Assembly: GCA_965652025.1 (NCBI GenBank) | Contig: CBFGTM010000005.1 | Span: 3,771 to 67,770 of the forward strand | DNA length: 64,000 nucleotides | Source of the DNA: an uncultured Gemmatimonadales bacterium | Lineage (GTDB): Bacteria; Gemmatimonadota; Gemmatimonadetes; Gemmatimonadales; GWC2-71-9 | Direction of reading: 5' to 3' | Part shown: positions 1-64,000 of the stretch, piece by piece | Layout of the letters: every line of letters starts with the position of its first letter | How positions within the stretch are numbered: the first letter of the stretch is position 1 | Made by a program: the position numbers and the translations under genes | The notes under the pieces: generated by a model | Told to the model about the DNA's origin: nothing | Database searches by the model: none | Seen by the model: only the letters and a program-made list of their open reading frames with translations

Positions 1-249
1 GGGCTTCAGGTGGGCGATCCACTGCCGATCGAACCGGACAGCTTTTCCCGTGCCGAAATCGCCTTCGACATGGTCTACGCTCCGGGCGAGACCCCATGGA
101 TCCGGACGATGAAGTCTCGGGTGCGCAAGAGCGCCGACGGTCGTACCATGCTGGTGGGTCAAGGGGCCGCGGCATTCGAGCGCTGGTACCCCACGAAGCG
201 GGCACCGGTCGAAGTCATGCGGGCTGCGGTCAATGTCGCCCTTCGCTGA
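1..249 (+). CDS. aroE: Shikimate dehydrogenase, C-terminal fragment (gene begins upstream of window)
   Basis: Frame 1 is open from base 1 to TGA 247-249. The tail DMVYAPGETPWIR...GRTMLVGQGAAAFERWY resembles the conserved AroE C-terminus. Confidence 0.7.
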   Translation, partial: GLQVGDPLPIEPDSFSRAEIAFDMVYAPGETPWIRTMKSRVRKSADGRTMLVGQGAAAFERWYPTKRAPVEVMRAAVNVALR

Positions 250-964
250 GCGGCTTGTATCAGCCCTGACCGGCGCGGAACGCTGGCTCCTCCCTGCAGC
301 GTGTCTACTCTGTGACGAGCCGATACCCAGCCGCGAGGCCGATGCTCTGATCTGCGGCATTTGCCGGAGCCGCTGGCGACCGGTTCCCCATCCACTGTGT
401 CACCGGTGCGGTCAGCCTCGACTCCAGGATCTCGAGTGTCGCATCTGTCAGTCGTGGCCCGCCGGACTGGGGCGGGTGCGCAGCGCCGTCTGGCTGGAGG
501 GCTCGGCCCGGATCGCGGTCCACCGGCTTAAATACGAGGGGTGGAGCCGGGTCAGTGAAGCCATGGCGCTGACCATGCGGAACTTGGAGCCATTGACGGC
601 GGAGGTATCCTTGATACCGGTTCCGCTGGGCGCTCGCCGGCTCAAGGCGCGGGGATACAACCAGAGCGCCTGCATTGCGGCGTCGATTGGCCGCTGTATA
701 GGCGCGCCGGTGCGGGTCGACCTGTTGGAGCGGGTCCGCGAGACCGCAACCCAGACGGCGCTTACTCCGGAGGCCCGGCATGCCAACGTCAGCGGGGCCT
801 TCCGGGCCGGAGGCGTGAACGGGCTGCGTGTTGTGGTGGTGGACGATGTCTTTACCACCGGGGCGACGCTGGCAGCGGCCGGCGCAGCACTGGCCCAGGC
901 CGGGGCCGCGGGAGTGGAAGCGGTGACGTTTGCCCGTGCAGTCGTGGATTTGGGAGTAAGCTAG
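233..964 (+). CDS. comF: ComF-family phosphoribosyltransferase-fold protein
   Basis: 243-aa ORF. N-terminal Cys pairs (CLLC..CGIC, CHRCG..CRIC) and C-terminal PRTase motif [14 protein letters not shown]. Confidence 0.85.
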
Positions 965-1014
965 TCGAGCGTCTAGAGTGGTACGCTAGACCTTCCAAGA
1001 CGAGGATCAAGCAG

Positions 1015-2028
1015 ATGGCCATCAAAGTAGGAATAAACGGCTTCGGCCGCATCGGGCGAAACGTGCTTCGCGCTACCAAAGCCATGAACGTGCGCGATCT
1101 CGAGTTCGTTGCCGTCAACGACCTGACGGATACCCGAACGCTCGCCCACCTGCTCAAGTTCGATTCGGTGCATGGTCGCTTTCAGGGCGACGTGACGCCT
1201 GAGTCCGACGGCATCTGCGTGGACGGGGACTCCATCAGGGTATTGTCGGAGAAAGATCCGGCCAAACTTCCCTGGAAGGACCTGGGCGTCGACATCGTCC
1301 TGGAATCGACCGGTCGCTTTACCGATCGTGATCAGGCCGCCGTGCACCTTCAAGGGGGAGCCAAGAAGGTCATCATCTCCGCGCCGGCCAAGAAGGAAGA
1401 CATCACCATCGTCTATGGCGTCAACCACAAGTCATACGACGCCGCCAAGCATCACGTCATCTCCAACGCGAGCTGCACCACGAACTGTCTGGTCCCCGTG
1501 GTCAAGGTGATTCTGGACCGGTTCGGCTTCGTGAACGGCTTCATGACCACCGTGCACTCCTATACCAACGACCAGCAGATCCTCGATCTCCCTCACAAGG
1601 ACCTCCGCCGGGCCCGGGCGGCTGCGCTCTCCATCATCCCAACCACGACCGGCGCAGCCAAGGCGACGTCACTGGTGCTCCCCGAGGTCAAAGGCAAGAT
1701 CGACGGCGTCTCCCTCCGGGTGCCGACGCCAGATGTCTCGGTGGTCGCTCTCAGCTGCGTGGTACAGAAGCCGACCACGGCGGACGAAGTCAACGCTGCC
1801 TTCCGGGACGCTGCCAAGTCGGGGCCGCTCAAGAACATTGTGGCGGTGAGCGAAGAGCCGCTGGTCTCGGTGGACTATATCGGATCGATGGAATCCAGCA
1901 CGATTGATGCCCTTTCCACCAACGTGGTCAACGGCACGCTGGTCAACGTCACCTCCTGGTATGACAATGAAATGGGCTATTCAGCCCGGTGCGTGGACCT
2001 ACTCCGCTATATCGGACAGACGCGGTGA
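1015..2028 (+). CDS. gap: Glyceraldehyde-3-phosphate dehydrogenase (type I)
   Basis: [14 protein letters not shown]-binding N-terminus, active-site [11 protein letters not shown]-terminal WYDNEMGYS. Confidence 0.97.
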
Positions 2029-3215
2029 AGCGGACGCTGGAATCGCTGGACAAGGGATCGCTGGAGGGACGACGGGCGCTGGTGCGGGTCGACTTCAACG
2101 TCCCGCTGAAGGACGGTGCAGTTTCGGATGACACCCGGATCCGGGCTGCGCTTCCCACCATCAAATACCTTCGGGACAAGGGTGCCCGCCTGGTGCTGCT
2201 GTCGCACCTCGGCCGTCCCAAGAAGGGGCCGGATCCCAAGTATTCCATGAAGCCGGTGGTGCAGGCGCTCGAAAAGCTGCTGGGCGCTCCGGTCACGTTT
2301 CTTGCCGATCCTACTTCCGCCGATGCCGCCACGACAACCAGGCGGCTGCCGCGCGGCGGTGTCGCCGTGGCGGAGAACACCCGTTTCTATTCCGGTGAGG
2401 AAAAGAACGATCCCGGATTAGCGCAGCAGTTTGCCGCGCTGGGTGACCTGTACGTCAACGATGCCTTCGGCTCGGCCCACCGGGCCCACGCCAGCACCGA
2501 AGCAGTTGCCCGGATTCTGAAACCCGCGGTCTCCGGCTTTCTTCTGGAACGAGAGCTCCGCTACCTGGGAGATGCGCTGCACAACCCGAAGCGACCATTC
2601 GTCGCCGTTCTGGGCGGCGCCAAGATCAGCGGCAAGATCGACCTGATCGAGGCCCTGCTGCCGAAGGTGGACCAGATCCTCCTTGGTGGCGCGATGGCCT
2701 GTACCTTCTTCAAGGCAATGGGGCTCGAAACCGGGAGATCGCTAGTCGAGCCCGATAAGATTGATCTGGCCCGGGAGCTCATGGATAAAGCCGGCAAGAA
2801 GCTGGTCCTGCCGGGTGGAGCGGTGATCGCTCGGGAGCTCAAGCCCAAGGGGGAGACTCGCACCGTGAATCGGGACGCCATTCCGAGGGACTGGGCGGTG
2901 TACGACATCGATCCAGCCACCGAGGAGACGTTCGGCTCTGCCATCGAGCGGGCCGGCACGGTAGTCTGGAACGGGCCGATGGGCGTGTTCGAGACTCCGC
3001 CCTTCGATCACGGCACGTTGGCGATTGCCCGCGCCATGGCCAAAGCCTCGAGCAAGGGCGCAGTGACGGTGATCGGCGGAGGCGATTCGGCGGCTGCCGT
3101 GGCCCAGGCCGGGCTGGCGGATCGGGTGACCCACGTCTCCACCGGCGGTGGCGCTTCGCTCGAGTTTCTGGAGGGGAAGGAGCTCCCCGGCGTCGCAGCC
3201 CTGGACGAGGCATGA
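2025..3215 (+). CDS. pgk: Phosphoglycerate kinase
   Basis: [20 protein letters not shown] and [11 protein letters not shown] motifs. The longest ORF starts at 1989, but in-frame GTG 2025 forms a GTGA overlap with the gap stop (2026-2028) and is the more likely start. Confidence 0.95.
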
Positions 3216-4012
3216 CGGCCCGTCCGCTCACTTTCGCCGCCAACTGGAAGATGAACCACGGGCCGGGGGAGGCCCGGGCCTTCGCGCGGAAATTCCTCCC
3301 CCTGACCACTCCGGTGCAGGGCCGGCGTCTCTGGTTCTTCCCGCCCGCGGTCTCGATCGGTGCTCTGAGTGAGGCGGTGCACGAGCGTCCCGACATGACC
3401 GTCGGCGCCCAAAACGTGCACTGGGAGCCGAAGGGCGCCTTCACTGGTGGGATCTCCATCCCGATGGTCACCGAAGTAGGAGCGCGTCTCACCCTGGTCG
3501 GACACTCGGAGCGGCGGCACCTCTTCGGCGAGACCGATGAGCAGGTGGCCCGGAAGACGCGTGCGGCTCTCAAGGCCGGTATCACGCCGCTCGTGTGTGT
3601 TGGGGAGACCCTGGCCGAGCGGGATGGCGGCCGCACCGAGCAGGTCATCGTGCGGCAGCTCGGCCCGGTGATTCAGGCTCTCCAGATCGAGGACTGGGAC
3701 AACGTCACCCTGGCATACGAGCCGGTATGGGCGATCGGGACGGGGAAGAACGCAACGCCGGACGACGCGGCACAGATCCACGAGCTCATCCGAATGGAGC
3801 TGGGCCGCCATAGCGTGAAGAAGCGGGTTTCCATTCTCTACGGCGGCAGCGTCAACGCCGGGAACGTCGCTTCGCTGCTCACGCGGCCTCAACTCGACGG
3901 CGTCCTGGTAGGTGGCGCGAGTCTCGACCCCGACACCTGGGCCGAAGTCGTGCAGCAGGGATCCAGGGCTACGGTGCGACCCTCAGGAGGATATGGTGTG
4001 CTGGAAGCGTAG
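3212..4012 (+). CDS. tpiA: Triosephosphate isomerase
   Basis: [36 protein letters not shown] overlap with the pgk stop. Carries a roughly 20-aa C-terminal extension beyond the usual end. Confidence 0.95.
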
Positions 4013-4028
4013 CCGCCTGTAGCATCCC

Positions 4029-4913
4029 ATGCCCGAGCTGCCTGACATCACACTGTATATCACCCAGCTTCAACCCCGCATCACCGGCCAGCCACTCAAC
4101 CAGATCGTCGTTCGCAGCCCGTTTCTGCTCCGCTCCGTGGATCCACCGCTCTCGGCGGCGGAAGGGAAGCGAGTTACCGGACTCCGGCGCCTGGGCAAGC
4201 GGATCGTGCTCGAACTGGAGGACCAGCTCTTTCTGGTCATCCATCTGATGATTGCCGGGAGGTTCCGCTGGGTGGCGGCCGATGCCAAAGGCGGCGGCAA
4301 GCTGCTACTGGCAAGCTTCCACTTTCCCAACGGCACCCTCCAACTCACTGAAGCAGGCAGCAAGCGGCGAGCCTCTTTGCATCTGGTGGCCGGTGCGGAG
4401 CGGCTGCGTGATTTCGAGCGGGGCGGGCTAGAGGTACTGGAGGCCGATCTCGGCAGCTTTGCCGAACGCCTACGCTCGGAGAACCACACCCTCAAGCGTG
4501 CCCTCACCGATCCCCGGCTCTTCAGCGGCATCGGGAATGCCTACTCCGACGAGATCCTCCACCGCGCCCGCCTCTCGCCCTTGGCGCTTACCAGCCGGCT
4601 GTCCGAGGCAGAGGTGACAACCCTCTATCAGGCCACCCGGGCGACGCTGCAGGCCTGGATCGAGCGCCTGCAGCGGGAAACCGGGGACGCGTTTCCGGCC
4701 AAGGTCACCGCCTTCCGCGAAGGCATGGCGGTGCACGGCCGCTTCGGCAAGCCCTGTCCCGCCTGTGGTGCTCCAGTCCAGCGGATCCGGTATGCCGACA
4801 ACGAGACCAACTACTGCGCCCGGTGTCAGACCGGGGGACGGCTGCTGGCGGATCGGGCGCTGTCACGGCTGCTGAAGCAGGATTGGCCGAGGTCGATTGA
4901 TGAGGTGGAGTAG
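4029..4913 (+). CDS. Fpg/Nei-family DNA glycosylase / AP lyase
   Basis: N-terminal MPELPD (catalytic Pro2/Glu3), H2TH region, C-terminal zinc finger CPACG...CARCQ. Confidence 0.85.
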
Positions 4914-4951
4914 GTGGTAGGCAGTCACGAGTCACGAGTCGCGAGTCGCGA
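4910..4951. repeat. Tandem heptamer array GTAGGTG GTAGGCA GTCACGA GTCACGA GTCGCGA GTCGCGA (left arm of an inverted pair)
   Basis: Read directly: six consecutive 7-nt units starting with GT, beginning within the fpg stop codon (TAG 4911-4913). The last four units fit GTCRCGA. Confidence 0.9.
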
Positions 4952-4959
4952 TTGTCGTG

Positions 4960-5313
4960 CTAGACATCGAGCGAGCGAATAAGCCCACTCAGCATTTTGC
5001 TTAGCTGCTGGCACTGATCATCTAGGATCTTCCAAGCTTCAGATTCAACAAGCCTCAGGTCCCGGCACACCAAGAGCTGGCACTCGAGTTCGCAGGTCGA
5101 ACCACGTGCGATCCTGAGGTACCTGGCATGTTCCCTGTCGCTGAGTCTGCCAGACCCTTCGGCGATGTTGGAGGCAATCGAAACCGCTGATCGTCTTAGC
5201 TGAGCTGTCAAACCATAGCGCTCTTGAACTGGGAAACCATTAGTCGAGCGGTAGATCTCCAAGACCAGCCCGTGGGCTTGCTTCCAAACCGCGAGTCGGC
5301 GGTAGTTCCCCAT
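4960..5313 (-). CDS. Four-helix-bundle protein (23S rRNA intervening-sequence protein / Avd family)
   Basis: 117 aa. YRRLAVWKQAHGLVLEIY...RSAVSIASNIAEGSGR...YLRIARGSTCELECQL is the hallmark pattern of this family. No obvious Shine-Dalgarno upstream. Confidence 0.9.
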   Translation of the reverse strand: MGNYRRLAVWKQAHGLVLEIYRSTNGFPVQERYGLTAQLRRSAVSIASNIAEGSGRLSDREHARYLRIARGSTCELECQLLVCRDLRLVESEAWKILDDQCQQLSKMLSGLIRSLDV

Positions 5314-5389
5314 TGGTGCACGGTATAGTCGGGCTTTTCAGATTGAGTATCCCGCTAACGTCGCAGTAAGCTGATTCACGCGGGCGCTT

Positions 5390-5424
5390 GCGCGACTCGT
5401 GACTCGAGACCCGCGACCCGCGAC
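5390..5424. repeat. Tandem heptamer array GCGCGAC TCGTGAC TCGAGAC CCGCGAC CCGCGAC (right arm, reverse-complement orientation)
   Basis: Read directly. TCGYGAC is the reverse complement of the GTCRCGA units at 4924-4951. Confidence 0.9.
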
Positions 5425-5468
5425 CCCTTCTCGACTTCCAAGATCTTCCCAATTAAACTACCGCCACC

Positions 5469-5942
5469 ATGTTCGCATTTCTGCTCGTACTGCTCATTAT
5501 CGACGCCTTGCTGTTGTCTGTGGTCGTCCTGCTCCAGGCCGGCCAGGGCGGAGGACTTGCCTCGCTCGGCGGCGGAACCACGGACACCGTGCTCGGTGGC
5601 CGCCAGGCGGTCACAATCCTGACCAAGCTCAGCTGGTGGTGCGGCGGCATCTTTCTGCTGCTCTCGCTGATGCTGTCGCTGGTCCCCCGGGGCGGCAGTT
5701 CCAGTGCGCTGCAGGAGCGGCTCCGGGCTGCCACGCCCGCGGCGCCGTCGCAGCAGGCCCCGCTGCCCCTGGGCGAGCCCAATCAGCCACCGACCAGCAC
5801 TCCTCAGACCGGCACTCCCAAGCCGGGCACCACTACTCCGCAGGCCCCCCAGTCCCGGCAGGCACCGCTACCTCTCGGCACCCCGGCTGAGCCGAAGACC
5901 CAGGTGCCGGCGCCGAGTAAGCCTCAACAACCCAAGCAGTGA
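5469..5942 (+). CDS. secG: Preprotein translocase subunit SecG with Pro/Gln-rich C-terminal tail
   Basis: N-terminal TM helix followed by [16 protein letters not shown] (SecG signature), a second TM helix, then a low-complexity PQ-rich tail. Confidence 0.85.
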
Positions 5943-5973
5943 TCGAAGCAACCGGATTCAGCGGGGTGACCGG

Positions 5974-7071
5974 ATGACGGGTCGCCCCGCTTTTGTATTG
6001 CTGGAGGATGGCGCCTGGTTCGCCGGAACCAGCGTACGGGAAAGCCAGCCTGCATTCGGGGAGGTGGTCTTCACCACCAATCTGACCGGATATCAGGAGA
6101 CGTTTACTGATCCCAGCTACATGGGACAGATCGTCGTGATGACTGCGCCAATGATCGGCAATTACGGAGTGAACGAAGAAGACATGGAGTCGCCTCAGCC
6201 TCAGATCAGCGGGGTGGTGGTTCGCGAGTTGGCGCGGCATCCTTCCAACTGGCGCGCCACCCGGAGTTTGGACGACTGGCTCGGCTCAGCTGGAGTTCCG
6301 GTCATCGAAAGCGTCGATACCAGACGACTCACCCGCCACCTCCGGGAACGTGGAGCCATGCGGGGAGTTATCGCCCAAGGCACTAAGCCAACCGATCAGC
6401 TGCGGGCGCGGCTCCTGGCCTCACCTTCGATGGAAGGGCTCGACCTGGCGTCTCGGGCCAGTACCGGCACTGGCCGAAGCGAGGGCACTGGTCCTCACGT
6501 GGTGGCGTATGACTTCGGAATGAAGCGCAACATCGTTCGCATGCTGGTCGGAGCGGGATGCCGAGTAACCGTGGTTCCCGCGGCAATGCCCGCAGCGGAG
6601 GTGCAAGAGATGAAGCCGGACGGACTGTTCCTTTCCAATGGGCCCGGGGATCCCGCGGCGGTCGGCTATGCTCTGGCGACGATCCGCCAGCTCGCCGACG
6701 CGGGGCTGCCAACATTCGGCATCTGTCTGGGGCATCAGCTGATCGGTCTCGCCTACGGTGGCTCCACGGCCAAAATGCCCTATGGCCATCGAGGCGGAAA
6801 CCATCCGGTGCGTAATCTGCGAACCGCTCAGGTGCTGATCACGACTCAAAACCATGGCTTTGCGGTAGTTGGCGACGCTGACGGCGTTCCGGGCGCACCC
6901 GCCTTAGAGGTGACCCATCTGAACCTGAACGACGGGACGATTGAAGGAATTCGTCATCGCGAGCTGCCGCTCTTCGCGGTGCAGTATCATCCCGAGGCGG
7001 CACCCGGCCCCCACGATGCCTTGCCTCACTTCTCCGAATTCATGGCGGCCCTGGGGAAGGGTGGCCGGTAG
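5974..7071 (+). CDS. carA: Carbamoyl-phosphate synthase small (glutaminase) subunit
   Basis: [18 protein letters not shown] (catalytic Cys), [16 protein letters not shown]. The longest ORF (5704) adds an Arg/Pro-rich extension overlapping secG. ATG 5974 ([13 protein letters not shown]) matches the conserved N-terminus. Confidence 0.95.
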
Positions 7072-7083
7072 TTCGGCAACCCC

Positions 7084-7112
7084 TTGACAGACAAGGGTTA
7101 AGCCCGTAGTAT
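7084..7112 (+). promoter_or_regulatory. Candidate sigma70-type promoter for the HU/IHF gene
   Basis: TTGACA (7084-7089), a 17-nt spacer, then TAGTAT (7107-7112), 55 nt upstream of ATG 7167. This is a motif match only. Confidence 0.45.
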
Positions 7113-7166
7113 CGGCCATTGGCTGGCCCGCCTGCGCTCCGCTGACATAACCCTCCTGGGGGATGC

Positions 7167-7496
7167 ATGACCAAGGCCGATCTCGTTGAACAGGTGACCG
7201 CCTCCATTGCCCGCACGGCTGGGCCCATGATCTCCAAGAAGGACTGTGCCCGCGTGGTGGATGCATTTCTCGAGGCGGTAAAGGAAGCACTCAAGCAGCA
7301 ACACAACATTGAGGTTAGGGGCTTCGGCACCTTTAAGATTCGGCGCCGGAAGACCCGCATGGCACGCAATCCCCGCACCGGCGATCCAGTAGAGGTTGCC
7401 GCGCGGCCGGTACCGGTATTCAAGCCCAGCAAGGAGTTGCGGGCTCTGGTGGCGGACGAGACAACTTCCGAGGCCGAACCGGCTCAGGGGATGTAA
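7167..7496 (+). CDS. HU/IHF-family DNA-binding protein
   Basis: 109 aa. MTKADLVEQV..., VEVRGFGTFKIRRRKTRMARNPRTGDPVEV beta-arm motif. Confidence 0.9.
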   Translation: MTKADLVEQVTASIARTAGPMISKKDCARVVDAFLEAVKEALKQQHNIEVRGFGTFKIRRRKTRMARNPRTGDPVEVAARPVPVFKPSKELRALVADETTSEAEPAQGM

Positions 7497-7519
7497 AAAG
7501 CTCGCCACCGCTATAGCCA

Positions 7520-7550
7520 AGGTCGCCCGAGGGTGGGCGACCTTTTTTTC
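7520..7550 (+). terminator. Rho-independent terminator after the HU/IHF gene
   Basis: 9-bp perfect GC-rich stem AGGTCGCCC (7520-7528) / GGGCGACCT (7535-7543), 6-nt loop, followed by a T7 run. Confidence 0.8.
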
Positions 7551-7599
7551 GCTGCCGACGCTGTTTCCGCCTGGGCCCTAGTGGCGGTAACTTTCTGCT

Positions 7600-7866
7600 A
7601 TGCCTGTCAGTAACGCCCCCACGCTTCGCCTCCGGGTTCGGTTGTTCGCCAGCTACGCCGAGGCCCTGGGCTACGACCAAGTCGACCTATGCCTCGACCA
7701 TCCCTGTACCGTAGCCGATGCGGTGAAGCTTCTAAGGGCCCTTCCCGGTGGCGAGAGGCTCCCCAACCGGCCACTCTGCGCCATTAACCTATCCCAGGCT
7801 ACTCCCGAGGATCCGCTGTCGCCGGGAGACGAGCTGGCGCTCCTGCCTCCGCTGTCGGGTGGATGA
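7600..7866 (+). CDS. moaD: Molybdopterin synthase sulfur-carrier subunit (MoaD/ThiS family)
   Basis: 88 aa ending in the obligatory C-terminal Gly-Gly (LPPLSGG). Sits immediately upstream of moaE. Confidence 0.8.
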   Translation: MPVSNAPTLRLRVRLFASYAEALGYDQVDLCLDHPCTVADAVKLLRALPGGERLPNRPLCAINLSQATPEDPLSPGDELALLPPLSGG

Positions 7867-8362
7867 CCTCGTGTATCTGACCACTGAGCCAATTGATCTG
7901 ACGGCACTGCTGGTGCAGGTCCAGTCGCCTTCGCGGGGTGGCGTCGCCTGTTTCATCGGGGCAGTGCGGGATCACGCCGGCGGCCGAGCAGTCACACGGC
8001 TGGACTATTCGGCATACGGGCCCATGGCCGAGACCGAGTGCGCCCGCATTGTCGCCGAAGCCGAAGCGCGCTGGTCCTGTGGCGTGGCACTCCAGCACCG
8101 AGTCGGCACCCTGGCCGTCGGCGACACTGCGGTAGCCATAACGGCGGCCGCCGCGCACCGGGACGAGGCCTTCGCCGCCTGCCGATACGCGATCGAGGAA
8201 GTGAAGCGCCGCGTGCCAATCTGGAAGCGCGAGGTGTTCGCGGATGGATCGGTGGAGTGGGTAAGCGGGTATGCGGGTAAGGGGGTAAGCGGGGACGTCA
8301 ATGAAACGACACAAGACCTGGCGGGTGGGCTGGTGAGGCAACCCGGGGAAGTCGATTCATGA
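7859..8362 (+). CDS. moaE: Molybdopterin synthase catalytic subunit
   Basis: GAVACFIGAVRDH-like motif (GGVACFIGAVRDHAGG), AAAHRDEAFAACRYAIEEVKRRVPIWKRE. The likely start, GTG 7859, overlaps the moaD stop. The last ~34 aa are encoded by the octamer repeat element. Confidence 0.85.
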   Translation: MDDLVYLTTEPIDLTALLVQVQSPSRGGVACFIGAVRDHAGGRAVTRLDYSAYGPMAETECARIVAEAEARWSCGVALQHRVGTLAVGDTAVAITAAAAHRDEAFAACRYAIEEVKRRVPIWKREVFADGSVEWVSGYAGKGVSGDVNETTQDLAGGLVRQPGEVDS

Positions 8363-8396
8363 ACCGACTTACCCGCCTACCCGCCTACCCGCTTAC
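8261..8396. repeat. Inverted tandem octamer arrays (GTAAGCGG-type x4 / CCGCTTAC-type x4) spanning the moaE-moaA junction
   Basis: Left arm: GTAAGCGG GTATGCGG GTAAGGGG GTAAGCGG (8261-8292). Right arm: CGACTTAC CCGCCTAC CCGCCTAC CCGCTTAC (8365-8396). The arms are mutually reverse-complementary and separated by a 72-nt spacer that contains the ATGA stop/start at 8359-8362. Confidence 0.9.
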
Positions 8397-9405
8397 TGAC
8401 CTCCTGGACCGTCCGCTCCGGAGCCTGCGGATCAGCGTCACCGATCGCTGCAACATGCGTTGCCGGTACTGTATGCCGGAGCAGGACTATGTCTGGCTGC
8501 CACGACAGTCGATCCTATCATTCGAAGAAATCGATCGATTGGCCGGAATCTTCAGCCGCCTTGGCGTTGACAAGCTTCGCATCACCGGCGGGGAGCCGCT
8601 GCTGCGACATGACCTCCCTGAATTGATCAGGCTGCTCCGGCGGCAGCCAGGCATTCACGATCTGGCAATGACCACCAACGGAATCCTGCTGGGTCGGCAT
8701 GCCGCTGACTTGCGAGCTGCTGGCCTCGACCGGGTGACCGTAAGCCTGGATACGCTCCGGGCCGACCGGATGGAGGAGTTTGCCCGGACTGCTCGACACG
8801 CCGAGGTGGTCGAGGGGATTGCCACTGCCAAGCGAGTGGGACTCGGCCTCAAGCTCAATGCGGTGGTGATCCGGGGTTACAATGAGGATGAGCTGGTTGA
8901 TCTGCTGGAGTTTGCCCGCGTGTGGCGTGCGGAGATGCGGTTCATCGAATACATGGATGTCGGTGGCGCTACTGACTGGGCCATGGAACAGGTAGTGACC
9001 CGGACCGAAATACTCCAGATGCTGAGGCGTCGCTACGGTGGGATCGAACCACTCGAGACCGCGGATTGGGCACCGGCCGATCGCTACTCGCTGCCTGACG
9101 GGACGGTATTCGGGATAATTGCTTCGACCACTGCACCGTTTTGCCGCACCTGTGACCGCAGCCGTCTGACCGCGGACGGCAGTTGGCTGCTCTGTCTCTA
9201 TGGCGAATCCGGGATCGATCTTCGGGAGCACCTGAGGACGGGCCGCTCCGATGCGGAGATCACCGCCATCGTCGAGGAAGCCTGGAGGGCTCGCCGGGAT
9301 CGTGGCGCCGAGCTGCGGGCCGAGTCGTTGCATCGAGGGGCCCTGTACCAGCTGGAGACGCTCCGCGCCGATCCCCACCGGGAAATGCATACTCGGGGCG
9401 GCTGA
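8359..9405 (+). CDS. moaA: GTP 3',8-cyclase (radical SAM)
   Basis: LRISVTDRCNMRCRYCMP (CxxxCxxC radical-SAM cluster), ITGGEPLL, C-terminal cluster CRTCDRSRLTADG. The first ~11 codons lie in the octamer repeat. Confidence 0.93.
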   Translation: MNRLTRLPAYPLTDLLDRPLRSLRISVTDRCNMRCRYCMPEQDYVWLPRQSILSFEEIDRLAGIFSRLGVDKLRITGGEPLLRHDLPELIRLLRRQPGIHDLAMTTNGILLGRHAADLRAAGLDRVTVSLDTLRADRMEEFARTARHAEVVEGIATAKRVGLGLKLNAVVIRGYNEDELVDLLEFARVWRAEMRFIEYMDVGGATDWAMEQVVTRTEILQMLRRRYGGIEPLETADWAPADRYSLPDGTVFGIIASTTAPFCRTCDRSRLTADGSWLLCLYGESGIDLREHLRTGRSDAEITAIVEEAWRARRDRGAELRAESLHRGALYQLETLRADPHREMHTRGG

Positions 9406-9911
9406 TGCCGCTCCATATTGCGCTGATCGAGCCTCAAATCCCTCCCAATACCGGAAACATCGCGCGACTGTGCGCGGCGACCGACACCTCCCTGCATTTG
9501 ATCGAGCCAATGGGTTTCAGTATCAGCGACAGGGACCTCCGCCGCGCCGGCCTCGACTATTGGGACGCTGTGGACCTCTGGGTTCACCCGAACTGGTTCG
9601 CCTTCCGCGATGCGATGGACCGCTCCCGCTGCCTCTACTTTTCGGCCAAGGCACAGCAGAGTTACTGGCAAGCGCCCTATCGGCCCAACAGCTGCCTGGT
9701 CTTCGGCAGCGAGACCGCGGGCATGCCGCAGCGGATTCTGGAAAAGCATCCGGACCGGTGTTTCACCATTCCGATGAGCGGGCCGGTGCGGAGCCTGAAC
9801 CTCTCGACCGCGGTCGGGATCGTGCTGTATGAGGCGATGAGGCAGGTCGGAATGGGTCGCGAGCTGCGGGTCGCGAGTCGGGCAGCACCAATCGAGACTT
9901 CTGACTCGTGA
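9405..9911 (+). CDS. trmL: tRNA (cytidine/uridine-2'-O)-methyltransferase, SpoU/TrmL family
   Basis: MPLHIALIEPQIPPNTGNIARLCAAT..., VFGSETAGMP, SLNLSTAVGIVLYEA. ATG 9405 overlaps the moaA TGA. The longest ORF (9183) is an out-of-context extension. Confidence 0.88.
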   Translation: MPLHIALIEPQIPPNTGNIARLCAATDTSLHLIEPMGFSISDRDLRRAGLDYWDAVDLWVHPNWFAFRDAMDRSRCLYFSAKAQQSYWQAPYRPNSCLVFGSETAGMPQRILEKHPDRCFTIPMSGPVRSLNLSTAVGIVLYEAMRQVGMGRELRVASRAAPIETSDS

Positions 9912-9919
9912 CTCGCGAC
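9856..9919. repeat. Inverted heptamer arrays with only an 8-nt spacer (cargo-less copy of the 4910-5424 element)
   Basis: Left arm: GTCGCGA GCTGCGG GTCGCGA GTCGGGC (9856-9883). Right arm: TCGAGAC TTCTGAC TCGTGAC TCGCGAC (9892-9919). The outermost units are perfectly complementary. It encodes the last ~18 codons and the stop of trmL. Confidence 0.85.
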
Positions 9920-9984
9920 CTGAAGTCAGTATATTGCGGCGGTTTGACCCCAAATGACTTCTCAACCCGCATGCGAGAGCCGAA

Positions 9985-10914
9985 ATGCTGAATAAGGTCG
10001 CGGTTGTTGGGGCGGGAAACGTTGGTGCGACGGCGGCCCAACGGCTGGCTGAAAAGAACCTGGCACGCACTGTGGTCATGGTCGACGTGGTGGACGGTGT
10101 CCCCCAGGGAAAGGGACTCGACCAATGGCAGTCAGGCCCGATCGAGGGATTCGACACCCGGGTCGTTGGCAGCGGCAATTACGACGAGGCCGCCGGAGCG
10201 GAAGTCTTTGTGGTCACCGCAGGCATCGCTCGAAAGCCAGGGATGAGCCGGGACGACCTGGTGAAGACCAACGCCGGGATCGTCCGATCGGTCGCCGAGC
10301 AGATCGGCCGGGTGGCGCCGAAGTCGATCATCGTGGTGGTCTCCAATCCACTCGACGTGATGTGCTACGTAGCGATGAAGGCGAGTCGCTTTCCCCGCGA
10401 GCGCATCCTCGGCATGGCCGGCGTGTTGGACACCGCCCGCTACCGAACCTTCCTGGCAGAGGCCCTCGACGTGTCGGTCGAGGACATTCAGGCGATGGTG
10501 CTCGGCGGACACGGCGACACCATGGTGCCGCTGGTCTCTTATACCACGGTCTCCGGGATTCCGGTGACCCAGCTGATCGACCGGGCCAAGCTGGATGCGA
10601 TTGTCACCCGGACCCGGAATGGGGGCGCTGAGATCGTCAGCTTCCTCAAGACCGGGTCGGCCTATTATGCGCCGAGCGCCGCCGCCGTGCAGATGGTGGA
10701 AGCCATCGCGCTGGACAAGAAACGGATCTTGCCGTGCTCGACCTGGCTTCAGGGGGAGTTTGGATTACGGGATGTCTTCTGTGGCGTCCCCTGCAAGGTG
10801 GGGCGCTCGGGGCTGCAGGGCATTATCGAGGTTACGCTCACCCAGGCGGAGCAAGAGGAACTCCAGAAGTCAGCGGAAGCGGTTCGCTCGACCCAGGCGC
10901 TGGTGGACATCTGA
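9985..10914 (+). CDS. mdh: Malate dehydrogenase (LDH-like MDH)
   Basis: [34 protein letters not shown]. Confidence 0.95.
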
Positions 10915-10928
10915 GCCGGGCCGGTCAG

Positions 10929-11588
10929 ATGAACCGTCTCCGCTTGCTGTGGGATTCTTCGGTGGGCAAGAAGGTGATCATGGCGGTCACCGGGGTGATT
11001 ATGGTGGCTTATCTGATCACCCACGTACTCGCCAATCTGCTGGTGTTCCAGGGCCCCTCCAAAATCAACGCGTACAGCGCATTTCTGCATGGGACCGGGG
11101 CTGCCCTCTGGGCGGTGCGGCTGGTGCTGCTCGGCGCATTGGTCCTTCACGTGGTTGCCGCGGTCCAGCTGGCCCGTCGCCGCTTCGATGCCCGGCCCGT
11201 CGGCTATGCAGGGGGGCGGGAACCGCAGGTCTCAACCTGGGCCTCTCGGACCATTCGGTGGGGCGGGGGACTCATTCTGGTCTTCCTGGTCTATCACATT
11301 CTGCATTTTACGGTGGGAACCGCCCACCCCGATTTCGTCGAGGGTGACCCCTACCATAACGTGTCGACCGGGTTTCGTAATCTGGGCGTCGTCATTGTTT
11401 ATCTCGTAGCCATGGCCGCCGTGGGCCTGCACCTCTATCACGGGATCTGGAGCAGTGGCCGCAGCCTGGGGATGAGCCCGCCTTCGCCCAATCCGTTCCG
11501 GCGCACGGCGGCACTGATGCTGGCACTGGTCATCTGGCTCGGGTTCACGGTCATCCCGCTCGCCGTTTACGCTGGAGTGGTGCGGTGA
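10929..11588 (+). CDS. sdhC: Succinate dehydrogenase / fumarate reductase cytochrome b subunit (b558 type)
   Basis: Multi-TM protein ([28 protein letters not shown]...) with conserved His residues, directly upstream of and overlapping sdhA. ATG 10929 chosen over the longest ORF at 10734, which overlaps mdh. Confidence 0.8.
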
Positions 11589-13501
11589 TCCAGCTCCGCT
11601 CGAAGGTCCCCGGTGGGCCGATTGAAGGGAAGTGGGACAAGCACCGCTTCGAGATGAAACTGGTGAACCCGGCCAATAAGCGGAAACACACGATTCTCAT
11701 GGTGGGAAGCGGGCTGGCTGGCGCGTCGGCGGCAGCCTCGCTCAGCGAGCTGGGATACAACGTGAAGTGCTTCTGCTTTCAGGACTCTCCCCGCCGAGCC
11801 CACAGTATCGCGGCGCAAGGGGGGATCAACGCGGCGAAGAACTACCGCAACGACGGCGACAGTATCTATCGTCTGTTTTACGATACCGTCAAGGGCGGGG
11901 ACTTCCGCTCTCGGGAGGCGAACGTGTACCGGCTGGCGCAGCTGAGTGTGAACATCATTGATCACTGTGTCGCCCAAGGTGTGCCGTTCGCCCGTGAATA
12001 CGGCGGGCTCTTGGCCAATCGGTCGTTCGGGGGCGCCCAGGTCTCCCGCACCTTCTACGCCCGGGGACAGACCGGCCAGCAGCTGTTGCTCGGGGCCTAT
12101 CAGCAGATGGAGAAGGAGATCGATCGCGGTGGCGTGACCATGTTCCCCCGCACCGAGATGCTGGACCTGATCGTCATCGACGGGCGGGCCCGCGGGATCG
12201 TGACCCGGGACATGGTGACCGGACAGATCTCCTCTCATCTGGGCGACGCAGTGGTACTGGGCACCGGCGGCTACGGCAACGTGTTCTACCTCTCAACCAA
12301 CGCCAAGGGGTCCAACGCCACCGCCATCTGGCGAGCCTACAAGCGGGGCGCCGCCTTCGCCAATCCCTGTTTCACTCAGATACACCCCACCTGCATTCCA
12401 GTGAGCGGCCAGCATCAATCGAAGCTCACGCTGATGAGCGAGTCGCTTCGAAATGATGGCCGAGTCTGGGTGCCCCGCCAGGCGGGGGACCGTCGCCGGC
12501 CCACTGAGATCGCCGAAAGCGAGCGGGATTACTATCTGGAGCGGAAGTATCCCAGCTTCGGGAACCTGGCCCCGCGGGACATTGCTTCCCGGGCAGCGAA
12601 GGAAGTGTGCGACGAAGGACGCGGGGTAGGGGAGAGCGGTCTCGGCGTCTACCTCGATTTCGCCGATGCGATCCGCCGGCTGGGTGAGCGGACCATCCGC
12701 GACCGCTACGGCAATCTGTTCGAGATGTACCAGCGGATTACCGACGAAAATCCCTATCAGGCCCCGATGCGGATCTTTCCGGCGGTGCACTACACCATGG
12801 GCGGGCTCTGGGTGGATTACAATCTCATGAGCACTATCCCGGGGCTCCATGTCATCGGCGAGGCCAACTTCTCCGATCATGGCGCCAACCGCCTGGGTGC
12901 GAGCGCGCTGATGCAGGGCCTGGCCGACGGCTACTTCATTCTTCCGGCTACCATCGGTGATTACCTGGCCTCGGCGAAACTGGAGAAGGTGACCGCGGAG
13001 CATCCGGAGTGCCGCCGAGTTGAAGCGGACGTGGCCGGATACACTCGGCGGCTGCTCGAGATCCAGGGCAAGCGCACGGTGGATTCCTTCCACCGGGAGC
13101 TGGGCATGTTGATGTGGGATTATTGCGGGATGTCGCGCAGCGCCGAGGGACTGCGGAAGGCGCTCAGCCAGATCCCTCCCTTGCGTCAGGAGTTTTGGCG
13201 CAACGTCAACGTGCCCGGCAGCGACACCGAGCTGAACCAGGCCCTCGAAAAGGCCGGCCGGGTGGCCGACTTCCTGGAGCTGAGTGAGCTGATGTGCCTC
13301 GATGCCCTGCAGCGAGAAGAATCCTGCGGCGGCCATTTCAGGGTCGAGTTCCAGACCCCGGACGGAGAGGCGCTGCGGAACGACGAGGAGTTCGCCTACG
13401 TAGGGGCGTGGGAGTACGCTGGCCCCGACCTCCAGCCGGTGCTGAACAAGGAGCCGCTGCAGTTCGAGTATGTGCCGCTGGCGCAGCGGAGTTACAAGTG
13501 A
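11585..13501 (+). CDS. sdhA: Succinate dehydrogenase / fumarate reductase flavoprotein subunit
   Basis: [14 protein letters not shown] site, [12 protein letters not shown] (FAD-linked His), HYTMGGL, CGGHFR. Confidence 0.95.
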
Positions 13502-14268
13502 ACCTTACCCTTCGAATTTGGCGTCAACCGGCTCCCACGGTCCCTGGCCGGCTGGTCGAGTACCAGGCGACGGAGATCAGCCCGGATATCTCCTTCCTGG
13601 AGATGCTGGACGCGGTGAACGAAGGGCTGGTCGAAGTTGGAGAGGTGCCGATTGCGTTCGACCATGATTGCCGGGAAGGCATTTGCGGCTCGTGCAGCCT
13701 GATGATCAACGGGGTGGCCCACGGGCCGATGCGCGGCACCGCAACCTGCCAGCTGCATATGCGCAGCTTCAGGGACGGCGCTGTCATTACCGTGGAGCCC
13801 TGGCGGGTTCGGGCATTTCCGGTGGTGCGGGATCTGGTGGTGGACCGGACCGCCCTCGACCGGATCATCCAGGCCGGTGGCTATATCTCGGCGCCGACCG
13901 GTGGAGCCCAGGATGCCAATACCGTCCTGATTCCGAAGGAGACGATCGACACTGCAATGGATGCCGCCCAGTGCATCGGCTGCGGCGCCTGCGTCGCCGC
14001 CTGCCCCAACGGCTCCGCTTCGCTCTTCACCGCAGCCAAGCTGGCGCATCTGGGACTGTTGCCGCAGGGGCAGCCGGAGCGCTACCGGCGGACGCTCCAG
14101 ATGGTGGCCCAGATGGACATCGAGCACTTCGGCGGCTGTACCCTGTACGGAGAGTGCCAGGAAGCCTGCCCCAAGCTGATCAGCATCGACACTATTACCA
14201 GGATGAATCGCGACTTCCTTCGGGCCAGCCTCACCGCCGGCCGGGGAGCGGTAGCCGAGTCCGACTGA
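13498..14268 (+). CDS. sdhB: Succinate dehydrogenase / fumarate reductase iron-sulfur subunit
   Basis: Three Cys clusters: [37 protein letters not shown] 13498 forms a GTGA overlap with the sdhA stop. Confidence 0.93.
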
Positions 14269-14273
14269 TTCTC

Positions 14274-15500
14274 GTGAACGGCCCCCGCCTGGCCGCGGTA
14301 CTGCTCCTCCTGCTCTCCCGACCGGCATGGCCTCAGGCGGCACCCTGGATCCGCCTCGGCGCCAACGCCATCCCACTCTATACCTACGCCAATCCGGTGC
14401 CGGGAGGCGACGGGCTGGGGGAGGTTCGGGTGGTGCAGCCTACCCTCATGACCCATGGAGGCGCCTTCGGCGACCGACTGCGGCTGCTCACCACGGTCAA
14501 CCTCGAGGGAGTCACCATTCGTAATGGTGAGCTGTCCATGGGAGCCTGGGGCGAGGGCTTCATGGACCGGCGGCACCCTCATACCTATGTGCACGAGGTG
14601 ATGTTGGGGTGGGTGCAGCGGCTCAGCCGCGGCGCGGTTTCCCTTGCTGCGGGAAAGGGATTCGCGCCCTTCGGAACCGATGACCCAATGTCCCGCCCCA
14701 TCGTCCGATACCCCGTAAACCATCACTTTGCCCAGATCCTGGAACGGGCCGTGGCCATACTGGGCGCTCGGGTCGGGCCAATCTTGCTGGAGGCCGGGCT
14801 GTTCAACGGGGATGAGCCGGAGCACCCCGACCAGTGGCCCAACATCTCCCGTTTCGGCGATTCGTGGTCCGGGCGCCTGTCAGTGTTCCCGCTTGCCAAT
14901 CTGGAGCTCCAAGGCTCGTATGCGGACGTCCACTCCCCCGAGCACCGCCCTGGCTTCGGCACGGACCAGACCAAATGGAGCCTGTCCGGCCGCTGGTCGG
15001 GGCCAGTGGAGGGGTTTCCGGTGTACGGCCTCCTCGAGTGGGCCCAGACCTCAGAGGCAGACGGCTTTTTCGTATTCCACAGCCTCTTGGGGGAAGGTGC
15101 ATGGACCTGGGGGCGCGGGCGTCTCCTTTATCGCTTCGAGCGGACCGAGCGGCCGGAGGAAGAGCGAACCCAGGATCCGTTCCGTTCTGTCCGGCCCCAC
15201 TTGGAAAACTCTATTCTGGGCGTTACCCGGTGGACGATTCATACGCTGGGCTCCGACTATGAGCTTCCCGGGCTGGATCCGGTGCGTGCGCGTCCGTTTG
15301 TCGAGGTATCCTATGGCCGGATCAGCGTCGTCGAAGGCCTGTTGGATCCGGTGTCATTCTACGGAAAGTCGTCGTTCTGGTCCGTCAGCATGGGGCTCAG
15401 GCTGGGAATAGGCCTGCCCCTCCATCGTATGGGACGCTACGGTGTGGCCCAGGACACCGCGCAAGGAGATGGGACCCACCACCATGGGCATGATGAATAG
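14274..15500 (+). CDS. Hypothetical secreted / outer-membrane protein, His-rich
   Basis: GTG 14274 lies 5 nt after the sdhB stop. Signal-peptide-like LAAVLLLLLSRPAWPQA, alternating beta-strand-like sequence, several His motifs (RRHPHTYVHE, VNHHF, HHHGHDE). No family recognised. Confidence 0.55.
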   Translation: MNGPRLAAVLLLLLSRPAWPQAAPWIRLGANAIPLYTYANPVPGGDGLGEVRVVQPTLMTHGGAFGDRLRLLTTVNLEGVTIRNGELSMGAWGEGFMDRRHPHTYVHEVMLGWVQRLSRGAVSLAAGKGFAPFGTDDPMSRPIVRYPVNHHFAQILERAVAILGARVGPILLEAGLFNGDEPEHPDQWPNISRFGDSWSGRLSVFPLANLELQGSYADVHSPEHRPGFGTDQTKWSLSGRWSGPVEGFPVYGLLEWAQTSEADGFFVFHSLLGEGAWTWGRGRLLYRFERTERPEEERTQDPFRSVRPHLENSILGVTRWTIHTLGSDYELPGLDPVRARPFVEVSYGRISVVEGLLDPVSFYGKSSFWSVSMGLRLGIGLPLHRMGRYGVAQDTAQGDGTHHHGHDE

Positions 15501-15627
15501 ACGACAAATCACGGGCTCTTTTCTGCTCTTCGCCCTGGCAGCGTGTGGCAGCGACGGCGACGTGCAGGATCCGGGCGCCCCCACCACGGTCCTGAATGTC
15601 GTGAGCGGAGGGAACAACTTTCCCTAA
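15484..15627 (+). CDS. Lipoprotein signal-peptide fragment, 5' part of an interrupted LVIVD-propeller gene
   Basis: MGMMNRRQITGSFLLFALAAC (lipobox LAAC) followed by ~25 aa. Ends at TAA 15625-15627, in the same frame as the next ORF. Confidence 0.4.
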   Translation: MGMMNRRQITGSFLLFALAACGSDGDVQDPGAPTTVLNVVSGGNNFP

Positions 15628-15648
15628 CGCTACAGCACGGATCTTTGG

Positions 15649-16686
15649 GTGCATGGGAACTACGCCTACACGGGCACCTGGGGTTTTCGAGACCAGCGCG
15701 GCAACGTTGTGAAGGTGTGGGCCCTTGACGCCAGTGGGGCTCCCTCACTGGCTGGATCGGTGACGATTGATGACCTCGGAACCGTGAGTGATGTCCAGGT
15801 CAGCGAGGACGGCCAGCTTCTGGTGGTGAGCGGCGAGAGGGGCGGAGATCTGGGGGAGAATGGCGGCATCTATACCTATAGCCTGAGTAACCCAGCCAAT
15901 CCCGCTCCCCTGGGCATCGGGCCGGTTCCGATCGGCGGCGTTCACACCGTCACCGTCGCCTCGGTAAATGGGCAGCTCTACGCCTTCGCCGCCAAGAACC
16001 CCGGATTCAGCGGAAACGAAGCTCAGAACCAGCCCGCCCTTCTGATCTTCAGCCTGGCCAACCCCGCGTCGCCCACCCTGGTACATAGTGAACCGATCGA
16101 GCCGCACTATGGCATTCACGACACCTTCGTCCGGGATGGCCTGGCTTTCGTTTTCGCCTGGGATGAGGGGGTGATCATCTACGATGTCGGCAACGGTATT
16201 CTCGGCGGATCGCCGGCTTCACCAGTCGAGGTGAGCCGCATTATCACGGGCAGCAGTGGGATGACCCCGTCGGCCCATAATGGCTGGTGGTTCCACAACC
16301 CAGTCAGCGGGGAACGGCGCTACTTGTTCGTGGGCCAGGAGGGGCCGGGCGTCGTTGGTAGCCGGTCCAGCGGGGATATCCACGTGGTCGATGTCTCCAA
16401 TCTGACCGAGCCACGTGAGGTGGCGCTGTTCCACCTGGACGGAGCGGGGACCCACAATTTCTGGGTCGATGAATCGCGGCAGGTTCTCTATGCGGCCTAC
16501 TACAACGGTGGCGTTGTTGCCATCGATATCTCGGGTACGCTCTCGGGAGACCTGTCCAGCCGGCTCTTGAGCCAGGTGCGGCCAGGTGGGGCGGGGAGCA
16601 CCTATACCTGGGGCGTGCAGCTCGCTAACGGGTCTCTGTACGCCATTGACATGGTGAGTGGCCTCTGGCAGTTGAAGACCGAATAA
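15649..16686 (+). CDS. LVIVD-repeat beta-propeller protein, lacking its own signal peptide
   Basis: Repeated strand motifs of LVIVD type: VKVWALDASG, GIYTYSLSNPANP, LLIFSLANPASP, GVIIYDVGNG, DIHVVDVSNLTEP, GGVVAIDISG. First ATG after the in-frame TAA. Confidence 0.75.
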   Translation: MHGNYAYTGTWGFRDQRGNVVKVWALDASGAPSLAGSVTIDDLGTVSDVQVSEDGQLLVVSGERGGDLGENGGIYTYSLSNPANPAPLGIGPVPIGGVHTVTVASVNGQLYAFAAKNPGFSGNEAQNQPALLIFSLANPASPTLVHSEPIEPHYGIHDTFVRDGLAFVFAWDEGVIIYDVGNGILGGSPASPVEVSRIITGSSGMTPSAHNGWWFHNPVSGERRYLFVGQEGPGVVGSRSSGDIHVVDVSNLTEPREVALFHLDGAGTHNFWVDESRQVLYAAYYNGGVVAIDISGTLSGDLSSRLLSQVRPGGAGSTYTWGVQLANGSLYAIDMVSGLWQLKTE

Positions 16687-16702
16687 AGTTTCCGCTTCCA
16701 GT

Positions 16703-18706
16703 TCACGGCCTTCCGTTCGTTCCGCTTTGTCCGCCCGTTCCGGCGGCGGACGGCGCCATCCAGGCATTGTTCTCCCGCCGCACATCCGGATAGACATTGC
16801 GGCCATCGATGCTCGCCCCGATTACCCGCTTGGGGCCGGGAACCAGCAGGGTGTATTGAGTCCCTCCATACCAGATCTCGACCGGCAGACTCAGATGCTG
16901 CGCGGTCCCGTCCTCCAATCTGAGATCCAGTTCCACCGGCATCGGCATCGCGCCGGCGCTGCGGAGGTACACCCGCGAGGTCACCACTCCCGCCGAGTCG
17001 GCAACTTTCACCGAGTCGACTGCCTGATCTAGTTGCTCGGTAGTGTAGAACCAGGAGCGCCAGAACCAGCTCAAGTCCTCACCCACCCCATCTTCGATGG
17101 TGCGGAAGAAGTCGGCCGGGGTGGGGTGCTTGTAGGCCCAGCGCCGGATGTACTCCCGAAAGGCGGCGTCGAAGCGCTCTGTGCCGACGATGCGGTCGCG
17201 CAGCAGGATGAGGCCGAGTCCTGGCTTGGTGTAGGCGGTGACACTGAGGTTGCCGAAGATCCGGTCCGCCGGCGTCATGATCGGCTCCTCCCGCCCTGAG
17301 ATTGCAAAGGGGATGTAGAGTCCAGGATTGCCCCGCCGGTTGTACTCGCCGGGGTACTTCTTCTCCCAGTTGTAGTAGTTCATGAAGGTGTTCAGGCCCT
17401 CATCCATCCAGGCGTACAGCCGCTCGTTGTTGCCCACGACCATCGGAAACCAGGTGTGCCCGATCTCATGGTCGGTCACGCTGAAGAGTGCCGGTCCTTC
17501 GGTACGATTGTGGCAGAACACGATCATGGGGTACTCCATCCCGCCCTCGATGCCGTTCACGTTGATGGCGACTGGGTAAGGGTAGGGGTACCAGGATGAG
17601 TAGTTCTGAACCGCAAACCGGATGTACTGAGTCGATTCCTTCCATACCGGCTCCGCCGACGGTGGATAGAAGCTCATGGCCAGGGTCTTGCCGCCGTTGG
17701 TACGAGCCGCATCCCAAACGAAGTGCCGCGCGGCGGCCCAGGCAAAGTCGCGCACGCTGTCAGCGGTAAATCGCCAGGTCAGCATACCCGACGGAGGGGT
17801 GGGTCGCGAGGCAGGAACATCGATCTCGTCCTTGCCCCGGATGACGACAGTGGAGTCACTGGCTCGCGCCCGGGAAAGACGGCTGCGCTGGGTTGCCGTC
17901 AGCACCTCGCTCGGGTTCTGCAGCGTGCCGGTGGCCGCTACCAGCATGTTCGCCGGCAGCCGCAAGCTGACGTCGAAGTGGCCGTACTCCAGGTAAAACT
18001 CTCCTTGACCCAGGTACTGCTCGGTGTTCCATCCTCGCACATCATCGTATACCGCGAGCCTGGGGTACCACTGGGCCACCTCGTAGACGTTGCTCCCGTC
18101 GATGAGTTCCAGGCCCATCCGGTTGCTGTTCGGTCCAAAAGGAAAGCTCCAGCCGATCTCGATCACCTGGCGCGCCCTCGGCGGTAGCGGCCGAGGGAGA
18201 TCGACTCTCATCATCGTCCCGTTGACCAGGTATCTCAGCCGGACCGATTGCTGCGAAGCCGCTCCACTACGGGCAGCTACCGCGGGGGCCGCTACTCTGG
18301 TGAGCGTCACCCCGCCTTCGGCCCCCCGGGTCCCGAATCGCGAGTTCTGGGCAAAGAGCCGCGAGCCCCGGCTCTTGCTATTGAACAAGTTTTGATCCAG
18401 CTGCAGCCAGAGATAGTGCAGCGTGTCGGGTGAGTTGTTGGTGTAGGTAATCCGCTCGTCCCCGGTCAGTTTGTGGGCCACGGTGTCGAGCGAAGCGCGT
18501 ATGACGTAGTCGACCTTCTGCTGCCAGTAGTCGGCCCCTGGCGCGCCCGACCCGGTGCGGATGGAGTTGGCAGCCGGCAGCTCCAGTCGGCGAAATGGAG
18601 AGCTGTCTCCCGGAACGGCGCTACTGGCTTGAGGGGCCTGGCCAGCGGCCTGGCCCGCAAGGCCGGTCATGAGGGCAAGCAGTAGGATCGGACGCGAATT
18701 GGTCAT
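16703..18706 (-). CDS. Secreted M1-family zinc metallopeptidase (aminopeptidase N-like), paralogue 1
   Basis: HEIGHTWFPMVVGNNERLYAWMDEG (HExxH + E). Signal peptide MTNSRPILLLALMTGLAGQAAG from ATG 18706. The longest ORF extends to 18940 into the neighbouring gene. Confidence 0.9.
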   Translation of the reverse strand: MTNSRPILLLALMTGLAGQAAGQAPQASSAVPGDSSPFRRLELPAANSIRTGSGAPGADYWQQKVDYVIRASLDTVAHKLTGDERITYTNNSPDTLHYLWLQLDQNLFNSKSRGSRLFAQNSRFGTRGAEGGVTLTRVAAPAVAARSGAASQQSVRLRYLVNGTMMRVDLPRPLPPRARQVIEIGWSFPFGPNSNRMGLELIDGSNVYEVAQWYPRLAVYDDVRGWNTEQYLGQGEFYLEYGHFDVSLRLPANMLVAATGTLQNPSEVLTATQRSRLSRARASDSTVVIRGKDEIDVPASRPTPPSGMLTWRFTADSVRDFAWAAARHFVWDAARTNGGKTLAMSFYPPSAEPVWKESTQYIRFAVQNYSSWYPYPYPVAINVNGIEGGMEYPMIVFCHNRTEGPALFSVTDHEIGHTWFPMVVGNNERLYAWMDEGLNTFMNYYNWEKKYPGEYNRRGNPGLYIPFAISGREEPIMTPADRIFGNLSVTAYTKPGLGLILLRDRIVGTERFDAAFREYIRRWAYKHPTPADFFRTIEDGVGEDLSWFWRSWFYTTEQLDQAVDSVKVADSAGVVTSRVYLRSAGAMPMPVELDLRLEDGTAQHLSLPVEIWYGGTQYTLLVPGPKRVIGASIDGRNVYPDVRRENNAWMAPSAAGTGGQSGTNGRP

Positions 18707-18719
18707 TGGCAAGGTGGTG

Positions 18720-20780
18720 CTACGGGGTGGCGGTAGCGGCCGGCCTTCTCCACGAGTCGTTGGTGGTGACCGCGTCCGGGAGGGTACTGTCTGGATTGAC
18801 CCTGGCGCTGACGACGTTCCTGCCCGCTGGAACCAGGTACACGTACCGGTTGCCTCCGTACCAGATCTCGACCGGCAGCTTGACCAGTTCGGTGGTGGCA
18901 TCCTCGAAACCCAGCTCCAGCTCCACCGGCATGACAGCATCCCCCAGGTTGACGAGGGTCACCTGAGTCGCTCCCGAGGAATCCTGTCTGACGCTCTCGA
19001 CCGACTGATCGAGAGCGGCGCTGGTATAGAAGAACCCGCGCCAGAACCACGCCAGATCCCGTCCGGAGACCTCCTCCATGGTTCGGAAGAAGTCGGCAGG
19101 CTGAGGATGCTTGAATGCCCATCGGCGGGTGTATTCCCGAAACGCGCTGTCGAACACCTGGTTCCCCAGCACCTTGCTCCGGAGGGTGAGCAGCACGATC
19201 GAGGGCTTCACATATGCCAGGCTCAGGAGATTGTCACTGGTCTTGTAGCGATTCGCCGGGGTGAAGATCGGCTGAGCGGTGGGAAGCTGGTCAATCCCAA
19301 TTACCAGCCTGCGTTCCCGCTGGCGAACCGCCGAGTCATCGCGTTTCCAGTACCCCTCCTCCGAGAAGGTATTGATGAACGTGTTGAAGCCCTCGTCCAT
19401 CCAGGCGTACCGCCGCTCGTCGGAGCCCACCACCATGGGGTACCACATGTGGCCGATCTCGTGGGTGAGCACCTTGTACAGGTCGGGCCTGCCGTCACCT
19501 TGGGCCTCCATGGCCATCATCGGATACTCCATGCCGGAGACCGGGCCCTCGACTGCCGATATCTGGGGATAGGGATAGCTGAACCAGCGGCTGCTGTACT
19601 CCTGGATGGAATAGCGGCTCATTCGGGCGGCATCCTGCCAGGTCGCCCGGGCCGAAGATCGATAAAACGCCTGGGCCAGGATACCCTGCCAGCTGGTGGC
19701 GTCCCACAGGTACTCCGGCGAGGCCGCCCAGGCCACGTCGCGCACGTTCTCCGCTTTAAATCGCCAGGTAAGTGAACCGTCGCGGACCGGTCGAGCCGCA
19801 CCGGAGGTGAGCTCGTCACCAGTGACCACATGGACGGTAGTATCGGATTTGAGGGCGGCGGTCAGTCGCTGCCGCTGGGTCCGGGTGAGCACGTCCCCCG
19901 GGTTTTGCAGCACGCCACTGCCTGCTACGATATAGCCGGCAGGAACGGTGACTTCGTAGTCGATGTTGCCGTACTCCAGATAGAACTCGCCCTGGCCCAG
20001 ATACTGATCGGTGTTCCACCCGTGTACGTCATCATAGACAGCCAGACGCGGGTACCACTGAGCAATCTCGTAGAGACTCCCCTCCCGTCCCATGCGATCG
20101 GCTCCATGCTCAGGCACCGCGAATCCGTACGCCAGCTCGAATCCGGTACTGGCACCCGGCGCCACCGGGGTGGCCAGCTCCACGTACATCATCGTGTCGT
20201 CCACCCGAGTCCGAAGCGGAGCGGTGCTGCACTTCGGCTGGGGCTTTGTGGCTGCAGTGCGGCGTCTCCGCCTTGCCGATTCGATCGCCGGCCCTACGCT
20301 GCACTGGACAATGCTGTCGATGACGAAGCCGCCCTCGAAGCCGGCGCCCCCGAACCGACTCTCGGAAGCAAACAGCAACGATCCGGTGCTCCCCGGCCGA
20401 AAGAGATTCTGGTCCAGCTGAAACCAGACGAAGCGGAGGCTATCGGGTGAATTGTTGGTGTAGGCGATCGATTCGGTACCGGTAATCCGCTTGGTGGTGG
20501 TGTCCAGCGTGGCGCGAATGCGGTAATCGACCCGCTGCTGCCAATAGCGGGCTCCGGGAGAGCCGTTAGCCCGGCGGATCTCATTTCCTGGCGGCCAGGG
20601 AATTGGGCTGAAGATGCCGGTGTCGGCCACCGGAGGACGCAAGGTCGGCAGCGTGAGCGGACGAGCGCCCTGAACCGGCGCGGGACTGGTGGGCTCTTGG
20701 GCGCTGAGGAAGCCGAGCAGAGGATGGGCGAACGGGAAAACCAGGGCCGCGACAACGGCGTAGCGCATAGAGCCTTTCAC
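18720..20780 (-). CDS. Secreted M1-family zinc metallopeptidase, paralogue 2
   Basis: HEIGHMWYPMVVGSDERRYAWMDEG, N-terminal signal peptide. Colinear similarity to the downstream paralogue (GAxYWQQxVDYxIRAxLD, AQWYPRLAVYDDVxGWNT). Confidence 0.9.
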   Translation of the reverse strand: MKGSMRYAVVAALVFPFAHPLLGFLSAQEPTSPAPVQGARPLTLPTLRPPVADTGIFSPIPWPPGNEIRRANGSPGARYWQQRVDYRIRATLDTTTKRITGTESIAYTNNSPDSLRFVWFQLDQNLFRPGSTGSLLFASESRFGGAGFEGGFVIDSIVQCSVGPAIESARRRRRTAATKPQPKCSTAPLRTRVDDTMMYVELATPVAPGASTGFELAYGFAVPEHGADRMGREGSLYEIAQWYPRLAVYDDVHGWNTDQYLGQGEFYLEYGNIDYEVTVPAGYIVAGSGVLQNPGDVLTRTQRQRLTAALKSDTTVHVVTGDELTSGAARPVRDGSLTWRFKAENVRDVAWAASPEYLWDATSWQGILAQAFYRSSARATWQDAARMSRYSIQEYSSRWFSYPYPQISAVEGPVSGMEYPMMAMEAQGDGRPDLYKVLTHEIGHMWYPMVVGSDERRYAWMDEGFNTFINTFSEEGYWKRDDSAVRQRERRLVIGIDQLPTAQPIFTPANRYKTSDNLLSLAYVKPSIVLLTLRSKVLGNQVFDSAFREYTRRWAFKHPQPADFFRTMEEVSGRDLAWFWRGFFYTSAALDQSVESVRQDSSGATQVTLVNLGDAVMPVELELGFEDATTELVKLPVEIWYGGNRYVYLVPAGRNVVSARVNPDSTLPDAVTTNDSWRRPAATATP

Positions 20781-20782
20781 GT

Positions 20783-21343
20783 TTAAAGCTTCGGCAACGT
20801 CACCCCGGTCTGCTTCTGGTACTTTCCCTTCTTGTCTTTATAGCTGGTCTCGCAGAGATCGTCGGCGTCGGCCTCGAAAAACAGCACCTGGCAGATTCCC
20901 TCGTTGGCGTAGATCTTCGCCGGCAGTGGCGTGGTATTGCTGATCTCCAGCGTGACATACCCCTCCCACTCGGGCTCGAAGGGGGTCACGTTGGTGATGA
21001 TGCCGCAGCGGGCGTAGGTGGACTTTCCCAGGCAGATGGTCAGCACGTTGCGGGGAATCCGGAAGTACTCGACCGACCGAGCCAGGGCAAAGCTGTTGGG
21101 CGGCACGATGCAGACGTCCCCATCGAACTTGACGAAGCTCCGGTCGTCGAAGTGCTTAGGGTCGACTACCGCTGACAGCACATTGGTGAAGATCCTGAAT
21201 TCCGGCGCCACCCGCATGTCGTAGCCGTAGGAGGAGAGGCCATAGGAGATGGCGCCTTCACGTACCTGTCCGTCCACAAAGGGCTCGATCATCCCGTACT
21301 CACGGGCCATGCGGCGAATCCAGCGGTCAGATTTGATCGACAT
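20783..21343 (-). CDS. dcd: dCTP deaminase
   Basis: [13 protein letters not shown]..., [39 protein letters not shown] 21343 chosen over the longest ORF at 21547. Confidence 0.93.
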
Positions 21344-21473
21344 TGCGAGCGGGCAGAGGCGGATTGCGTGACACGTGGATGCGCGGGCAGGGTGCCCCGG
21401 TCCGGAACAGGGGCGGAATATAGTAGGATTCGGGAGGCTGGAGCCTGCCTGAAAGGGGGGGCGGGGGACGCCC

Positions 21474-22466
21474 TCAGTCGCCGACGAGCGCCCGCCTGTC
21501 CTCAAGCTCCTTGAAGAGCCGGCTCTCCCGGGGATTCCGAGCAGCACGCTGGCGGAAATAATCGATGGTCTGCGCCAGACCCTCGGCTAAACCGATCTTC
21601 GGCTCCCAACCCAGCCACTCGCGGGCGCGGGTGATGTCCGGTTTCCGCTGGGTTGGATCGTCCTCTGGCAGCGGTCGGTAACTGATCTTGACGTCGCCGC
21701 CGACCATGCGGAGAACCTCGTCGGCCAACTGGCGAATAGTGAACTCGACCGGGTTGCCCAGATTCACCGGCTGGTGTCTCTCCGAGGCGGCCATGAGGCG
21801 GATCAGCCCATCGACCAGCTCGTCCACATAGCAGAAGGATCGAGTCTGTTCACCCGACCCATACACCGTCAGCTCCTGGCCGCGTAGTGCCTGTACAATG
21901 AAGTTGGAAACTACCCGGCCATCGTTCTCCGCCATCCGGGGCCCATAGGTATTGAAGATTCGGGCGATGCGAATGTCCACCTTGTCCTGACGGTGGTAGT
22001 CCATCATCAGTGTTTCGGCGATCCGCTTGCCCTCATCGTAGCAGGAGCGGGGGCCGATCGGGTTGACGTTGCCCCAGTAGCTCTCCATCTGAGGATGCAC
22101 GGTCGGGTCACCATAGACTTCGGAGGTCGAGGCCTGAAGGATCCGGGCGCGCAAGCGCTTGGCCAGCACCAGCATGTTGATGGTGCCGAGGACATTGGAT
22201 TTGACCGTCTTGACCGGGTTGTACTGGTAGTGGATCGGCGCCGCGGGGCAGGCCAGGTTGTAGATCTGGTCCACCTCGAGGAAGAGAGGCTCGGTGACGT
22301 CGTGCCGGAGCACTTCGAACCGCCGGTAGTCGAGCAAGTGCTCGATATTTTCCCGACGTCCGGTGAAGAAGTTATCCAGGGCAATGACGTGGTGGCCGTC
22401 CTTGAGCAGCCGCTCGCAGAGGTGAGAGCCGATAAAGCCGGCACCGCCGGTCACGAGGATGCGCAT
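21474..22466 (-). CDS. uxs: UDP-glucuronate decarboxylase (UDP-xylose synthase), extended SDR
   Basis: [34 protein letters not shown] (YxxxK), [14 protein letters not shown] 22466 chosen over the longest ORF at 22796. Confidence 0.9.
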
Positions 22467-22811
22467 GGTCCCGTTCGAGTTGAGGGGTGGATACCGCCCT
22501 TGACAACCAAGCCTAATTTCGTGTGACCACCCAGGGCATCTTCCATACCCTCGAGGGTCTTTCTGAACGTGCCCGACGGCGACTCCAACTTGTTGTAACC
22601 TATCACCACCCGGATTGTGCCAGCCGTCCCCCGAGTCCGGCCTGCAGGCCAGTGTTGCACCGGTGCTACAGTTATCTATGGGGGCCTCGGGAGGGACACC
22701 ACCGTAGGGTGAAAACTCCTGCATTCTTGTTGAACTTACGTTCCGATCTTCCAGCCGGCTAGATACTCTCGCACGCCCTGACCGCTCTCTCTTCAAGCTC
22801 GCGGGCGCGGC

Positions 22812-23522
22812 TTAGAGGCACCGCCGGAGCTCCAGCACCTGAATCAAGTTGGCCCATATCGTCCGGAAGTTGTTGACTTTCGAATGGCCAGCAAGCCGCG
22901 GCCGGATCCCGGTCGGAATGCTGGTTACCCGGTAGCCGCCCCGGGAGGTGCGAATGATGAGCTCCATCAACACAGCCCAGCCTCGCCCCTCCGACTCCAA
23001 TTCGATTTTTTCGAGTAACCCTCGGCGGAACATCAGCACGCCTTGGAAGGTGGGCAGTGAGCCGAACAGGGCTCGATAGAGCAGGCGCTCGAGCAGCGAT
23101 AGCATTCGGGAGAGAACCATGCCTGCCCGCCTCGGGATGTACCCCAATACCATATCCTGGCTTGGCATGGCCGCTAACAGCTGCTCGATGGAGGACGCCG
23201 GAAATTGACCATCCGCGGGAAAGAAGGTGAGATAAAGTCCCCGTGCCTCGGCAAAGCCGGTGCGATAGACCGCGCCGAGGCCGCCATTGGGCGTATGGTG
23301 GATGACTCGCACCTGCTGACTTTGCCGAGCCAAATCGTCGGCAATCTGACCAGTGCCGTCGGTGCTGCCATCGTCGATAATCAGCAACTCGTACTCAATC
23401 CCAAGCCGCTGAACCGCCGCGGTAATCTCATCCGCGACGATCTTCAAAGAATCGGCCTCATTGTAGGCCATGATGACAATGGAAAGCTGGAACGACGGCT
23501 CTGGAGGGGATGTCTCGACCAT
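22812..23522 (-). CDS. GT2 polyprenyl-phosphate glycosyltransferase, ArnC/DPM1-like
   Basis: 236 aa from ATG 23522. SIVIMAYNEADS, LLIIDDGSTDGT, short C-terminal region typical of ArnC-like enzymes. The longest ORF (to 24074) runs through the formyltransferase gene in another frame. Confidence 0.85.
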   Translation of the reverse strand: MVETSPPEPSFQLSIVIMAYNEADSLKIVADEITAAVQRLGIEYELLIIDDGSTDGTGQIADDLARQSQQVRVIHHTPNGGLGAVYRTGFAEARGLYLTFFPADGQFPASSIEQLLAAMPSQDMVLGYIPRRAGMVLSRMLSLLERLLYRALFGSLPTFQGVLMFRRGLLEKIELESEGRGWAVLMELIIRTSRGGYRVTSIPTGIRPRLAGHSKVNNFRTIWANLIQVLELRRCL

Positions 23523-23553
23523 CAAGAACGCTCCGGGCCGCGCGAGCAGGACC

Positions 23554-24447
23554 TCACCCAGGTACCACGCCCTGATGCAGTCGTTCGCGCGAGCTCCGCA
23601 GAACAGCGCCGGGTGCACCGCGGCGACCGCGGTACTCAATCTCTTGCAGCCAGAGAAGTCCTTCACCCGTCGCGACCGCAACATCATTGTTGTCGCGTCC
23701 GACGACTTGCCCTGGGACCGCACAGGAGTGCTCGCGCCAAGGGCCTGGTCGTGCGCGCCAGACGACCAGATGCTCGCCGCGATATTGAGCAAAGGCGCCG
23801 ACAAAAGGCTCGCTAGATGCGCGCACGAGTCGCCAGATGTAGTCGGCTGGACGCCACCATTCGATCCGGCCATCCTCCGGGCTGCGGGGGTAGCAATGGA
23901 GGGGGGTGCCGGTTTGCGGCACGGGAGAGTTAGCACCGAGAAGGTTGCTGAGAACCTCGCTGAACATACCGGGTACGTCACGGCGGAGAGCGGCGTAGAG
24001 ATCCCCGATGTACGTTTCTGGAAGCAGAGGGAGACGACGCTTGAGAAAGATGGGACCCGAGTCGAGCCCTGCATCCATCCGATGTATGGTCAGGGCAACG
24101 GAGGATTCTCCGTTCAGTATCGCCCAAGCAAATGGCGCATTCCCGCGATACCGCGGAAGATCACCTCCATGGGCGTTGAGAATACCATGCGGAAAGAGGG
24201 CCAACGTTTCTGGAGGTAGTCGGGTAGGCCAGTTGACGCTTACCGCCACATCCGCATCGAGCCGCGTCGGATCCTCCGTCAGTTCACTACCTAGGTCGCG
24301 GGCACACGCGACCCAGTGGTCACGCGTGAGGTCCGACTCTGCGTTCTCGGGTGCAATCGCAATGCCCACGATCCGGTGCCCCTGGTTGTGAAGCAGGCGA
24401 ACCGTATCAAGCAGCACGGGGCCACGTCCGATGGCCGCGACGTTCAT
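23554..24447 (-). CDS. Formyltransferase (Fmt / ArnA N-domain-like)
   Basis: ILNAHGGDLPRYRGNAPFAWAI and HRMDAGLDSGPI (Asn/His/Asp catalytic pattern of N10-formyl-THF transferases). ATGA overlap with the upstream aminotransferase. Confidence 0.85.
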   Translation of the reverse strand: MNVAAIGRGPVLLDTVRLLHNQGHRIVGIAIAPENAESDLTRDHWVACARDLGSELTEDPTRLDADVAVSVNWPTRLPPETLALFPHGILNAHGGDLPRYRGNAPFAWAILNGESSVALTIHRMDAGLDSGPIFLKRRLPLLPETYIGDLYAALRRDVPGMFSEVLSNLLGANSPVPQTGTPLHCYPRSPEDGRIEWWRPADYIWRLVRASSEPFVGAFAQYRGEHLVVWRARPGPWREHSCAVPGQVVGRDNNDVAVATGEGLLWLQEIEYRGRRGAPGAVLRSSRERLHQGVVPG

Positions 24448-25598
24448 CGGCGATTTAACACTTCCTCCAGGAGTGCCGCCACCACTTTCCGCTGCTCGTC
24501 TGCGGTGATCCTGGAATGCATTGGGAGTGCTATCGCCCGAGCGGCCAGATCATCGGTCACCGGGAAGTCGCCGTTGGTATATCCTCCCTGCTTGGCCCAG
24601 AACCTTGTGAGCGGCACATGGTGGGTTCCGATTCCGACCTCGATTGAGCGGCCGCGAAGTCGGGATATGATCTGTGGCTGTTGGTCTGCCGCCACCCGGG
24701 GCAGCAGGACGACATATGCCTGGTATATGTGCGCTGACGGCTCGAGCGCCAGCGGCTTCCGTATTTCAGTCCCGTCCAGCAGGCGATCATATTCCTCGGC
24801 TACACGGCGCCTGTGGCCGAGCAGCTCGGAGAGTCGCTGCATCTGGACCAGGCCCATGGCGGCTTGAAATTCAGTGAGTCGGTAGTTGAAACCGGGCGCG
24901 ACGAACTCCGGGCTGGAGGATAACGGATCGAGGCCATGGTTGCGCAGAGTTCGAACCCGACGAGCGAGCTCTGGCCGGCTGGTCGTCACTGCTCCTCCCT
25001 CTCCGGTCGTGATCACTTTTCGAGGGTGGAAACTGAAACATCCCAGCACCCCCCAGGCTCCAGCTGGCCGGCCCTGAAGCCAAGCTCCCAAGGCGCAGGC
25101 CGCATCCTCGATGACGTAGGCATCATGACGCGTAGCCACGTCCAGAATTGCGGGCATATCCGCCATCCCGCCGAAAGCGTGCACCGGCAGGATGGCCTTT
25201 ACCCGCCCGAGCGGCCGCAGTGCATCGGCGAGACGCTCAGGGTCCATGTTGAAGGTGCGCTCATCTATGTCGACGAACAGCGGTTGCGCACCACACAGCC
25301 CGACCGCATTGGCGGTCGCCGGCCAGGAATAGGTCGGAACGGCCACCACGTCGCCAGGACGGACGCCTAGAGCCAAGAGAGCGAGGTGCAATGCCGCCGT
25401 GCCGCTACTCACTACAATCGCATCGGAGCTTCTCGCCGCGGCAGCAATTTGACCCTCGAAGGCCCGAACCCGCTCCCCCTGCACCAAGAATCCGGACTGC
25501 AGGACCTGTGATATTGCCTCCACCTCCTCGGCCCCAATCGAGGGAGAACCTAGGCGGATTAGGCTTTTGTCTCGCCCGCTGCCTGGGTCCGATACCAT
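24444..25598 (-). CDS. DegT/DnrJ/EryC1/StrS-family PLP sugar aminotransferase (ArnB-like)
   Basis: IGAEEVEAISQVLQSGFLVQG, SSGTAALHLAL, FSFHPRKVITTGEGG (PLP Lys). Confidence 0.9.
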   Translation of the reverse strand: MVSDPGSGRDKSLIRLGSPSIGAEEVEAISQVLQSGFLVQGERVRAFEGQIAAAARSSDAIVVSSGTAALHLALLALGVRPGDVVAVPTYSWPATANAVGLCGAQPLFVDIDERTFNMDPERLADALRPLGRVKAILPVHAFGGMADMPAILDVATRHDAYVIEDAACALGAWLQGRPAGAWGVLGCFSFHPRKVITTGEGGAVTTSRPELARRVRTLRNHGLDPLSSSPEFVAPGFNYRLTEFQAAMGLVQMQRLSELLGHRRRVAEEYDRLLDGTEIRKPLALEPSAHIYQAYVVLLPRVAADQQPQIISRLRGRSIEVGIGTHHVPLTRFWAKQGGYTNGDFPVTDDLAARAIALPMHSRITADEQRKVVAALLEEVLNRR

Positions 25599-26545
25599 TG
25601 GATCGTCCGTTGAAGGCCGTCTTCCAGGTCGACCTGCGGCTCATACCCGAGCAGTCGTCGAGCCTTCTCAATGTTGGGAATCCGCAACTCCACGTCCGTC
25701 TGGTCCCACGGTATGAATGACATTTTTGACCGGGAACCGGAGAGGCGCACAATTTGCATTGCCAAGTTGTAGATGGTCACGACGCTGCGCGGATTTCCGA
25801 TGTTGAATGCCTGACCAATCGCCTCGTCCCGTTCGAGGCAGGCCAAGAGCCCGGTGGCCATGTCATCCACGTAGCACCATGCTCGAATTTGACTTCCGTC
25901 GTTGTGAATCGTGATGTCCTCACCGCGGAGCGCCTGGACGATAAAGCGGTGAATTGCCCCCTCGCCGATCTGGCCTGGACCATAGATGTTGAACGGTCGA
26001 ACCGAGACGGCGGGTATGCGGAATTGCTTGTGGTAGTTGTGAGCGAGGTGCTCAGTCGCGAGCTTACTGACCGCATAGGTCCAGCGAGCTTCACCGACAG
26101 CTCCGAGGCTGGTCAGATCGGCTTCCCGCACGTTGTACGCGTAGGCCCCGAACACCTCGCTGGTAGAGAAGTCCACGAATCGCTCGAGACGCGGCTGTCG
26201 GCGGGCAGCCTCCAGCATGTTATACGTGCCCAGGATCGCCACCTTCATGGTGTCGACGGGCATCCGAAGCACCGTATCCACTCCGGCGATCGCCGCCAGG
26301 TGAACAATGATCTCGCAGCCTTCTGCGGCGGCGTGGGCTGCGTCCGGATCGGTGACGTCCCCGCAGATGATCTTCACGTTGGGATGATCTGAGAGACGGG
26401 TATGACGCAGCGCGTTGCGGTGGTAATTGTCCAGGATGACGATCTCGTTCTGATCCACTAAGCGCCCCGCCAGCGTCGTCCCGATGAAGCCCGCGCCTCC
26501 TGTGAGAAGGATCTTTTTGCCTTGAATCACTGACCCTCCTGCCAC
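25559..26545 (-). CDS. Extended SDR nucleotide-sugar enzyme, decarboxylase-type (ArnA C-domain/UXS-like)
   Basis: [23 protein letters not shown] (T-S-E), YAVSKLATE (YxxxK). Exact reaction not determinable from sequence. Confidence 0.85.
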   Translation of the reverse strand: MAGGSVIQGKKILLTGGAGFIGTTLAGRLVDQNEIVILDNYHRNALRHTRLSDHPNVKIICGDVTDPDAAHAAAEGCEIIVHLAAIAGVDTVLRMPVDTMKVAILGTYNMLEAARRQPRLERFVDFSTSEVFGAYAYNVREADLTSLGAVGEARWTYAVSKLATEHLAHNYHKQFRIPAVSVRPFNIYGPGQIGEGAIHRFIVQALRGEDITIHNDGSQIRAWCYVDDMATGLLACLERDEAIGQAFNIGNPRSVVTIYNLAMQIVRLSGSRSKMSFIPWDQTDVELRIPNIEKARRLLGYEPQVDLEDGLQRTIQWYRTQAAGETKA

Positions 26546-26619
26546 TGGGGAGCCGCGTTGTTGACTCGGGAAGACTTACCACCAAGCTGTGATGCGAGAA
26601 TATCGGAGGTGGTGCAAAG

Positions 26620-28233
26620 ATGATGCCCAGCTTGGAACAGGCAAGGTCATGGCCCACCAGATCGCGGGGGGACGCCAAGCAGACCCGGGCTGCCTTCGGT
26701 CGGGCGGCGATCCTGGCAATTGGGATCGCGTTGACGGCGATCATCTATCTGCCATTTGCCGCCAGGCCCTTCGATGTGCTGGACTTCGGGGAATTTCTAC
26801 CCCTGATCCGCAGCAATCCAACATTCCTCACTCAGCTAAAAGCGCTACTCCGCTACTATGTCGAGGATCAGGGCCGGCTTAACGTGATACCGTATTTCTT
26901 TATTGTCACCAAGTGGTTCTTCTTCGGGTGGCACGTCCCCCTGTGGCAGACTGCGCGCTTCATCGAAATGTGGCTGATCGTCGCCGGCGTCTACGTCGTG
27001 CTTCGAGATCTCGGTATCGCACGTTTTGGCGCTCTATGCGGTGCCGCACTGTTTGTCGTCGCCCCTCCCGCCATGGCCGTTTGGGTAAGGCTGACCGTCG
27101 CCGAGCCCTTCGGGACCCTCCTGCTTCTCCTGGCGACACATCTGGCGACCGGATATCAGGAAGACGAACGCTGGCGCTTGCGGGCCGGTGCTATCGTTCT
27201 CCTACTTCTGGCAATTGCATTCACCAAGGAGATGCTGCTTGCCACCACGCCTTTCGTGCTCGCGGTGGCGTGCACCCGCAGCCCCGACGGACGTTTCGAG
27301 CCGCTCAGAGCCAGTCACCGCAATCGCTACCTAGTTGGTCTTGCCGGCTCGGTCCTGTCGGTGGCGGCGATGGCCATCGTGTGGGTGGCACTCCATGCGA
27401 AAGCAGATTCCCTTGCAAGGCAATATGGTACGGTCGCGGTTTCAATTGACAATTTTCTCGCCCCGCTCCTTCTGTTCCTGCTTCCGGGATATTCCCTCGG
27501 ATTTCCCGCTTTTCCTCGGGCCTTGATCATTGCTGACGAGGTGTTTCTGGCCATCCTCGCGGGCGGCTGGTGGCTCGCATTCAGAAACGCAGTCGACAAA
27601 TCGGAGATGCGGAGGCGCCTGGCAATACCGCTCCTCCTCCTACTCCCGGCCGCATTGGTGTATGTGCCATGGCATGTTGAAGTCGCCTATGGTTTGCCTT
27701 TCCTTCTCGCCCCGGCTTTCCTACTCGGGTACGCACTGACGTCGATTCAAGGTTTCTACAAGCGCCGCGTCGTCCTCATCGGAGCCCTCACACTTCTTAT
27801 CCTGGTATCGTGCGCGATTAGCGCGCACCACTTCGCCCGGCGCGCCCTCGCCTTGCAGCGGGTTAACGCTGCAGTCGCAGCTAGAATCGCAGCATCCACT
27901 GCACAGGACTCGACTCTCGTTACCATGGCCACTCCGCCGAAGCTGGCCTGGATTGGCCCTGGGCCGACATTAGCTCGCTACGTGCTGGCGACGACCGGGC
28001 ACCCGGTCGTAAGCCCCGTGCGAGACATCTCCTGCGCCGAGCTCGAGCCTGCCCTGCAGGCGAGCTCGAGGCTGCTCATCGTAAGCTACCATTTTCGCTG
28101 TGGCAGCCTCTCCCATCCAGATGTGATCCTTCGTCGCTACTTCCGATATCTTGACCTTTCAACCTTGGCACTCAGCGTCGACTCTGTTCGGGCTGACTTG
28201 TTGTTCCACAATCTGCGGGGTGGGTTGCCCTGA
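26620..28233 (+). CDS. Polytopic membrane protein, GT-C-like (possible ArnT-type transferase); family unresolved
   Basis: 537 aa, many hydrophobic segments, FDVLDFGEF loop after the first TM segment, AFTKEMLL motif. Divergent from the Arn-like cassette. The 3' end overlaps the convergent gene by 62 nt. Confidence 0.6.
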   Translation: MMPSLEQARSWPTRSRGDAKQTRAAFGRAAILAIGIALTAIIYLPFAARPFDVLDFGEFLPLIRSNPTFLTQLKALLRYYVEDQGRLNVIPYFFIVTKWFFFGWHVPLWQTARFIEMWLIVAGVYVVLRDLGIARFGALCGAALFVVAPPAMAVWVRLTVAEPFGTLLLLLATHLATGYQEDERWRLRAGAIVLLLLAIAFTKEMLLATTPFVLAVACTRSPDGRFEPLRASHRNRYLVGLAGSVLSVAAMAIVWVALHAKADSLARQYGTVAVSIDNFLAPLLLFLLPGYSLGFPAFPRALIIADEVFLAILAGGWWLAFRNAVDKSEMRRRLAIPLLLLLPAALVYVPWHVEVAYGLPFLLAPAFLLGYALTSIQGFYKRRVVLIGALTLLILVSCAISAHHFARRALALQRVNAAVAARIAASTAQDSTLVTMATPPKLAWIGPGPTLARYVLATTGHPVVSPVRDISCAELEPALQASSRLLIVSYHFRCGSLSHPDVILRRYFRYLDLSTLALSVDSVRADLLFHNLRGGLP

Positions 28234-30076
28234 ACACCTCGAACGGAGGGACTGGCGTAAGCTTCTCGTACTGACTCCGCACAGTGCCGGCGATCCGAAC
28301 CGAGGCGGGAGTATTGTACTTATCCGTGGGATCGTAAAGCACAAGCTTAGGTGGGCGACAGCGGAGCACTTGTAGCACTGAGTCGAGGTCGGCGGCGGAT
28401 CTGATCCCGACTGCTGTATTGTAAAACCTGAACGGATTGGTCCGGCGGCCGAGAAAATACAACTCAGCGTTGTTTGGAAGCGCAAAGATCGTGTCGCCCA
28501 GCTGAGTCTCGCGGTCGATCAGGCCCACAAGTGACTGGTAGAGCTGGGCATCGGCGGCGTCGACGTATATCCCCGCTACAGAGGAAGGAAAGGGTGTAAC
28601 GGGAAAGCGCCGTTCGCCCGCCACCCCGCCCTGAAGGTTGAGCGTCAGTGGCATTGCTGCCTGATAGTACAGTGCCACGCCGGCGATCGCGGCTGAGAGA
28701 GCCGCTACCAGTCCTCTGATGGCTGCGCGTGACTCGGCCGTTAGAAGCAAGACGGCGGCTAAGCTCAGTCCAACGGTATAAAACAGGTAAATCGGCACCT
28801 GGTAGTGCAGCGACACGAGGGCGTAGAACGTGGCAATGACCGGCAAAGGATGAATGCTCGAGCGGCTGCCGCGAACCAGGGCGCGGAACAGGAGTAGGCC
28901 CAGCAGCGCTGAAATCAGGAGCAAGGAGGTGTACAGGCCGGCATTGAGGAGTCTGTCCACCTCACCGGAATGAAAGCCACGCCAGGCCAGGATTCCGATC
29001 ATGAGGTATCCCGGCCTCTTCATGAATTCCAGCCGAGGAAGGGCTAGAGCGGCGCCAAAGGTATCCTGGACCCAGCTCCCCATGGCTCCATGCGCGAGGT
29101 GGTAAGCGAAGAGCGGAAGGCCCGAGATCAGCCCACCGAGCGCGAGCTTGCCCAGGGTGGTGACTACCTCCCGGTTGGACCGGTTCGTCCGTCGCCACGC
29201 GCAAGCCAGAACTGCAAGGGGCCAGACGCCGAAGAGAACCCAGCCGAATGGGTCGGTGGCACGCAGGATGTACCCCATGAGCACGAGGGCAATGAGAGCC
29301 AGGATTGCCCACGCCAATACTGGACGGTCTCGGCCGACACTCCCGGGCTTCTCCAGAACCAGGAAGACCAGCACCCCAGCGGCGAGGAAGACGCCCGAAA
29401 GCTGGCGGAACAGGAAGGCAGTGCCAAGCAAGATCCCAGTTACGACATCTCGCGACGCAAGTCCTACCCGGCTCCACGAAAGCCAGGCAATCGTCACGAC
29501 TGCCAGGAACAAGATGTACCAGTTTGCAGTTGGGTTCAGAAACTGAACGAAACCCAGCGACGTGAGTGCCAGAGCGCTCACGATGGCTGTAGTAAATCCC
29601 CGATTCCGAAGAATCAGGAACATGAGTCCTGCTTGAATGACGGTCAGCATCGCCAGCGGATACCGCATGCTGACTATCCGGACGCCAAAGAGCGAGAAGG
29701 CAGCCGCATTCGCGAGGTTGACATAGCCGGGATAGAGGTCCTGAACGTCTCGATGGAGCACCTGACCCAGCAGGATGCGCTCGGCAACGTGGGCGTAGAG
29801 CCCCTCATCGGCCGGCGCCCAAAAGCGATTGTGATAGATGATCATGACGATGGTGCTGATCAGCACCACCAGAATGAGAGCGGCCCCGGACCGCAGATCC
29901 CAGGGGCCGGAGCTCCATCCGGAGTTGTCGCAGCTACCGCCGAGACGGGGGTTTTTTTGGCTCAGCTGTCGCTGGCGGGGAGTCGGAGCCGCCCGACTCT
30001 TCTGGGGTCGGAGTTTCAACTCGGCTCTCGGGTGGCTCCGGTAGGGTAAGGGTACTCTGGCCCCGGGAATCGACAC
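28172..30076 (-). CDS. GT-C membrane glycosyltransferase, ArnT/PMT (GT39/GT83)-like
   Basis: Polytopic. After the first TM helix (AALILVVLISTIVMIIY) comes the loop FWAPADEGLYAHVAERILLG, matching the acidic DE-loop of ArnT/PMT enzymes. Start uncertain: GTG 30076, TTG 30019 or further downstream. Confidence 0.7.
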   Translation of the reverse strand: MSIPGARVPLPYRSHPRAELKLRPQKSRAAPTPRQRQLSQKNPRLGGSCDNSGWSSGPWDLRSGAALILVVLISTIVMIIYHNRFWAPADEGLYAHVAERILLGQVLHRDVQDLYPGYVNLANAAAFSLFGVRIVSMRYPLAMLTVIQAGLMFLILRNRGFTTAIVSALALTSLGFVQFLNPTANWYILFLAVVTIAWLSWSRVGLASRDVVTGILLGTAFLFRQLSGVFLAAGVLVFLVLEKPGSVGRDRPVLAWAILALIALVLMGYILRATDPFGWVLFGVWPLAVLACAWRRTNRSNREVVTTLGKLALGGLISGLPLFAYHLAHGAMGSWVQDTFGAALALPRLEFMKRPGYLMIGILAWRGFHSGEVDRLLNAGLYTSLLLISALLGLLLFRALVRGSRSSIHPLPVIATFYALVSLHYQVPIYLFYTVGLSLAAVLLLTAESRAAIRGLVAALSAAIAGVALYYQAAMPLTLNLQGGVAGERRFPVTPFPSSVAGIYVDAADAQLYQSLVGLIDRETQLGDTIFALPNNAELYFLGRRTNPFRFYNTAVGIRSAADLDSVLQVLRCRPPKLVLYDPTDKYNTPASVRIAGTVRSQYEKLTPVPPFEVFRATHPADCGTTSQPEQSRR

Positions 30077-30653
30077 CCATGCCGACCTTGGCGTCCCCGG
30101 ATCTATCGGCGAAGACCAGAGTGGAGGAGCCGCCTCGTACCAGACTCAGAACCGTTCGGGTGGTCCCGTTCTCATCGGCAAGCAGCAGGCTGACCGTCTG
30201 GTCCGGCAGCAGACCCAACACGGCACGAGAGCGCCCGGCGGAATCCCGGATGGTGATTCCCGATGCTCCATCAGGCAGCGAGGCCAGGCTCAAGCCGGCC
30301 TTGCTGCCGGGTGAGTGGAGGCTCAGGCGCATGGCTCCATTCTGCGAAGCCCCCCAGGTACCGCGTATCGCTCCGTTGGCGTCACGCAGCAGGAACTGTT
30401 TCGCCTCGACGACCTCGGCCACGGTGCCGGGCAAACCGTGGTTGGCGGACACGATCACCAGCGCGGTGGCCAGCCCCAGCAGTAACGCCCCGGTAACGAC
30501 GGTTCCCATCCAGAGGCGCCGCAGCCGGCGATTCTCCCGGGCCTGTTCCTCAATGCGAACCGTCAGGCCCCGCTCCAGCTCGTGCATCTGCCGCCGGACC
30601 GGATCTGGAGGCACCTCTGGCTTGAACGGATCGCCCTGCTTAATGCCGGTCAT
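29934..30653 (-). CDS. Membrane-anchored protein with four ~25-aa beta-hairpin-like repeats and a Pro/Glu-rich tail
   Basis: ATG 30653 forms an ATGA overlap with the ATPase stop. One TM helix (VVTGALLLGLATALVIV). Repeats: FLLRDANGAIRGTWG..MRLSL, ITIRDSAGRSRAVLG..VSLLL, LLLADENGTTRTVLSL, LVFADRSGDAKVGMG..STLTL. Confidence 0.6.
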   Translation of the reverse strand: MTGIKQGDPFKPEVPPDPVRRQMHELERGLTVRIEEQARENRRLRRLWMGTVVTGALLLGLATALVIVSANHGLPGTVAEVVEAKQFLLRDANGAIRGTWGASQNGAMRLSLHSPGSKAGLSLASLPDGASGITIRDSAGRSRAVLGLLPDQTVSLLLADENGTTRTVLSLVRGGSSTLVFADRSGDAKVGMGVDSRGQSTLTLPEPPESRVETPTPEESGGSDSPPATAEPKKPPSRR

Positions 30654-31984
30654 GCCGCGCCACTCACCAGGAAGTATGATCGACAGGCACCTTCCAGCAG
30701 ATCCTGACTCAGCTGCGGTCTGGTCTCCCGGTACTTGGCGATGTCCTCGACATGAGAGATGAGATCGCGTGGATGGCACCCGCGAGGAGGTATCCCAAGC
30801 TTGTCGTAGAACTCGCTAAAGACGTACGCCACCGCCTCGGACTGGTAGGTCAGCCCCTCCGCCGCGCACTGCGCGCGGAAGATCTGCTCGTACTGCTCCC
30901 GGGTCGGATCGGTGACCGGAATCTTGTAGTGGATTCGGCGCAGGAAGGCTTCCTCCACCAGCTCAGCAGGGTCGAGGTTGGTCGCAAAAATCAGCAGACA
31001 GTCGAACGGAACGGGGAACTTGCCCCCGGTATGCAGCGTCAGGTAATCGAGCCTCTTTTCCAGAGGTACGATCCATCGATTCAGGAGGTCGCGGGGTGGA
31101 ACTCTCTGCCGCCCAAAATCGTCTACGATCAAGACGCCGCCATTCGCCTTTACCTGGAATGGGGCCTGATACAACTTCGTGAACGGATCGTAGCGCAAGT
31201 CGAGCTGGTCCAGAGTGAGCTCACCGCCGGTGAGCACCACCGGCCGCCGGATCCTGACGTAGCGCCGATCATAGCTGGGCCCGCTCTTCCATAGCGACTC
31301 TATCCCGACAACTTGCTCCTCCGTCTCGATCTCCTGGTGGTGGACCGGGTCGTAGATCAGCATGATCTGCCCATCCACATCCACCGCAAACGGCAAGTAC
31401 AGCTCCCCACCCAGCAAGTCGGAGATTGCCTCAGCAATGGCCGTCTTGCCATTTCCTGGATGGCCGTACAAGAATATCGATTTGGAGGAGTTGACCGCCG
31501 GCCCCAAGATGTCGAAGATGGCTTCGTCCAGGACCAGGTGGCTGAATCCCGCGCGAAGAGACTCCTGGGTAACCTGCGCCAGTTTGATCGACTGAGCATG
31601 GATCCAGCGATCGTACTGCACCAAAGGCACCGGTGCTGGGCCAACGTACTGGCTGGCCTCCAGGGCCTCCCTGGCGCGGTCCCGCCCCTCGTTGACCAGA
31701 TCGAAGAGGTAACTACCCCGATGAGGCGCGGTTGTGCCGCGAACCTCAATGAACCTGCGCTGCTGGAGAGTCAGCAGCTCCTCATCGACCAGTGGAAACG
31801 GTAGTCGGACAAAATCGGCCAGGTACTGGCCGGTCCGGGAGCCCTGGACATACAGCACCTTGAGCAGCAGATCGCGAACCGCATCGGCCGAGAGGCCGGT
31901 ATCAGCCAGCTTCTCCGGACTAGGCGGAATGGCCAGCGACTCGGCAAGATGCGGCTCGTGAGATATCAATGGCGTGGCGCTCAC
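30650..31984 (-). CDS. AAA+ ATPase with unassigned N-terminal domain
   Basis: Walker A LYGHPGNGKTAIA, Walker B VLIVDDFGRQ, IFATNLDP (sensor 1), AFLRRIHYKI. GTG 31984 forms a GTGA overlap with the DUF192 stop. Confidence 0.85.
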   Translation of the reverse strand: MSATPLISHEPHLAESLAIPPSPEKLADTGLSADAVRDLLLKVLYVQGSRTGQYLADFVRLPFPLVDEELLTLQQRRFIEVRGTTAPHRGSYLFDLVNEGRDRAREALEASQYVGPAPVPLVQYDRWIHAQSIKLAQVTQESLRAGFSHLVLDEAIFDILGPAVNSSKSIFLYGHPGNGKTAIAEAISDLLGGELYLPFAVDVDGQIMLIYDPVHHQEIETEEQVVGIESLWKSGPSYDRRYVRIRRPVVLTGGELTLDQLDLRYDPFTKLYQAPFQVKANGGVLIVDDFGRQRVPPRDLLNRWIVPLEKRLDYLTLHTGGKFPVPFDCLLIFATNLDPAELVEEAFLRRIHYKIPVTDPTREQYEQIFRAQCAAEGLTYQSEAVAYVFSEFYDKLGIPPRGCHPRDLISHVEDIAKYRETRPQLSQDLLEGACRSYFLVSGAA

Positions 31985-32379
31985 GAGGCCGCTTCCAGGC
32001 TTGACGGTGGCGGAGCGGTTCTTGAAGGGGCGGTCCAGACCAGGACGTCGCCTAATCTGGTGCCCGATTCAGCCAGTGCGCCGCTCGGGAGCTCCAGTGC
32101 GTGAGCGGCATTCCGGTGCCAGCGGGTTCGGGATCCTGGCGGCAGGGAAGGGTAGAGGGCTATCACTGTGCCTCCCTGGTCCAAGAATGCCACGTCAAGC
32201 GGGAACCGCATGCCATACATGTGCACCGAGGCGCAAGGCGTCAGTAAGAGACCCTCTCCTGGCCCCGGCTCCGGTCGAGCCAGCATCCCCCTCAGCCGTG
32301 GCAGCCAGCGGTCCGCGATGCGGATCCGGGATCCTAGCTCCTGTTGAGCCCGGGTATTGACCACTCGAACCAGCCGCAT
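31981..32379 (-). CDS. DUF192-family protein
   Basis: RLRGMLARPEPGPGEGLLLTPCASVHMYGMRFPLDVAFLDQGGTV matches the DUF192 (COG1430) core pattern. TGATG overlap with the tadC stop. Confidence 0.8.
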   Translation of the reverse strand: MRLVRVVNTRAQQELGSRIRIADRWLPRLRGMLARPEPGPGEGLLLTPCASVHMYGMRFPLDVAFLDQGGTVIALYPSLPPGSRTRWHRNAAHALELPSGALAESGTRLGDVLVWTAPSRTAPPPSSLEAAS

Positions 32380-33302
32380 CAGAGCTTACTGAACGTCCGG
32401 AAGATGGCGAGCGCGGACGGACCAATTACCACCACGAACATTGCCGGAAACACCAGCAGCACGAGGGGAAACACTAGTTTGATGGTCGTCTTGGCGGCGG
32501 CCTCTTCAGCGCGCTGCCGCCGCTTGGTCCGCATCGTCTCCGAATGCACCCGGAGGGCATCGGCCACGGAGGTTCCGAAGCGATCAGTCTGAATCATCAT
32601 GCTGACCAGCGATCGTATATCCGGCAGGCCGGTGCGATCGGCGAAGTTCTTGAGAGCCTCGTCCCGTGGAGTCCCCGCTCGCATTTCCAGGTTGACCAGG
32701 GAAAGCTGTTCCGCCATGACCGTGCTCACGTGCTCGATCTCATCGGCCACCCGCACCAGGGCTTGATTGAGCCCCAGGCCGGCCTCGACACAGACCACCA
32801 ACATGTCCAGCATGTCGGGCAAGGCGAGCTGAACCTCTTTCTGTCTAGCCTTGAGCCGGCGGCGCACGTAAAAGGTAGGCCCGATCCATCCCAACGCCCC
32901 AAAGTACGCGACCGCAAGCATCACTTGGCTGGTGCCCACGCCCAACACTGGCAGACCAAAGAGGGCCAGGATGGGGAGCCCTCCGGCAAGGCTGACCCGG
33001 GTAGCCCAATAGATCGAAACCGCCCGAGGGTCGGAGAAGCCGGCCTGAAGCAGGAACTGCCGCACGGCAGTAGCATCGTTGCGACCGCCTCCAACTTGCT
33101 GCCCCAGGGTCTGGAGCACCTTCAACAGCCGCTCGGATTTGAGCTGGCGACGCCGCCGGGCCACCGTATCGTGCTGGTCGCCGAAGTGCTGGATCTGGTC
33201 CAGACGCCCGACAACCGAGTCGCGTCCGGGCCGGAGCTGCAGCAGCGTCAGGGCGAATAGTGCGACGGTCAGGCCGGTCAGAAGCAGAATTATCGCGAGC
33301 AT
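32379..33302 (-). CDS. tadC: Tad pilus platform protein TadC (T2SS F family)
   Basis: N-terminal TM helix, a cytoplasmic domain, then T2SSF-type C-terminal helices (MAEQLSLVNLEMRAGTPRDEAL, IQTDRFGTSVADALR). Confidence 0.9.
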   Translation of the reverse strand: MLAIILLLTGLTVALFALTLLQLRPGRDSVVGRLDQIQHFGDQHDTVARRRRQLKSERLLKVLQTLGQQVGGGRNDATAVRQFLLQAGFSDPRAVSIYWATRVSLAGGLPILALFGLPVLGVGTSQVMLAVAYFGALGWIGPTFYVRRRLKARQKEVQLALPDMLDMLVVCVEAGLGLNQALVRVADEIEHVSTVMAEQLSLVNLEMRAGTPRDEALKNFADRTGLPDIRSLVSMMIQTDRFGTSVADALRVHSETMRTKRRQRAEEAAAKTTIKLVFPLVLLVFPAMFVVVIGPSALAIFRTFSKL

Positions 33303-33309
33303 GGACGGC

Positions 33310-34299
33310 TCAAATCTCGATTCTGATGATCTTCCGGATCCAGAGGAACCCTAGTAGCTGCATCGAGATGGCAGCAACAATCAGGATTTTCCCGATCGGA
33401 TCGGTGAACAGGATCGACATGTACTGAGGGTTCAGCATGTACAAGAGCGAAAAGATGATGATTGGTAAGGCGGAAAGCAGATACCCGGTCATCCTCCCCT
33501 GGGCGGTATACACCCGGATCTGCCGCCGAATGGTGAAGCGGGCCCGCACCACAGCCGCCAGGTTGTCCAAAATCTCGGCGAGATTGCCGCCAACCTCGCG
33601 CTGAATGAGGATTGCCGTCACCAGGATCCGAACGTCCACCAGGTTGATCCGGTCGGCCAGGGACAGGAGCGAGTCCTGCAAGGGCAGTCCGAACCGTTGC
33701 TCCTCGAACACTCGACGAAACTCTCCTGCCACCGGCTCCGGCCCGTCGTCAGCCGCCATCTTAAAGCCCGCCGAGAGTGGATGGCCAGCCCGCAGGGCTC
33801 GGCCCACCAAGTCTATCGATTCGGGCAGGAACTCTTCAAAGGCGCTGAGTCGCTTGGTTCGCTTCCGACGGACATACATGGTTGGGAGCCATGCTCCCAA
33901 TACAGTAGCCACGAAGGCGATGGGCACCGATCGGGTCAGGATCAATGTCATGGTGCCCAGCCCGACTGCCGTGCCGAGGGAGAGTATAAAAAGAGTTTGA
34001 AGGGTCCAGGAGACCGCGGCCTGCTGCAGCAGGAACTCGGCGTCCTGGAGTTGAGGCACCCGGGAAACGAGAGGCCGAAGCCAGGGCGACTGCATGACCG
34101 CGGCGCGGAAGACAGTGGAGCCCTGCCCGGCGGCTCCCAGCGGCTCGTTGGCAAGCGAGCGGAGCTGATCTACCATGCCGCGCTTGCGCCGGTTCTCCTG
34201 GAGCCATTCCCAGAGGAACACCACGGAAACGGTGGCCAGGGCCACCACGATGAAGGCGACCAGCGCCGGCAACCAAGTGCTGGAGGGCAGGTCTACCAT
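33310..34299 (-). CDS. tadB: Tad pilus platform protein TadB (T2SS F family)
   Basis: [38 protein letters not shown]. Overlaps the cpaF stop by 7 nt. Confidence 0.9.
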
Positions 34300-35732
34300 C
34301 GTGGCATCCCCGCGCGGCCATTCTCGGGGTTGGAGAAAAGGAGGGCCGACAGATCGATGCCGTAGCTCTTGAGCCGGTCGGAGAACCGAGGCCGAATGCC
34401 GGAGGCGCGGAATTGTCCGAGAACCTTGTCGTTCTCGGCGATTCCCTCGCGCTCGTATACGAAGATGTCCTGCATGGTAATGATTTCACCCTCCATGCCG
34501 ACGATCTCGGAGACCTGCATCAGCTTACGGGAGCCGTCGGAAAGCCGGCTCAGTTGGATCACCACGTTGATGGCGCTGGCGATCTGCTGCCGCATGGCGC
34601 GCTCGGGCAACTCCAGGTTGGCCATAGAGATCATGGTCTCGAGGCGGCTGAGGGCATCACGAGGCGTGTTCGCGTGCAGCGTCGTCAGGGAGCCGTCGTG
34701 ACCGGTGTTCATGGCCTGGAGCATGTCGACCGCTTCAGATCCGCGACACTCACCCATGATGATCCGGTCGGGCCGCATTCGGAGCGCGTTGATCAGGAGC
34801 ATGCGTTGAGGGACCTCACCCTGGCCCTCGATATTGGCCGGGCGAGTCTCCAGCCGCACCACATGGGGCTGTTTAAGCTGGAGCTCAGCCGAATCCTCGA
34901 TGGTGACGATCCGCTCGTTGGCCGGAATAAAGGATGAAAGAATGTTGAGTAGGGTCGTCTTCCCAGCGCCGGTACCGCCCGAGATCAGGACGTTGAGCCG
35001 GGCCTTAACGATGGCCTTGAGGAGGGCGAGCATCGGCTCGGTGAGGCTATCGGTGCGGAGGAGATCCTCACCTGACAAGGCGTCACGCCTGAATTTGCGG
35101 ATCGAAAGGTGCGGGCCATCAAGAGCCAGGGGCCTGATGATCGCGTTGACACGGGAGCCGTCCGGTAGTCGGGCGTCAACCATGGGAGAGGAGTCGTCGA
35201 TCCGCCTTCCTACGGCGGAAACGATCCGGTCGATCACCTGGAGCAGGTGACGGTCGTCCTGGAACATCACGTCGGTCTTTTCCAGCCGGCCATGACGCTC
35301 GATGAACACCTGCTTATAGGTATTGACCAGAATGTCGGATATCTCTGGATCCTTGATCAGCGGCTCCAGCGGTCCCAGGCCAAAAATCTCGTCCAGCACC
35401 TGGACCACGACCGTGTCCCGCTCCTCAAAATTGAGCGGCACCGACTCCTGAGTAATCAGGTCCTGGACGACTCGCCGGACTGCCTCGGCAACCTGCTGGC
35501 GATCGAGCCGATCGAGATTAGAGAGGTTCAGCCGCTCCAGCAGCTTCCGGTGCACCCGGCCTTTCACTTGTTGGAGTGCATGAATGCTTTGGGCGTCCTC
35601 TGTCACTCCGGTTTGGATCGATGGAGCGGTGGATGCGTTCGTGCCCCCGGTGCGGGCTGTTTCCCAGGGCAGGGGAGGTCGGTTGCCATTCCCGGCAGGA
35701 GGAACGCCAGTGGAGATCTTGGGGTCGGTCAT
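34293..35732 (-). CDS. cpaF: Tad pilus secretion ATPase CpaF/TadA
   Basis: Walker [25 protein letters not shown], Walker [13 protein letters not shown], His box [12 protein letters not shown]. Confidence 0.95.
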
Positions 35733-35735
35733 GCC

Positions 35736-37007
35736 CTACTTCCTTCCTTCTTGGCGCTGCCTTTTTTTGCCTACGATGCCCTGAAACCGCGATGCCAGAA
35801 GCCGGCCCAGCCGTGAACGGTGCAAGGATTTGTCGACCGGCTTGCCGGTGATTTGGGCGGCGAGCCCGGCCAGATCTCGAGTGTAGGGAGAGCCACCGTT
35901 CAGAACGATGGGCTTTCCCGCGGTGACCGAGCTCGTCACCGCTTCGTAGTCGTTGCTCACCTTCCAGAACACCCTCATGCCGAGGCTGCGCTCCACGTCC
36001 TCCACTGAGACTGTATCTCTGGGATCGTACCGGTTGAGGATAAGACGGATCTGCTCCTGACCTTTGGTGAGCACTCGTTTGAACAGCGGCATTCCGCGCT
36101 GAATGTTCCGCAAGGACTGCAGGTCGGCGATGCCGATCACGAACAAGAGGTCGGCTTGTTCGAAGACTGCCAGCGTGGATGGCCCAAAAGAGCGGGGGGT
36201 ATCGACAATGATGTAGTCATAATGCTGGCGGAGGAAAGCCAGAACACGACGGACCTGTTCAGCGGTGATCTGGTCGGCCTTGTCCGGCTCCACCGGAGCG
36301 GACAGAAGATCGATCCCCGAAGGATGGTGATCGATGTATGACGCGAGCAGCCCGGCATCCATCCGGCGGAAGTTTTCGACAAAGTCTATCAAGCTGAAGC
36401 GGGGCTGGGTCCCTAAAATGAGAGCGCTCTCGCCCAGCTCGAGATCCAGATCCACCAAAAGAGTCTTCGTCTTGGTCATTCGGTGGAGCAGGATAGCGAG
36501 GTTGGTGGCAAGAGTAGTGGAACCGGCTCCGCCCTTGGGGCTGAAGAAGGAAAAGATCTTGCCGGGCTGGCGCTGTTTGTCGCTATCGGCCTTGCGTAGC
36601 TTCTGGGCCGAACGCATGGCAGCGGCGCGGAGATCCTCGGGAAGCACCGGCTTGGGGAGGTAGTCTGAAACCCCCACCCGCATGGCTTGCAGCAGCTGCT
36701 CGCTGGAGAGCACCGGACCAGTGGCTATGAAAAGCTGGCTTGGGTTCAGCTCTACCAAGTACTGGATTAACTGAAGCCCCAGGTCCTGATTCTCTTCCAG
36801 ATCCAGAAAGATCAACTCCGGGGCGGCGGCTCGAAGAGCCTGGATCTGCTGTTCCCCCAGTTGATACAGGGGTACGTTGAGCTCCAGCTCCAGGCTGAGA
36901 GGCCGATCGGGGCCGCTCAGGAGCTGCTTGACCTGGGCCACGAACGAGGAGTCGCTGGAGAGGAGACCAGCTCGCGACAGCAGTCCGTCAGCCATGACGC
37001 GGCGCAA
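35736..37007 (-). CDS. tadZ: CpaE/TadZ: receiver-like N-domain plus ParA/MinD-type ATPase
   Basis: Deviant Walker A FFSPKGGAGSTTLATNLA, IIVDTPR. N-terminal REC-like fold (ELIFLDL...DYLPKP). TTG 37007 or ATG 36995 start. Confidence 0.85.
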   Translation of the reverse strand: MRRVMADGLLSRAGLLSSDSSFVAQVKQLLSGPDRPLSLELELNVPLYQLGEQQIQALRAAAPELIFLDLEENQDLGLQLIQYLVELNPSQLFIATGPVLSSEQLLQAMRVGVSDYLPKPVLPEDLRAAAMRSAQKLRKADSDKQRQPGKIFSFFSPKGGAGSTTLATNLAILLHRMTKTKTLLVDLDLELGESALILGTQPRFSLIDFVENFRRMDAGLLASYIDHHPSGIDLLSAPVEPDKADQITAEQVRRVLAFLRQHYDYIIVDTPRSFGPSTLAVFEQADLLFVIGIADLQSLRNIQRGMPLFKRVLTKGQEQIRLILNRYDPRDTVSVEDVERSLGMRVFWKVSNDYEAVTSSVTAGKPIVLNGGSPYTRDLAGLAAQITGKPVDKSLHRSRLGRLLASRFQGIVGKKRQRQEGRK

Positions 37008-37025
37008 CCTGTATCACTATAGGTC

Positions 37026-38324
37026 CTATTTGATGAGCTGAAGGGTTCTTATCAGTGATCCCGTGCTGCCACCGCCGCTCCCGCGCCCGCCGACGAATCC
37101 GAGGAACCGCCCGGTGATCGGGTCCTTGCATTGCGGACCCGAACAGCCTGGGGGACGCTTGTCCACAAAGATCCTTGCGAAATTATTGAACTGCAATGTG
37201 TTATCGCTGGGGCCTGTCATCTCGTTTTCGGGATCGTAGAGGGCCACTATGACCACTCGCGGACTATCCGGCAGTCCATCATGATCTCGATCGGGAAAGT
37301 CAGAATCCCTTACCCGGTTGTCGGTATCATCCCACCATGCGTCCGGGTCGTACCCGATTCGCGTGTCCCAGGCCGGGCTGATCTGGCCTACTTGCGCGCC
37401 GTTGCCCGCCGCTGCGGGATACTCGGTGCCGACGGTCGCTAGCTCACAGGATACGTTGGCGATTTTATCGTGCACGATCTGGGCGCTGTTGGCGTCGTTG
37501 GTGGTGTATCCCCAGGCATAGTAGTTGGAGCTGACGGTGCCGTCCTTGGGTGATATGTTCATCAGCACCATCTGCCGGCCGTAATCATTGGTCTTGTGCA
37601 AAAAGGGATCAGATCCACCTAGGGAGTTCCTCGCCGCTGTGCCGTAACCGTAGTCTCCCTGGCCATCGTTGTCGGCATCGTACACGTCTACACCGGGATC
37701 GAACTCCCAGAGCTCCCGTTCCACGGAATTGCCGGTTCCCCCATCCAACCACCCGTTCAGCGCTACCTGGCCGTCGAGGTAACTCCAGAGCCCATCCGGA
37801 GTCCCCCGCTCTTCCGGCGGGTTGTTTCCGGAGCCAGCGATGTCATTGTTCTGCCACAGGTCCGGAAGGGCCACTGGCATGACACAGGAGGCAATGCTGG
37901 TCTCGTAGGCACGGGCCGTTGCCGCAGCATTGACTGCCATGGTCGGTATGCCTATGGCATGGGCGAACCAGAGGTCCATCTGAGGACCAGAGTAGGTGAC
38001 GGTAATCGTGTCGGGACGACTCAGATCCACCGCGATCTGGGGGTTCGTTATCGGAATGTTGTGGACCGTGTGCTTCCCGGCGTACTCCCGCGCGCGCGCC
38101 TCGGCCTCGATCTGTTTGTTTACCAGAGGGTCTGGAATCAGGAACGCGCTGGCTCCTGCCAAGGCCGCGGCGTCCACCGCCCGCTGGGCCTCCGCCTTGG
38201 ACGCCTTGATCATGCCGAAATCCACCGCCAGGGCACTCATCCCCAGGGCCAAGAACAACATCAGCGACATCATCACGAGGGTTACCCCGCGCTCCCTCCG
38301 CCGCCCCGATTCGCTGGACCGCAT
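37026..38324 (-). CDS. tadG: TadG-like pseudopilin / pilus-associated protein
   Basis: TadE/G-like N-terminus RERGVTLVMMSLMLFLALGMSALAVDFG followed by a large extracellular domain. ATG 38324 is preceded by GAGGAGGA. The longest ORF (38378) would overlap cpaC. Confidence 0.75.
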   Translation of the reverse strand: MRSSESGRRRERGVTLVMMSLMLFLALGMSALAVDFGMIKASKAEAQRAVDAAALAGASAFLIPDPLVNKQIEAEARAREYAGKHTVHNIPITNPQIAVDLSRPDTITVTYSGPQMDLWFAHAIGIPTMAVNAAATARAYETSIASCVMPVALPDLWQNNDIAGSGNNPPEERGTPDGLWSYLDGQVALNGWLDGGTGNSVERELWEFDPGVDVYDADNDGQGDYGYGTAARNSLGGSDPFLHKTNDYGRQMVLMNISPKDGTVSSNYYAWGYTTNDANSAQIVHDKIANVSCELATVGTEYPAAAGNGAQVGQISPAWDTRIGYDPDAWWDDTDNRVRDSDFPDRDHDGLPDSPRVVIVALYDPENEMTGPSDNTLQFNNFARIFVDKRPPGCSGPQCKDPITGRFLGFVGGRGSGGGSTGSLIRTLQLIK

Positions 38325-38334
38325 ACGTCCTCCT

Positions 38335-39702
38335 CTAATGCTCCTGATAACTTCTCCACGCAGTATCCGCCGGACCACCCTTCATCTTCATATCTCCGGA
38401 CCATTTCCAGGTCGCGGGCTCGCCAGTGGGCAATAGGGCTGGCGCGTCGCTCGGCAGCACCAGCTTGGGTGAGACCAGTACCAGAAGCTCGGTGCGCCGC
38501 TGCCGTGCGTCCTTGGACTTGAAAAACTGCCCCAGGATGGGAAGGTCACCCAGTAGTGGAATCTTGGTCGAATTGTCCGTCATGGTGTTGTCTATCAGTC
38601 CCGCGATGGCCAGGTACTGGCCATTCTTCATCTCGACTTCGGTGTCCGCCCGGCGGCTGAGAATGCTGGGAATAGTGAACCCGCCGAAGACCAGGGGATT
38701 GGAGAAATCCAGCGCCGACACCTCGGGGGCGACCTTCAACCGAATGCTGCCGCTCCGGGTAATGGTCGGGGTGAATTTCAGGCGGATGCCGAACTCCTTG
38801 AAAACAATGGATACCGCGTTGTTACCGCCGCCCCCTTGCACCGCGGGATAGGGAAACTCCCCTCCGGCCAGGAAGGAGGCCTCCCGCCCCGGAAATGCGA
38901 TGAGGTTGGGCTCCGCCAGGCTTTTCAATAGTCCCTTGGAGGTAAGGGCCCGGATCAGCACCTCGATGCTGGCATTCGCGTTGAAGAGGCCGAGGTCAAC
39001 TACCCCGTCGGCGAACCCGCCGTCTTGCGGGTTGGTATTGGCCGACCCGATCCAGTCTCCGGTGCGGCTATTCAGGTCCTGGGGGTTGAGCGTGGCGAGC
39101 TGGGAGCGGAACTCCTTAATGGCGCTCTTGTTCACCTCAGCGAACCGGACCTTGAGCAGGACCTGAACCGCCTCTGGCGTGCTCAGGTTGTCCACAATAG
39201 TGGCTCCGGAGCCCTTGGCGATCTCTACCGCGCGGTTGGCCACGCTGGCGTCGCGCACCTGGCCCGAGAGCGTCACCACGTTGCCGCTGGCGACAACATC
39301 GATGCGCTCTCCCTGGAGCACTGAGGCTAGATAGCGCTGGAGCCCAGGAGCGTCAGCCGTTACCTCCACCGAGTACAACTTGATCTGCCCCTGGTTGTCC
39401 CACAGGAATAGACTGGTTGTCCCCAAGGTCTTCCCGTTGATCAGGATCTCGGTAGGAGACACCACGACCGCCTCGGCGACCGCGGGGTCACCAATGGAGA
39501 AGCGCTGGATAGCTGTGGGATTGACCAGGAGCGCGGATGCGCCCTTGGAGACCGAGACAACCTGCTCCGGTGCCCGAACCACCCGCTGGGCCTGGGCTGA
39601 GCGACCGCTGACCGCCATAACCGCAACGAGAAGCGCACCGGCAATACACCACTGCCGGGCTGAGAGACAAGAACCGGTCTGACCGCGGCGGAGGCTGAGC
39701 AC
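38335..39702 (-). CDS. cpaC: Tad secretin CpaC/RcpA
   Basis: Signal peptide, BON-like N-domain (VVASGNVVTLSGQVRD), secretin C-domain (GGFTIPSILSRRADTEVEMKNGQYLAIAGL...IPLLGDLPILGQFF). Confidence 0.9.
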   Translation of the reverse strand: MLSLRRGQTGSCLSARQWCIAGALLVAVMAVSGRSAQAQRVVRAPEQVVSVSKGASALLVNPTAIQRFSIGDPAVAEAVVVSPTEILINGKTLGTTSLFLWDNQGQIKLYSVEVTADAPGLQRYLASVLQGERIDVVASGNVVTLSGQVRDASVANRAVEIAKGSGATIVDNLSTPEAVQVLLKVRFAEVNKSAIKEFRSQLATLNPQDLNSRTGDWIGSANTNPQDGGFADGVVDLGLFNANASIEVLIRALTSKGLLKSLAEPNLIAFPGREASFLAGGEFPYPAVQGGGGNNAVSIVFKEFGIRLKFTPTITRSGSIRLKVAPEVSALDFSNPLVFGGFTIPSILSRRADTEVEMKNGQYLAIAGLIDNTMTDNSTKIPLLGDLPILGQFFKSKDARQRRTELLVLVSPKLVLPSDAPALLPTGEPATWKWSGDMKMKGGPADTAWRSYQEH

Positions 39703-39744
39703 GAATCTTCCATGGCTAAGGGTCAGGATCTCTGGGGCGAAGGG

Positions 39745-40587
39745 TCAGGGTTTCTGGAACGTGGTAAGGGTTCGCTCCCCCCCCTTGTAACCCTCCACGA
39801 CAGTCGGATTCGCCCTGGGGGTGGCGACCGGGCGAGCTCGTGAAGACCGATTCGGAGTCGAGCCGGCGGGGGCGCTGGGAGAGAGCTTGTCGGCTCGGGC
39901 TCCGCTGGTGGAGACGGCGAGCGTATCCAGTGTGTTCCGCAGGGCGAGCTGGAGCCGACCCTCTTTCGCTGCCAGGGCCAGTAACTCGGCATTATCGGGC
40001 GAAACCAATAGCGTGATGACCGTTACGGTCTGAGGTTTGCCTTCTTTGTCGCGTTGGACCGATTGTCCAGCGGCGAGCGTTTGAACGTTCTGGAGCAGTG
40101 TCTTGGTAATTGCCTGAGGGCGGTTGGGACTCTTATCGAGGGTCAACAACACATCTACCCGGGTTCCTGGCAGGACGAAACCCGCGACTCCGATCACCTC
40201 GTCAACCCGGACGCTCATCGCCCTCATCCCATCTCGAATGATGATGGGAAGTCCACCACCCGCATCCTTGGTGGACATCTTGCTGGCCAGGAGGGGTTCG
40301 TTTTCGGCGACCGGGGTAATGATTCCGCGCCCGACCGCGTCGTTGACCGAGCGGACATACCCGGCGGGGACCGCCTCGGCGGGCCAGCTGACCGCTTTGA
40401 GGTCCCGCTCGGTGATGACGGCCCCTATTGGAAGACTGCGGGAGGAGAGAATGACAGTGGCTTTTCTCGGCTCGGCTGCCATGAGAGGAGTCGTGCGCTC
40501 CCGCAGGTATCGCAGTGCCAGGAGCGCCGCCACGATGCCCGATGTGAGAGCCAGCAGGAGCATGAACCAGGGCCGTCTTTTTCTCAT
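39745..40587 (-). CDS. cpaB: Flp pilus assembly protein CpaB/RcpC
   Basis: N-terminal TM anchor MRKRRPWFMLLLALTSGIVAAL, SAF-like domain (LPIGAVITERDLKAV), RcpC-type C-domain. Confidence 0.88.
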   Translation of the reverse strand: MRKRRPWFMLLLALTSGIVAALLALRYLRERTTPLMAAEPRKATVILSSRSLPIGAVITERDLKAVSWPAEAVPAGYVRSVNDAVGRGIITPVAENEPLLASKMSTKDAGGGLPIIIRDGMRAMSVRVDEVIGVAGFVLPGTRVDVLLTLDKSPNRPQAITKTLLQNVQTLAAGQSVQRDKEGKPQTVTVITLLVSPDNAELLALAAKEGRLQLALRNTLDTLAVSTSGARADKLSPSAPAGSTPNRSSRARPVATPRANPTVVEGYKGGERTLTTFQKP

Positions 40588-40666
40588 GGGAACGCTCGCT
40601 TAACCATCGGTTGACGCCGGACCAGCAAGACTGCTCCCCCGGCCGTGATTGCTTCGTGAATAGCTG

Positions 40667-41131
40667 CTACTCGCCCCGCATGGTTGCATCGGTATTGATA
40701 GTTACGGTCGAAGGCACGCCAGCCCATTTGAGAAGAACGTGGACCAGCGGCATTCTATGCCGAGCGGCAACGCTCACCGTCATCTCTCTGCCGGTACCGT
40801 CCGTGCTGTGAAAGCAGGCGGTGATCGGGGAGCAAAACGGATCAGCGCTCGAAATAACGATGGTACTAGTAGTCGTATCGACATTTGAGAGAGCGAGCCG
40901 CTCCCGGATCTTATGCTCAACTTGGGCCAGCGTTAGCGTGTTATCCATGACGACCGTGTACCGGGCACCCTCCCGGGCTGCATCGGTTACGGCCTGCTTG
41001 ATATTCCACGCCCGCCCGAACTCGATTATGGCAGCTATGAACAGAAGAATTAGCGGCAGCACCAGGGCGAACTCCGCCAGCGCTTGTCCGCGCCAGCTGG
41101 TGCACCGTGCAAACCACCTTCGGCCGCTCAT
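40667..41131 (-). CDS. tadE: TadE-like pseudopilin
   Basis: RGQALAEFALVLPLILLFIAAIIEFGRAW (TadE N-terminal motif). ATGA overlap with the cpaA stop. Confidence 0.85.
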   Translation of the reverse strand: MSGRRWFARCTSWRGQALAEFALVLPLILLFIAAIIEFGRAWNIKQAVTDAAREGARYTVVMDNTLTLAQVEHKIRERLALSNVDTTTSTIVISSADPFCSPITACFHSTDGTGREMTVSVAARHRMPLVHVLLKWAGVPSTVTINTDATMRGE

Positions 41132-41652
41132 AGACGGACCCCTTCACCGAACCACCAGATGAGTGTTCCTAGGGCGATTGGCACGCCGTAGGGTATCGTG
41201 AGGGCACCGGGCGATTCGAGCTTTCGAATCGGACCAGCTCGCCCCAGAGTGAGCCAGGACTTGATCACGTCGACCGTGTTCAAGACTAGGAGAGGAAGAA
41301 CCCCCCTGAGGCTCATGGTGAGCAGCGCATACGCTGCTCCCAGTACGGCAATCAAACCCAAGGCTCCCAGCACTTCGCCGGAGCCGAGGAATGCGCCCAC
41401 GGCTGCCAACAACTTCACGTCTCCTCCGCCGATCGCGCGAAGGACATAGAACACGAGCCCCAACCCGAGTGCGATCCCTAATCCACCCAGCCCTTGCAAC
41501 AAGATGTCTAACCCGAGCGGGGCTCTCAGGATCACGGCTGCAGCGAGCCCCGTCATCGTGAGCTGGTTGGGAATTCGCCCGGTGTTTACATCCCACCAGG
41601 CAGCGGTGCAGACAAATACCAGGATGGTAAGGGTCGCCGCTGCCTGGGTCAT
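41128..41652 (-). CDS. cpaA: Prepilin peptidase CpaA/TadV (A24 family, no methyltransferase domain)
   Basis: 174-aa polytopic protein with the two catalytic Asp contexts (WWDVNTGRIPN, GGGDVKLLAA). Confidence 0.88.
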   Translation of the reverse strand: MTQAAATLTILVFVCTAAWWDVNTGRIPNQLTMTGLAAAVILRAPLGLDILLQGLGGLGIALGLGLVFYVLRAIGGGDVKLLAAVGAFLGSGEVLGALGLIAVLGAAYALLTMSLRGVLPLLVLNTVDVIKSWLTLGRAGPIRKLESPGALTIPYGVPIALGTLIWWFGEGVRL

Positions 41653-41662
41653 CCCCAGGGCC

Positions 41663-41848
41663 TCAGCTGGCCTTTGCGGCCGCTGTCGTCAGATCGCTGT
41701 TGGCCTTGGTAAAAATCTTCTGAATCGAAATCCCCATTCCCTGAATCAGGAGTACAACACCGATCACAATTAGTCCGAGCAGCAAGGCATACTCGGCGAG
41801 TCCCTGACCTGACTCATCGTTCCAGAGCTTCTTAGCTAGCGCCATCAT
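41663..41848 (-). CDS. flp: Flp-family pilin (copy 1)
   Basis: 61 aa. Flp processing motif G/LAEYALLL followed by a hydrophobic helix. GGAGGA Shine-Dalgarno upstream of ATG 41848. Confidence 0.9.
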   Translation of the reverse strand: MMALAKKLWNDESGQGLAEYALLLGLIVIGVVLLIQGMGISIQKIFTKANSDLTTAAAKAS

Positions 41849-41929
41849 ATGGTGCTTCCTCCAGTGCTGTTGGTGTCGTACAACGGGGGTCAAAATCCTG
41901 CAGGCTCCGGTACGGGTCTAGCAAATACT

Positions 41930-42115
41930 TCAGCTAGCTTTCGCCGCCGCAGTTTCGAGATCGCTGTTCGCCTTGGTAAAGATCTTTTGGATCGAAATCC
42001 CCATGCCCTGAATCAGGAGTACAACCCCGATCACGATGAGGCCCAGCAGCAGTGCATACTCGGCGAGTCCTTGCCCGGACTCGTCAGCCCAAAACCTCTT
42101 CGCGAGTTCTCTCAT
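41930..42115 (-). CDS. flp: Flp-family pilin (copy 2)
   Basis: 61 aa. From DESGQG onwards identical to copy 1 except one residue. AGGAGGAG Shine-Dalgarno upstream of ATG 42115. Confidence 0.9.
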   Translation of the reverse strand: MRELAKRFWADESGQGLAEYALLLGLIVIGVVLLIQGMGISIQKIFTKANSDLETAAAKAS

Positions 42116-42153
42116 GGGATAGCTCCTCCTACCTTGCTCGTTGGGGGTCAGGG

Positions 42154-42351
42154 TTATAAGGAAAAACAAACCAATCCCCGCAAGGGGATGCTGCTGGCGC
42201 TCACTTGGCGCTGACGAGAGAACTGCATTTCTCTGAGGGGGCAGGTCTCGTCCTGCGGGATTCCTTCGGTACACAGATATAGCACGCATTCGCTGGTGTC
42301 GCCAGTGACCTCAGGGAGGGCTATCGCTCTGTGGAAAAAGATCCGAGCCAT
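42154..42351 (-). CDS. Candidate small Cys-containing ORF (65 aa) upstream of flp
   Basis: ATG 42351 is preceded by GGAGG with a 6-nt spacer. Product: MARIFFHRAIALPEVTGDTSECVLYLCTEGIPQDETCP.... Codon usage is less GC3-biased than in neighbouring genes and no homologue is recognised, so coding status is doubtful. Confidence 0.25.
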   Translation of the reverse strand: MARIFFHRAIALPEVTGDTSECVLYLCTEGIPQDETCPLREMQFSRQRQVSASSIPLRGLVCFSL

Positions 42352-42522
42352 GATATACCTCCGGGAACGCAGGTCCGCTAGAGCCACCATCGCGTCATCA
42401 TGGGAACGGCGGTGGCAGTCACGAAGCTTGGTTGGCAGAGCAAAACTTCTGCCTCCAGTGGGCCGCCTATATTAGTTCTCCGGGTCGCCACTCCAGCAAC
42501 CCTCGCCCTCGCCACCAAGTCA

Positions 42523-44163
42523 ATGACTTCTAAGAAGTTGGCGGCTGATGCCGTAGCCAACGGGATACCTTCCCTCGAGCATGCAACATCACGAGGGCCG
42601 TGGCATCATCGCATCGCACCGTCGCCTGCGGCCCTCATCTTTGTACTGCTTGGGTTAGCAGTCCCTCTCCTACTTCAGAAGCCGCTGCTGAACTCCGATG
42701 GGGATCTGGCTCGGCATCTGGCGCACGGGCGCTACATGCTGGAGCATGGCTCTCTCATTCGGGCGGACCCGTTTTCCTTCACCCGCCCCGGCGCTCCCTT
42801 TGTGGGATTCGAGTACGGAAGTCAGCTCCTCTACGCGTTGGCAGAGCGGGCCGGAGGACTGCCCGCAGTCGCTATCCTGGCCGGGCTCTTGATCGCGCTG
42901 ACGTACGGGCTGCTTACGCAGCTTCTGTTGCGACGGGGCGTGGATCCGCTTCTGACTTGCCTCACGGTCGGAATGGCTGTCGCCCTGGGAATCGAGCATT
43001 GGACCGCACGCCCGCACCTTTTCACCTTCGTGGCGGTGGTCCTGCTGTTCGGGATGCTGGAGCGCCCAGGCGCATCTCTGGAGCATGGAAGGTGGAAGCC
43101 TGGGCTGTATGCGGCTGCTCTCTTTGTCCTCTGGGCCAACCTGCACGGCGGATTTGTGTATGGGTGGGTTCTTATCGCCCTCTACCTGCTTGGCAGCTTG
43201 GGTGAGCTGGTCTGGGGTGACGATCGGCAAATGTGGAAGCTTCGGGTCAGGTACTATATGAGCCTGCTGGTGACGGCCGTCGCGGTCACCCTGGTGAATC
43301 CTCGGGGATTGGAGCTCCACCGGCACCTGGTGGCATTCTTCCACAAGTCCTTCGCGCTGCGGAACACGTCCGAGTTCGTCTCACCCGATTTCCACGAGAC
43401 GAGCGGAAAGGTCTTCTTGGGGGTTCTGCTCCTGGCATTCGGTTCCCTGGGGCTGAATTCTCGACGCCCAAGTCTGCCTCATTTCCTGGTTATCTGCGCC
43501 GGGATAGCGTTCGCCCTCATTTCGCTCAGAAATATTCCACTGTTCGGCCTCACCGCCTTGCCTCTGCTCGCATTCAGTCTGGACTCTGCCTGGCGCCGGC
43601 TGCCCGACCCCACAGGGGTACGAGGCAGGTTCGAGGCCACTGTCCGGCAAACCAGTACCCTCCCTTGGATTCTCGCGGCGATAGTTCTGCTGGGCGGACT
43701 GGGAATGACTCGCGGTCGCATCGGATCGCTGCAGGTGATTCAGGATCGATTCGACCCGAGGGTGTTCCCGATTGACGCCGTTGCCCACGCTCGGAATGCG
43801 AATCTCCAGGGTCATTTATTCAGCGAGTTTACCTGGGGAGGTTATCTCGTCTATGCCTGGCCGGAGCAGAAGATTTTCATTGATGGTGGGACTGACTTCT
43901 TCGGGGACGACGTGTTTCGAGAGTACCGGTCGATCAAGCTCTTGGAGCCTGGGTGGCGCAGTCGCTTGGCGCAGCGGGACATTGCACTCGCCTTATTGCG
44001 CCCGGAATCGGCGCTGGCCCACGAGCTGGCCCGGGAGGCAAGCTGGCCCATCTGGTACTGCGATTCGCTAGCAGCTGTGTTTCGTCGTACCCCAGCTCCA
44101 CCGGTCATCTCCCTGACCGCGGCGGACTCAGCAGAGCAGGCCCTGAATCATTGTGGGCAATGA
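42523..44163 (+). CDS. Polytopic membrane protein, GT-C-fold-like (family unresolved)
   Basis: 546 aa from ATG 42523. After the first TM helix comes the loop NSDGDLARHLAHGRYMLEHGSLIRADPFSFT, then many TM segments and a C-terminal soluble domain. The longest ORF starts at 42400. Confidence 0.65.
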   Translation: MTSKKLAADAVANGIPSLEHATSRGPWHHRIAPSPAALIFVLLGLAVPLLLQKPLLNSDGDLARHLAHGRYMLEHGSLIRADPFSFTRPGAPFVGFEYGSQLLYALAERAGGLPAVAILAGLLIALTYGLLTQLLLRRGVDPLLTCLTVGMAVALGIEHWTARPHLFTFVAVVLLFGMLERPGASLEHGRWKPGLYAAALFVLWANLHGGFVYGWVLIALYLLGSLGELVWGDDRQMWKLRVRYYMSLLVTAVAVTLVNPRGLELHRHLVAFFHKSFALRNTSEFVSPDFHETSGKVFLGVLLLAFGSLGLNSRRPSLPHFLVICAGIAFALISLRNIPLFGLTALPLLAFSLDSAWRRLPDPTGVRGRFEATVRQTSTLPWILAAIVLLGGLGMTRGRIGSLQVIQDRFDPRVFPIDAVAHARNANLQGHLFSEFTWGGYLVYAWPEQKIFIDGGTDFFGDDVFREYRSIKLLEPGWRSRLAQRDIALALLRPESALAHELAREASWPIWYCDSLAAVFRRTPAPPVISLTAADSAEQALNHCGQ

Positions 44164-44165
44164 CT

Positions 44166-45134
44166 TCAAACATCATGACGGTCAGATTGGACCTCGCCCC
44201 GGGGCAGCCTGAGAACGAAGTAAACCATCGGTAGGTAGACGGCTCCAAGCATCACTGGCCAGATCCTCGCGGTCATGGCGGCAAGGTCCGGGAGATCAAG
44301 GTTAGCGCCCAAGGCTCCCACCGCTAACCAGGAGCCGACCACTAGAACGCTCATCTGGATTGGATTACGGGGGATCAGGGCTAGTGGGACCAGCTCGTAG
44401 GGAAGGGAGTTCTGAGGCACCAGGGAGAGGGCTACCAGCAGTCGTCCTTCCGGGGTTTTCCAGCGCAGCGCGGCCAGGAGCAGCAGCCACCCGAAGGGCC
44501 GCAGGACAGGACTCACCAAATGTGCATTCCGCCTTTGCAATGCCGACCACCAGTCGAGCGGCCACGATGGCAAGAGCACAAGACTGAGCGCCAGAATCGC
44601 GAGAACGCCGAGCAGGGCAGCCTTCCTCGGTCTTGCCGCGAATAGCGCGAGTCCAAGATTGGGTTTTACGGCCAGTACGAAACCCACGGCAGGTGTCAAA
44701 GCTGCGGCAGTGACCAGCGGAGAGGATTGACCGAACTTTGCGGCCAGAAAGTAGGCTCCAGAGAGCAGTGCTAACACCGCATGGGGGCTCCGATGGCGCC
44801 AGAGCGCGTAGGTGAGGAGTCCCCCGGAAACAATATCGAACGCAGGACGCGCCGCCTGAATAGGGAGGATTGTGAAGGGGACGGCGACCAGGACGGCTGG
44901 AAGTGGGTAAAACAGCGGGTAAGGATACCACTGATGGACGATAGGGTAGGGGTTTTCCCCAGCGAGGAGATGAATAGCAGCGTAATACAGGAGGTCGAAG
45001 TCGGTCCCGAGCTGGCCCTGGGCTTGGTAGGCCGCCAGCCTGAAACCAACGACGACCAGGAAGCCGAAACCCAGCCACCGCTTACCTTCGACCTGGCTGA
45101 AGGCCCGCTTCAACGCAGCGATAGAGACGTTCAC
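44166..45134 (-). CDS. GT87/DUF2029-like membrane glycosyltransferase
   Basis: Polytopic. N-terminal loop GTDFDLLYYAAIHLLAGENPYP fits the D-x-x-x-YY-x-A...G-x-x-PY pattern of DUF2029/PimE-type enzymes. Confidence 0.6.
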   Translation of the reverse strand: MNVSIAALKRAFSQVEGKRWLGFGFLVVVGFRLAAYQAQGQLGTDFDLLYYAAIHLLAGENPYPIVHQWYPYPLFYPLPAVLVAVPFTILPIQAARPAFDIVSGGLLTYALWRHRSPHAVLALLSGAYFLAAKFGQSSPLVTAAALTPAVGFVLAVKPNLGLALFAARPRKAALLGVLAILALSLVLLPSWPLDWWSALQRRNAHLVSPVLRPFGWLLLLAALRWKTPEGRLLVALSLVPQNSLPYELVPLALIPRNPIQMSVLVVGSWLAVGALGANLDLPDLAAMTARIWPVMLGAVYLPMVYFVLRLPRGEVQSDRHDV

Positions 45135-45170
45135 ATCCGTTCTGCCACGCTATTCCTGCCGCTCCCGGGG

Positions 45171-46829
45171 CTACTTGCCGGGCGTTGAAGTGAAGCCGAG
45201 GCGCAGGAGCTCGGCATCGGCCGCGGTCTGACGATACAGTACTCGACCACCCGCGTGGGATATTGCGTTCATGAGGAGGGTGAGTTCGACCGGCGTAGAG
45301 TGAGCGTCGGCAATGAGGAGCCAAATGTGGGGCCGAGCCGCTCGCCGAATGCGCCAGGCCTCACTTTCTGCCCAGCCGGAATCAGGCTCTGGTGACGAGA
45401 GGTGGCCCCTTCTCACCTGTACTCCACTGGAAGTCCCGTACAGTTCGGTACCCAGGGCCGCTGAATAGACCAGACTGTCGCTTTCACCAACGTACCGTCG
45501 ACCCCGACTGGCTCCATTGACCGAAGCCGGACCATTCGGACCGGTGACTCTGGCCACCCAGGCAAGCCTGCCAGTGTCGGGAGCCGCCCAATCGGTGGTG
45601 TGGAAGACCCATGCGGGCGCCGCCCGCGGATACACGTAAACCGGCTCGCCTCCGCTGTGCTGAATAAAGAGCCGGGTCAGAGGCTTGACCTCGGTACCGT
45701 AGAACCCCCAGGTGCCGGAAGGCGCAACGACGAGCGCCATAGCGAGCACGAGGGAGGGATACACGGCGAGGATGAGGATCCACTTGGCGCGGATTTTGGG
45801 CCAGCTTTGCTCCACCCGGTTAGCGACGCCGACGGTGCCGGCCGCCACCAAAGTGGCCACCACCGGAGCGATGAAAAGCAGCAGCCGAGTTGCCAGCGGA
45901 TAACGCCCCAGTAGCGACGCTCCAAAAGTTGCGAGCATAGGGCCGCTGATGAGGATGGCGTACTGCGGTCCACGTTGACGCCATATCCATACCAGCCCGA
46001 TGACCATGACCAGCAGCAGTCCGGGCCAGAGCTCAACGACGCCTCGCCAGCAGGTTAGCGTGCAAGAAAGCTCGGCCAGCCCGGACCAGAGTCGGGTGCC
46101 GAAATCTGGTGAGAGTGGTCCTAGAAGGCTCTGACTCCAGAACTCTCGCATGTACGGGGCGCCGGCATTAGCGGCGTACCAGAGTACATACGTAGTGGAG
46201 AAGATCGAGCCCCATAGCAGAACCAGAAGAGCCAGCCATGGCAGCAGGTACCACCGTCTGGTCCGGAAGGCCGCGGCCGCGAGACCTGCGGCCAGGCCAG
46301 CAACTACCAGGAAGGCAGGGCTCGAGAGGAGCACGCCGGCCGACCCGCCGAGCCCAAGCCCTGCCCAGCGGCGTGAGTTCTCCAGGTCATCCATGAGTCG
46401 AATGGCGATCCAGACCAGAACAGCGGCCACGAGGCTGTCGACTATGTATGGCTTGACCTCGAGCGAGTACCGGATCAGAGGATAGGAACCTGCGCTCAGT
46501 GCAACGGCCACGAGGGCGGGAATCCGGCCCGCAAGCGAATCGGCCAGACGGTACACGACCCACAGGAGGGCAATGCCGGCCATCAGGGGGGCTACTCTGA
46601 GCGTGTACTCCGACACGCCCGCCACCATGGTGACCACCCGCTCGGCCCAGAGGAACGGAACCGTAGCAACCTGACCGTAGTCCAGAGGTGCGAGAAGCTG
46701 CTTGAACGTGCGCGTTCCAATGTTCAAGGCGAGCATCGCTTCGTCGCCGCTCAGCGAGGAGTTTTGGAAGAAGCCGGTGATTCTCACCAGGGTTCCAAAC
46801 AGAATGAGACCGACGGCCACAGCTCTCAA
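45171..46829 (-). CDS. GT-C membrane glycosyltransferase, GT39/ArnT-like
   Basis: 552 aa, polytopic. First loop SLSGDEAMLALNIG (acidic DE motif), C-terminal soluble domain. Confidence 0.7.
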   Translation of the reverse strand: MRAVAVGLILFGTLVRITGFFQNSSLSGDEAMLALNIGTRTFKQLLAPLDYGQVATVPFLWAERVVTMVAGVSEYTLRVAPLMAGIALLWVVYRLADSLAGRIPALVAVALSAGSYPLIRYSLEVKPYIVDSLVAAVLVWIAIRLMDDLENSRRWAGLGLGGSAGVLLSSPAFLVVAGLAAGLAAAAFRTRRWYLLPWLALLVLLWGSIFSTTYVLWYAANAGAPYMREFWSQSLLGPLSPDFGTRLWSGLAELSCTLTCWRGVVELWPGLLLVMVIGLVWIWRQRGPQYAILISGPMLATFGASLLGRYPLATRLLLFIAPVVATLVAAGTVGVANRVEQSWPKIRAKWILILAVYPSLVLAMALVVAPSGTWGFYGTEVKPLTRLFIQHSGGEPVYVYPRAAPAWVFHTTDWAAPDTGRLAWVARVTGPNGPASVNGASRGRRYVGESDSLVYSAALGTELYGTSSGVQVRRGHLSSPEPDSGWAESEAWRIRRAARPHIWLLIADAHSTPVELTLLMNAISHAGGRVLYRQTAADAELLRLGFTSTPGK

Positions 46830-46927
46830 TTTGGAAGTGGCTGTTCGAGTGGCTACGGGAGCAGAGCCGCCACCTGGAAACGGCAGGTTCGCAGTGGGGA
46901 TGTTGGGGTTTTCGGGGGTGATACGGT

Positions 46928-47692
46928 TCAGCGGCCGACCAGCGGCTCGGTCGCGGGCGACGGAGCGTTAGAGGAGCGAGGCATGGGTGCTGTAGGGCGT
47001 CTGAGATTGAAGTAGATGATATGCCATGCCGCCGCCATTCCGTCTCGCCAGCTGATCTTCTTGCCTTCGGCATAGGTGCGGCCAGAATAGGAGATACTCA
47101 TCTCCCAGACCCGAGCGCGGGCCTGCGCCAGACGCGCGGTTATTTCGGGCTCGAATCCGAATCGATCGCTGGTCAGAACGAGAGACTTCAGTAAGGGCGC
47201 GCGGATCATTTTATAGCCTGTCTCCATGTCCGTGAGATTGAGATTCGAGAACATGTTGGACAAGAGCGTCAACAGCTTGTTCCCAACCGAGTGCCAGAAG
47301 TAGAGCACCCGGTGCTCACCGCCGAGAAACCGGGAGCCGAATACGGCATCGGCATCGCCGCGTACGATCGGCTGGAGCAAGCGCACCAAGTCCTTGGGGT
47401 CGTACTCCAGGTCGGCGTCCTGCACCGCGATCACGTCACCGGTAGCGGCGTCGATGCCGGTTCTCAGCGCCGCACCCTTGCCGCGATTACTGGAATGATG
47501 CAGCGCCAGGTCGATCTTGCCGATTTCCCGCAGCCCATCAATGACAGTTCCGGTGCCGTCAGAGGAGCCGTCATTGACCGCGATAATTTCGAGGTCGAGC
47601 GGTGCAGCCCGAAGCCGGTCCACCACCGTCGCGATGGTCCGCTCCTCGTTGAAGGCCGCGATAATCACTGACAGACGGATCGAATCACCCAC
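46928..47692 (-). CDS. GT2 glycosyltransferase, DPM1/polyprenyl-phosphate sugar synthase-like
   Basis: [36 protein letters not shown]. 8-nt overlap with the upstream methyltransferase gene. Confidence 0.88.
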
Positions 47693-48413
47693 CGATGGCT
47701 CCTATTGCAATAACGGATTGACCAAGAGGCAGGGGTATGAGGTCTTCGGTGCGCAGGAGTGGCACCAAGCGGTCGAAGTGACGTAACTGACCCAGGGGGA
47801 TCCGTGGGACCCTTCGAACCCGTGCATTCAGCCACCAGCCCAGGATTCCCGCGAGGTTGAAATAGAACGTGCGCGCCACTCGGAACCCGGCCTTCTCCAT
47901 TTGGCGCCTCAAGCTGGTTCGGGTGTATCGCCGGTGATGGCCCAGTGCGAGGTCCAGCGACCCGAACAAGGCTGGGAGCGCGGGAACCAGAATCACCGCT
48001 CGACCACCTCCCGACAGCATGCTCGCTATCGATCGAAGAGCTCCGACATCGTCTGCGATATGCTCGATCACATTGAGCGCAACCACGGTATCCAGATCGA
48101 ATCTGCCGAAACGCTCTGCGGCAGACGGGTCGGGGAGGGTGAGCTCCTCGACCACCACGTTCGGGCATCCCTCGAAGTGGCGCTGCAGCGCGGCCCGGTA
48201 GTATGAGTCAGTGTCGGTAGCGATCAGCAGGTCCGGGGCACTATCCAGAATCAGGGTAGACATGTTACCGATCCCGGAACCGATCTCACATATGCGCCGC
48301 CCGAGATAGGGAGCGATCCGGCTGTACTGCCAGCGGTTGTACCGTGGGGCCTCCTGCATGATCTCGAGGGTTTCAGCCCCGGCCAAATCTGCCGGCTGGA
48401 TACTCCTACTCAA
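47685..48413 (-). CDS. Class I SAM-dependent methyltransferase
   Basis: [12 protein letters not shown] (motif I), [22 protein letters not shown]. Confidence 0.85.
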
Positions 48414-49231
48414 GGGGCGTTCGACCTAGCCTCGAGGTGTGCACTCCATGCAGCGAGATGGGGGACTTCGTACTCACCCCTGAGACAATGTGCCCGAATG
48501 CGGAACAGATCAGCCGCCATCCGGAATGAATCCACCGTAAGGCGTACCTTCGACCCCGGAATATGGGTCCAGTTCACCGGCACCTCCGCGACCCCATAGC
48601 CCAGCCGCCGGGCCATGATCAGCACCTCGACATCGAAGCTGTACCCATTCATCCGCATGCGCGAGAACAGGTCCTGTGCCACCCGGGAATGGAAGAGTTT
48701 GAACCCACACTGAGTGTCCTTCACGCCGCAGTCGGTGAGCCATTCCACCAGACGGTGAAACGTTCGCCCGATGAGACGGCGGTAGAGCTTTGCTCGCACC
48801 TGGACCCCCGAGGCGCGGAGCGCCCGGGATCCGACGGCGACGTCCGCACCCGCGTTCAAGGCAGATTCCAATCGCTCGATCTCACTGATCGGCGTTGCAC
48901 CATCCGCGTCCGCGAACAGTATGATGCGGCCGACCGCGTTGATGACACCGCTCCGAACGGCGTACCCCTTGCCCTGATTCGCCGCCAGCCGTATCAGCCG
49001 AACCTCGGGGAACTCCTCAGACAGCATTCGTCCCACTCTGGTCGTGCCGTCGCGACTGCCGTCGTCCACCAGAATCAGCTCAAAAGCGCGTCCCTGGCTT
49101 CGGCAATAGACCACTATGTCCCGAACCGTTGGTGCAATTCGGGACTCTTCATTGTAGGCAGGAATGACTACTGACAGATCGGGAGTACGCGGCATCCAGC
49201 CTTCGCGAAGCAATGTACCATGGTACATCAC
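48410..49231 (-). CDS. GT2 glycosyltransferase, dolichyl/polyprenyl-phosphate beta-glucosyltransferase (ALG5/DPG synthase)-like
   Basis: LSVVIPAYNEESRI, LILVDDGSRDGT, LFADADGATP, DTQCGFKLF. Alternative start ATG 49195 (MPRTPDLSVV). Confidence 0.88.
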   Translation of the reverse strand: MMYHGTLLREGWMPRTPDLSVVIPAYNEESRIAPTVRDIVVYCRSQGRAFELILVDDGSRDGTTRVGRMLSEEFPEVRLIRLAANQGKGYAVRSGVINAVGRIILFADADGATPISEIERLESALNAGADVAVGSRALRASGVQVRAKLYRRLIGRTFHRLVEWLTDCGVKDTQCGFKLFHSRVAQDLFSRMRMNGYSFDVEVLIMARRLGYGVAEVPVNWTHIPGSKVRLTVDSFRMAADLFRIRAHCLRGEYEVPHLAAWSAHLEARSNAP

Positions 49232-49361
49232 CTGCCTTCACAACAAGTTAGCCAGGTTTCCATCCAATGTACAATGAGATCGGCGGGGGCGCGGCCGGGA
49301 GACCGGACTAACATGCACCAGCGACCAGCCCGCCGCCAGTTCTGAGGGCTTGCAGACTCGG

Positions 49362-50339
49362 TCAACTAGTGCCCGGGGTGCGAGCATCCGACGCTGGCCG
49401 CGAGAGCACCATATAGAGCGCGGGTGCGTAGACCAGCGCCAAAAAATAGGGCCACTGCGCGTCCAATCCCTGCGCGATAACTGCAGGACCGTGCGGGGTG
49501 AAGGCATATGCACAAGCGGCTGCCAGATAGCTCAGTCCAAACATGACCATGAAGCGCGCCTTGTTCTGGGGTATCAGCAGCAGCGGGAGCCATTCGTAGA
49601 TCCCGGTAGTGTGCGGGATCAGGGCCAGGGTGCCCAGCATCCGAGCTTCAGGTTCGCGCCAGCGCAGGAACGCCAAGAGCAGGAGAAAACCTCCCGGGCG
49701 CAGCAGTGGGGCTCGGTATTGTGGCGTATCCCGTAAAGCATCAAGCCAGGCGATCGGCCAGTGGGGGAGTGCAATGAGGGACACCAGTACTAAACCGATG
49801 CTTCCGAGAAGGGCTGAGCGGGAGGGCCAAGCGGCTAACAGTGGGAGACCGATGCTTGGCTTGACAGCCCACACCAATCCCAGCCACGGCAATCCAATGG
49901 CGGCCGTGAGCCAAGGTGACCACTGCCCGAACAACACTGCCTGAACGGCGGGGGCGCTTACGATGATCCATTGCCGCCAGCCGGTGACGCTACAGGTGAG
50001 GAGTACCATTCCAGCGGCCGTGAACAGAGCGGCAGCGGCCTGTCGTGAAAGTACGCCGAACGGGGCCATGAACACCGCTGCTGTTCCTGGATAGTAGAAC
50101 GGCATACGCAGCCGAGCACCGGCGATTTGCTCCTGAACGTAGGCGTATGGATCCAGCCCCCGGGTCAGTGCAACGCCACCGGCCCAGAAATAGTCGAAAT
50201 CGGTAAACAGACCGGGGGCCTCATAGCCTGCCCACACCAGGCCGAAGGTGATGACACCTACGGTGAGCGGGAGGAACCAGCGAGGGGGGCCGACTTTAGT
50301 TTGCTTCGCGCCGTCGACACTATCAGTGAGCTGGGCCAT
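49362..50339 (-). CDS. GT87/DUF2029-like membrane glycosyltransferase (paralogue of 44166-45134)
   Basis: Polytopic. FTDFDYFWAGGVALTRGLDPYAY loop. ATG 50339 chosen because the longest ORF (50474) overlaps the upstream gene. Confidence 0.6.
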   Translation of the reverse strand: MAQLTDSVDGAKQTKVGPPRWFLPLTVGVITFGLVWAGYEAPGLFTDFDYFWAGGVALTRGLDPYAYVQEQIAGARLRMPFYYPGTAAVFMAPFGVLSRQAAAALFTAAGMVLLTCSVTGWRQWIIVSAPAVQAVLFGQWSPWLTAAIGLPWLGLVWAVKPSIGLPLLAAWPSRSALLGSIGLVLVSLIALPHWPIAWLDALRDTPQYRAPLLRPGGFLLLLAFLRWREPEARMLGTLALIPHTTGIYEWLPLLLIPQNKARFMVMFGLSYLAAACAYAFTPHGPAVIAQGLDAQWPYFLALVYAPALYMVLSRPASDARTPGTS

Positions 50340-50376
50340 TGGATCTGGGAGCCGCACGCATGAACGTCCCTTCAGC

Positions 50377-52743
50377 TCACCTGGCGAATCGATCCGAACT
50401 TGTTCGCAGCATCGGTCGAGCGCTATGAACGACCGGGTTGGGACTGGTGCCTTTACCCGGCTGAACTTTTCCACCGCCCTTTCCTTGTGTTATCCGAGGG
50501 ATGGACCAGACGAAGACGCTGAAGATGTTGGAAAAGTCGTCAGTCCATAAACCCACGTCTTCGCGCTTCTGCAGCGGGCGCCACCGCTCATCCTTGCGCA
50601 AGGCAGCCAGGCGCGTTGGATTCGACGCCATGGCAACCCAAATGGATGGGAACCCCTCAGTCTCCACCTCCACCGCGCGCCCCGTATTCCTGCGAATGAG
50701 TCCGGCTGTCTGCGTGGCGTCAATGAGACCGGCGAGCACCGGCTCCAGGTTGAGATATCGGTTACTGATGTGGAAGACCAGGATACCGTTTTCGGAGAGC
50801 TTGCTCCGATATCCAGACAAGGCCTGAAGGGTCAGAAGATGAACAGGGATTGCATCTGAGCTGAAGGCATCGAGCACGATTATGTCATAATAGTGGTCGG
50901 GGGCGTCGGCCAGGGCGAGGCGCCCGTCACCCAGAACCACTCGTACCTTGGCTGGTGTGTCTTTCAGATAGGTGAAGTAGTTCGTGTCCAAGGCGACCTT
51001 GGCAATGTCGGGGTCGATCTCATAGAACGTCCACTCTTCTCCAGCGCCCGCATAGGACACCAACCCACCAGCACCGAGGCCAAGCACCGCCACTCGCCGT
51101 TGTGGACTCGGCGGGAACGCCCGGAACACATCGCCGATTGGGCCAGAGCGATAGTAATACGTGACCGGCTCCCGTCGCCTTGTGGGGTCGGTGCTCTGGG
51201 CCCCATGGTTGGTCGTTCCATGCATGAGCCAACGGATCTGTTTGTCAAAGTCGTCGCGTATTTCCCGCACCCCAAAGAAATTTCGCTCCTTGAGAAGAAT
51301 GCCGGGCTGGGCGCGTGCCGTTACTATCCCGGCGACGACGACCAGCCCGACGGCCAGGGCAAAGCGGGCGGGATTGCGGCTCATCCGAAGACAAACCATG
51401 GCGACCACTGCCGACGACATGATCACGAGTGCAGGTATCGGTCGGTCTGGATCACCGAGACGGCTCCACACCATAACCGCGCACGCGCCCAAGATCAGGC
51501 CGATGTCTCTCCCGAGACCCTTGTGGGATGACTGGACGCCGGACCAGGGGCGAACCGCGCAGGCGATGAGGATGGTGAGTGGGTATTCGAGAACGGAATC
51601 AAAAGCCGCGGGGGCTATGACGGCGTTGAAAATCCCGCCCAGTACCCCCCCGATTGCGAGACACAGGTAGAAGTCGGTCAAACGAGAGGGGGCCGGTTTT
51701 GTCGCTGCCAGCTCCCCATGGCATACCAGCGCGGTAACAAAGAAGACGATCAAATGGAGAGGAAGAAGCCAGATCCCCGAGGCCGATGGGCCCCAAAAGT
51801 GAACGACCGCAAGTACGATCAAGCCGATCGGTTGCCAGCGCACCAAGCCGCTCTGGGAAATCCAGGTGCGCCGGCCAAAAACCATGGTGAACGACAGAAG
51901 ATAGAGAACCAGGGGAATGATCCAGAGGAGCGGCACCGCCGCTATGTCGGTGGTGATGTAGGTCGTGAGGGCCAGGAAGAAGCTGGACGGCACGAAGGCA
52001 AGCAGCATCCAGCGAAGCATCGTGCGCCGGCCGACCTGAGCCACCGGAACGGCGAACTCCTCGAAGGTCAGAGGAGAGGCGGTCAAGGGTCTCAAGTAGG
52101 CCGCAGAGATAAAGACCAGTGCCACCAGGAGGAGGTAACCCCAACTCCACAGCCGGGTCTGACCGTTCAGGGTGATGGCCGGTTCGATGACAAAGGGATA
52201 GCTCACCAGCGCAATCAGACTACCCAGATTGCTGGCCGCATACAGGAAGTAAGGATTATGCGCCGATGGGTGAGCCGTCCGGGAGAACCACACCTGAAGT
52301 AAGGGGCCCGTACTCGACAGAAGCACGAACGGAGCGCCAAGGGAGGCAGTAAGGACCAACAGCAGCCACAGAGTGGGGTGCTCGACCCGGAATTCGGCGC
52401 CGGTAGCTGTCACTCCGATCGGGAGCAGCAGGAGACAGAGAGCCAGCAAGCCGAGGTGCACGAAAGCCTGGCGTCGGGGGCTCAGCCACCGTGAACCGAT
52501 GTGGGCGTAGAAATAGCCCAACAGAAGCGCACCCTGGAAGAAGAGCATGCAGGTGGTCCACACCGCGGGGCTGCCCCCCAGAAGTGGGAGCACCATTTTC
52601 CCGAACATTGGCTCCACCACAAAGAGCAGGGCAGCACTAAGGAAAACGGCCACTGTAAATACTGGACCAATCAGATGGCTTCCTGGTTTGGCCCTGAGTA
52701 CTGGCTCAGAGGCTACCTCAAGCTGGGCCGTGTTGATGTCCAT
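50377..52743 (-). CDS. Fusion protein: N-terminal polytopic membrane domain plus C-terminal spermidine-synthase-fold (class I MTase-like) domain
   Basis: 788 aa. Many TM helices, then VAVLGLGAGGLVSY (GxGxG), DIIVLDAFSSDAIPVHLLT, typical of spermidine synthase-like proteins. Confidence 0.8.
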   Translation of the reverse strand: MDINTAQLEVASEPVLRAKPGSHLIGPVFTVAVFLSAALLFVVEPMFGKMVLPLLGGSPAVWTTCMLFFQGALLLGYFYAHIGSRWLSPRRQAFVHLGLLALCLLLLPIGVTATGAEFRVEHPTLWLLLVLTASLGAPFVLLSSTGPLLQVWFSRTAHPSAHNPYFLYAASNLGSLIALVSYPFVIEPAITLNGQTRLWSWGYLLLVALVFISAAYLRPLTASPLTFEEFAVPVAQVGRRTMLRWMLLAFVPSSFFLALTTYITTDIAAVPLLWIIPLVLYLLSFTMVFGRRTWISQSGLVRWQPIGLIVLAVVHFWGPSASGIWLLPLHLIVFFVTALVCHGELAATKPAPSRLTDFYLCLAIGGVLGGIFNAVIAPAAFDSVLEYPLTILIACAVRPWSGVQSSHKGLGRDIGLILGACAVMVWSRLGDPDRPIPALVIMSSAVVAMVCLRMSRNPARFALAVGLVVVAGIVTARAQPGILLKERNFFGVREIRDDFDKQIRWLMHGTTNHGAQSTDPTRRREPVTYYYRSGPIGDVFRAFPPSPQRRVAVLGLGAGGLVSYAGAGEEWTFYEIDPDIAKVALDTNYFTYLKDTPAKVRVVLGDGRLALADAPDHYYDIIVLDAFSSDAIPVHLLTLQALSGYRSKLSENGILVFHISNRYLNLEPVLAGLIDATQTAGLIRRNTGRAVEVETEGFPSIWVAMASNPTRLAALRKDERWRPLQKREDVGLWTDDFSNIFSVFVWSIPRITQGKGGGKVQPGKGTSPNPVVHSARPMLRTSSDRFAR

Positions 52744-52861
52744 TGTCGGTCAGTTAGTAGGAGACTGCAGACCGCAGATGCACCTGTGCTGCCACCCTGT
52801 GCCGAGGTAAAGTCACCAGGGCGGGGAGTATGCGGTGTCTGCAAGGTGTAGCTCGGGATTG

Positions 52862-53050
52862 CTACGAGCCGAGCTTCCAAACCTTGGCGAACTTGATTGC
52901 GGCTAGGACCAGGAACACGAGCGCAGCCACCCAGAGCAGGGTCGCCAGCCAGCCTTCCACCAGGAAGGAGAGGCCGGCCAGCGCCAGGGCGAGGGCCGCG
53001 AGCCGAAGTGGGGGGGTGAGGTGCCACTGCGGAGCTCTCGGTGCGGTCAT
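52862..53050 (-). CDS. Possible small two-TM membrane protein (62 aa)
   Basis: MTAPRAPQWHLTPPLRLAALALALAGLSFLVEGWLATLLWVAALVFLVLAAIKFAKVWKLGS. High GC3, two hydrophobic helices, no homologue recognised. Confidence 0.3.
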   Translation of the reverse strand: MTAPRAPQWHLTPPLRLAALALALAGLSFLVEGWLATLLWVAALVFLVLAAIKFAKVWKLGS

Positions 53051-53366
53051 CCCAATCCTCTCAATCCAAGGGTGAACCAGCAGGTTCGGAGGAGTTTTGA
53101 GACACCTGCTGGAAAACAAGGCTGCCGGCCACGAGAGGCAACTGATGCCCCTTCAGCGATGACCCGGCATGCTCTTGGAACGAAATGCTATGGTGCTGAT
53201 GGAGTTCGAAGCCACGACACGGGCGAAGCCAACCGGCAACATAATAGCGATTGCTCGCCCTGCTGGCCATGACCCAACCCAGGGCGACGGCTGAGAAGAT
53301 CCCATCCCTGCCCATTGCGGGGCCATATTACTTTAGAAGAGCCTGCCCTACCTGATTGGTGTTTTT

Positions 53367-54053
53367 ATGTCTTTGCACCACATAGTTTTTGCAGCCGGGC
53401 TGATAGCTTCGACCAGCTTGATTTTCCCGCCTGCTGCTTCCGGGCAGACCCCCAGTGCCGACAGTGCCGCCCCACCAGTCGACACGTCTGTGACCGACAG
53501 CGTCTCACAAGGCAACAGCACTCGCCTGACCGTGGACAGCCTCGGCGCCCGGACTGGTGGAGCAGGCCAGCCGGAGCAAGGGTCCGACAGTGTTCGTCCG
53601 CCGGTACCGGTTGACAGTATCCTCAGGAAGGCCTGCCGAGGTTCTGGAGGTTCAGCAACCTTAGCTCGGGACCTGCTGGTAGTTGTCTTCGCGCCCGAAG
53701 CAGCGAGGGCCGACCGTGCTGCGCTTGCCAGGGAGGTTGGGGGCAAACTGCTCGGTCCGGTAAGCTCAGAACCGGGGGCCTACTACTTGAAGGTACCGAC
53801 CCGAGGGCAGGAGCACCGCCTGAGAGCGGCGGCCGATGAGCTCGTCCGCTCTGGCCTGGTTCGGCGGGTAGGCACTCGGGCCTGCCCATCGCCGGCACCA
53901 GCCGACACCAGCCGCAAGGCACCAGCCGACACCAGCCGCAAGGCACCAGCGGACACTGGCTCTAGGACACCTGCCGATACCAGCCGTCCGACCTCTGCCG
54001 ATACCGGTAGTGCAGGGCCTGCCGACACTAGCCGCGCAGGGGTGATTGATTAA
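53367..54053 (+). CDS. Secreted hypothetical protein with C-terminal PADTSRKA-type octapeptide repeats
   Basis: Signal peptide MSLHHIVFAAGLIASTSLIFPPAASG. The central segment LLVVVFAPEAARADRAALAREVGGKLLGPV...YYLKVP resembles protease pro-domain-like alpha/beta modules. Six 8-aa repeats at the C-terminus. Confidence 0.6.
   Translation: MSLHHIVFAAGLIASTSLIFPPAASGQTPSADSAAPPVDTSVTDSVSQGNSTRLTVDSLGARTGGAGQPEQGSDSVRPPVPVDSILRKACRGSGGSATLARDLLVVVFAPEAARADRAALAREVGGKLLGPVSSEPGAYYLKVPTRGQEHRLRAAADELVRSGLVRRVGTRACPSPAPADTSRKAPADTSRKAPADTGSRTPADTSRPTSADTGSAGPADTSRAGVID
53898..54041 (+). repeat. Six tandem 24-nt repeats (coding, PADTSRKA-like)
   Basis: Units 1 and 2 (53898-53921, 53922-53945) are identical: ccagccgacaccagccgcaaggca. 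Units 3-6 are progressively diverged (PADTGSRT, PADTSRPT, SADTGSAG, PADTSRAG). Confidence 0.9.
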
Positions 54054-54110
54054 TCCAACAGCTTGCGCGACCCATTCGGTACCTGATCCGGGCTTCGCAG
54101 GTAGGCAAGG

Positions 54111-54139
54111 CAACGGCCCTCAGAGATGGAGGGCCGTTG
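54111..54139. terminator. Hairpin between convergent genes (probable bidirectional terminator)
   Basis: 11-bp perfect stem CAACGGCCCTC (54111-54121) / GAGGGCCGTTG (54129-54139), 7-nt loop, T-rich TCTTGT on the plus side. Confidence 0.65.
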
Positions 54140-54160
54140 TCTTGTAATCCTGACACGTAG

Positions 54161-55699
54161 CTACTTCCTCGCTGATCCTCGTATGTTCACGACTTTGGCG
54201 AAGCGGCCGGTCTGTCCAATCGCATCGCTGACCACGAGGACGACCGTATACTTCCCCCCCGCCGTGTACGCGTGAAACATCTTTGGACTGGCGCTCGTGG
54301 CCGTGGTACCATCGCCCCAGGTCCACTGGTAGGTCACGATGCCGCGGTCATCGGTCGAGGCGGTCGCGTCAAATGTGCACTGTCCCTTGGGGCAGCTCGC
54401 GCTGAAGCTCGCGGTGGGTGGCCTATCGCCGGGAGGTGGTAGAGGGATCGAGGTGGTGTCCGGAGGCGGCGGTTCGGAGCTCGCGCCCCCGATGAACCCG
54501 GTGTAGAGCAAGAGATTTGGCGATCCCGCGCCGAGTGCCGAAAGGACGCCGGCGGTCGCGTTGCTGGTGATGGCGCTCGCAACCTGCGCTGGGCTGGCAG
54601 TGGGGTTGGCGGCGAGATACAAGGCCGAGGCGCCGGCGACGTGGGGAGCCGCCATGGAGGTGCCACTCATTCCGGCATAGACCGTGTCATTGGTATACCA
54701 GGTCGAGATGATTGACCGACCGGGAGCGTATAGATCCAGACACCTCCCGTAACTGGAATAGCTCTCTTGCGCGTCGGCTTGATTTGAGGCTCCGACAGTC
54801 AGGGCAGCCGCAACGTTGGCAGGTGTGGTATTACAGGCATCGCTGGATGAATTCCCCGCTCCCACCGCGTAAACCACACCAGATGCAATTGAGTTCTGGA
54901 CGGCTTGGGCCAGCGTAGACGAAGAGGAGGTGGCGATGCTCATGTTGGCAACCGCTGGACGCACGCGGTTCTTCGTTACCCAATCAATGCCTGCAATTAT
55001 GCCGCTTATCGATCCTCTGCCGTCACAGCCGAGGACGCGGATACCGATAATCTTCACTGCCTTCGCGACCCCGAACCGGCTGCTTCCGACGATTCCAGCC
55101 ACGTGAGTTCCGTGGCCGTGGCAGTCATTGGTGCCGTTGCCGTCGCTGATGGCGCTGTAGGCGCCAACAGCCCGGCCGCCGAACTCGACATGCGTGGCGC
55201 GTATACCCGTATCCAGAATGTAGGCGCTCACCCCGGCGCCGGTGTTGGGGTAGATATAGTACTGATCATAGGGGAGCGCACGTTGATCAATGCGGGATAG
55301 TCCCCACTGCGATGCCCAAAGCAGTTGAGCGTCGGCCGTCTGTGCCATCTGGTCTTGCTCAACCGACGCCACGTTCGGATTTCTTCTGAGGGCCTCGATC
55401 GCCTGCGCCGGCAGCTTGGCCGAGAATCCTTTCAGTGCCGCGGTGTAGGTGAACCGGAGCGTGCCGCCGTGCTGGGCCACCAGCGCCCGGGCATGAGCTG
55501 CCGGGTCCGGCAGGCTGGAGTTGAACACCACGATGTACTGGTCAGGGATGGTCGCTGCGGTGGCGCTGAGCTGGGTGGCTATCGGTTCTGCTGGTGCGGT
55601 AGGTCCGGAAGGACCGTCGTCCGGCCGGCACCCGGGCACCAGCATCATGCCCAGAATGACAGCCAAGACAAAGCCGAAACCCCGTGGGGTGGACAGCAT
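54161..55699 (-). CDS. Secreted S8 subtilisin-family serine protease (proteinase K-like) with I9 pro-domain and C-terminal PKD-like domain
   Basis: Catalytic triad contexts YILDTGIRATH (Asp), HGHGTHVAGIVGS (His), GTSMAAPHVAGASALY (Ser). N-terminal signal and pro-peptide. C-terminal CTFDATASTDDRGIVTYQWTWGDG (PKD-type). Confidence 0.92.
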   Translation of the reverse strand: MLSTPRGFGFVLAVILGMMLVPGCRPDDGPSGPTAPAEPIATQLSATAATIPDQYIVVFNSSLPDPAAHARALVAQHGGTLRFTYTAALKGFSAKLPAQAIEALRRNPNVASVEQDQMAQTADAQLLWASQWGLSRIDQRALPYDQYYIYPNTGAGVSAYILDTGIRATHVEFGGRAVGAYSAISDGNGTNDCHGHGTHVAGIVGSSRFGVAKAVKIIGIRVLGCDGRGSISGIIAGIDWVTKNRVRPAVANMSIATSSSSTLAQAVQNSIASGVVYAVGAGNSSSDACNTTPANVAAALTVGASNQADAQESYSSYGRCLDLYAPGRSIISTWYTNDTVYAGMSGTSMAAPHVAGASALYLAANPTASPAQVASAITSNATAGVLSALGAGSPNLLLYTGFIGGASSEPPPPDTTSIPLPPPGDRPPTASFSASCPKGQCTFDATASTDDRGIVTYQWTWGDGTTATSASPKMFHAYTAGGKYTVVLVVSDAIGQTGRFAKVVNIRGSARK

Positions 55700-56057
55700 A
55701 AACCCCCTCCTGCGGTTCGTTCGGCGGCCCGACTAGCATGGCCCGGCGCGTCGGTGCGCAGTGGGCGTTAGCCTCGTGGCTTTGCGTCCCCGCCTTTCGA
55801 CGGGTTTGCCTTTGTCGCGACCCTCACATGGAGGGGGCGATCCTGCCGATCAGTTGTGAGATGGCGAGCGCCAGGTAAGCCGGCGCGACTCCTCTGAGGC
55901 GACTCCTATTCTTATAGAAGTACGGGTTCAACGGCGTCAGGCTAAGGCTGCCGCTATCCGAAGATCGGTTTCGAGGCTTGCAGGCGTCAAGCCACATCGC
56001 TTGCAGCTTCTTCCACTGCAGCATCTTGCAGCGACATCTGATTGATTACTGGAAATG

Positions 56058-56951
56058 CTAGTCGTCGCAGACTGGGACGCCTGCACGGCTGTCCTGCCTC
56101 TTGAGCGCGTCCGTTAGCGGCCGCCTGGCGACTGCTCCGACCCAAATGACGCAGCTCTTCCCCGGAAATCTGGCATGGGTAGCTCTGGCCGCCCACGACT
56201 GTGCGTCGGCCGTGAGGATTTCTACCCGCACATCACGATGCCAGAGGTACTGTAGAGCAAGGGTTTGGGTGCGAAGAGCGTATACCCCCTGCATCGCGAA
56301 GTACGTCTCTTGGGAATGCGCGAGATTCCGGAGGTCGACCTTCATCAACACTCGCGGGTCCAGCAGGTCCAGTGCGCTACCGGTATCAGGCGCCGGAGGA
56401 GCAGGGTTGGCTGGTGGAGCCTTGGGCGCTCTCGCGGTGGTTTGCGGCCGTGGGGCCCGGGACCTGAAGTCGTCACAGACCGGAACCCCCTCCCGTCCCG
56501 ACCTTACGTATTTGAGCGTGGTGGGCGGCGCCTCCGCCTGACCCACGAAAATGACACAGTCTCTGCCCGGGAGCTCGGCATGGGTCCCGCTCACGGCCCA
56601 GCCGTCCCGCGAGATCCAGAGAAAGCGGATCCTGGTATCCGGATCCAGCCGTACTCCGATATGCCCAAGATCGTCATTGTAGGTGCCGTTCTCGGCAAAA
56701 AACGTCTCCTCCGCCTCGACCAGCTGACGCAAGGTGCGACGGATCTTGGCGAAGTTCGCCGCGGCAGTGACCGGATCCAATGCAGTGTCGCTGCCTCTAG
56801 AGGGAGCGGAGACCGACGGCAGGTCGGCCGAGTCCGCTGTCTCGGCTGCACGTGCGGGAACCCTGGCCAGGTTCTTCAAGTCACTACATGCGCCTGACAC
56901 CAGCACGGATGCGAGCAGCGAGCCGTGCCCTATTAGTGCCCTGGAAAACAT
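56058..56951 (-). CDS. Putative lipoprotein with two tandem pilin/pseudopilin-like globular domains
   Basis: Lipobox-like LLASVLVSGAC. Two homologous halves, each with a helix (EETFFAENGTY / QETYFAMQGVY), beta region, Cys pair (CVIFVG...GVPVCDD / CVIWVG...GVPVCDD), joined by a Pro/Ala-rich linker. Confidence 0.65.
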   Translation of the reverse strand: MFSRALIGHGSLLASVLVSGACSDLKNLARVPARAAETADSADLPSVSAPSRGSDTALDPVTAAANFAKIRRTLRQLVEAEETFFAENGTYNDDLGHIGVRLDPDTRIRFLWISRDGWAVSGTHAELPGRDCVIFVGQAEAPPTTLKYVRSGREGVPVCDDFRSRAPRPQTTARAPKAPPANPAPPAPDTGSALDLLDPRVLMKVDLRNLAHSQETYFAMQGVYALRTQTLALQYLWHRDVRVEILTADAQSWAARATHARFPGKSCVIWVGAVARRPLTDALKRQDSRAGVPVCDD

Positions 56952-57136
56952 TCGGAGAGATTCCTTACCGGTCGAGAAACGGATGGCAGATCCTGCTATA
57001 TCATAGCTCCAAAATGCCGGGCCTGCGTCAGGGGATTAGCCGACTGATGAGGCCGGGGATGCCGGCCTTCCGATCACCTTCGCCCAGATCCATCAGTGAA
57101 GCTGCCGAGCGGTTGAATCGAGTCTCGAACGCAGTT

Positions 57137-57165
57137 AATTTCACCGCCTAAGTGAAAAATTTCAC
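57137..57165 (+). promoter_or_regulatory. AT-rich direct repeat/palindrome upstream of nuoA (candidate operator or promoter element)
   Basis: AATTTCAC at 57137-57144 and again at 57158-57165. TTTCAC-N7-GTGAAA palindrome at 57139-57157. Sits 22 nt upstream of ATG 57187 in an otherwise GC-rich context. Confidence 0.3.
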
Positions 57166-57186
57166 TAAGCGGGGATCTCCACGCTG

Positions 57187-57552
57187 ATGCTGCAGCCCTA
57201 CGTGCCACTCCTGTTGCTGATCCTGTTTGTGATTGCCAACGCGATCATGATGCTGGGTGTGTCCCACATCCTCTCTACCTACCGCCGCACGCCGACCAAG
57301 ATCGCACCCTACGAGTCGGGCATGCCGGTCTTGGGCGACGCCCGGGAGCGGTTCTCGGTCAAGTTTTATCTGGTGGCGATGCTGTTCATCGTCTTCGATA
57401 TCGAGACCGTCTTCATGATCCCCTGGGCGGTCGCCTTTCAGCAGCTCGGCTCGATGGGGGGATTGCTCATCATCGAGATGTTCGTCTTCATCCTCATTCT
57501 GGCAGTGGGATACGTGTACCTCTGGAAGCGCGGAGCGCTCCAATGGGACTGA
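57187..57552 (+). CDS. nuoA: NADH-quinone oxidoreductase subunit A
   Basis: 121 aa, 3 TM segments. [32 protein letters not shown] motif. Confidence 0.93.
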
Positions 57553-58172
57553 GCAATCCCGCCACGGAAAACCGGGCCGACGAGACCACCACGGTCTCGA
57601 CCATCTCCCCCAACTGGGTGACGACCCGGCTCGACTTCCTCACTAATTGGGCTCGGGCCAATTCGCTCTGGCCCATGCCGTTCGGCACCGCCTGCTGTGC
57701 CATCGAGTACATGGCCACCGCGGCGAGCCGATTCGACATCGCCCGGTTTGGAATGGAGCGGCAGAGCTTCTCTCCCCGCCAGGCGGACGTGTTGATCTGC
57801 GCCGGCCGGCTGCCCTTCAAGCTGGCTCCGGTCATTCGACGGATCTGGGACCAGATGCCGCAGCCCAAGTGGTCGATCTCCATGGGTGCTTGTGCATCCA
57901 CCGGTGGCATCTTCGACAACTACTCCATGGTGCAGGGTATCGATACCATTATCCCGGTCGACGTGTACGTGCCCGGCTGTCCCCCGCGACCCGAAGGCCT
58001 CATGTACGGCATTCTCCTGTTACAGAAGAAGATCAAAGGAGAGACCATCGCCGACGAGGGCCTTCGGGTCGAGAAGCTGGTTGGACCCTCGGGCCTCTAT
58101 CTTCCTCCGGAGCGAGTGGACGAGCTCAGTGAGCCCTTTGGCAACTCGGTGCAGCAGACTCGCTCCTCCTGA
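57543..58172 (+). CDS. nuoB: NADH-quinone oxidoreductase subunit B
   Basis: [28 protein letters not shown] (N2 cluster ligands). Confidence 0.95.
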
Positions 58173-58197
58173 TGCAGAGCTTTCCACCACGCGCTGA

Positions 58198-58815
58198 ATG
58201 AGCACACCGTCCCCCGCGGTCGCTGCCCTTCGCTCTGAGTTCGGCTCGGCCATCGGCCGCCATTTCGTTTCCTCGGAACAGACCGTTGTCTTTGTCGACC
58301 GAGACCGGTCCCACGACGCTCTTGCCTGGCTCAAGGACGCGCCGGGCCAGGAATTCAACTACCTGACCGACGTCACCGCGGTGGATTACCGCGATCCGGA
58401 GCGGCCGCTGGAAGTGGTCTACCAGCTGCGATCGCTGAACCGCAGGGCCGATCTCAGAGTGAAAGTCGGCCTCGATAAGCGGGAGCCGCTGGAGGTTCGA
58501 TCGGTCGTGGATCTCTGGCGCGGTGCGGACTGGCTGGAGCGGGAAGTCTACGACATGTTCGGCGTCACCTTCGTCGGGCATCCCGACCTGCGGCGGATCC
58601 TGATGTGGGAGACCTATGCCGAGGGGTACCCGCTGCGGAAGGACTTTCCGTTGCGAGGTCACTTCAGCCGGGCCGAGCAGACCCGGCAAGCGCTCGCAGC
58701 CAATCCGGAAGCGCACTACTCGTTGGAGGAGCTGTCGATTGCCGACGCCTATGGAGAGCTGCCCAGGGACATGCAGGAGCGGCTGGCCCGAGGTGAGCGG
58801 GGGTTCCTGAAATGA
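58198..58815 (+). CDS. nuoC: NADH-quinone oxidoreductase subunit C
   Basis: LTDVTAVDY, WLEREVYDMFGVTFVGHPDLRRIL. Confidence 0.93.
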   Translation: MSTPSPAVAALRSEFGSAIGRHFVSSEQTVVFVDRDRSHDALAWLKDAPGQEFNYLTDVTAVDYRDPERPLEVVYQLRSLNRRADLRVKVGLDKREPLEVRSVVDLWRGADWLEREVYDMFGVTFVGHPDLRRILMWETYAEGYPLRKDFPLRGHFSRAEQTRQALAANPEAHYSLEELSIADAYGELPRDMQERLARGERGFLK

Positions 58816-60104
58816 CGCTGCGGACGGTCGAGATGGCCCTGGCTACGCCGGGGGTAGACGCCGCCGGGAACCCTACCCGAGTTCCTCTCGGTGTTGCTCA
58901 GGACGACGGAGGTTATCGGGAAGACCTCGGGGCCGAACATATGCTGGTCAACATCGGGCCCCAGCATCCGGCCACCCACGGCGTGCTTCGCCTGGTCCTG
59001 GAGCTCGAGGGCGAGACGGTTCGCCGCTGCATTCCCCACGTCGGGTACCTGCATTCCGGGTTCGAGAAGCTGGGCGAGTATCGCCACTACAATCAGATCA
59101 TCCCGCTCACCGATCGCACCGATTACCTGTCGCCCATGGCCAACAACGTCTGCCTGGCCCTGGCAGTCGAAGCGCTGATGGGGCTGGAGTTGACTGAGCG
59201 CTGCAAGGTGCTCCGGGTGATTGCCTGCGAAATGAGCCGGATCATCTCGCACCTGGTCTGGCTGGGAACCACTGGTATCGACCTCGGCGCCTTCACCCCA
59301 TTTCTCTGGTCGTTCCAGGAGCGGGAGCGGATCTATAATCTGCAAGAGGCTTGGACCGGTGCCCGGCTGACCACCAGCCTGACTCGAGTCGGCGGCCTGA
59401 TGGCGGATATTCCGGACGGCTGGGAGGCCGGGCTGCGGGAGTTTACCCAGACCTTCCCCAAGACCCTGAGGGAAGTGGACACGATGTTCACCCGGAACGC
59501 CATCTGGATTGGGCGGACCCAGGGTGTGGGAGCGCTCTCGGCGGAGGAGGCCATCAATCTCTCGCTCTCCGGCCCCATGCTGCGGGCGAGCGGGGTGGAT
59601 TACGACGTGCGGAAAGACCGGCCCTACCTGGATTACGAGACCTATGATTTCGACGTGCCGATCGGCGAGTACGGCGACATTTACGATCGCTACCGGATAC
59701 GAATGGAAGAGATGTGGCAGTCGAACCGGATTCTGGAGCAGGCACTCGACCGCCTGGCCAGGCTCAAGGGCGCACCCATCAACGTGTCCGACCCGCGGGT
59801 GGTGCTGCCCCCCAAGTCCAGGGCAATGAGTGACATGGAGGCGATGATCTTCCACTTCAAGCAGGTCATGGAAGGGGTCAAGCCTCCGGTGGGCGAAGTC
59901 TATATGGGAATCGAGAATCCCAAGGGTGAGCTGGGCTACTACATGGTCTCGGATGGCACCGCGAAACCGGTACGCTGGCGCATCCGTCCCCCGTCGTTCA
60001 TCAACCTCGCGAGTCTCCCGGTGATGTGCGAGGGCGCGCTGCTGTCTGACGTCATCGCGATCAACGCCAGCGTAGACATCGTCATGGGAGAAGTGGATCG
60101 ATGA
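58812..60104 (+). CDS. nuoD: NADH-quinone oxidoreductase subunit D
   Basis: NIGPQHPATHGVLRL, GYLHSGFEKL, RIRPPSF. ATGA-type overlap with nuoC. Confidence 0.95.
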   Translation: MTLRTVEMALATPGVDAAGNPTRVPLGVAQDDGGYREDLGAEHMLVNIGPQHPATHGVLRLVLELEGETVRRCIPHVGYLHSGFEKLGEYRHYNQIIPLTDRTDYLSPMANNVCLALAVEALMGLELTERCKVLRVIACEMSRIISHLVWLGTTGIDLGAFTPFLWSFQERERIYNLQEAWTGARLTTSLTRVGGLMADIPDGWEAGLREFTQTFPKTLREVDTMFTRNAIWIGRTQGVGALSAEEAINLSLSGPMLRASGVDYDVRKDRPYLDYETYDFDVPIGEYGDIYDRYRIRMEEMWQSNRILEQALDRLARLKGAPINVSDPRVVLPPKSRAMSDMEAMIFHFKQVMEGVKPPVGEVYMGIENPKGELGYYMVSDGTAKPVRWRIRPPSFINLASLPVMCEGALLSDVIAINASVDIVMGEVDR

Positions 60105-60703
60105 CGGCCAGGAAGCGAGGAAGCGGGGAAGGGGGGATGGTAGGCTCGCCGGTGCAAATCAGCGGCGCTCATCGGGCGCCGGGTGAGCACGGCGTCACCG
60201 GAGGCCACGGCACCGAGACCGAGCCCTATGAGAGGGTCTTCCGCGGGGACCGGTTGGTCGGGCTGGAGCGCCTGTTCACTCTCTATCCGACCAAACAGGC
60301 CTGCCTGCTGCCGGCCCTCTGGATGGTCCAGGAGGCCCGTGGCTGGATTTCCGAGCCGGCTATTGGAGAGGTGGCCGAGGTGTTGGGGCTTACCCCGGCG
60401 TACGTGAAGGGCGTGGTGACGTTCTACACCATGTACCATACCCACCCCGTGGGCCGCCACTTCATCCAGGTCTGCACTACCACGCCCTGCAATATCTGCG
60501 GCGCGGAAGAGGTGATGAAGGCACTTCTGGAGCAGACCGGGTGTGGAGAACTCGGCGCTACCAGTCCCGATGGACGGTTCACCGTAATCGAGGTCGAGTG
60601 CCTCGGCGCCTGCGGCTTTGCCACCCCGATTCTCATCGATGACGACTTCATCGAGAGCGTCACCCCCGAAAAGGTCCCCGGGATCCTGCAGAGGTACGAG
60701 TAA
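60101..60703 (+). CDS. nuoE: NADH-quinone oxidoreductase subunit E
   Basis: 2Fe-2S ligands in VCTTTPCNICG and ECLGACG. Roughly 45-aa N-terminal extension. Confidence 0.92.
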   Translation: MTARKRGSGEGGMVGSPVQISGAHRAPGEHGVTGGHGTETEPYERVFRGDRLVGLERLFTLYPTKQACLLPALWMVQEARGWISEPAIGEVAEVLGLTPAYVKGVVTFYTMYHTHPVGRHFIQVCTTTPCNICGAEEVMKALLEQTGCGELGATSPDGRFTVIEVECLGACGFATPILIDDDFIESVTPEKVPGILQRYE

Positions 60704-62010
60704 TGGGCTACCCCCATCCCACACACCCCAAGGAAAATCCGGTTCTCTCCAAGCACTTCGGCGATCCCGAGGCGCGGACCTACGACGGCTGGGTCAAGCG
60801 GGGCGGCTACGAGGCTCTGCGGAAGGTGCTGAAGATGACCCCCGAGGCCGTGGTCGAGGAGGTCAAGACATCGGGTTTGCGTGGCCGTGGCGGAGCCGGA
60901 TTTCCCACCGGGCTCAAGTGGTCGCTCATGCCCAAGGCGGACGGCCGCCCCCACTATCTGGTGTGCAATGCCGATGAATCCGAGCCCGGCACGTTCAAGG
61001 ACCGGGAGATCATGCGGTGGACCCCGCATCAGTTGATCGAGGGCTGCGCCATTGCATCCTACGCCATCGGCGCCGAGCGCTGCTACATCTACATCCGGGG
61101 TGAGTTCACCGAACCGCTCGAGATCATGCGCCAGGCGATCGAGGAGGCTACTGCTCGGGGTGCCATCGGGACCAACGTCCTGGGGAGTGGCAAGCGGATC
61201 GAGATGATCATCCACCGGGGGGCCGGGGCATACATCTGCGGCGAAGAGACCGCGATGCTCAACTCGATCGAGGGCAAGCGGGGTAACCCGCGCATCAAGC
61301 CGCCCTATCCCGCCCAGGCGGGTGTGTTCGGCATGCCGACCACGATCAACAATGTGGAGACACTGGCCGCGGTACCGCACATCATCATGCGGGGCGGCGA
61401 ATGGTACAAGGGGCTCTCCCTCAGCAACCCCAAGAGCACCGGGACGAAGCTGATCTCGGTGTGTGGGCACGTGCAGCAGCCAGGCAACTACGAGGTTACC
61501 ATGGGCACCCCGATGCGGGAGCTCATTTACGAGATGTGTGGGGGGATGCTGCCGGGCCGCACCCTGAAAGCCGTCATTCCAGGCGGCTCCTCGGTGCCGA
61601 TCATGAATGCCGCGGAAGTCGAGGATTGCTTGCTCGACTACGAAGGCGTCGTGGCCAAGGGATCGATGCTGGGCTCGGCCGGGATGATCGTCATGGACAA
61701 CACCACCGATATGGTCTATCAGATCTGGCGGCTGGCCCGGTTCTATGCCCATGAGTCCTGCGCCCAGTGCACCCAGTGCCGGGAAGGGACGGCGTGGTCC
61801 GTCCGGATCCTGGAGCGGATCCTGACCGGGAAGGGCAAGCAGGAGCACTTCCAGCTGCTGCTCGATCTTTCGGACAACATGACGGGAAAGACCATCTGCG
61901 TGCTGAGCGACTCCTGCGCGGCCCCGATTGTAAGCGGCATCCAGAAGTTCCGCCAGGAATTCGAGGCCTACATCCAGGGTGCGCGCGAGCCGGCCATGGC
62001 TGCCGTTTAA
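60703..62010 (+). CDS. nuoF: NADH-quinone oxidoreductase subunit F
   Basis: GLRGRGGAGFPTGLKW (FMN), ESCAQCTQCREG (4Fe-4S). Confidence 0.95.
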   Translation: MGYPHPTHPKENPVLSKHFGDPEARTYDGWVKRGGYEALRKVLKMTPEAVVEEVKTSGLRGRGGAGFPTGLKWSLMPKADGRPHYLVCNADESEPGTFKDREIMRWTPHQLIEGCAIASYAIGAERCYIYIRGEFTEPLEIMRQAIEEATARGAIGTNVLGSGKRIEMIIHRGAGAYICGEETAMLNSIEGKRGNPRIKPPYPAQAGVFGMPTTINNVETLAAVPHIIMRGGEWYKGLSLSNPKSTGTKLISVCGHVQQPGNYEVTMGTPMRELIYEMCGGMLPGRTLKAVIPGGSSVPIMNAAEVEDCLLDYEGVVAKGSMLGSAGMIVMDNTTDMVYQIWRLARFYAHESCAQCTQCREGTAWSVRILERILTGKGKQEHFQLLLDLSDNMTGKTICVLSDSCAAPIVSGIQKFRQEFEAYIQGAREPAMAAV

Positions 62011-62016
62011 AGACGA

Positions 62017-63630
62017 TTGGAAATGACAGAAGAACTCGTCACCGTAACAATCGACGGGGCGCAGGTGAGCGTGCCCAAGGACACGACCATCATCGAGGCC
62101 GCCAAGATGGCCGGGGTCCTGGTACCGCATTACTGCTACCACCCGTCGCTGCCGTCGCCGGCATTGTGCCGGATGTGCCTGGTCGAGGTGGAGAAGGCCC
62201 CCAAACTGATGCCTGCTTGCGTCACCCAGGTGGCCGAAGGCCAGGTGGTGCATGTCGAGAGCGAGAAGGCCAAGAGGGCGCGCGAGGGCGTGCTGGAGCT
62301 CCTTCTCATCAACCATCCGCTGGACTGCCCCATCTGCGATCAGGCCGGCGAATGCGAGCTTCAGGACTACGTGTTCCAGGAGGGGCGGGCCGGAACTCGC
62401 TATGCAGAGTATGCCAAGCGCTACAGCCCGGTCGAGGATTTCGGACCCGATGTGTTGTATGTGCCTAACCGGTGCATCCTGTGCACCCGATGCGTTCGGT
62501 TCATGGAGGATGTAGCGGAGGAGCCGGTGCTGAACGTCTCGGAGCGGGGCGACCGGGCCTACATCGGGATCTCGCCCGACCAGCGCCTGGAGCATGCCTG
62601 GTCCGGCAATGTGGTGGATCTGTGCCCCGTTGGATCTCTCATCTCCAAGGATTTCCTGCACAAGGCCCGGGCCTGGGATCTGGACAAGACCGCGAGCGTC
62701 TGTCCTGGCTGTACCCAGGGGTGCAACATCACCATCGACACCCGCGACGACGTCGTGGTCCGCTTCCGCCCGCGCCCCAATCTGGAGGTGAACCGGCATT
62801 TCATCTGTGACTATGGCCGGATGAACTACCGCTGGCTCAATCGAGGCGACCGGATCGAGGCACCGCTGGTGAAGGACGGCGGCCGCCATGCCGCAACCGA
62901 CTGGGACACGGCGCTCGACCGGCTGGGGCAGCTGGTCCGCGGCACCTCAGGGTCGGCGCTGATTCTGGCCTCAGGGCGGGCCTCGACCGAGTCGCTGGGA
63001 CTGGTGCGCATGATGCTCGGGAGGCTCGATGTAACCGCCGCGGTGCAGGTTCCCCTCGGCGATGAGGCTCCTCTCGCCGGCATACCGGATCTGGCCCTGC
63101 GGCGGGAACGGGCCGCGAACCTGGCCGGTGCCGAGCTGCTGGGGTATCGCCCGTCCTGGGAGGAAGCCCTTCGCTCCGCTGACGGGGCAGGGCTCATTAT
63201 CGTGCTGGATGCGGATCTGACCGACTCGGATCAGGCTCTGCTCGCTGCCACCCCGGGAAGCCTCGTCGTGCTGGGCACCGTCTGGCCTGATGGCCTGCGC
63301 AATGCCGACCTGGTGCTTCCGATCACCAACATGGCCGAAGAGAACGGTACCTACGTGAATCGTGACCGGCGGATTCAGCGCTACACCCAGGCCAAGTCGC
63401 AGCCCGGCATGGCGCGCCCTGCCTGGTGGGTTGCAGGCGAAGTCCTCGCAGGCCCGGGGCCGAGTCCGACTGCACCAGCTACGGCGGCGGAGGCTTTCCT
63501 GCTGCTGGGCAAGCGATGGCCCGCCTTTGCCGGCCTGACCCACGCAGACATGGGATTTACCGGACGCGTGTTGGGACTGGCGCTGGATCGTTCGGCCGAA
63601 AGCCAGCAGGCGGACCTGGGGGTCGTGTGA
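62017..63630 (+). CDS. nuoG: NADH-quinone oxidoreductase subunit G (short form)
   Basis: CYHPSLPSPALCRMCLVEV (2Fe-2S), HPLDCPICDQAGECELQ, CILCTRCVRF. Confidence 0.92.
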   Translation: MEMTEELVTVTIDGAQVSVPKDTTIIEAAKMAGVLVPHYCYHPSLPSPALCRMCLVEVEKAPKLMPACVTQVAEGQVVHVESEKAKRAREGVLELLLINHPLDCPICDQAGECELQDYVFQEGRAGTRYAEYAKRYSPVEDFGPDVLYVPNRCILCTRCVRFMEDVAEEPVLNVSERGDRAYIGISPDQRLEHAWSGNVVDLCPVGSLISKDFLHKARAWDLDKTASVCPGCTQGCNITIDTRDDVVVRFRPRPNLEVNRHFICDYGRMNYRWLNRGDRIEAPLVKDGGRHAATDWDTALDRLGQLVRGTSGSALILASGRASTESLGLVRMMLGRLDVTAAVQVPLGDEAPLAGIPDLALRRERAANLAGAELLGYRPSWEEALRSADGAGLIIVLDADLTDSDQALLAATPGSLVVLGTVWPDGLRNADLVLPITNMAEENGTYVNRDRRIQRYTQAKSQPGMARPAWWVAGEVLAGPGPSPTAPATAAEAFLLLGKRWPAFAGLTHADMGFTGRVLGLALDRSAESQQADLGVV

Positions 63631-64000
63631 CGCCAGAGATGAAGGGCTACCTCCTCCTCAGCGTCATCAAGATGCTGCTGGTGTTCACGGTCCTCATGGT
63701 TGGGGTTGCCCTGCTCACCCTGATGGAGCGGAAGGTCAGCGCCTGGATGCAAAACCGGCGGGGGCCGAACCGGGTTGGCCCGGCGGGCCTGCTCCAGCCT
63801 GCCGCAGACGGGCTCAAGAACATCCTGAAGGAAGAAACCTTTCCCGCACTGGCCAACCGTTGGCTGTTTCTCCTGGCCCCGGCACTCTCCTTCATCCCGG
63901 CGCTGCTGCTCTTTGCCGTCATACCGTTCGGCGCACCGCTGCCAGTGGATTTCGACTTCACGCTCGGGCCTCTGGGTCGGTTCGTTCATCACGGCCTGAT
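63627..64000 (+). CDS. nuoH: NADH-quinone oxidoreductase subunit H, 5' fragment (runs off window)
   Basis: My own translation from GTG 63627 / ATG 63639: ...[60 protein letters not shown] (NuoH signature). Open to base 64000 and not in the ORF track because it has no stop. Confidence 0.88.

Follow-up and report, generated by a model that had tools for sequence, protein, structure and literature searches.

Inverted tandem-heptamer arrays bracket a PF05635 four-helix-bundle gene in a Gemmatimonadales fpg-secG spacer and its homologues across phyla

Genes of the PF05635 four-helix-bundle (4HB) family and hairpins made of tandem heptamers are tightly and specifically coupled across phyla, with the gene in the loop and the two arms of the hairpin co-varying. 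The coupling is described here from one locus in a 64,000-nucleotide stretch of DNA (the window) of an uncultured Gemmatimonadales bacterium and from the homologues of this locus. With a probability somewhat below one half (about 0.45), we regard the locus as a non-ribosomal counterpart of the ORF-bearing intervening sequences (IVSs) of 23S rRNA, in which a PF05635 gene is looped out by a heptamer-array stem of ~40 bp. PF05635 (TIGR02436), a very large family without an assigned function, is related in sequence to Avd, the cofactor of diversity-generating retroelements (DGRs); many genomes carry multiple copies of its genes, which are also found within rRNA genes and cas operons. Among the long simple repeats of many prokaryotes, tandem heptanucleotides are the most frequent, and to our knowledge there is no accepted explanation for them. 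A general association of the two was not found stated in a full-text search of the literature, most subscription journals being outside its scope.

The features of the locus, and two gene-less hairpins of the same window, are as follows.

4029 to 4913, plus strand: fpg, Fpg/Nei-family DNA glycosylase gene, flanking host gene
4902 to 4951, no strand: left arm (3' arm in the orientation of the 4HB gene), heptamers at 4910-4951
4952 to 4959, minus strand: 3' spacer of 8 nt, separating the stop codon of the 4HB gene from the 3' arm
4960 to 5313, minus strand: 4HB gene, 117 aa, PF05635/TIGR02436
5314 to 5389, minus strand: 5' spacer of 76 nt, separating the 5' arm from the ATG of the 4HB gene
5390 to 5432, no strand: right arm (5' arm in the orientation of the 4HB gene), heptamers at 5390-5424
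5469 to 5942, plus strand: secG, flanking host gene
8256 to 8396, no strand: gene-less hairpin of inverted octamers, GGGTAAGC x4 / TACCCGCC x3, at the moaE/moaA junction
9855 to 9920, no strand: gene-less hairpin at the trmL-like/mdh junction, GTCRCGA/TCGYGAC heptamers around a loop of 16 nt

The left arm consists of the heptamers GTAGGTG, GTAGGCA, GTCACGA, GTCACGA, GTCGCGA and GTCGCGA. The two outermost units, GTAGGTG and GTAGGCA, are degenerate; here the arm overlaps the coding end of fpg, from its final codons to its TAG stop, which these two units cover. The right arm, with the units GCGCGAC, TCGTGAC, TCGAGAC, CCGCGAC and CCGCGAC, is imperfect, and its pairing with the left arm extends to 5432. 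TRF reported a period of 7 for both arrays, with 4.1 copies and 95% matches on the left (4923-4951) and 5.1 copies and 86% matches on the right (5391-5426). The arms are inverted, showing a complementarity of 85% over 27 nt and of 74% over 42 nt (4902-4943 against 5391-5432). A two-unit GTCRCGA pattern, allowing up to 2 mismatches, was matched 16 times in the window against 2.8 +/- 2.0 times in shuffled sequences, and none of the 100 shuffles reached 16. Both fpg and secG are antisense to the 4HB gene, whose wider neighbourhood includes pgk, tpiA, fpg, secG, carA, HU, moaD/E/A, trmL, mdh and sdh. No GGAGG precedes its ATG, and the 76-nt upstream spacer, which has no Shine-Dalgarno sequence, is only weakly conserved among orthologues. 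On all these points, namely the arrays and their coordinates, the spacers of 8 and 76 nt, the lack of an evident Shine-Dalgarno, the antisense placement, the nature of the 117-aa product and the presence of two related gene-less arrays in the window, the sequence-only reading was accurate.

The protein matches PF05635 (E 6e-36; 123.3 bits, cutoff 33.8) and TIGR02436 (E 2e-35; 121.4 bits, cutoff 24), and its AlphaFold (AF2) monomer model is a four-helix bundle with a pLDDT of 95.6. The predicted model superposes on Xcc0516 (2GSC) with a TM-score of 0.94 at 45% identity, on BT_0352 (2RLD) with 0.82, and on the Avd structures 4DWL and 8UB7 with about 0.8. It is the sole 4HB ORF in the window, has a pI of 9.1, and is found in identical form on 6 metagenome contigs, always at the fpg-secG site. 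No recognised catalytic or transposase domain was detected in it with Pfam, and no second Pfam family appeared even at E <= 10. A defence system or HEPN-like nuclease was considered and rejected, as there was no PADLOC hit and PF05635 is the only Pfam family at that threshold. Xcc0516 (2GSC) is reported to form a homopentameric toroid (Lin et al. 2006), and by analogy the basic 4HB protein is probably pentameric as well. Avd (bAvd 4DWL; DGR ribonucleoprotein 8UB7) shares the four-helix-bundle fold and is likewise a small basic protein, with pentamers among the family members, and it binds nucleic acid and structured DGR RNA together with the reverse transcriptase; the sequence identity between Avd and the 4HB protein is about 8%. 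Judging from this structural relative, the 4HB protein is probably a nucleic-acid binder, and its own array stem would be its most plausible target.

The survey of homologues covered 80 loci from many phyla with 86 4HB genes. Inverted repeats running from flank to flank exceeded the 95th percentile of a mismatched-flank control for 67 of the 86 4HB genes, and the inverted-repeat score exceeded the maximum of that control for 47 of 86. At a score of at least 14, 47/86 4HB genes were bracketed as compared to 1/86 other genes of the same loci (Fisher p 7e-17), which corresponds to an odds ratio near 100; the earlier proposal that the array stem is the defining cis structure is thereby upheld. Within 150 bp of 4HB genes the density of period-7 arrays is 3.04/kb, 28-fold that of the remainder of these loci (0.108/kb), and the bracket holds even in phyla where arrays are sparse, at about 0.1/kb. 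At 4HB loci, 49 cases had an arm period of 7 and 6 cases one of 8, and the 3' arm begins at a median of 7 nt past the stop codon of the 4HB gene across the family. Inverted arrays of 4-5 heptamers, sometimes octamers, thus bracket PF05635 genes near-universally, gene-specifically and across phyla. The arms within a locus are 91% Watson-Crick paired and the units are unrelated between loci, that is, the arms co-vary and the units are locus-specific, with a recurrent AG(T) core on the 5' arm (AG in 41 of 49 5'-arm units where 22 are expected, AGT in 24 of 49 where 8.3 are expected). Plasmid copies in Calothrix, Azospirillum and Nostoc punctiforme also have heptamer arrays on their flanks, and cyanobacteria account for 21 of the 25 plasmid hits for 4HB genes. 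In the case of XCC0516, the crystallised family member, the start of the gene is overlapped by the published GGGAATC repeat #15. The upstream neighbour is co-oriented with the 4HB gene in 38 of 50 callable loci, and among 42 gene orders the neighbours were co-oriented in 31, convergent in 11 and divergent in none; such placement fits a dependence on read-through transcription.

At the fpg-secG spacer the gene and its arms are present or absent as one block. Two Gemmatimonadales relatives have an empty site with neither gene nor arrays (spacers of 51 bp in L087 and 20 bp in L088), relative to which the extra DNA of the window is almost exactly 4914-5424; the insertion begins immediately 3' of the fpg stop codon, and ~45 nt of native spacer, alignable to the empty sites, are kept before secG (5425-5468). 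The presence/absence polymorphism and the discrete cassette expected by the sequence-only reading were therefore found. The relatives cover every state from the empty site through a hairpin without the gene (L213 and L214, which have right-flank sequence in common with the window) and a decayed gene (frameshifted in L089, truncated in L091) to an intact gene, either antisense (L216 and the P0189 contig) or sense (L215). The cassette thus decays in some lineages, by frameshift, by truncation or down to a hairpin only, and one lineage carries the gene inverted. Intact orthologues (pN 0.22; pS saturated at 0.73-0.75) are under purifying selection and have long resided at this site. The arrays themselves change by whole-unit slippage: one TCGTGAC unit is missing from the left arm of a metagenome variant (L082), and Coxiella strains also show copy-number polymorphism of whole heptamers.

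The cassette had also been suggested to be mobile, but no sign of recent movement emerged. All close protein homologues with usable context were at fpg-secG and none at another site, and an all-vs-all blastn of the 80 loci revealed no near-identical cassette at a different site, the matches being either orthologous loci extending over kilobases or confined to the coding sequence, with the arrays excluded. Among these loci no recent transposition was thus seen, and the gene is under purifying selection; with no recently moved copy at hand, the ends of the cassette could not be defined through movement. No direct repeat was present at the junctions in comparison with the empty sites, so without target-site duplication, transposase domain or near-identical copy elsewhere the locus does not show the marks of a TIR transposon or MITE.

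Folding of the arms with a short loop gave -56.0 kcal/mol (z -5.9) for the plus strand and -59.3 kcal/mol (z -6.5) for the minus strand. When the whole 536-nt segment was folded, its ends were closed by the array stem, as foreseen from the sequence, with z -2.7 for the gene-sense strand and -1.5 for the plus strand. Selection on the sense transcript would leave more G-U than A-C mismatches in the stem and make the sense duplexes stabler. Among the homologous loci the stem mismatches showed no excess of G-U over A-C (34 and 35), and flank duplex energies had no sense/antisense bias (48 against 36 loci, p 0.87), long-flank duplexfold energies being poor discriminators in GC-rich DNA; neither measure thus gives an RNA-strand signature of the stem. 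Between 4700 and 5700 neither a sigma-70-like promoter nor an intrinsic terminator was found, and neither arm forms the GC-rich hairpin with U tract of such a terminator. No rRNA or other Rfam family was detected in 3500-11000, and none of the 20 homologous loci tested had an rRNA context.

The kinship with 23S IVSs, also proposed from the sequence, has proved to be real. The IVSs of Coxiella burnetii and Leptospira carry an ORF ('S23p') of the same family, PF05635, their terminal inverted repeats enclose the gene in a long stem as the arms of 27-42 nt do here, and the ORF lacks an evident Shine-Dalgarno; their spread is sporadic and followed by vertical maintenance. The Coxiella IVS has 3-4 tandem GACAGAT heptamers, of strain-variable number, in its 5' stem, where RNase III cuts; cleavage of the 28-bp terminal stem was also obtained in vitro, the ends were mapped to mid-stem, and the 5' cut is at the first heptamer (PMC4990558). 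The IVSs occupy the tips of rRNA helices, that is, hairpin loops. There are also differences: the window cassette lies between the protein-coding fpg and secG, not in helix 9, 25 or 45 of a 23S rRNA gene, its gene is antisense to the host transcript, purifying selection clearly acts on its protein, whereas decay is assumed for the Coxiella ORF, and RNase III cutting, demonstrated for Coxiella, is a prediction for the window cassette. By analogy, the arms would pair in read-through transcripts and RNase III would cut the stem, which would free the RNA of the cassette and split the flanking messages from each other; because of this separation the element may be tolerated inside operons as well as in rRNA. 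This reading is weakened by the missing RNA-strand signature, by the lack of any recent transposition and by the antisense placement of the 4HB gene in the operon, since excision from the host transcript would here release an antisense RNA and no promoter of the gene itself was found. The tandem-repeat stem may have arisen through slippage duplication, its complementarity being kept by selection or template switching, and the gene-less hairpins could, at least in part, be deletion derivatives of cassettes.

Such gene-less arrays are numerous. A 4HB gene is present in about 1% of GTCRCGA arrays, the rest being mostly solo arrays or short gene-less hairpins, and arrays without the gene are about 50-100 times commoner than those with it; in a syntenic relative, 6 of ~12 spacers hold such hairpins. 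Since arrays are far commoner without a 4HB gene, they cannot be merely cassette ends, and 'self-contained', as the cassette was first described, is too strong, although its discreteness, its defining stem and its IVS kinship stand. The octamer hairpin at moaE/moaA overlaps both coding ends, and its position is kept in relatives in which the units differ; similarly, L216 has a hairpin of AGTCGGG units at the same trmL-like/mdh junction. Hairpins of one and the same genome use AGTCGCG, AGTCGGG, ATAGCCC and AACAGTA units as well as octamers. Comparable repeats are the cyanobacterial STRR, Xanthomonas GGGAATC, Nostoc GGGGAYT and Beggiatoa TAACTGA heptamers, the last being the reverse complement of AGTTATC-type units seen here. 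Like the arrays at this locus, they are tandem 7-nt units, typically in about 4 copies, that are intergenic, mainly between co-oriented genes, vary in copy number among relatives and often form convergent inverted pairs giving stem-loops (about 70 pairs in X. campestris); the convergent inverted 7-nt arrays between the co-oriented fpg and secG agree with this description (cf. PMC4692102, PMC2670836). However, studies of those repeats consider them by themselves, whether as G-quadruplexes or as elements of translation or stability, and make no link to PF05635, whereas at this Gemmatimonadales locus a gene lies between the repeats.

This abundance invites two other explanations. One, which we find doubtful, is a DNA-level partnership resembling that of REPINs and RAYTs, in which the 4HB protein would recognise heptamer hairpins by their structure or AG(T) periodicity and drive their formation, expansion or spread, its own flanks being the cognate sites and the gene-less arrays its dependants. 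As in REPIN-RAYT systems, one vertically inherited gene is flanked by hairpin-forming repeats, purifying selection acts on it at a single site, gene-less copies fill intergenic regions in vast excess and the lineage association is long. The missing G-U bias agrees with maintenance at the DNA level, the orientation flip at fpg-secG suggests recombination between the arms, and lineages with heptamer repeats, such as cyanobacteria and Xanthomonas (XCC0516), also carry 4HB genes. However, a RAYT is a Y1/HUH transposase while the 4HB protein has no known catalytic motif or domain, and REPINs are one conserved dispersed family while the heptamers are locus-specific; because hairpins of one genome use different units, sequence-specific copy-and-paste is excluded. 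Moreover, the hairpins are kept in position between relatives instead of being newly dispersed, and they persist in L088, where the gene is absent at fpg-secG, further 4HB copies elsewhere in that genome being possible. The other explanation, that slippage creates ordinary host intercistronic hairpins acting as stabilisers, processing sites or couplers, into which the 4HB gene merely inserts or in which it is tolerated with no functional link, appears unlikely to us. It would suit the scarcity of the gene among arrays, the conserved operon junctions and overlapped coding ends, the hairpin-loop location of 23S IVSs and the STRR hairpins, e.g. at hupS-hupL, for which transcript stabilisation or translation coupling has been proposed (PMC2670836). 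It does not account for a bracket that is so gene-specific even in array-poor phyla, nor for empty fpg-secG sites devoid of any hairpin; the intermediates L091 and L089 point to decay from cassette to hairpin and not the reverse, and insertion targeted to loops would require a recombinase, none of which was identified.

That the gene is a remnant or orphan Avd gene of a DGR is very improbable. The resemblance of the fold to Avd, a weak NF033474 match and faint bAvd Pfam hits on orthologues speak for it, but the NF033474 score is 17.1 bits against a cutoff of 80, the neighbouring genes are of the housekeeping type, neither a reverse transcriptase nor a template/variable repeat pair being nearby, and 50,697 phage records gave 0 matches; 4HB loci lacking arrays are likewise flanked by housekeeping genes without a reverse transcriptase. 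Chance juxtaposition of slippage-prone simple repeats and a small gene might be suggested by the rank of heptanucleotide repeats as the commonest long SSR class of many prokaryotes, as cited in PMC4679880 and PMC4692102. Its probability is negligible, being already refuted by the array enrichment, the mismatched-flank control and the control-gene comparison, and the pattern is replicated in the plasmid records and the published Xanthomonas table.

The coupling places both orphans, the PF05635 family and the heptamer repeats, in a concrete, testable context, and the 23S 'IVS' becomes one instance of a general element and not an rRNA curiosity. It also offers annotation a cis-signature that separates array-bracketed 4HB genes from the Avd genes of DGRs. 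On a more speculative and rather improbable view, PF05635 proteins and heptamer hairpins would form a widespread two-component partnership, following RAYT-REPIN logic while mechanistically unrelated to it, in which the pentamer recognises, generates or maintains the hairpins. If true, this would explain the excess of heptanucleotides in prokaryotes (STRR, GGGAATC, TAACTGA) as well as the origin of 23S rRNA IVSs and the ancestry of Avd.

No feature of the IVS-like reading accounts for the period of 7 or for the recurrent AG(T). Stop codons in all three frames were considered as a reason for the 7-nt period and rejected as a general explanation, because many units, AGTTGCC and TCGCGAC among them, are free of stops on both strands. 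On inspection, the loops of the gene-less hairpins did not obviously resemble one another, and one hairpin (L167) has a loop of 303 nt with an ORF that is not a 4HB gene.

The sequence-only reading had described inverted heptamer arms around a lone four-helix-bundle (4HB) gene in the fpg-secG spacer, and this description of arms and gene is borne out on re-reading the sequence. TRF places period-7 arrays at 4923-4951 and 5391-5426, and the two-unit GTCRCGA pattern matches the window 16 times, where shuffled sequence gives 2.8 +/- 2.0 matches. The arms are indeed inverted, with a complementarity of 85 % over 27 nt and 74 % over 42 nt; when a short loop links them, either strand gives a stem of ~40 bp (-56 and -59 kcal/mol, z about -6), and this stem closes the structure into which the whole 536-nt segment folds. 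The gene runs antisense to both fpg and secG, lacks a Shine-Dalgarno and is separated from the left arm by 8 nt and from the right arm by 76 nt:

4960..5313, minus strand: 4HB ORF of 117 aa, the single ORF between the arms

Its product is basic (pI 9.1) and matches PF05635 (E 6e-36) as well as TIGR02436. The AlphaFold model is a confident four-helix bundle (pLDDT 95.6), with TM of 0.94 to Xcc0516 (2GSC), 0.82 to BT_0352 (2RLD) and ~0.8 to the DGR protein Avd. No other 4HB gene was found in the window. The adjacent SecG (5469-5942) is 157 aa long and carries a long proline/glutamine-rich C-terminal tail whose length differs between relatives (129-187 aa).

Bracketing by inverted arrays is a family-wide rule for PF05635 genes. 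We scored 86 4HB genes at 80 fetched loci encoding homologues at 39-51 % identity, drawn from Acidobacteriota, Planctomycetota, Bacteroidota, Gemmatimonadota, Chloroflexota, CPR, Proteobacteria and others. Within 150 bp of these genes period-7 arrays occur at 3.04/kb, and more than 500 bp away at 0.108/kb; the corresponding densities for period 8 are 0.43/kb and 0.032/kb. The flank-to-flank inverted repeat exceeds the 95th percentile of a mismatched-flank control for 67 of the 86 genes and its maximum for 47, a score attained by only 1 of 86 other genes at the same loci (Fisher p 7e-17). The arms have period 7 in 49 cases and period 8 in 6, with a median array length of 4.3 units; the 3' arm starts a median of 7 nt past the stop codon and the 5' arm ends a median of 38 nt ahead of the start. 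Within a locus the arms are 91 % Watson-Crick complementary while the units vary between loci, which amounts to covariation on a large scale. The 5'-arm heptamers nevertheless share a preference, containing AG in 41/49 (22 expected) and AGT in 24/49 (8.3 expected). Independent data agree. Inverted heptamers flank the plasmid copies of Calothrix, Azospirillum and Nostoc punctiforme, and a table published for Xanthomonas has GGGAATC repeat #15 overlapping the start of XCC0516, which is the member of the family crystallised as 2GSC.

According to crude GC3-based gene calls (n=42), 4HB genes lie between co-oriented genes in 31 cases, convergent genes in 11 and divergent genes in none; the upstream gene is usually co-oriented with the 4HB gene, and the antisense configuration of the window is a minority type (6/42). 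None of 20 tested homologous loci has an rRNA context, and beside array-less 4HB loci we found housekeeping genes and no reverse transcriptases. No member of the family occurs in 50,697 phage records, and only 25 of 72,556 plasmids have one, 21 of them cyanobacterial. The 4HB gene of Nostoc PCC 7120 plasmid alpha (3776-4126) has a CTTCTGC/CCTCTGC heptamer array on its downstream side alone; the region has a transposase and an IS200/IS605 tnpA on its flanks, and the upstream arm may therefore have suffered disruption. In three related Acidobacteria genomes (loci L033, L048 and L072) 4HB genes with short arrays only are inserted between sucC and sucD, which is another conserved operon-internal 4HB site.

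The host genome belongs to Gemmatimonadales, and the exact 117-aa protein occurs on six metagenome contigs, always at the fpg-secG site; one contig lacks one TCGTGAC unit, a slippage polymorphism. Comparison of the spacer in relatives with Fpg and CarA 76-86 % identical revealed the presence/absence polymorphism looked for (L numbers are other fetched loci):

L087 (51 bp) and L088 (20 bp): empty spacer, no arrays
L213 and L214: gene-less mini-hairpin, right-flank sequence in common with the window
L089: frameshifted 4HB gene
L091: N-terminally truncated 4HB gene
Window, L216 and the P0189 contig: intact antisense 4HB gene
L215, 1982-2410: intact sense-oriented 4HB gene, arms AGTCAGG x4 / CCCGACT x5

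On the tree of the hosts these states are intermingled. The sense orientation in L215 suggests inversion by arm-arm recombination, or an independent insertion. Units co-vary in both arms among orthologues (AGTCRCG in the window; AGTCGCC in L216, L089 and L091; AGTCAGG/AGTCGGG in L215). The orthologous proteins are 54-68 % identical, and a pN of 0.22 against a saturated pS of ~0.74 shows that purifying selection acts on the protein. Every close homologue whose context could be used sits at fpg-secG, and in an all-versus-all comparison of the 80 loci no near-identical cassette turned up elsewhere; the cassette has therefore long resided here, with repeated loss, degradation or flipping, and is not demonstrably mobile at present.

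Two related arrays without a 4HB gene had also been reported in the window, and both are present. Together with the cassette they form the top three close inverted repeats of the entire 64 kb:

8256-8396: gene-less hairpin of tandem octamers, inverted GGGTAAGC x4 / TACCCGCC x3, at the moaE-moaA junction
9855-9920: gene-less hairpin of cassette-type heptamers (GTCRCGA/TCGYGAC), 16-nt loop, after a trmL-like gene

The first overlaps the MoaE C-terminal tail and the MoaA N-terminus. Relatives have hairpins of other units at this junction (GGAAGCGN in L088; GGCGGGAC / CTGCCCCG x8 in L216); as these repeats overlap coding ends, their translation yields variable protein tails. The trmL-mdh junction of L216 has AGTCGGG x4 / CTCCTGA x4. 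At both junctions position is kept between the window and relatives while unit sequences have turned over. Across a 20-kb syntenic segment of L216, inverted tandem-array hairpins with differing units occupy 6 of ~12 spacers, and only one of them holds the 4HB gene. The arrays do not, conversely, mark the gene: searching metagenome contigs for GTCRCGA in three exact units gave at least 120 stretches, and of the 80 examined a single one (L132) adjoins a 4HB ORF; of the 44 arrays with 600 nt or more to either side, none does. An inverted partner lies within 700 bp for 26 of the 80; the loops measure 10-100 nt in 24 pairs, 303 nt in one (with a non-4HB ORF) and 500 nt in one (with the 4HB gene).

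Several elements of this picture have been published separately. PF05635 genes have been described within cas operons and in rRNA insertions, STRR hairpins from between the genes of cyanobacteria, and TAACTGA repeats in Beggiatoaceae, cyanobacteria and Bacteroidetes; convergent GGGAATC pairs (Xanthomonas) and GGGGAYT repeats (Nostoc) were read as G-quadruplexes. In cyanobacterial RNase P RNA, STRRs reportedly extend a helix. Their presence within the RNase P RNA genes of cyanobacteria is the subject of Vioque 1997. Of the relatives studied by experiment, the Coxiella 23S IVS is the closest, a PF05635 ORF within a 28-bp terminal stem, with 3-4 tandem GACAGAT heptamers in strain-variable number and RNase III cleavage mid-stem, at the first heptamer (PMC4990558). 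Our literature search, with most subscription journals outside its reach, found no paper tying the family to repeats in general. We rate the cassette as an IVS-type element outside rRNA with the tandem-heptamer stem as its hallmark. The finding joins two long-standing orphans, the PF05635 family and the heptamer repeats, and both become experimentally approachable.

By analogy, RNase III would process the array stem in read-through transcripts, most likely the function of the arms, and the basic 4HB protein would most likely act by binding nucleic acid, presumably as a pentamer like Avd. A purely RNA-level account is, however, weakened by stem mismatches without wobble bias (G-U 34, A-C 35), by sense and antisense stems without energy difference, and by an antisense gene for which no promoter was found at the locus. 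Together with the great surplus of arrays that lack the gene and with the vertical, RAYT-like inheritance of the 4HB gene, these points keep the main rival in play, a partnership of protein and repeat at the DNA level. A third reading, in which a host hairpin simply accommodates the gene, is disfavoured, because the bracket is gene-specific and empty fpg-secG sites are also without any hairpin.

Some further repeats were observed. The 303-nt loop of L167 (inverted GTCRCGA arrays, 429-773) holds a GC-rich hairpin beside its non-4HB ORF, so loops of this kind may house other cargo too. In L132 an extra hairpin (220-350) lies between the 5' arm and the ATG, pairing a GGAGG Shine-Dalgarno with upstream CCTCC, and a GC-rich terminator-like hairpin follows the 4HB stop codon. 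Heptamer hairpins of L216 include 14344-14479 (GGCTATT / CCCATAG), with AG/CT polarity reversed relative to most hairpins, and 16460-16558 (AACAGTA / ACTGTTC). In the window, the stretch 60111-60137 between two ORFs carries 3.4 tandem copies of the octamer GGAAGCGG; no inverted partner was seen for it, and the moaE-moaA hairpin of L088 is built of this unit too. The repeat at 53891-53986 has a period of 24 (GGCACCAGCCGACACCAGCCGCAA, 3.9 copies), within which periods of 10 and 14 nt are nested, and is possibly a coding repeat.

Follow-up and report, generated by a model that had tools for sequence, protein, structure and literature searches.

A variant Arn-type gene cassette for a predicted N-formylated amino-pentose in a soil Gemmatimonadales bacterium

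Which sugar is built by a compact cassette of four genes in a soil Gemmatimonadales bacterium, on what carrier, and for which acceptor? The cassette lies in a 64,000-nucleotide stretch of DNA (hereafter the window) from a metagenome-assembled genome, and a preliminary description had likened it to a split Arn system. Here, the gene structure, the family membership of the products and the related loci in other genomes were analysed.

Layout of the cassette

The cassette and its immediate surroundings contain the following features:

21474-22466, minus strand: UXS, 330 aa, downstream of the cassette past a 345-nt gap
22812-23522, minus strand: GT2 glycosyltransferase, 236 aa
23554-24447, minus strand: formyltransferase, 297 aa
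24444-25598, minus strand: DegT aminotransferase, 384 aa
25559-26545, minus strand: SDR, 328 aa from a GTG start
26546-26619: divergent intergenic region of 74 nt between the SDR operon and the 537-aa gene
26620-28233, plus strand: predicted GT-C-fold membrane protein, 537 aa, divergent from the SDR operon
28172-29869, minus strand: PMT_2-type GT-C (Pfam PMT_2), 565 aa, last gene of a Tad pilus run

Base-by-base reading placed the TAA of the SDR gene at 25561-25559 and the ATG of the DegT gene at 25598, an overlap of 40 nt. The DegT and formyltransferase genes meet in an ATGA at 24447-24444, with the formyltransferase ATG overlapping the DegT TGA, while the formyltransferase TGA, ending at 23554, is separated by 31 nt from the GT2 ATG at 23522, which is preceded by GGAG 8 nt upstream. 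Thus, the preliminary description of four tightly packed minus-strand genes was accurate in all of its coordinates, and the motifs that it quoted, including DAGLDSG, were found in the translations. Metagenome gene callers preferred an alternative SDR start at 26530 (323 aa), and the identical gene string was called on six independent metagenome contigs. The region 26546-26619 is presumed to be a shared control region of both divergent transcription units; a consensus scan detected no sigma-70-like site inside it. GT-C candidates had been described as flanking the cassette. The fold is real, but both genes lie on one side, and the opposite flank consists of UXS, dcd and M1 peptidases.

Family assignments of the cassette enzymes

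The SDR was assigned by Pfam to Epimerase / GDP_Man_Dehyd, and its best solved relative was PDB 8VR2 (375 bits, 54% identity), with human UXS1 at 162 bits. In a neighbour-joining tree with UXS/ArnA decarboxylases, 4,6-dehydratases, GMD, Fcl and GalE as references, the 8VR2-type SDRs formed a distinct, widespread clade (100% bootstrap) that joined UXS and ArnA at 76% bootstrap but RfbB at only 5.5%, a placement with the decarboxylases rather than with any other reference group. The equivalents of ArnA T432/S433/E434, Y463/K467 and R619 are retained; TSE, YxxxK and the Arg equivalent to R619 are invariant, and the motif RWxYxxSK also occurs in ArnA. The SDR had previously been typed as a UXS/ArnA C-domain decarboxylase, which agrees with this grouping and with the catalytic residues; even so, its clade is a separate one, with 8VR2 as the solved structure.

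The 8VR2 protein is ABE74400 of Psychrobacter cryohalolentis K5. Its gene is part of an operon for an O-antigen sugar derived from 4-acetamido-L-arabinose and is found in the order WbpA-like, WbpB-like, Hexapep, DegT, SDR, DegT (8VR3/8VR5), Hexapep, with WbpA/B/D/E-like genes on one side and DegT plus an acetyltransferase on the other, and this order is repeated in Idiomarina. The O-antigen of strain K5 contains 2,3,4-triacetamido-2,3,4-trideoxy-L-arabinose (PMC8040287). If the starting point is a UDP-uronate, making this sugar takes a C4-oxidase/decarboxylase and then a 4-aminotransferase, and from the operon context and the known O-antigen, 8VR2 can be deduced to be a decarboxylase. The window SDR is likewise predicted to act on a UDP-hexuronate as an NAD+-dependent C4-oxidase/C6-decarboxylase, with a UDP-4-keto-pentose as the product. 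As the presumed substrate of 8VR2 bears 2,3-diacetamido groups, that of the window SDR could differ from plain UDP-glucuronate; WbpA/B/D/E-like genes were absent from the vicinity of the Gemmatimonadota cassettes. In approximately half of the SDR-family loci, mostly from Myxococcota, the SDR occurred without any of the tested partner genes.

The DegT protein matched Pfam DegT_DnrJ_EryC1 (E = 1e-103), and its best PDB matches were 9BGP (255 bits), 8VR3/8VR5 (238), perosamine synthase (228) and ArnB (190-197). It is 37% identical to 8VR3, the aminotransferase partner of 8VR2, and 35% identical to E. coli ArnB, and the lysine of its HPRK motif is aligned, in line with the DegT/ArnB class proposed earlier; it is probably a PLP-dependent sugar 4-aminotransferase. 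Similarly, the formyltransferase contains Formyl_trans_N and Formyl_trans_C, and its best PDB matches, the ArnA N-domain (98 bits) and then Fmt (91), bear out the class that had been suggested. Its Asn-His (NAH) and Asp (LDSG) residues aligned to ArnA N102/H104/D140, leaving the Asn/His/Asp triad intact. Judged from its sequence, it is likely a stand-alone N10-formyl-THF-dependent sugar N-formyltransferase of ArnA-N/Fmt architecture; against the Fmt equivalog it scored 118, below the cut-off of 201.5.

The short GT2 (Pfam Glycos_transf_2) had been described as having an ArnC/DPM1 layout. Its top seven PDB matches were all polyprenyl-phosphate GT2s (P. furiosus DPMS 5MLZ, three ArnC and three GtrB), and the alignment to 5MLZ spanned residues 10-229, including the C-terminal acceptor-side region. 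The resemblance to ArnC did not extend to membership of that equivalog (47.7 bits; cut-off 529), and a hydropathy scan detected no TM segments. Matches to NCBIfam PpgS and to a haloarchaeal Dol-P-hexose transferase were also present. Family-specific motifs are conserved across phyla: among the 23 cassette GT2s of >33% identity, 22 keep FFPADGQFP and 20 keep RPRxxGxSKV. In the cassette GT2, P-A-D replaces the D-A-D of DPMS, ArnC and the two paralogues in the window. Although the AF2 model was of poor quality, the GT2 is predicted to be a polyprenyl-phosphate glycosyltransferase of the DPM1/PpgS-like, TM-less short form.

The second, classical UXS reported just downstream was confirmed by its match to human UXS1 (434 bits). 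It is a classical UDP-xylose synthase and a strain-specific accessory; the segment that carries it (22796-21428) is missing from a close relative, L007. A true UXS adjoining the cassette shows that UDP-glucuronate is made or available here. As no cassette enzyme reached an NCBIfam equivalog cut-off, every specific activity named here is inferred.

Related loci and the GT-C partners

The cassette is more than a chance arrangement: the combination of SDR, aminotransferase, N-acyltransferase and GT2 recurs in 19 loci of Gemmatimonadota, Acidobacteriota, Latescibacterota and Omnitrophota, with a formyltransferase in five and an acetyltransferase in 14; overall, the acyl slot is occupied by a formyltransferase or by one of three kinds of LbH acyltransferase. 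In L007, which shares ~89% DNA identity with the window, an acetyltransferase is precisely substituted for the formyltransferase. Homology is lost 5 nt past the DegT stop codon and returns 18 nt into the GT2 gene, and between these breakpoints L007 encodes a 224-aa PglD-like LbH acetyltransferase. Two other cassettes of the formyltransferase type (L092 and L095) keep the gene order at a formyltransferase identity of only 46-50%. The pathway order noted earlier holds in the window but is not general: in L010 the formyltransferase comes after the GT2, and in the Acidobacteria loci the aminotransferase is placed ahead of the SDR.

The divergent 537-aa protein had no sequence match in Pfam, NCBIfam or the PDB. 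However, the top 28 Foldseek PDB matches of its AF2 model (pLDDT 85, pTM 0.87) were all GT-C enzymes (STT3, AftD, DPY19, ArnT, AftA/B, PglB and Pmt4), among them the ArnT structures 5F15 and 5EZM. Clustering at 50% identity divides the family into 515 clusters, and ten sampled members all lacked a Pfam match above threshold. D55, right behind TM1, is invariant, and homologues adjoin the SDR in L011-L014, L016, L017 and L095. On the basis of the model, the protein appears to belong to an unannotated family of GT-C-fold glycosyltransferases and is a candidate for the final transferase. As a counterpoint, its gene is deleted in L009, where the 565-aa PMT_2 gene directly abuts the SDR; the 565-aa protein is thus a candidate alternative user of the lipid-linked sugar.

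No homologue of ArnD, ArnE/F or ArnT was found in the window or in ~90 related loci. Within the window, phmmer searches with the E. coli ArnD and ArnE/F proteins returned nothing at E <= 1, Pfam scans of crude gene calls revealed none of these families, and the only small multi-TM ORFs in a hydropathy scan were TadV and NuoA, in agreement with the lack of an ArnD-type deformylase and an ArnE/F-type flippase noted previously. The separation of decarboxylase and formyltransferase genes, contrasted earlier with the fused ArnA, is real but unremarkable: in a 2025 survey, the ArnA fusion was confined to Pseudomonadota, mostly Gammaproteobacteria, and separate genes were the norm (PMC12650200).

Proposed pathway and competing explanations

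Taken together, the cassette represents a genuine variant of the envelope sugar modification known from Arn systems, with enzymes from lineages different from those of the enterobacterial operon. On balance, we favor a single-sugar Arn-type module in which an N-formylated 4-amino-pentose would be made by the operon, attached to a lipid carrier and handed to a GT-C. The sequence and structure data establish the gene families, the conserved catalytic residues, the GT-C fold, the recurrence of the cassette and the gene swap, whereas the substrate, the stereochemistry, the lipid linkage, the acceptor and the retention of the formyl group are inferred. The SDR would oxidize C4 and decarboxylate a UDP-hexuronate, most simply UDP-glucuronate, to a UDP-4-keto-pentose; DegT would transaminate C4, probably to the L-arabino configuration; and the formyltransferase would N-formylate the amine with N10-formyl-tetrahydrofolate. 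On the inner membrane face, the TM-less GT2 may then link the formamido-pentose to polyprenyl phosphate, a flippase possibly encoded outside the window may move the lipid-linked sugar across the membrane, and the divergent 537-aa GT-C may deliver it to a periplasmic or outer-envelope acceptor.

An unlikely alternative is the canonical Arn route, in which undecaprenyl-phosphate-Ara4FN is deformylated by an ArnD-like enzyme and flipped by ArnE/F-like proteins encoded elsewhere, placing cationic Ara4N on lipid A phosphates against cationic antimicrobial peptides. The four chemical steps do match the ArnA/B/C logic, homology of the SDR, the formyltransferase and DegT to ArnA and ArnB is detectable, ArnT is among the top fold matches of the 537-aa protein, and a deformylase or flippase could lie beyond the searched window. 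Nevertheless, the Arn-specific parts are missing from all loci searched, the GT2 fails ArnC membership, hhalign gave no profile signal between the 537-aa family and ArnT, and an acyl slot of such varied occupancy is hard to square with a transient group and one dedicated deformylase. It is quite unlikely, too, that the same chemistry serves protein acceptors, with the GT-Cs O-glycosylating secreted proteins such as the Flp pilins of the neighbouring Tad pilus and the formyl/acetyl swap serving antigenic variation. The PMT_2-type gene ends the Tad run next to the cassette and abuts the SDR in L009, the two Flp pilin genes (41663-42289) encode Ser/Thr-rich C-termini, a second GT2/GT-C cluster lies on the far flank of the Tad locus, and STT3, PglB, Pmt4 and DPY19 are protein glycosyltransferases. 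Adjacency alone, however, is weak evidence; the Tad linkage is limited to L007 and L009, which are the closest relatives, whereas in less closely related Gemmatimonadota cassettes the 537-aa family is retained but Tad genes are absent from the vicinity.

We consider it very unlikely that the SDR acts without decarboxylation, as a 4,6-dehydratase or a different oxidase, and yields a 4-formamido-4,6-dideoxyhexose of the viosamine/perosamine type instead of a pentose. GDP-mannose 4,6-dehydratase likewise carries a T-S-E motif, perosamine synthases follow 9BGP and 8VR3/8VR5 among the DegT matches, and the GDP-perosamine formyltransferase 5VYS is among those of the formyltransferase. The top NCBIfam match of the SDR, a dTDP-glucose 4,6-dehydratase model (170 bits, far below the cut-off of 365), does not discriminate, since it is also the best-scoring model for the bona fide UXS. 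Moreover, the Asp of the dehydratase T-D-E is Ser in the SDR, the Gmd model gave only 36 bits, the tree groups the clade with UXS/ArnA, and 8VR2 and its relatives sit in operons behind uronate-forming dehydrogenases. The slimmest chance is given to an ordinary Leloir GT2 adding the formamido sugar to an O-antigen or exopolysaccharide repeat, with the neighbouring GT-Cs unrelated. The lack of TM helices, the departure from DAD, similarly low scores against many GT2 equivalogs and the location of gammaproteobacterial 8VR2-type SDRs in Wzx/Wzy-type O-antigen clusters are compatible with such an enzyme. Yet TM-less polyprenyl-phosphate GT2s are known (PpgS and DPM1), and the seven best PDB matches are all of that type, with the DPMS alignment running on into the acceptor-side region; in addition, Wzx, Wzy, an initiating transferase and additional glycosyltransferases are all absent from the cassette, whose association with the GT-C family is conserved.

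The earlier caution that the product may stay N-formylated and that the sugar may not be Ara4N still stands. As the acyl slot is swappable and no deacylase accompanies any version, the sugar of the favored single-sugar module would remain N-acylated, and hence neutral, in the final glycan, and strains may differ in the acyl group that they display.

The cassette and its chromosomal setting

The cassette comprises the following four genes:

SDR: 25559-26545, minus strand, Pfam Epimerase / GDP_Man_Dehyd
DegT: 24444-25598, minus strand, Pfam DegT_DnrJ_EryC1 (E = 1e-103)
Formyltransferase: 23554-24447, minus strand, Pfam Formyl_trans_N + Formyl_trans_C
GT2: 22812-23522, minus strand, 236 aa, Pfam Glycos_transf_2

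The preliminary description had reported four tightly packed minus-strand ORFs, and its coordinates were reproduced. Reading of the junctions base by base gave a 40-nt overlap between SDR and DegT, an ATGA overlap between DegT and the formyltransferase, and a gap of 31 nt between the formyltransferase and GT2; every motif quoted in that description was recovered from the translations. A GGAG lies 8 nt upstream of the GT2 start, and in six ENA metagenome contigs with the same locus, independent gene callers give identical calls. The NCBIfam equivalog cut-offs were reached by none of the four cassette proteins.

Pfam scans of the gene calls indicate that the window is ordinary chromosome. The gene order starts with gap-pgk-tpi, carA, moaA/E, mdh and sdhA, followed by two M1 peptidases and dcd; the UXS, the cassette and two GT-C genes come next, then a complete Tad/Flp pilus locus (about 29.9-42.3 kb of the window) and a second GT2/methyltransferase/GT-C cluster (44.2-52.7 kb), with a subtilase and nuoA-D after it. 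Scans for sigma-70 promoters and terminators around the cassette gave the same counts as shuffled sequences. A search of GTDB species genomes put the window in an uncultured Gemmatimonadales lineage, the best related locus being L007, on a soil MAG from Microflora Danica (SDR identity 96%). Relative to L007, the segment 21428-22796, consisting of the classical UXS and a 345-nt non-coding stretch upstream of it, is an insertion: in L007 the GT2 gene is followed by dcd after 78 nt, and both the UXS and the 345-nt gap are absent. Neither this stretch nor the vicinity of the cassette matched an Rfam family, and the stretch showed no convincing promoter or terminator. Elsewhere in the window, a c-di-GMP-I riboswitch (55720-55820, minus strand; Rfam RF01051, 75.7 bits, E = 5e-13) lies immediately upstream of the gene for a secreted, PKD-domain-containing S8 subtilase (54161-55699).

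GT2/GT-C genes occur on either side of the Tad locus. Its two tandem Flp-type pilin genes (41663-41893 and 41930-42289, minus strand), which encode a G/AEY processing motif (SGQGLAEYALLLGLIVIGVV) and C-termini rich in Ser and Thr, are located a short distance upstream of the gene for the prepilin peptidase TadV (41128-41652). Between tadC and the PMT_2 GT-C gene there are a 444-aa and a 239-aa gene without a reliable Pfam family (29934-31984, minus strand) and a DUF192 gene (31981-32379); all three are conserved in L007 and in L009, another related locus, and thus may be Tad- or glycosylation-associated. The second glycosylation cluster (44166-52743) contains a PMT_2 GT-C (45171-46829), a methyltransferase and TM-less GT2s at 46928-47692 and 48410-49231, the latter scoring 61 bits against E. 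coli ArnC by phmmer and so nearer to it than the cassette GT2, with 46 bits. Multi-TM proteins without a Pfam match are encoded there at 42400-44163, 44166-45134, 49362-50474 and 50377-52743, and in the related locus L008 parts of this cluster directly adjoin the cassette. Linkage to Tad was rejected as a conserved feature of the cassette, being confined to the closest relatives.

Predicted functions of the cassette proteins

The SDR has the extended-SDR fold with the N-terminal GxxGxxG NAD site (GGAGFIG); in Pfam it matches Epimerase (E = 1e-53) and GDP_Man_Dehyd (E = 8e-49). Among solved structures, the closest is 8VR2 (375 bits, 54% identity), followed by human UXS1 (162 bits), while 3SLG gave 102 bits and the ArnA C-domain structures only 71-74 bits. 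In an alignment (A3) that took in the E. coli ArnA C-domain, the window UXS, 8VR2 and relatives, the T-S-E and Y-x-x-x-K residues and the Arg equivalent to ArnA R619 / hUXS1 R277 were invariant; an RWxYxxSK motif is common to the SDR and ArnA and is not found in UXS. In a neighbor-joining tree (200 bootstraps), the 8VR2 family was monophyletic (100%) and grouped with UXS and ArnA in 76% of replicates, compared with 5.5% for a grouping with RfbB, and RfbB, Gmd, Fcl and GalE fell outside the combined group; because the reference set is small, this support is only moderate. The SDR thus falls with the decarboxylases and not with the dehydratases or epimerases. The original assignment to UXS or the ArnA C-domain holds for this grouping and for the catalytic residues, but the SDR belongs to a separate lineage, and it is not an orthologue of the ArnA C-domain (NF005998, 92.9 bits against a cut-off of 777). 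The NCBIfam equivalog scan gave no subtype and cannot provide one, as the true UXS of the window yields the same model ranking. Very probably, judging from sequence and from the operon context of its clade, the SDR is a UDP-uronate C4-oxidase/decarboxylase that feeds the aminotransferase, ArnA-C-like in predicted function yet of a lineage of its own.

By cluster membership, 8VR2 is ABE74400/WP_011512968 of Psychrobacter cryohalolentis K5. There, Wza, Wzb and Wzc are followed by a PglF-like dehydratase, a UDP-sugar 6-dehydrogenase, a Gfo/Idh/MocA oxidoreductase and a hexapeptide acetyltransferase, after which come a DegT, the SDR (8VR2), another DegT and another hexapeptide acetyltransferase. 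This second DegT is the protein crystallised as 8VR3/8VR5 (824 bits). The four biosynthetic genes that come first correspond to the WbpA/B/D/E route to UDP-2,3-diacetamido-2,3-dideoxy-glucuronate, and since the SDR-DegT-acetyltransferase trio follows them, the presumed substrate of 8VR2 is the 2,3-diacetamido-glucuronate. The O-antigen of this strain contains 2,3,4-triacetamido-2,3,4-trideoxy-L-arabinose, a 4-acetamido-4-deoxy-L-arabinose derivative (PMC8040287). The conversion of the uronate to this pentose, which needs C4 oxidation with decarboxylation, C4 transamination and N-acetylation, would be supplied by the trio; the functions of 8VR2 and 8VR3 are inferred from context. The same arrangement occurs in Idiomarina and related ones on Gloeothece and Pararhizobium plasmids, where tblastn relatives of 8VR2 are all at most 42% identical and informative for context rather than identity; clade members are placed after uronate-forming dehydrogenases. 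A literature search on the codes 8VR2, 8VR3, 8VR5, 9BGP and 9BGR and on the topic found no describing paper. Like the cassette, the trio has the SDR adjoining an aminotransferase with an N-acyltransferase next. In contrast to the cassette, it is preceded by WbpA/B/D/E-like genes, belongs to an O-antigen cluster of the Wzx type in which a cassette-type GT2 and a GT-C are both lacking, and carries an acetyl- instead of a formyltransferase.

The best PDB matches of DegT were, in order, 9BGP, 8VR3/8VR5, perosamine synthases and ArnB; identity was 37% with the 8VR3 protein and 35% with E. coli ArnB. In the alignments, the Lys of its FHPRK motif falls on the PLP lysine of 8VR3 and on that in ArnB FHAIK, which sets DegT with the aminotransferases, apart from ColD/E1-type dehydratases. 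It is not an ArnB orthologue (NF008658, 236.6 bits; cut-off 631) and scored higher against the PseC model (305), still under the PseC cut-off. The formyltransferase has the two-domain ArnA-N/Fmt architecture with the Asn/His/Asp catalytic triad: its N-A-H aligns with N102 and H104 of ArnA, and the Asp in LDSG with D140. In the PDB it matched the ArnA N-domain best (98 bits), then Fmt (91 bits). An identity as housekeeping Fmt was rejected because the protein scored below the cut-off of the Fmt model TIGR00460 (118 against 201.5 bits) and is dispensable in a close relative, in which an acetyltransferase takes its place.

Each of the seven top PDB matches of GT2 is a polyprenyl-phosphate glycosyltransferase; one is DPMS from P. 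furiosus, three are ArnC and three GtrB, and the alignment with DPMS covers residues 10-229 and takes in the R-x-x-G-x-S-K segment. The ArnC/DPM1 layout ascribed to it earlier would fit these matches; on the other side, GT2 is far from the ArnC model (NF007986, 47.7 bits against a cut-off of 529), and the C-terminal TM helices of ArnC are missing. A hydropathy scan detected no TM segment, in which respect its sequence resembles PpgS and the DPM1-type short enzymes; weak NCBIfam matches were to PpgS and haloarchaeal Dol-P-hexose transferase models. Its metal motif is P-A-D, compared with D-A-D in DPMS, ArnC and both window paralogues. The first Asp is replaced by Pro in 22 of 23 cassette GT2s (>33% identity) from Gemmatimonadota, Acidobacteriota and Latescibacterota; the Omnitrophota locus L025 reads FLPADGQIS, and FFPADGQFP and RPRxxGxSKV are nearly invariant across the cassette GT2s of four phyla. 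An AF2 model of GT2 built from a three-paralogue alignment (pLDDT 53; C-terminal half <50) was of too low a quality to assess the fold.

The divergently transcribed 537-aa gene (26620-28233) encodes a protein without any Pfam, NCBIfam or PDB sequence match. Its AF2 model, from an alignment of 21 homologues, reached pLDDT 85 and pTM 0.87, and in Foldseek the top 28 matches were all GT-C (probability 0.99-1.00), including STT3, AftD, DPY19, ArnT, AftA/B, PglB, Pmt4 and ALG3, with query-normalised TM-scores of 0.27-0.48 (0.41-0.48 for the top seven). D55, located after TM1, is invariant in the family and corresponds to the GT-C-type acidic residue of the first extracytoplasmic loop. This multi-TM protein is thus predicted from the model to have a GT-C glycosyltransferase fold. 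A full HMMER scan placed 515 clusters at 50% identity in the family (285 at E <= 1e-30), and none of ten sampled distant members had a Pfam match above threshold; together these results indicate an unannotated GT-C family. Membership of the ArnT (GT83) family was considered and rejected for want of phmmer, profile or Pfam support: phmmer with E. coli ArnT found no match in the window, and hhalign of the family gave a probability of 0.9% (E = 0.064) with E. coli ArnT and no signal with the neighboring PMT_2 GT-C, both being weak tests with a single-sequence template. Homologues of the 537-aa gene adjoin the SDR in seven Gemmatimonadota loci (L011-L014, L016, L017 and L095). In L009, with a DNA identity of 87-92% to the window, the gene is deleted (L009 7611-7815 = window 26717-28226), and the SDR directly adjoins the PMT_2-type GT-C, the last gene of the Tad run.

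Conservation of the cassette and exchange of the N-acyltransferase gene

The SDR family occupies at least 582 loci in GTDB genomes. About half of the loci fetched, mostly from Myxococcota, carry the SDR without the partner genes tested, and their neighbors in Myxococcota are unrelated (TPR proteins, an FGGY kinase, PspA) and give no functional hint; 18 more have an adjacent DegT as sole partner. The combination of SDR, aminotransferase, N-acyltransferase and GT2 was found in 19 fetched loci. A formyltransferase is present in five of these cassettes (the window type, L008, L010, L092 and L095), and hexapeptide-repeat acyltransferases in the other 14, in three kinds: PglD-like (~220 aa), ~170 aa, and 295 aa preceded by an unknown ~365-aa protein. 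The last pair, observed at L011 4633-6639, at L013 10054-12032 and in L016, points to an acyl group that is neither formyl nor acetyl. In three Acidobacteriota/Vicinamibacteria loci (L020, L021 and L024), the aminotransferase lies upstream of the SDR and is nearer to E. coli ArnB than to the window DegT.

The window and L007 share ~89% DNA identity across the GT-C, SDR and DegT genes. This identity ends 5 nt past the DegT stop codon and returns 18 nt into the GT2 gene (87%), so that 947 nt with the formyltransferase in the window correspond to 707 nt in L007 coding for a 224-aa LbH acetyltransferase. The same gene order is kept in L092 and L095, where the formyltransferase is only 46-50% identical, which implies that both alleles are old and that the acyl slot is exchangeable. 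Many genes in L007 and L008, both from Microflora Danica MAGs, match as several frame-shifted pieces (the 537-aa GT-C in five, the L008 formyltransferase in two); this looks like long-read indel error, not pseudogenisation, and limits statements on gene integrity.

Relation to known systems and proposed function

The Arn system of E. coli and Salmonella (PmrHFIJKLM) and the cassette would share oxidative decarboxylation of a UDP-uronate, C4 transamination and N-formylation, followed by loading onto polyprenyl phosphate by a GT2 and transfer outside the cytoplasm by a GT-C, and the window enzymes show detectable homology to ArnA-C, ArnA-N and ArnB. However, the decarboxylase comes from another SDR clade (71-73 bits to ArnA-C, 375 to 8VR2) and is not fused to the formyltransferase, GT2 is short, TM-less and far under the ArnC cut-off, the window GT-C has no sequence similarity to ArnT, and the N-acyl step is interchangeable with acetyltransferases. 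Also unlike Arn, the locus has no ArnD or ArnE/F. Their absence from the window had been noted before and was confirmed by phmmer with the E. coli ArnD, ArnE and ArnF (none at E <= 1); among the crude gene calls of the window, Pfam detected neither a polysaccharide deacetylase nor a protein of the EamA/SMR type, and TadV and NuoA were the only small ORFs with several TM segments. A tblastn search of ~90 related loci for ArnD, ArnE, ArnF and ArnT found no match, so that the set of a complete Arn system is lacking in the window and in all fetched loci. The genes for the two ArnA activities are indeed separate, as described earlier, but their separation is not novel: according to a 2025 survey, the ArnA fusion occurs in Pseudomonadota only, chiefly Gammaproteobacteria, and unfused genes are the usual state outside Gammaproteobacteria (PMC12650200). 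Separate decarboxylase and formyltransferase genes are likewise seen in the stand-alone ArnA halves of Burkholderia and Ralstonia (PbgP3, PDB 3SLG), of which the formyltransferase model PRK06988 is the best NCBIfam match of the window protein (127 bits; cut-off 316) and the UDP-4-keto-pentose/UDP-xylose synthase model PRK11908 gave 120 bits with the SDR (cut-off 294). These systems keep ArnD, ArnT and ArnE/F.

A GT2, a lipid carrier and a GT-C are also combined in mycobacterial PpgS/Rv3779, which places GalN on arabinogalactan, in Francisella FlmF2/NaxD/FlmK, in Bordetella LgmABC and in phage GtrA/B/V. PpgS shares with the cassette GT2 a length of ~230-240 aa and the absence of TM segments, and its model matches residues 15-201; with 34 bits against a cut-off of 370, GT2 is not a PpgS orthologue. 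The sugar donors of those systems are ready-made UDP-HexNAc or UDP-Glc, and in two cases a deacetylase is required, whereas in the cassette a dedicated three-enzyme sugar-synthesis arm is joined to the module. The chemistry and logic are thus known from Arn and from the wider GT2 + GT-C class. What differs here are the enzyme lineages (8VR2-clade SDR, PpgS-like short GT2, unannotated GT-C family) and the phylum, together with the lack of deformylase and flippase in the window and ~90 related loci and the interchangeable N-acyl gene.

The most economical reading is an Arn-type, lipid-carrier-mediated decoration with a single sugar. A UDP-uronate would be converted to a UDP-4-keto-pentose, transaminated to the UDP-4-amino-pentose and N-formylated; the formamido-pentose would then be loaded onto polyprenyl phosphate, flipped, and transferred by a GT-C to an envelope acceptor. 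As the acyl step varies among close strains and no deacylase accompanies any version, the acyl group is somewhat more likely to be kept than removed, in which case the product would be a neutral, strain-variable sugar.

Several alternatives bear on parts of this scheme. The cassette could belong to a canonical Arn pathway whose missing genes lie elsewhere in the genome; the shared chemistry and the homology to ArnA and ArnB fit this, the low scores against the Arn models and the uniform lack of ArnD and ArnE/F among the related loci do not, and we consider it unlikely. Glycosylation of proteins or of the Flp pilin, which the Tad locus next to the cassette brings to mind, seems rather doubtful, the two being linked only in the closest relatives. 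It is improbable that the SDR is of the dehydratase type, given its place in the tree, even with a bootstrap of 76%. A Leloir-type GT2 is equally improbable: TM-less short enzymes are known in the polyprenyl-phosphate class, and its seven top PDB matches all belong to that class.

Beyond the decoration itself, we tentatively suggest, as a possibility rather than an expectation, that the cassette and the unannotated GT-C family (~500 clusters at 50% identity) constitute an envelope-decoration system in its own right, shared by Gemmatimonadota, Acidobacteriota and soil phyla related to them. Its 4-aminopentose would, in contrast to Arn, keep the N-acyl group; precise replacement of the acyltransferase gene would change this group (formyl, acetyl or others) between nearly identical strains, and the system would act as a serotype-like switch on LPS or Tad/Flp pili instead of a charge-masking resistance.

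Gemmatimonadota and Acidobacteriota are abundant soil phyla whose envelope chemistry, to our knowledge, is little characterised. A prediction that can be tested follows from the locus: a 4-formamido- or 4-acetamido-pentose would be lipid-linked and delivered by a GT-C of a family that databases leave unannotated. The practical value is modest: it may improve the annotation of the several hundred SDR-family loci and the GT-C family, and also of the polymyxin-resistance-like genes that are often flagged in soil metagenomes. For the Arn paradigm, the cassette would add another decarboxylase lineage with a solved structure, a PpgS-like short GT2 and a swappable N-acyl slot. N-formylation is a transient driving step in enterobacteria; if the acyl group is retained here, it could be a strain-variable, end-point feature of the cell surface.
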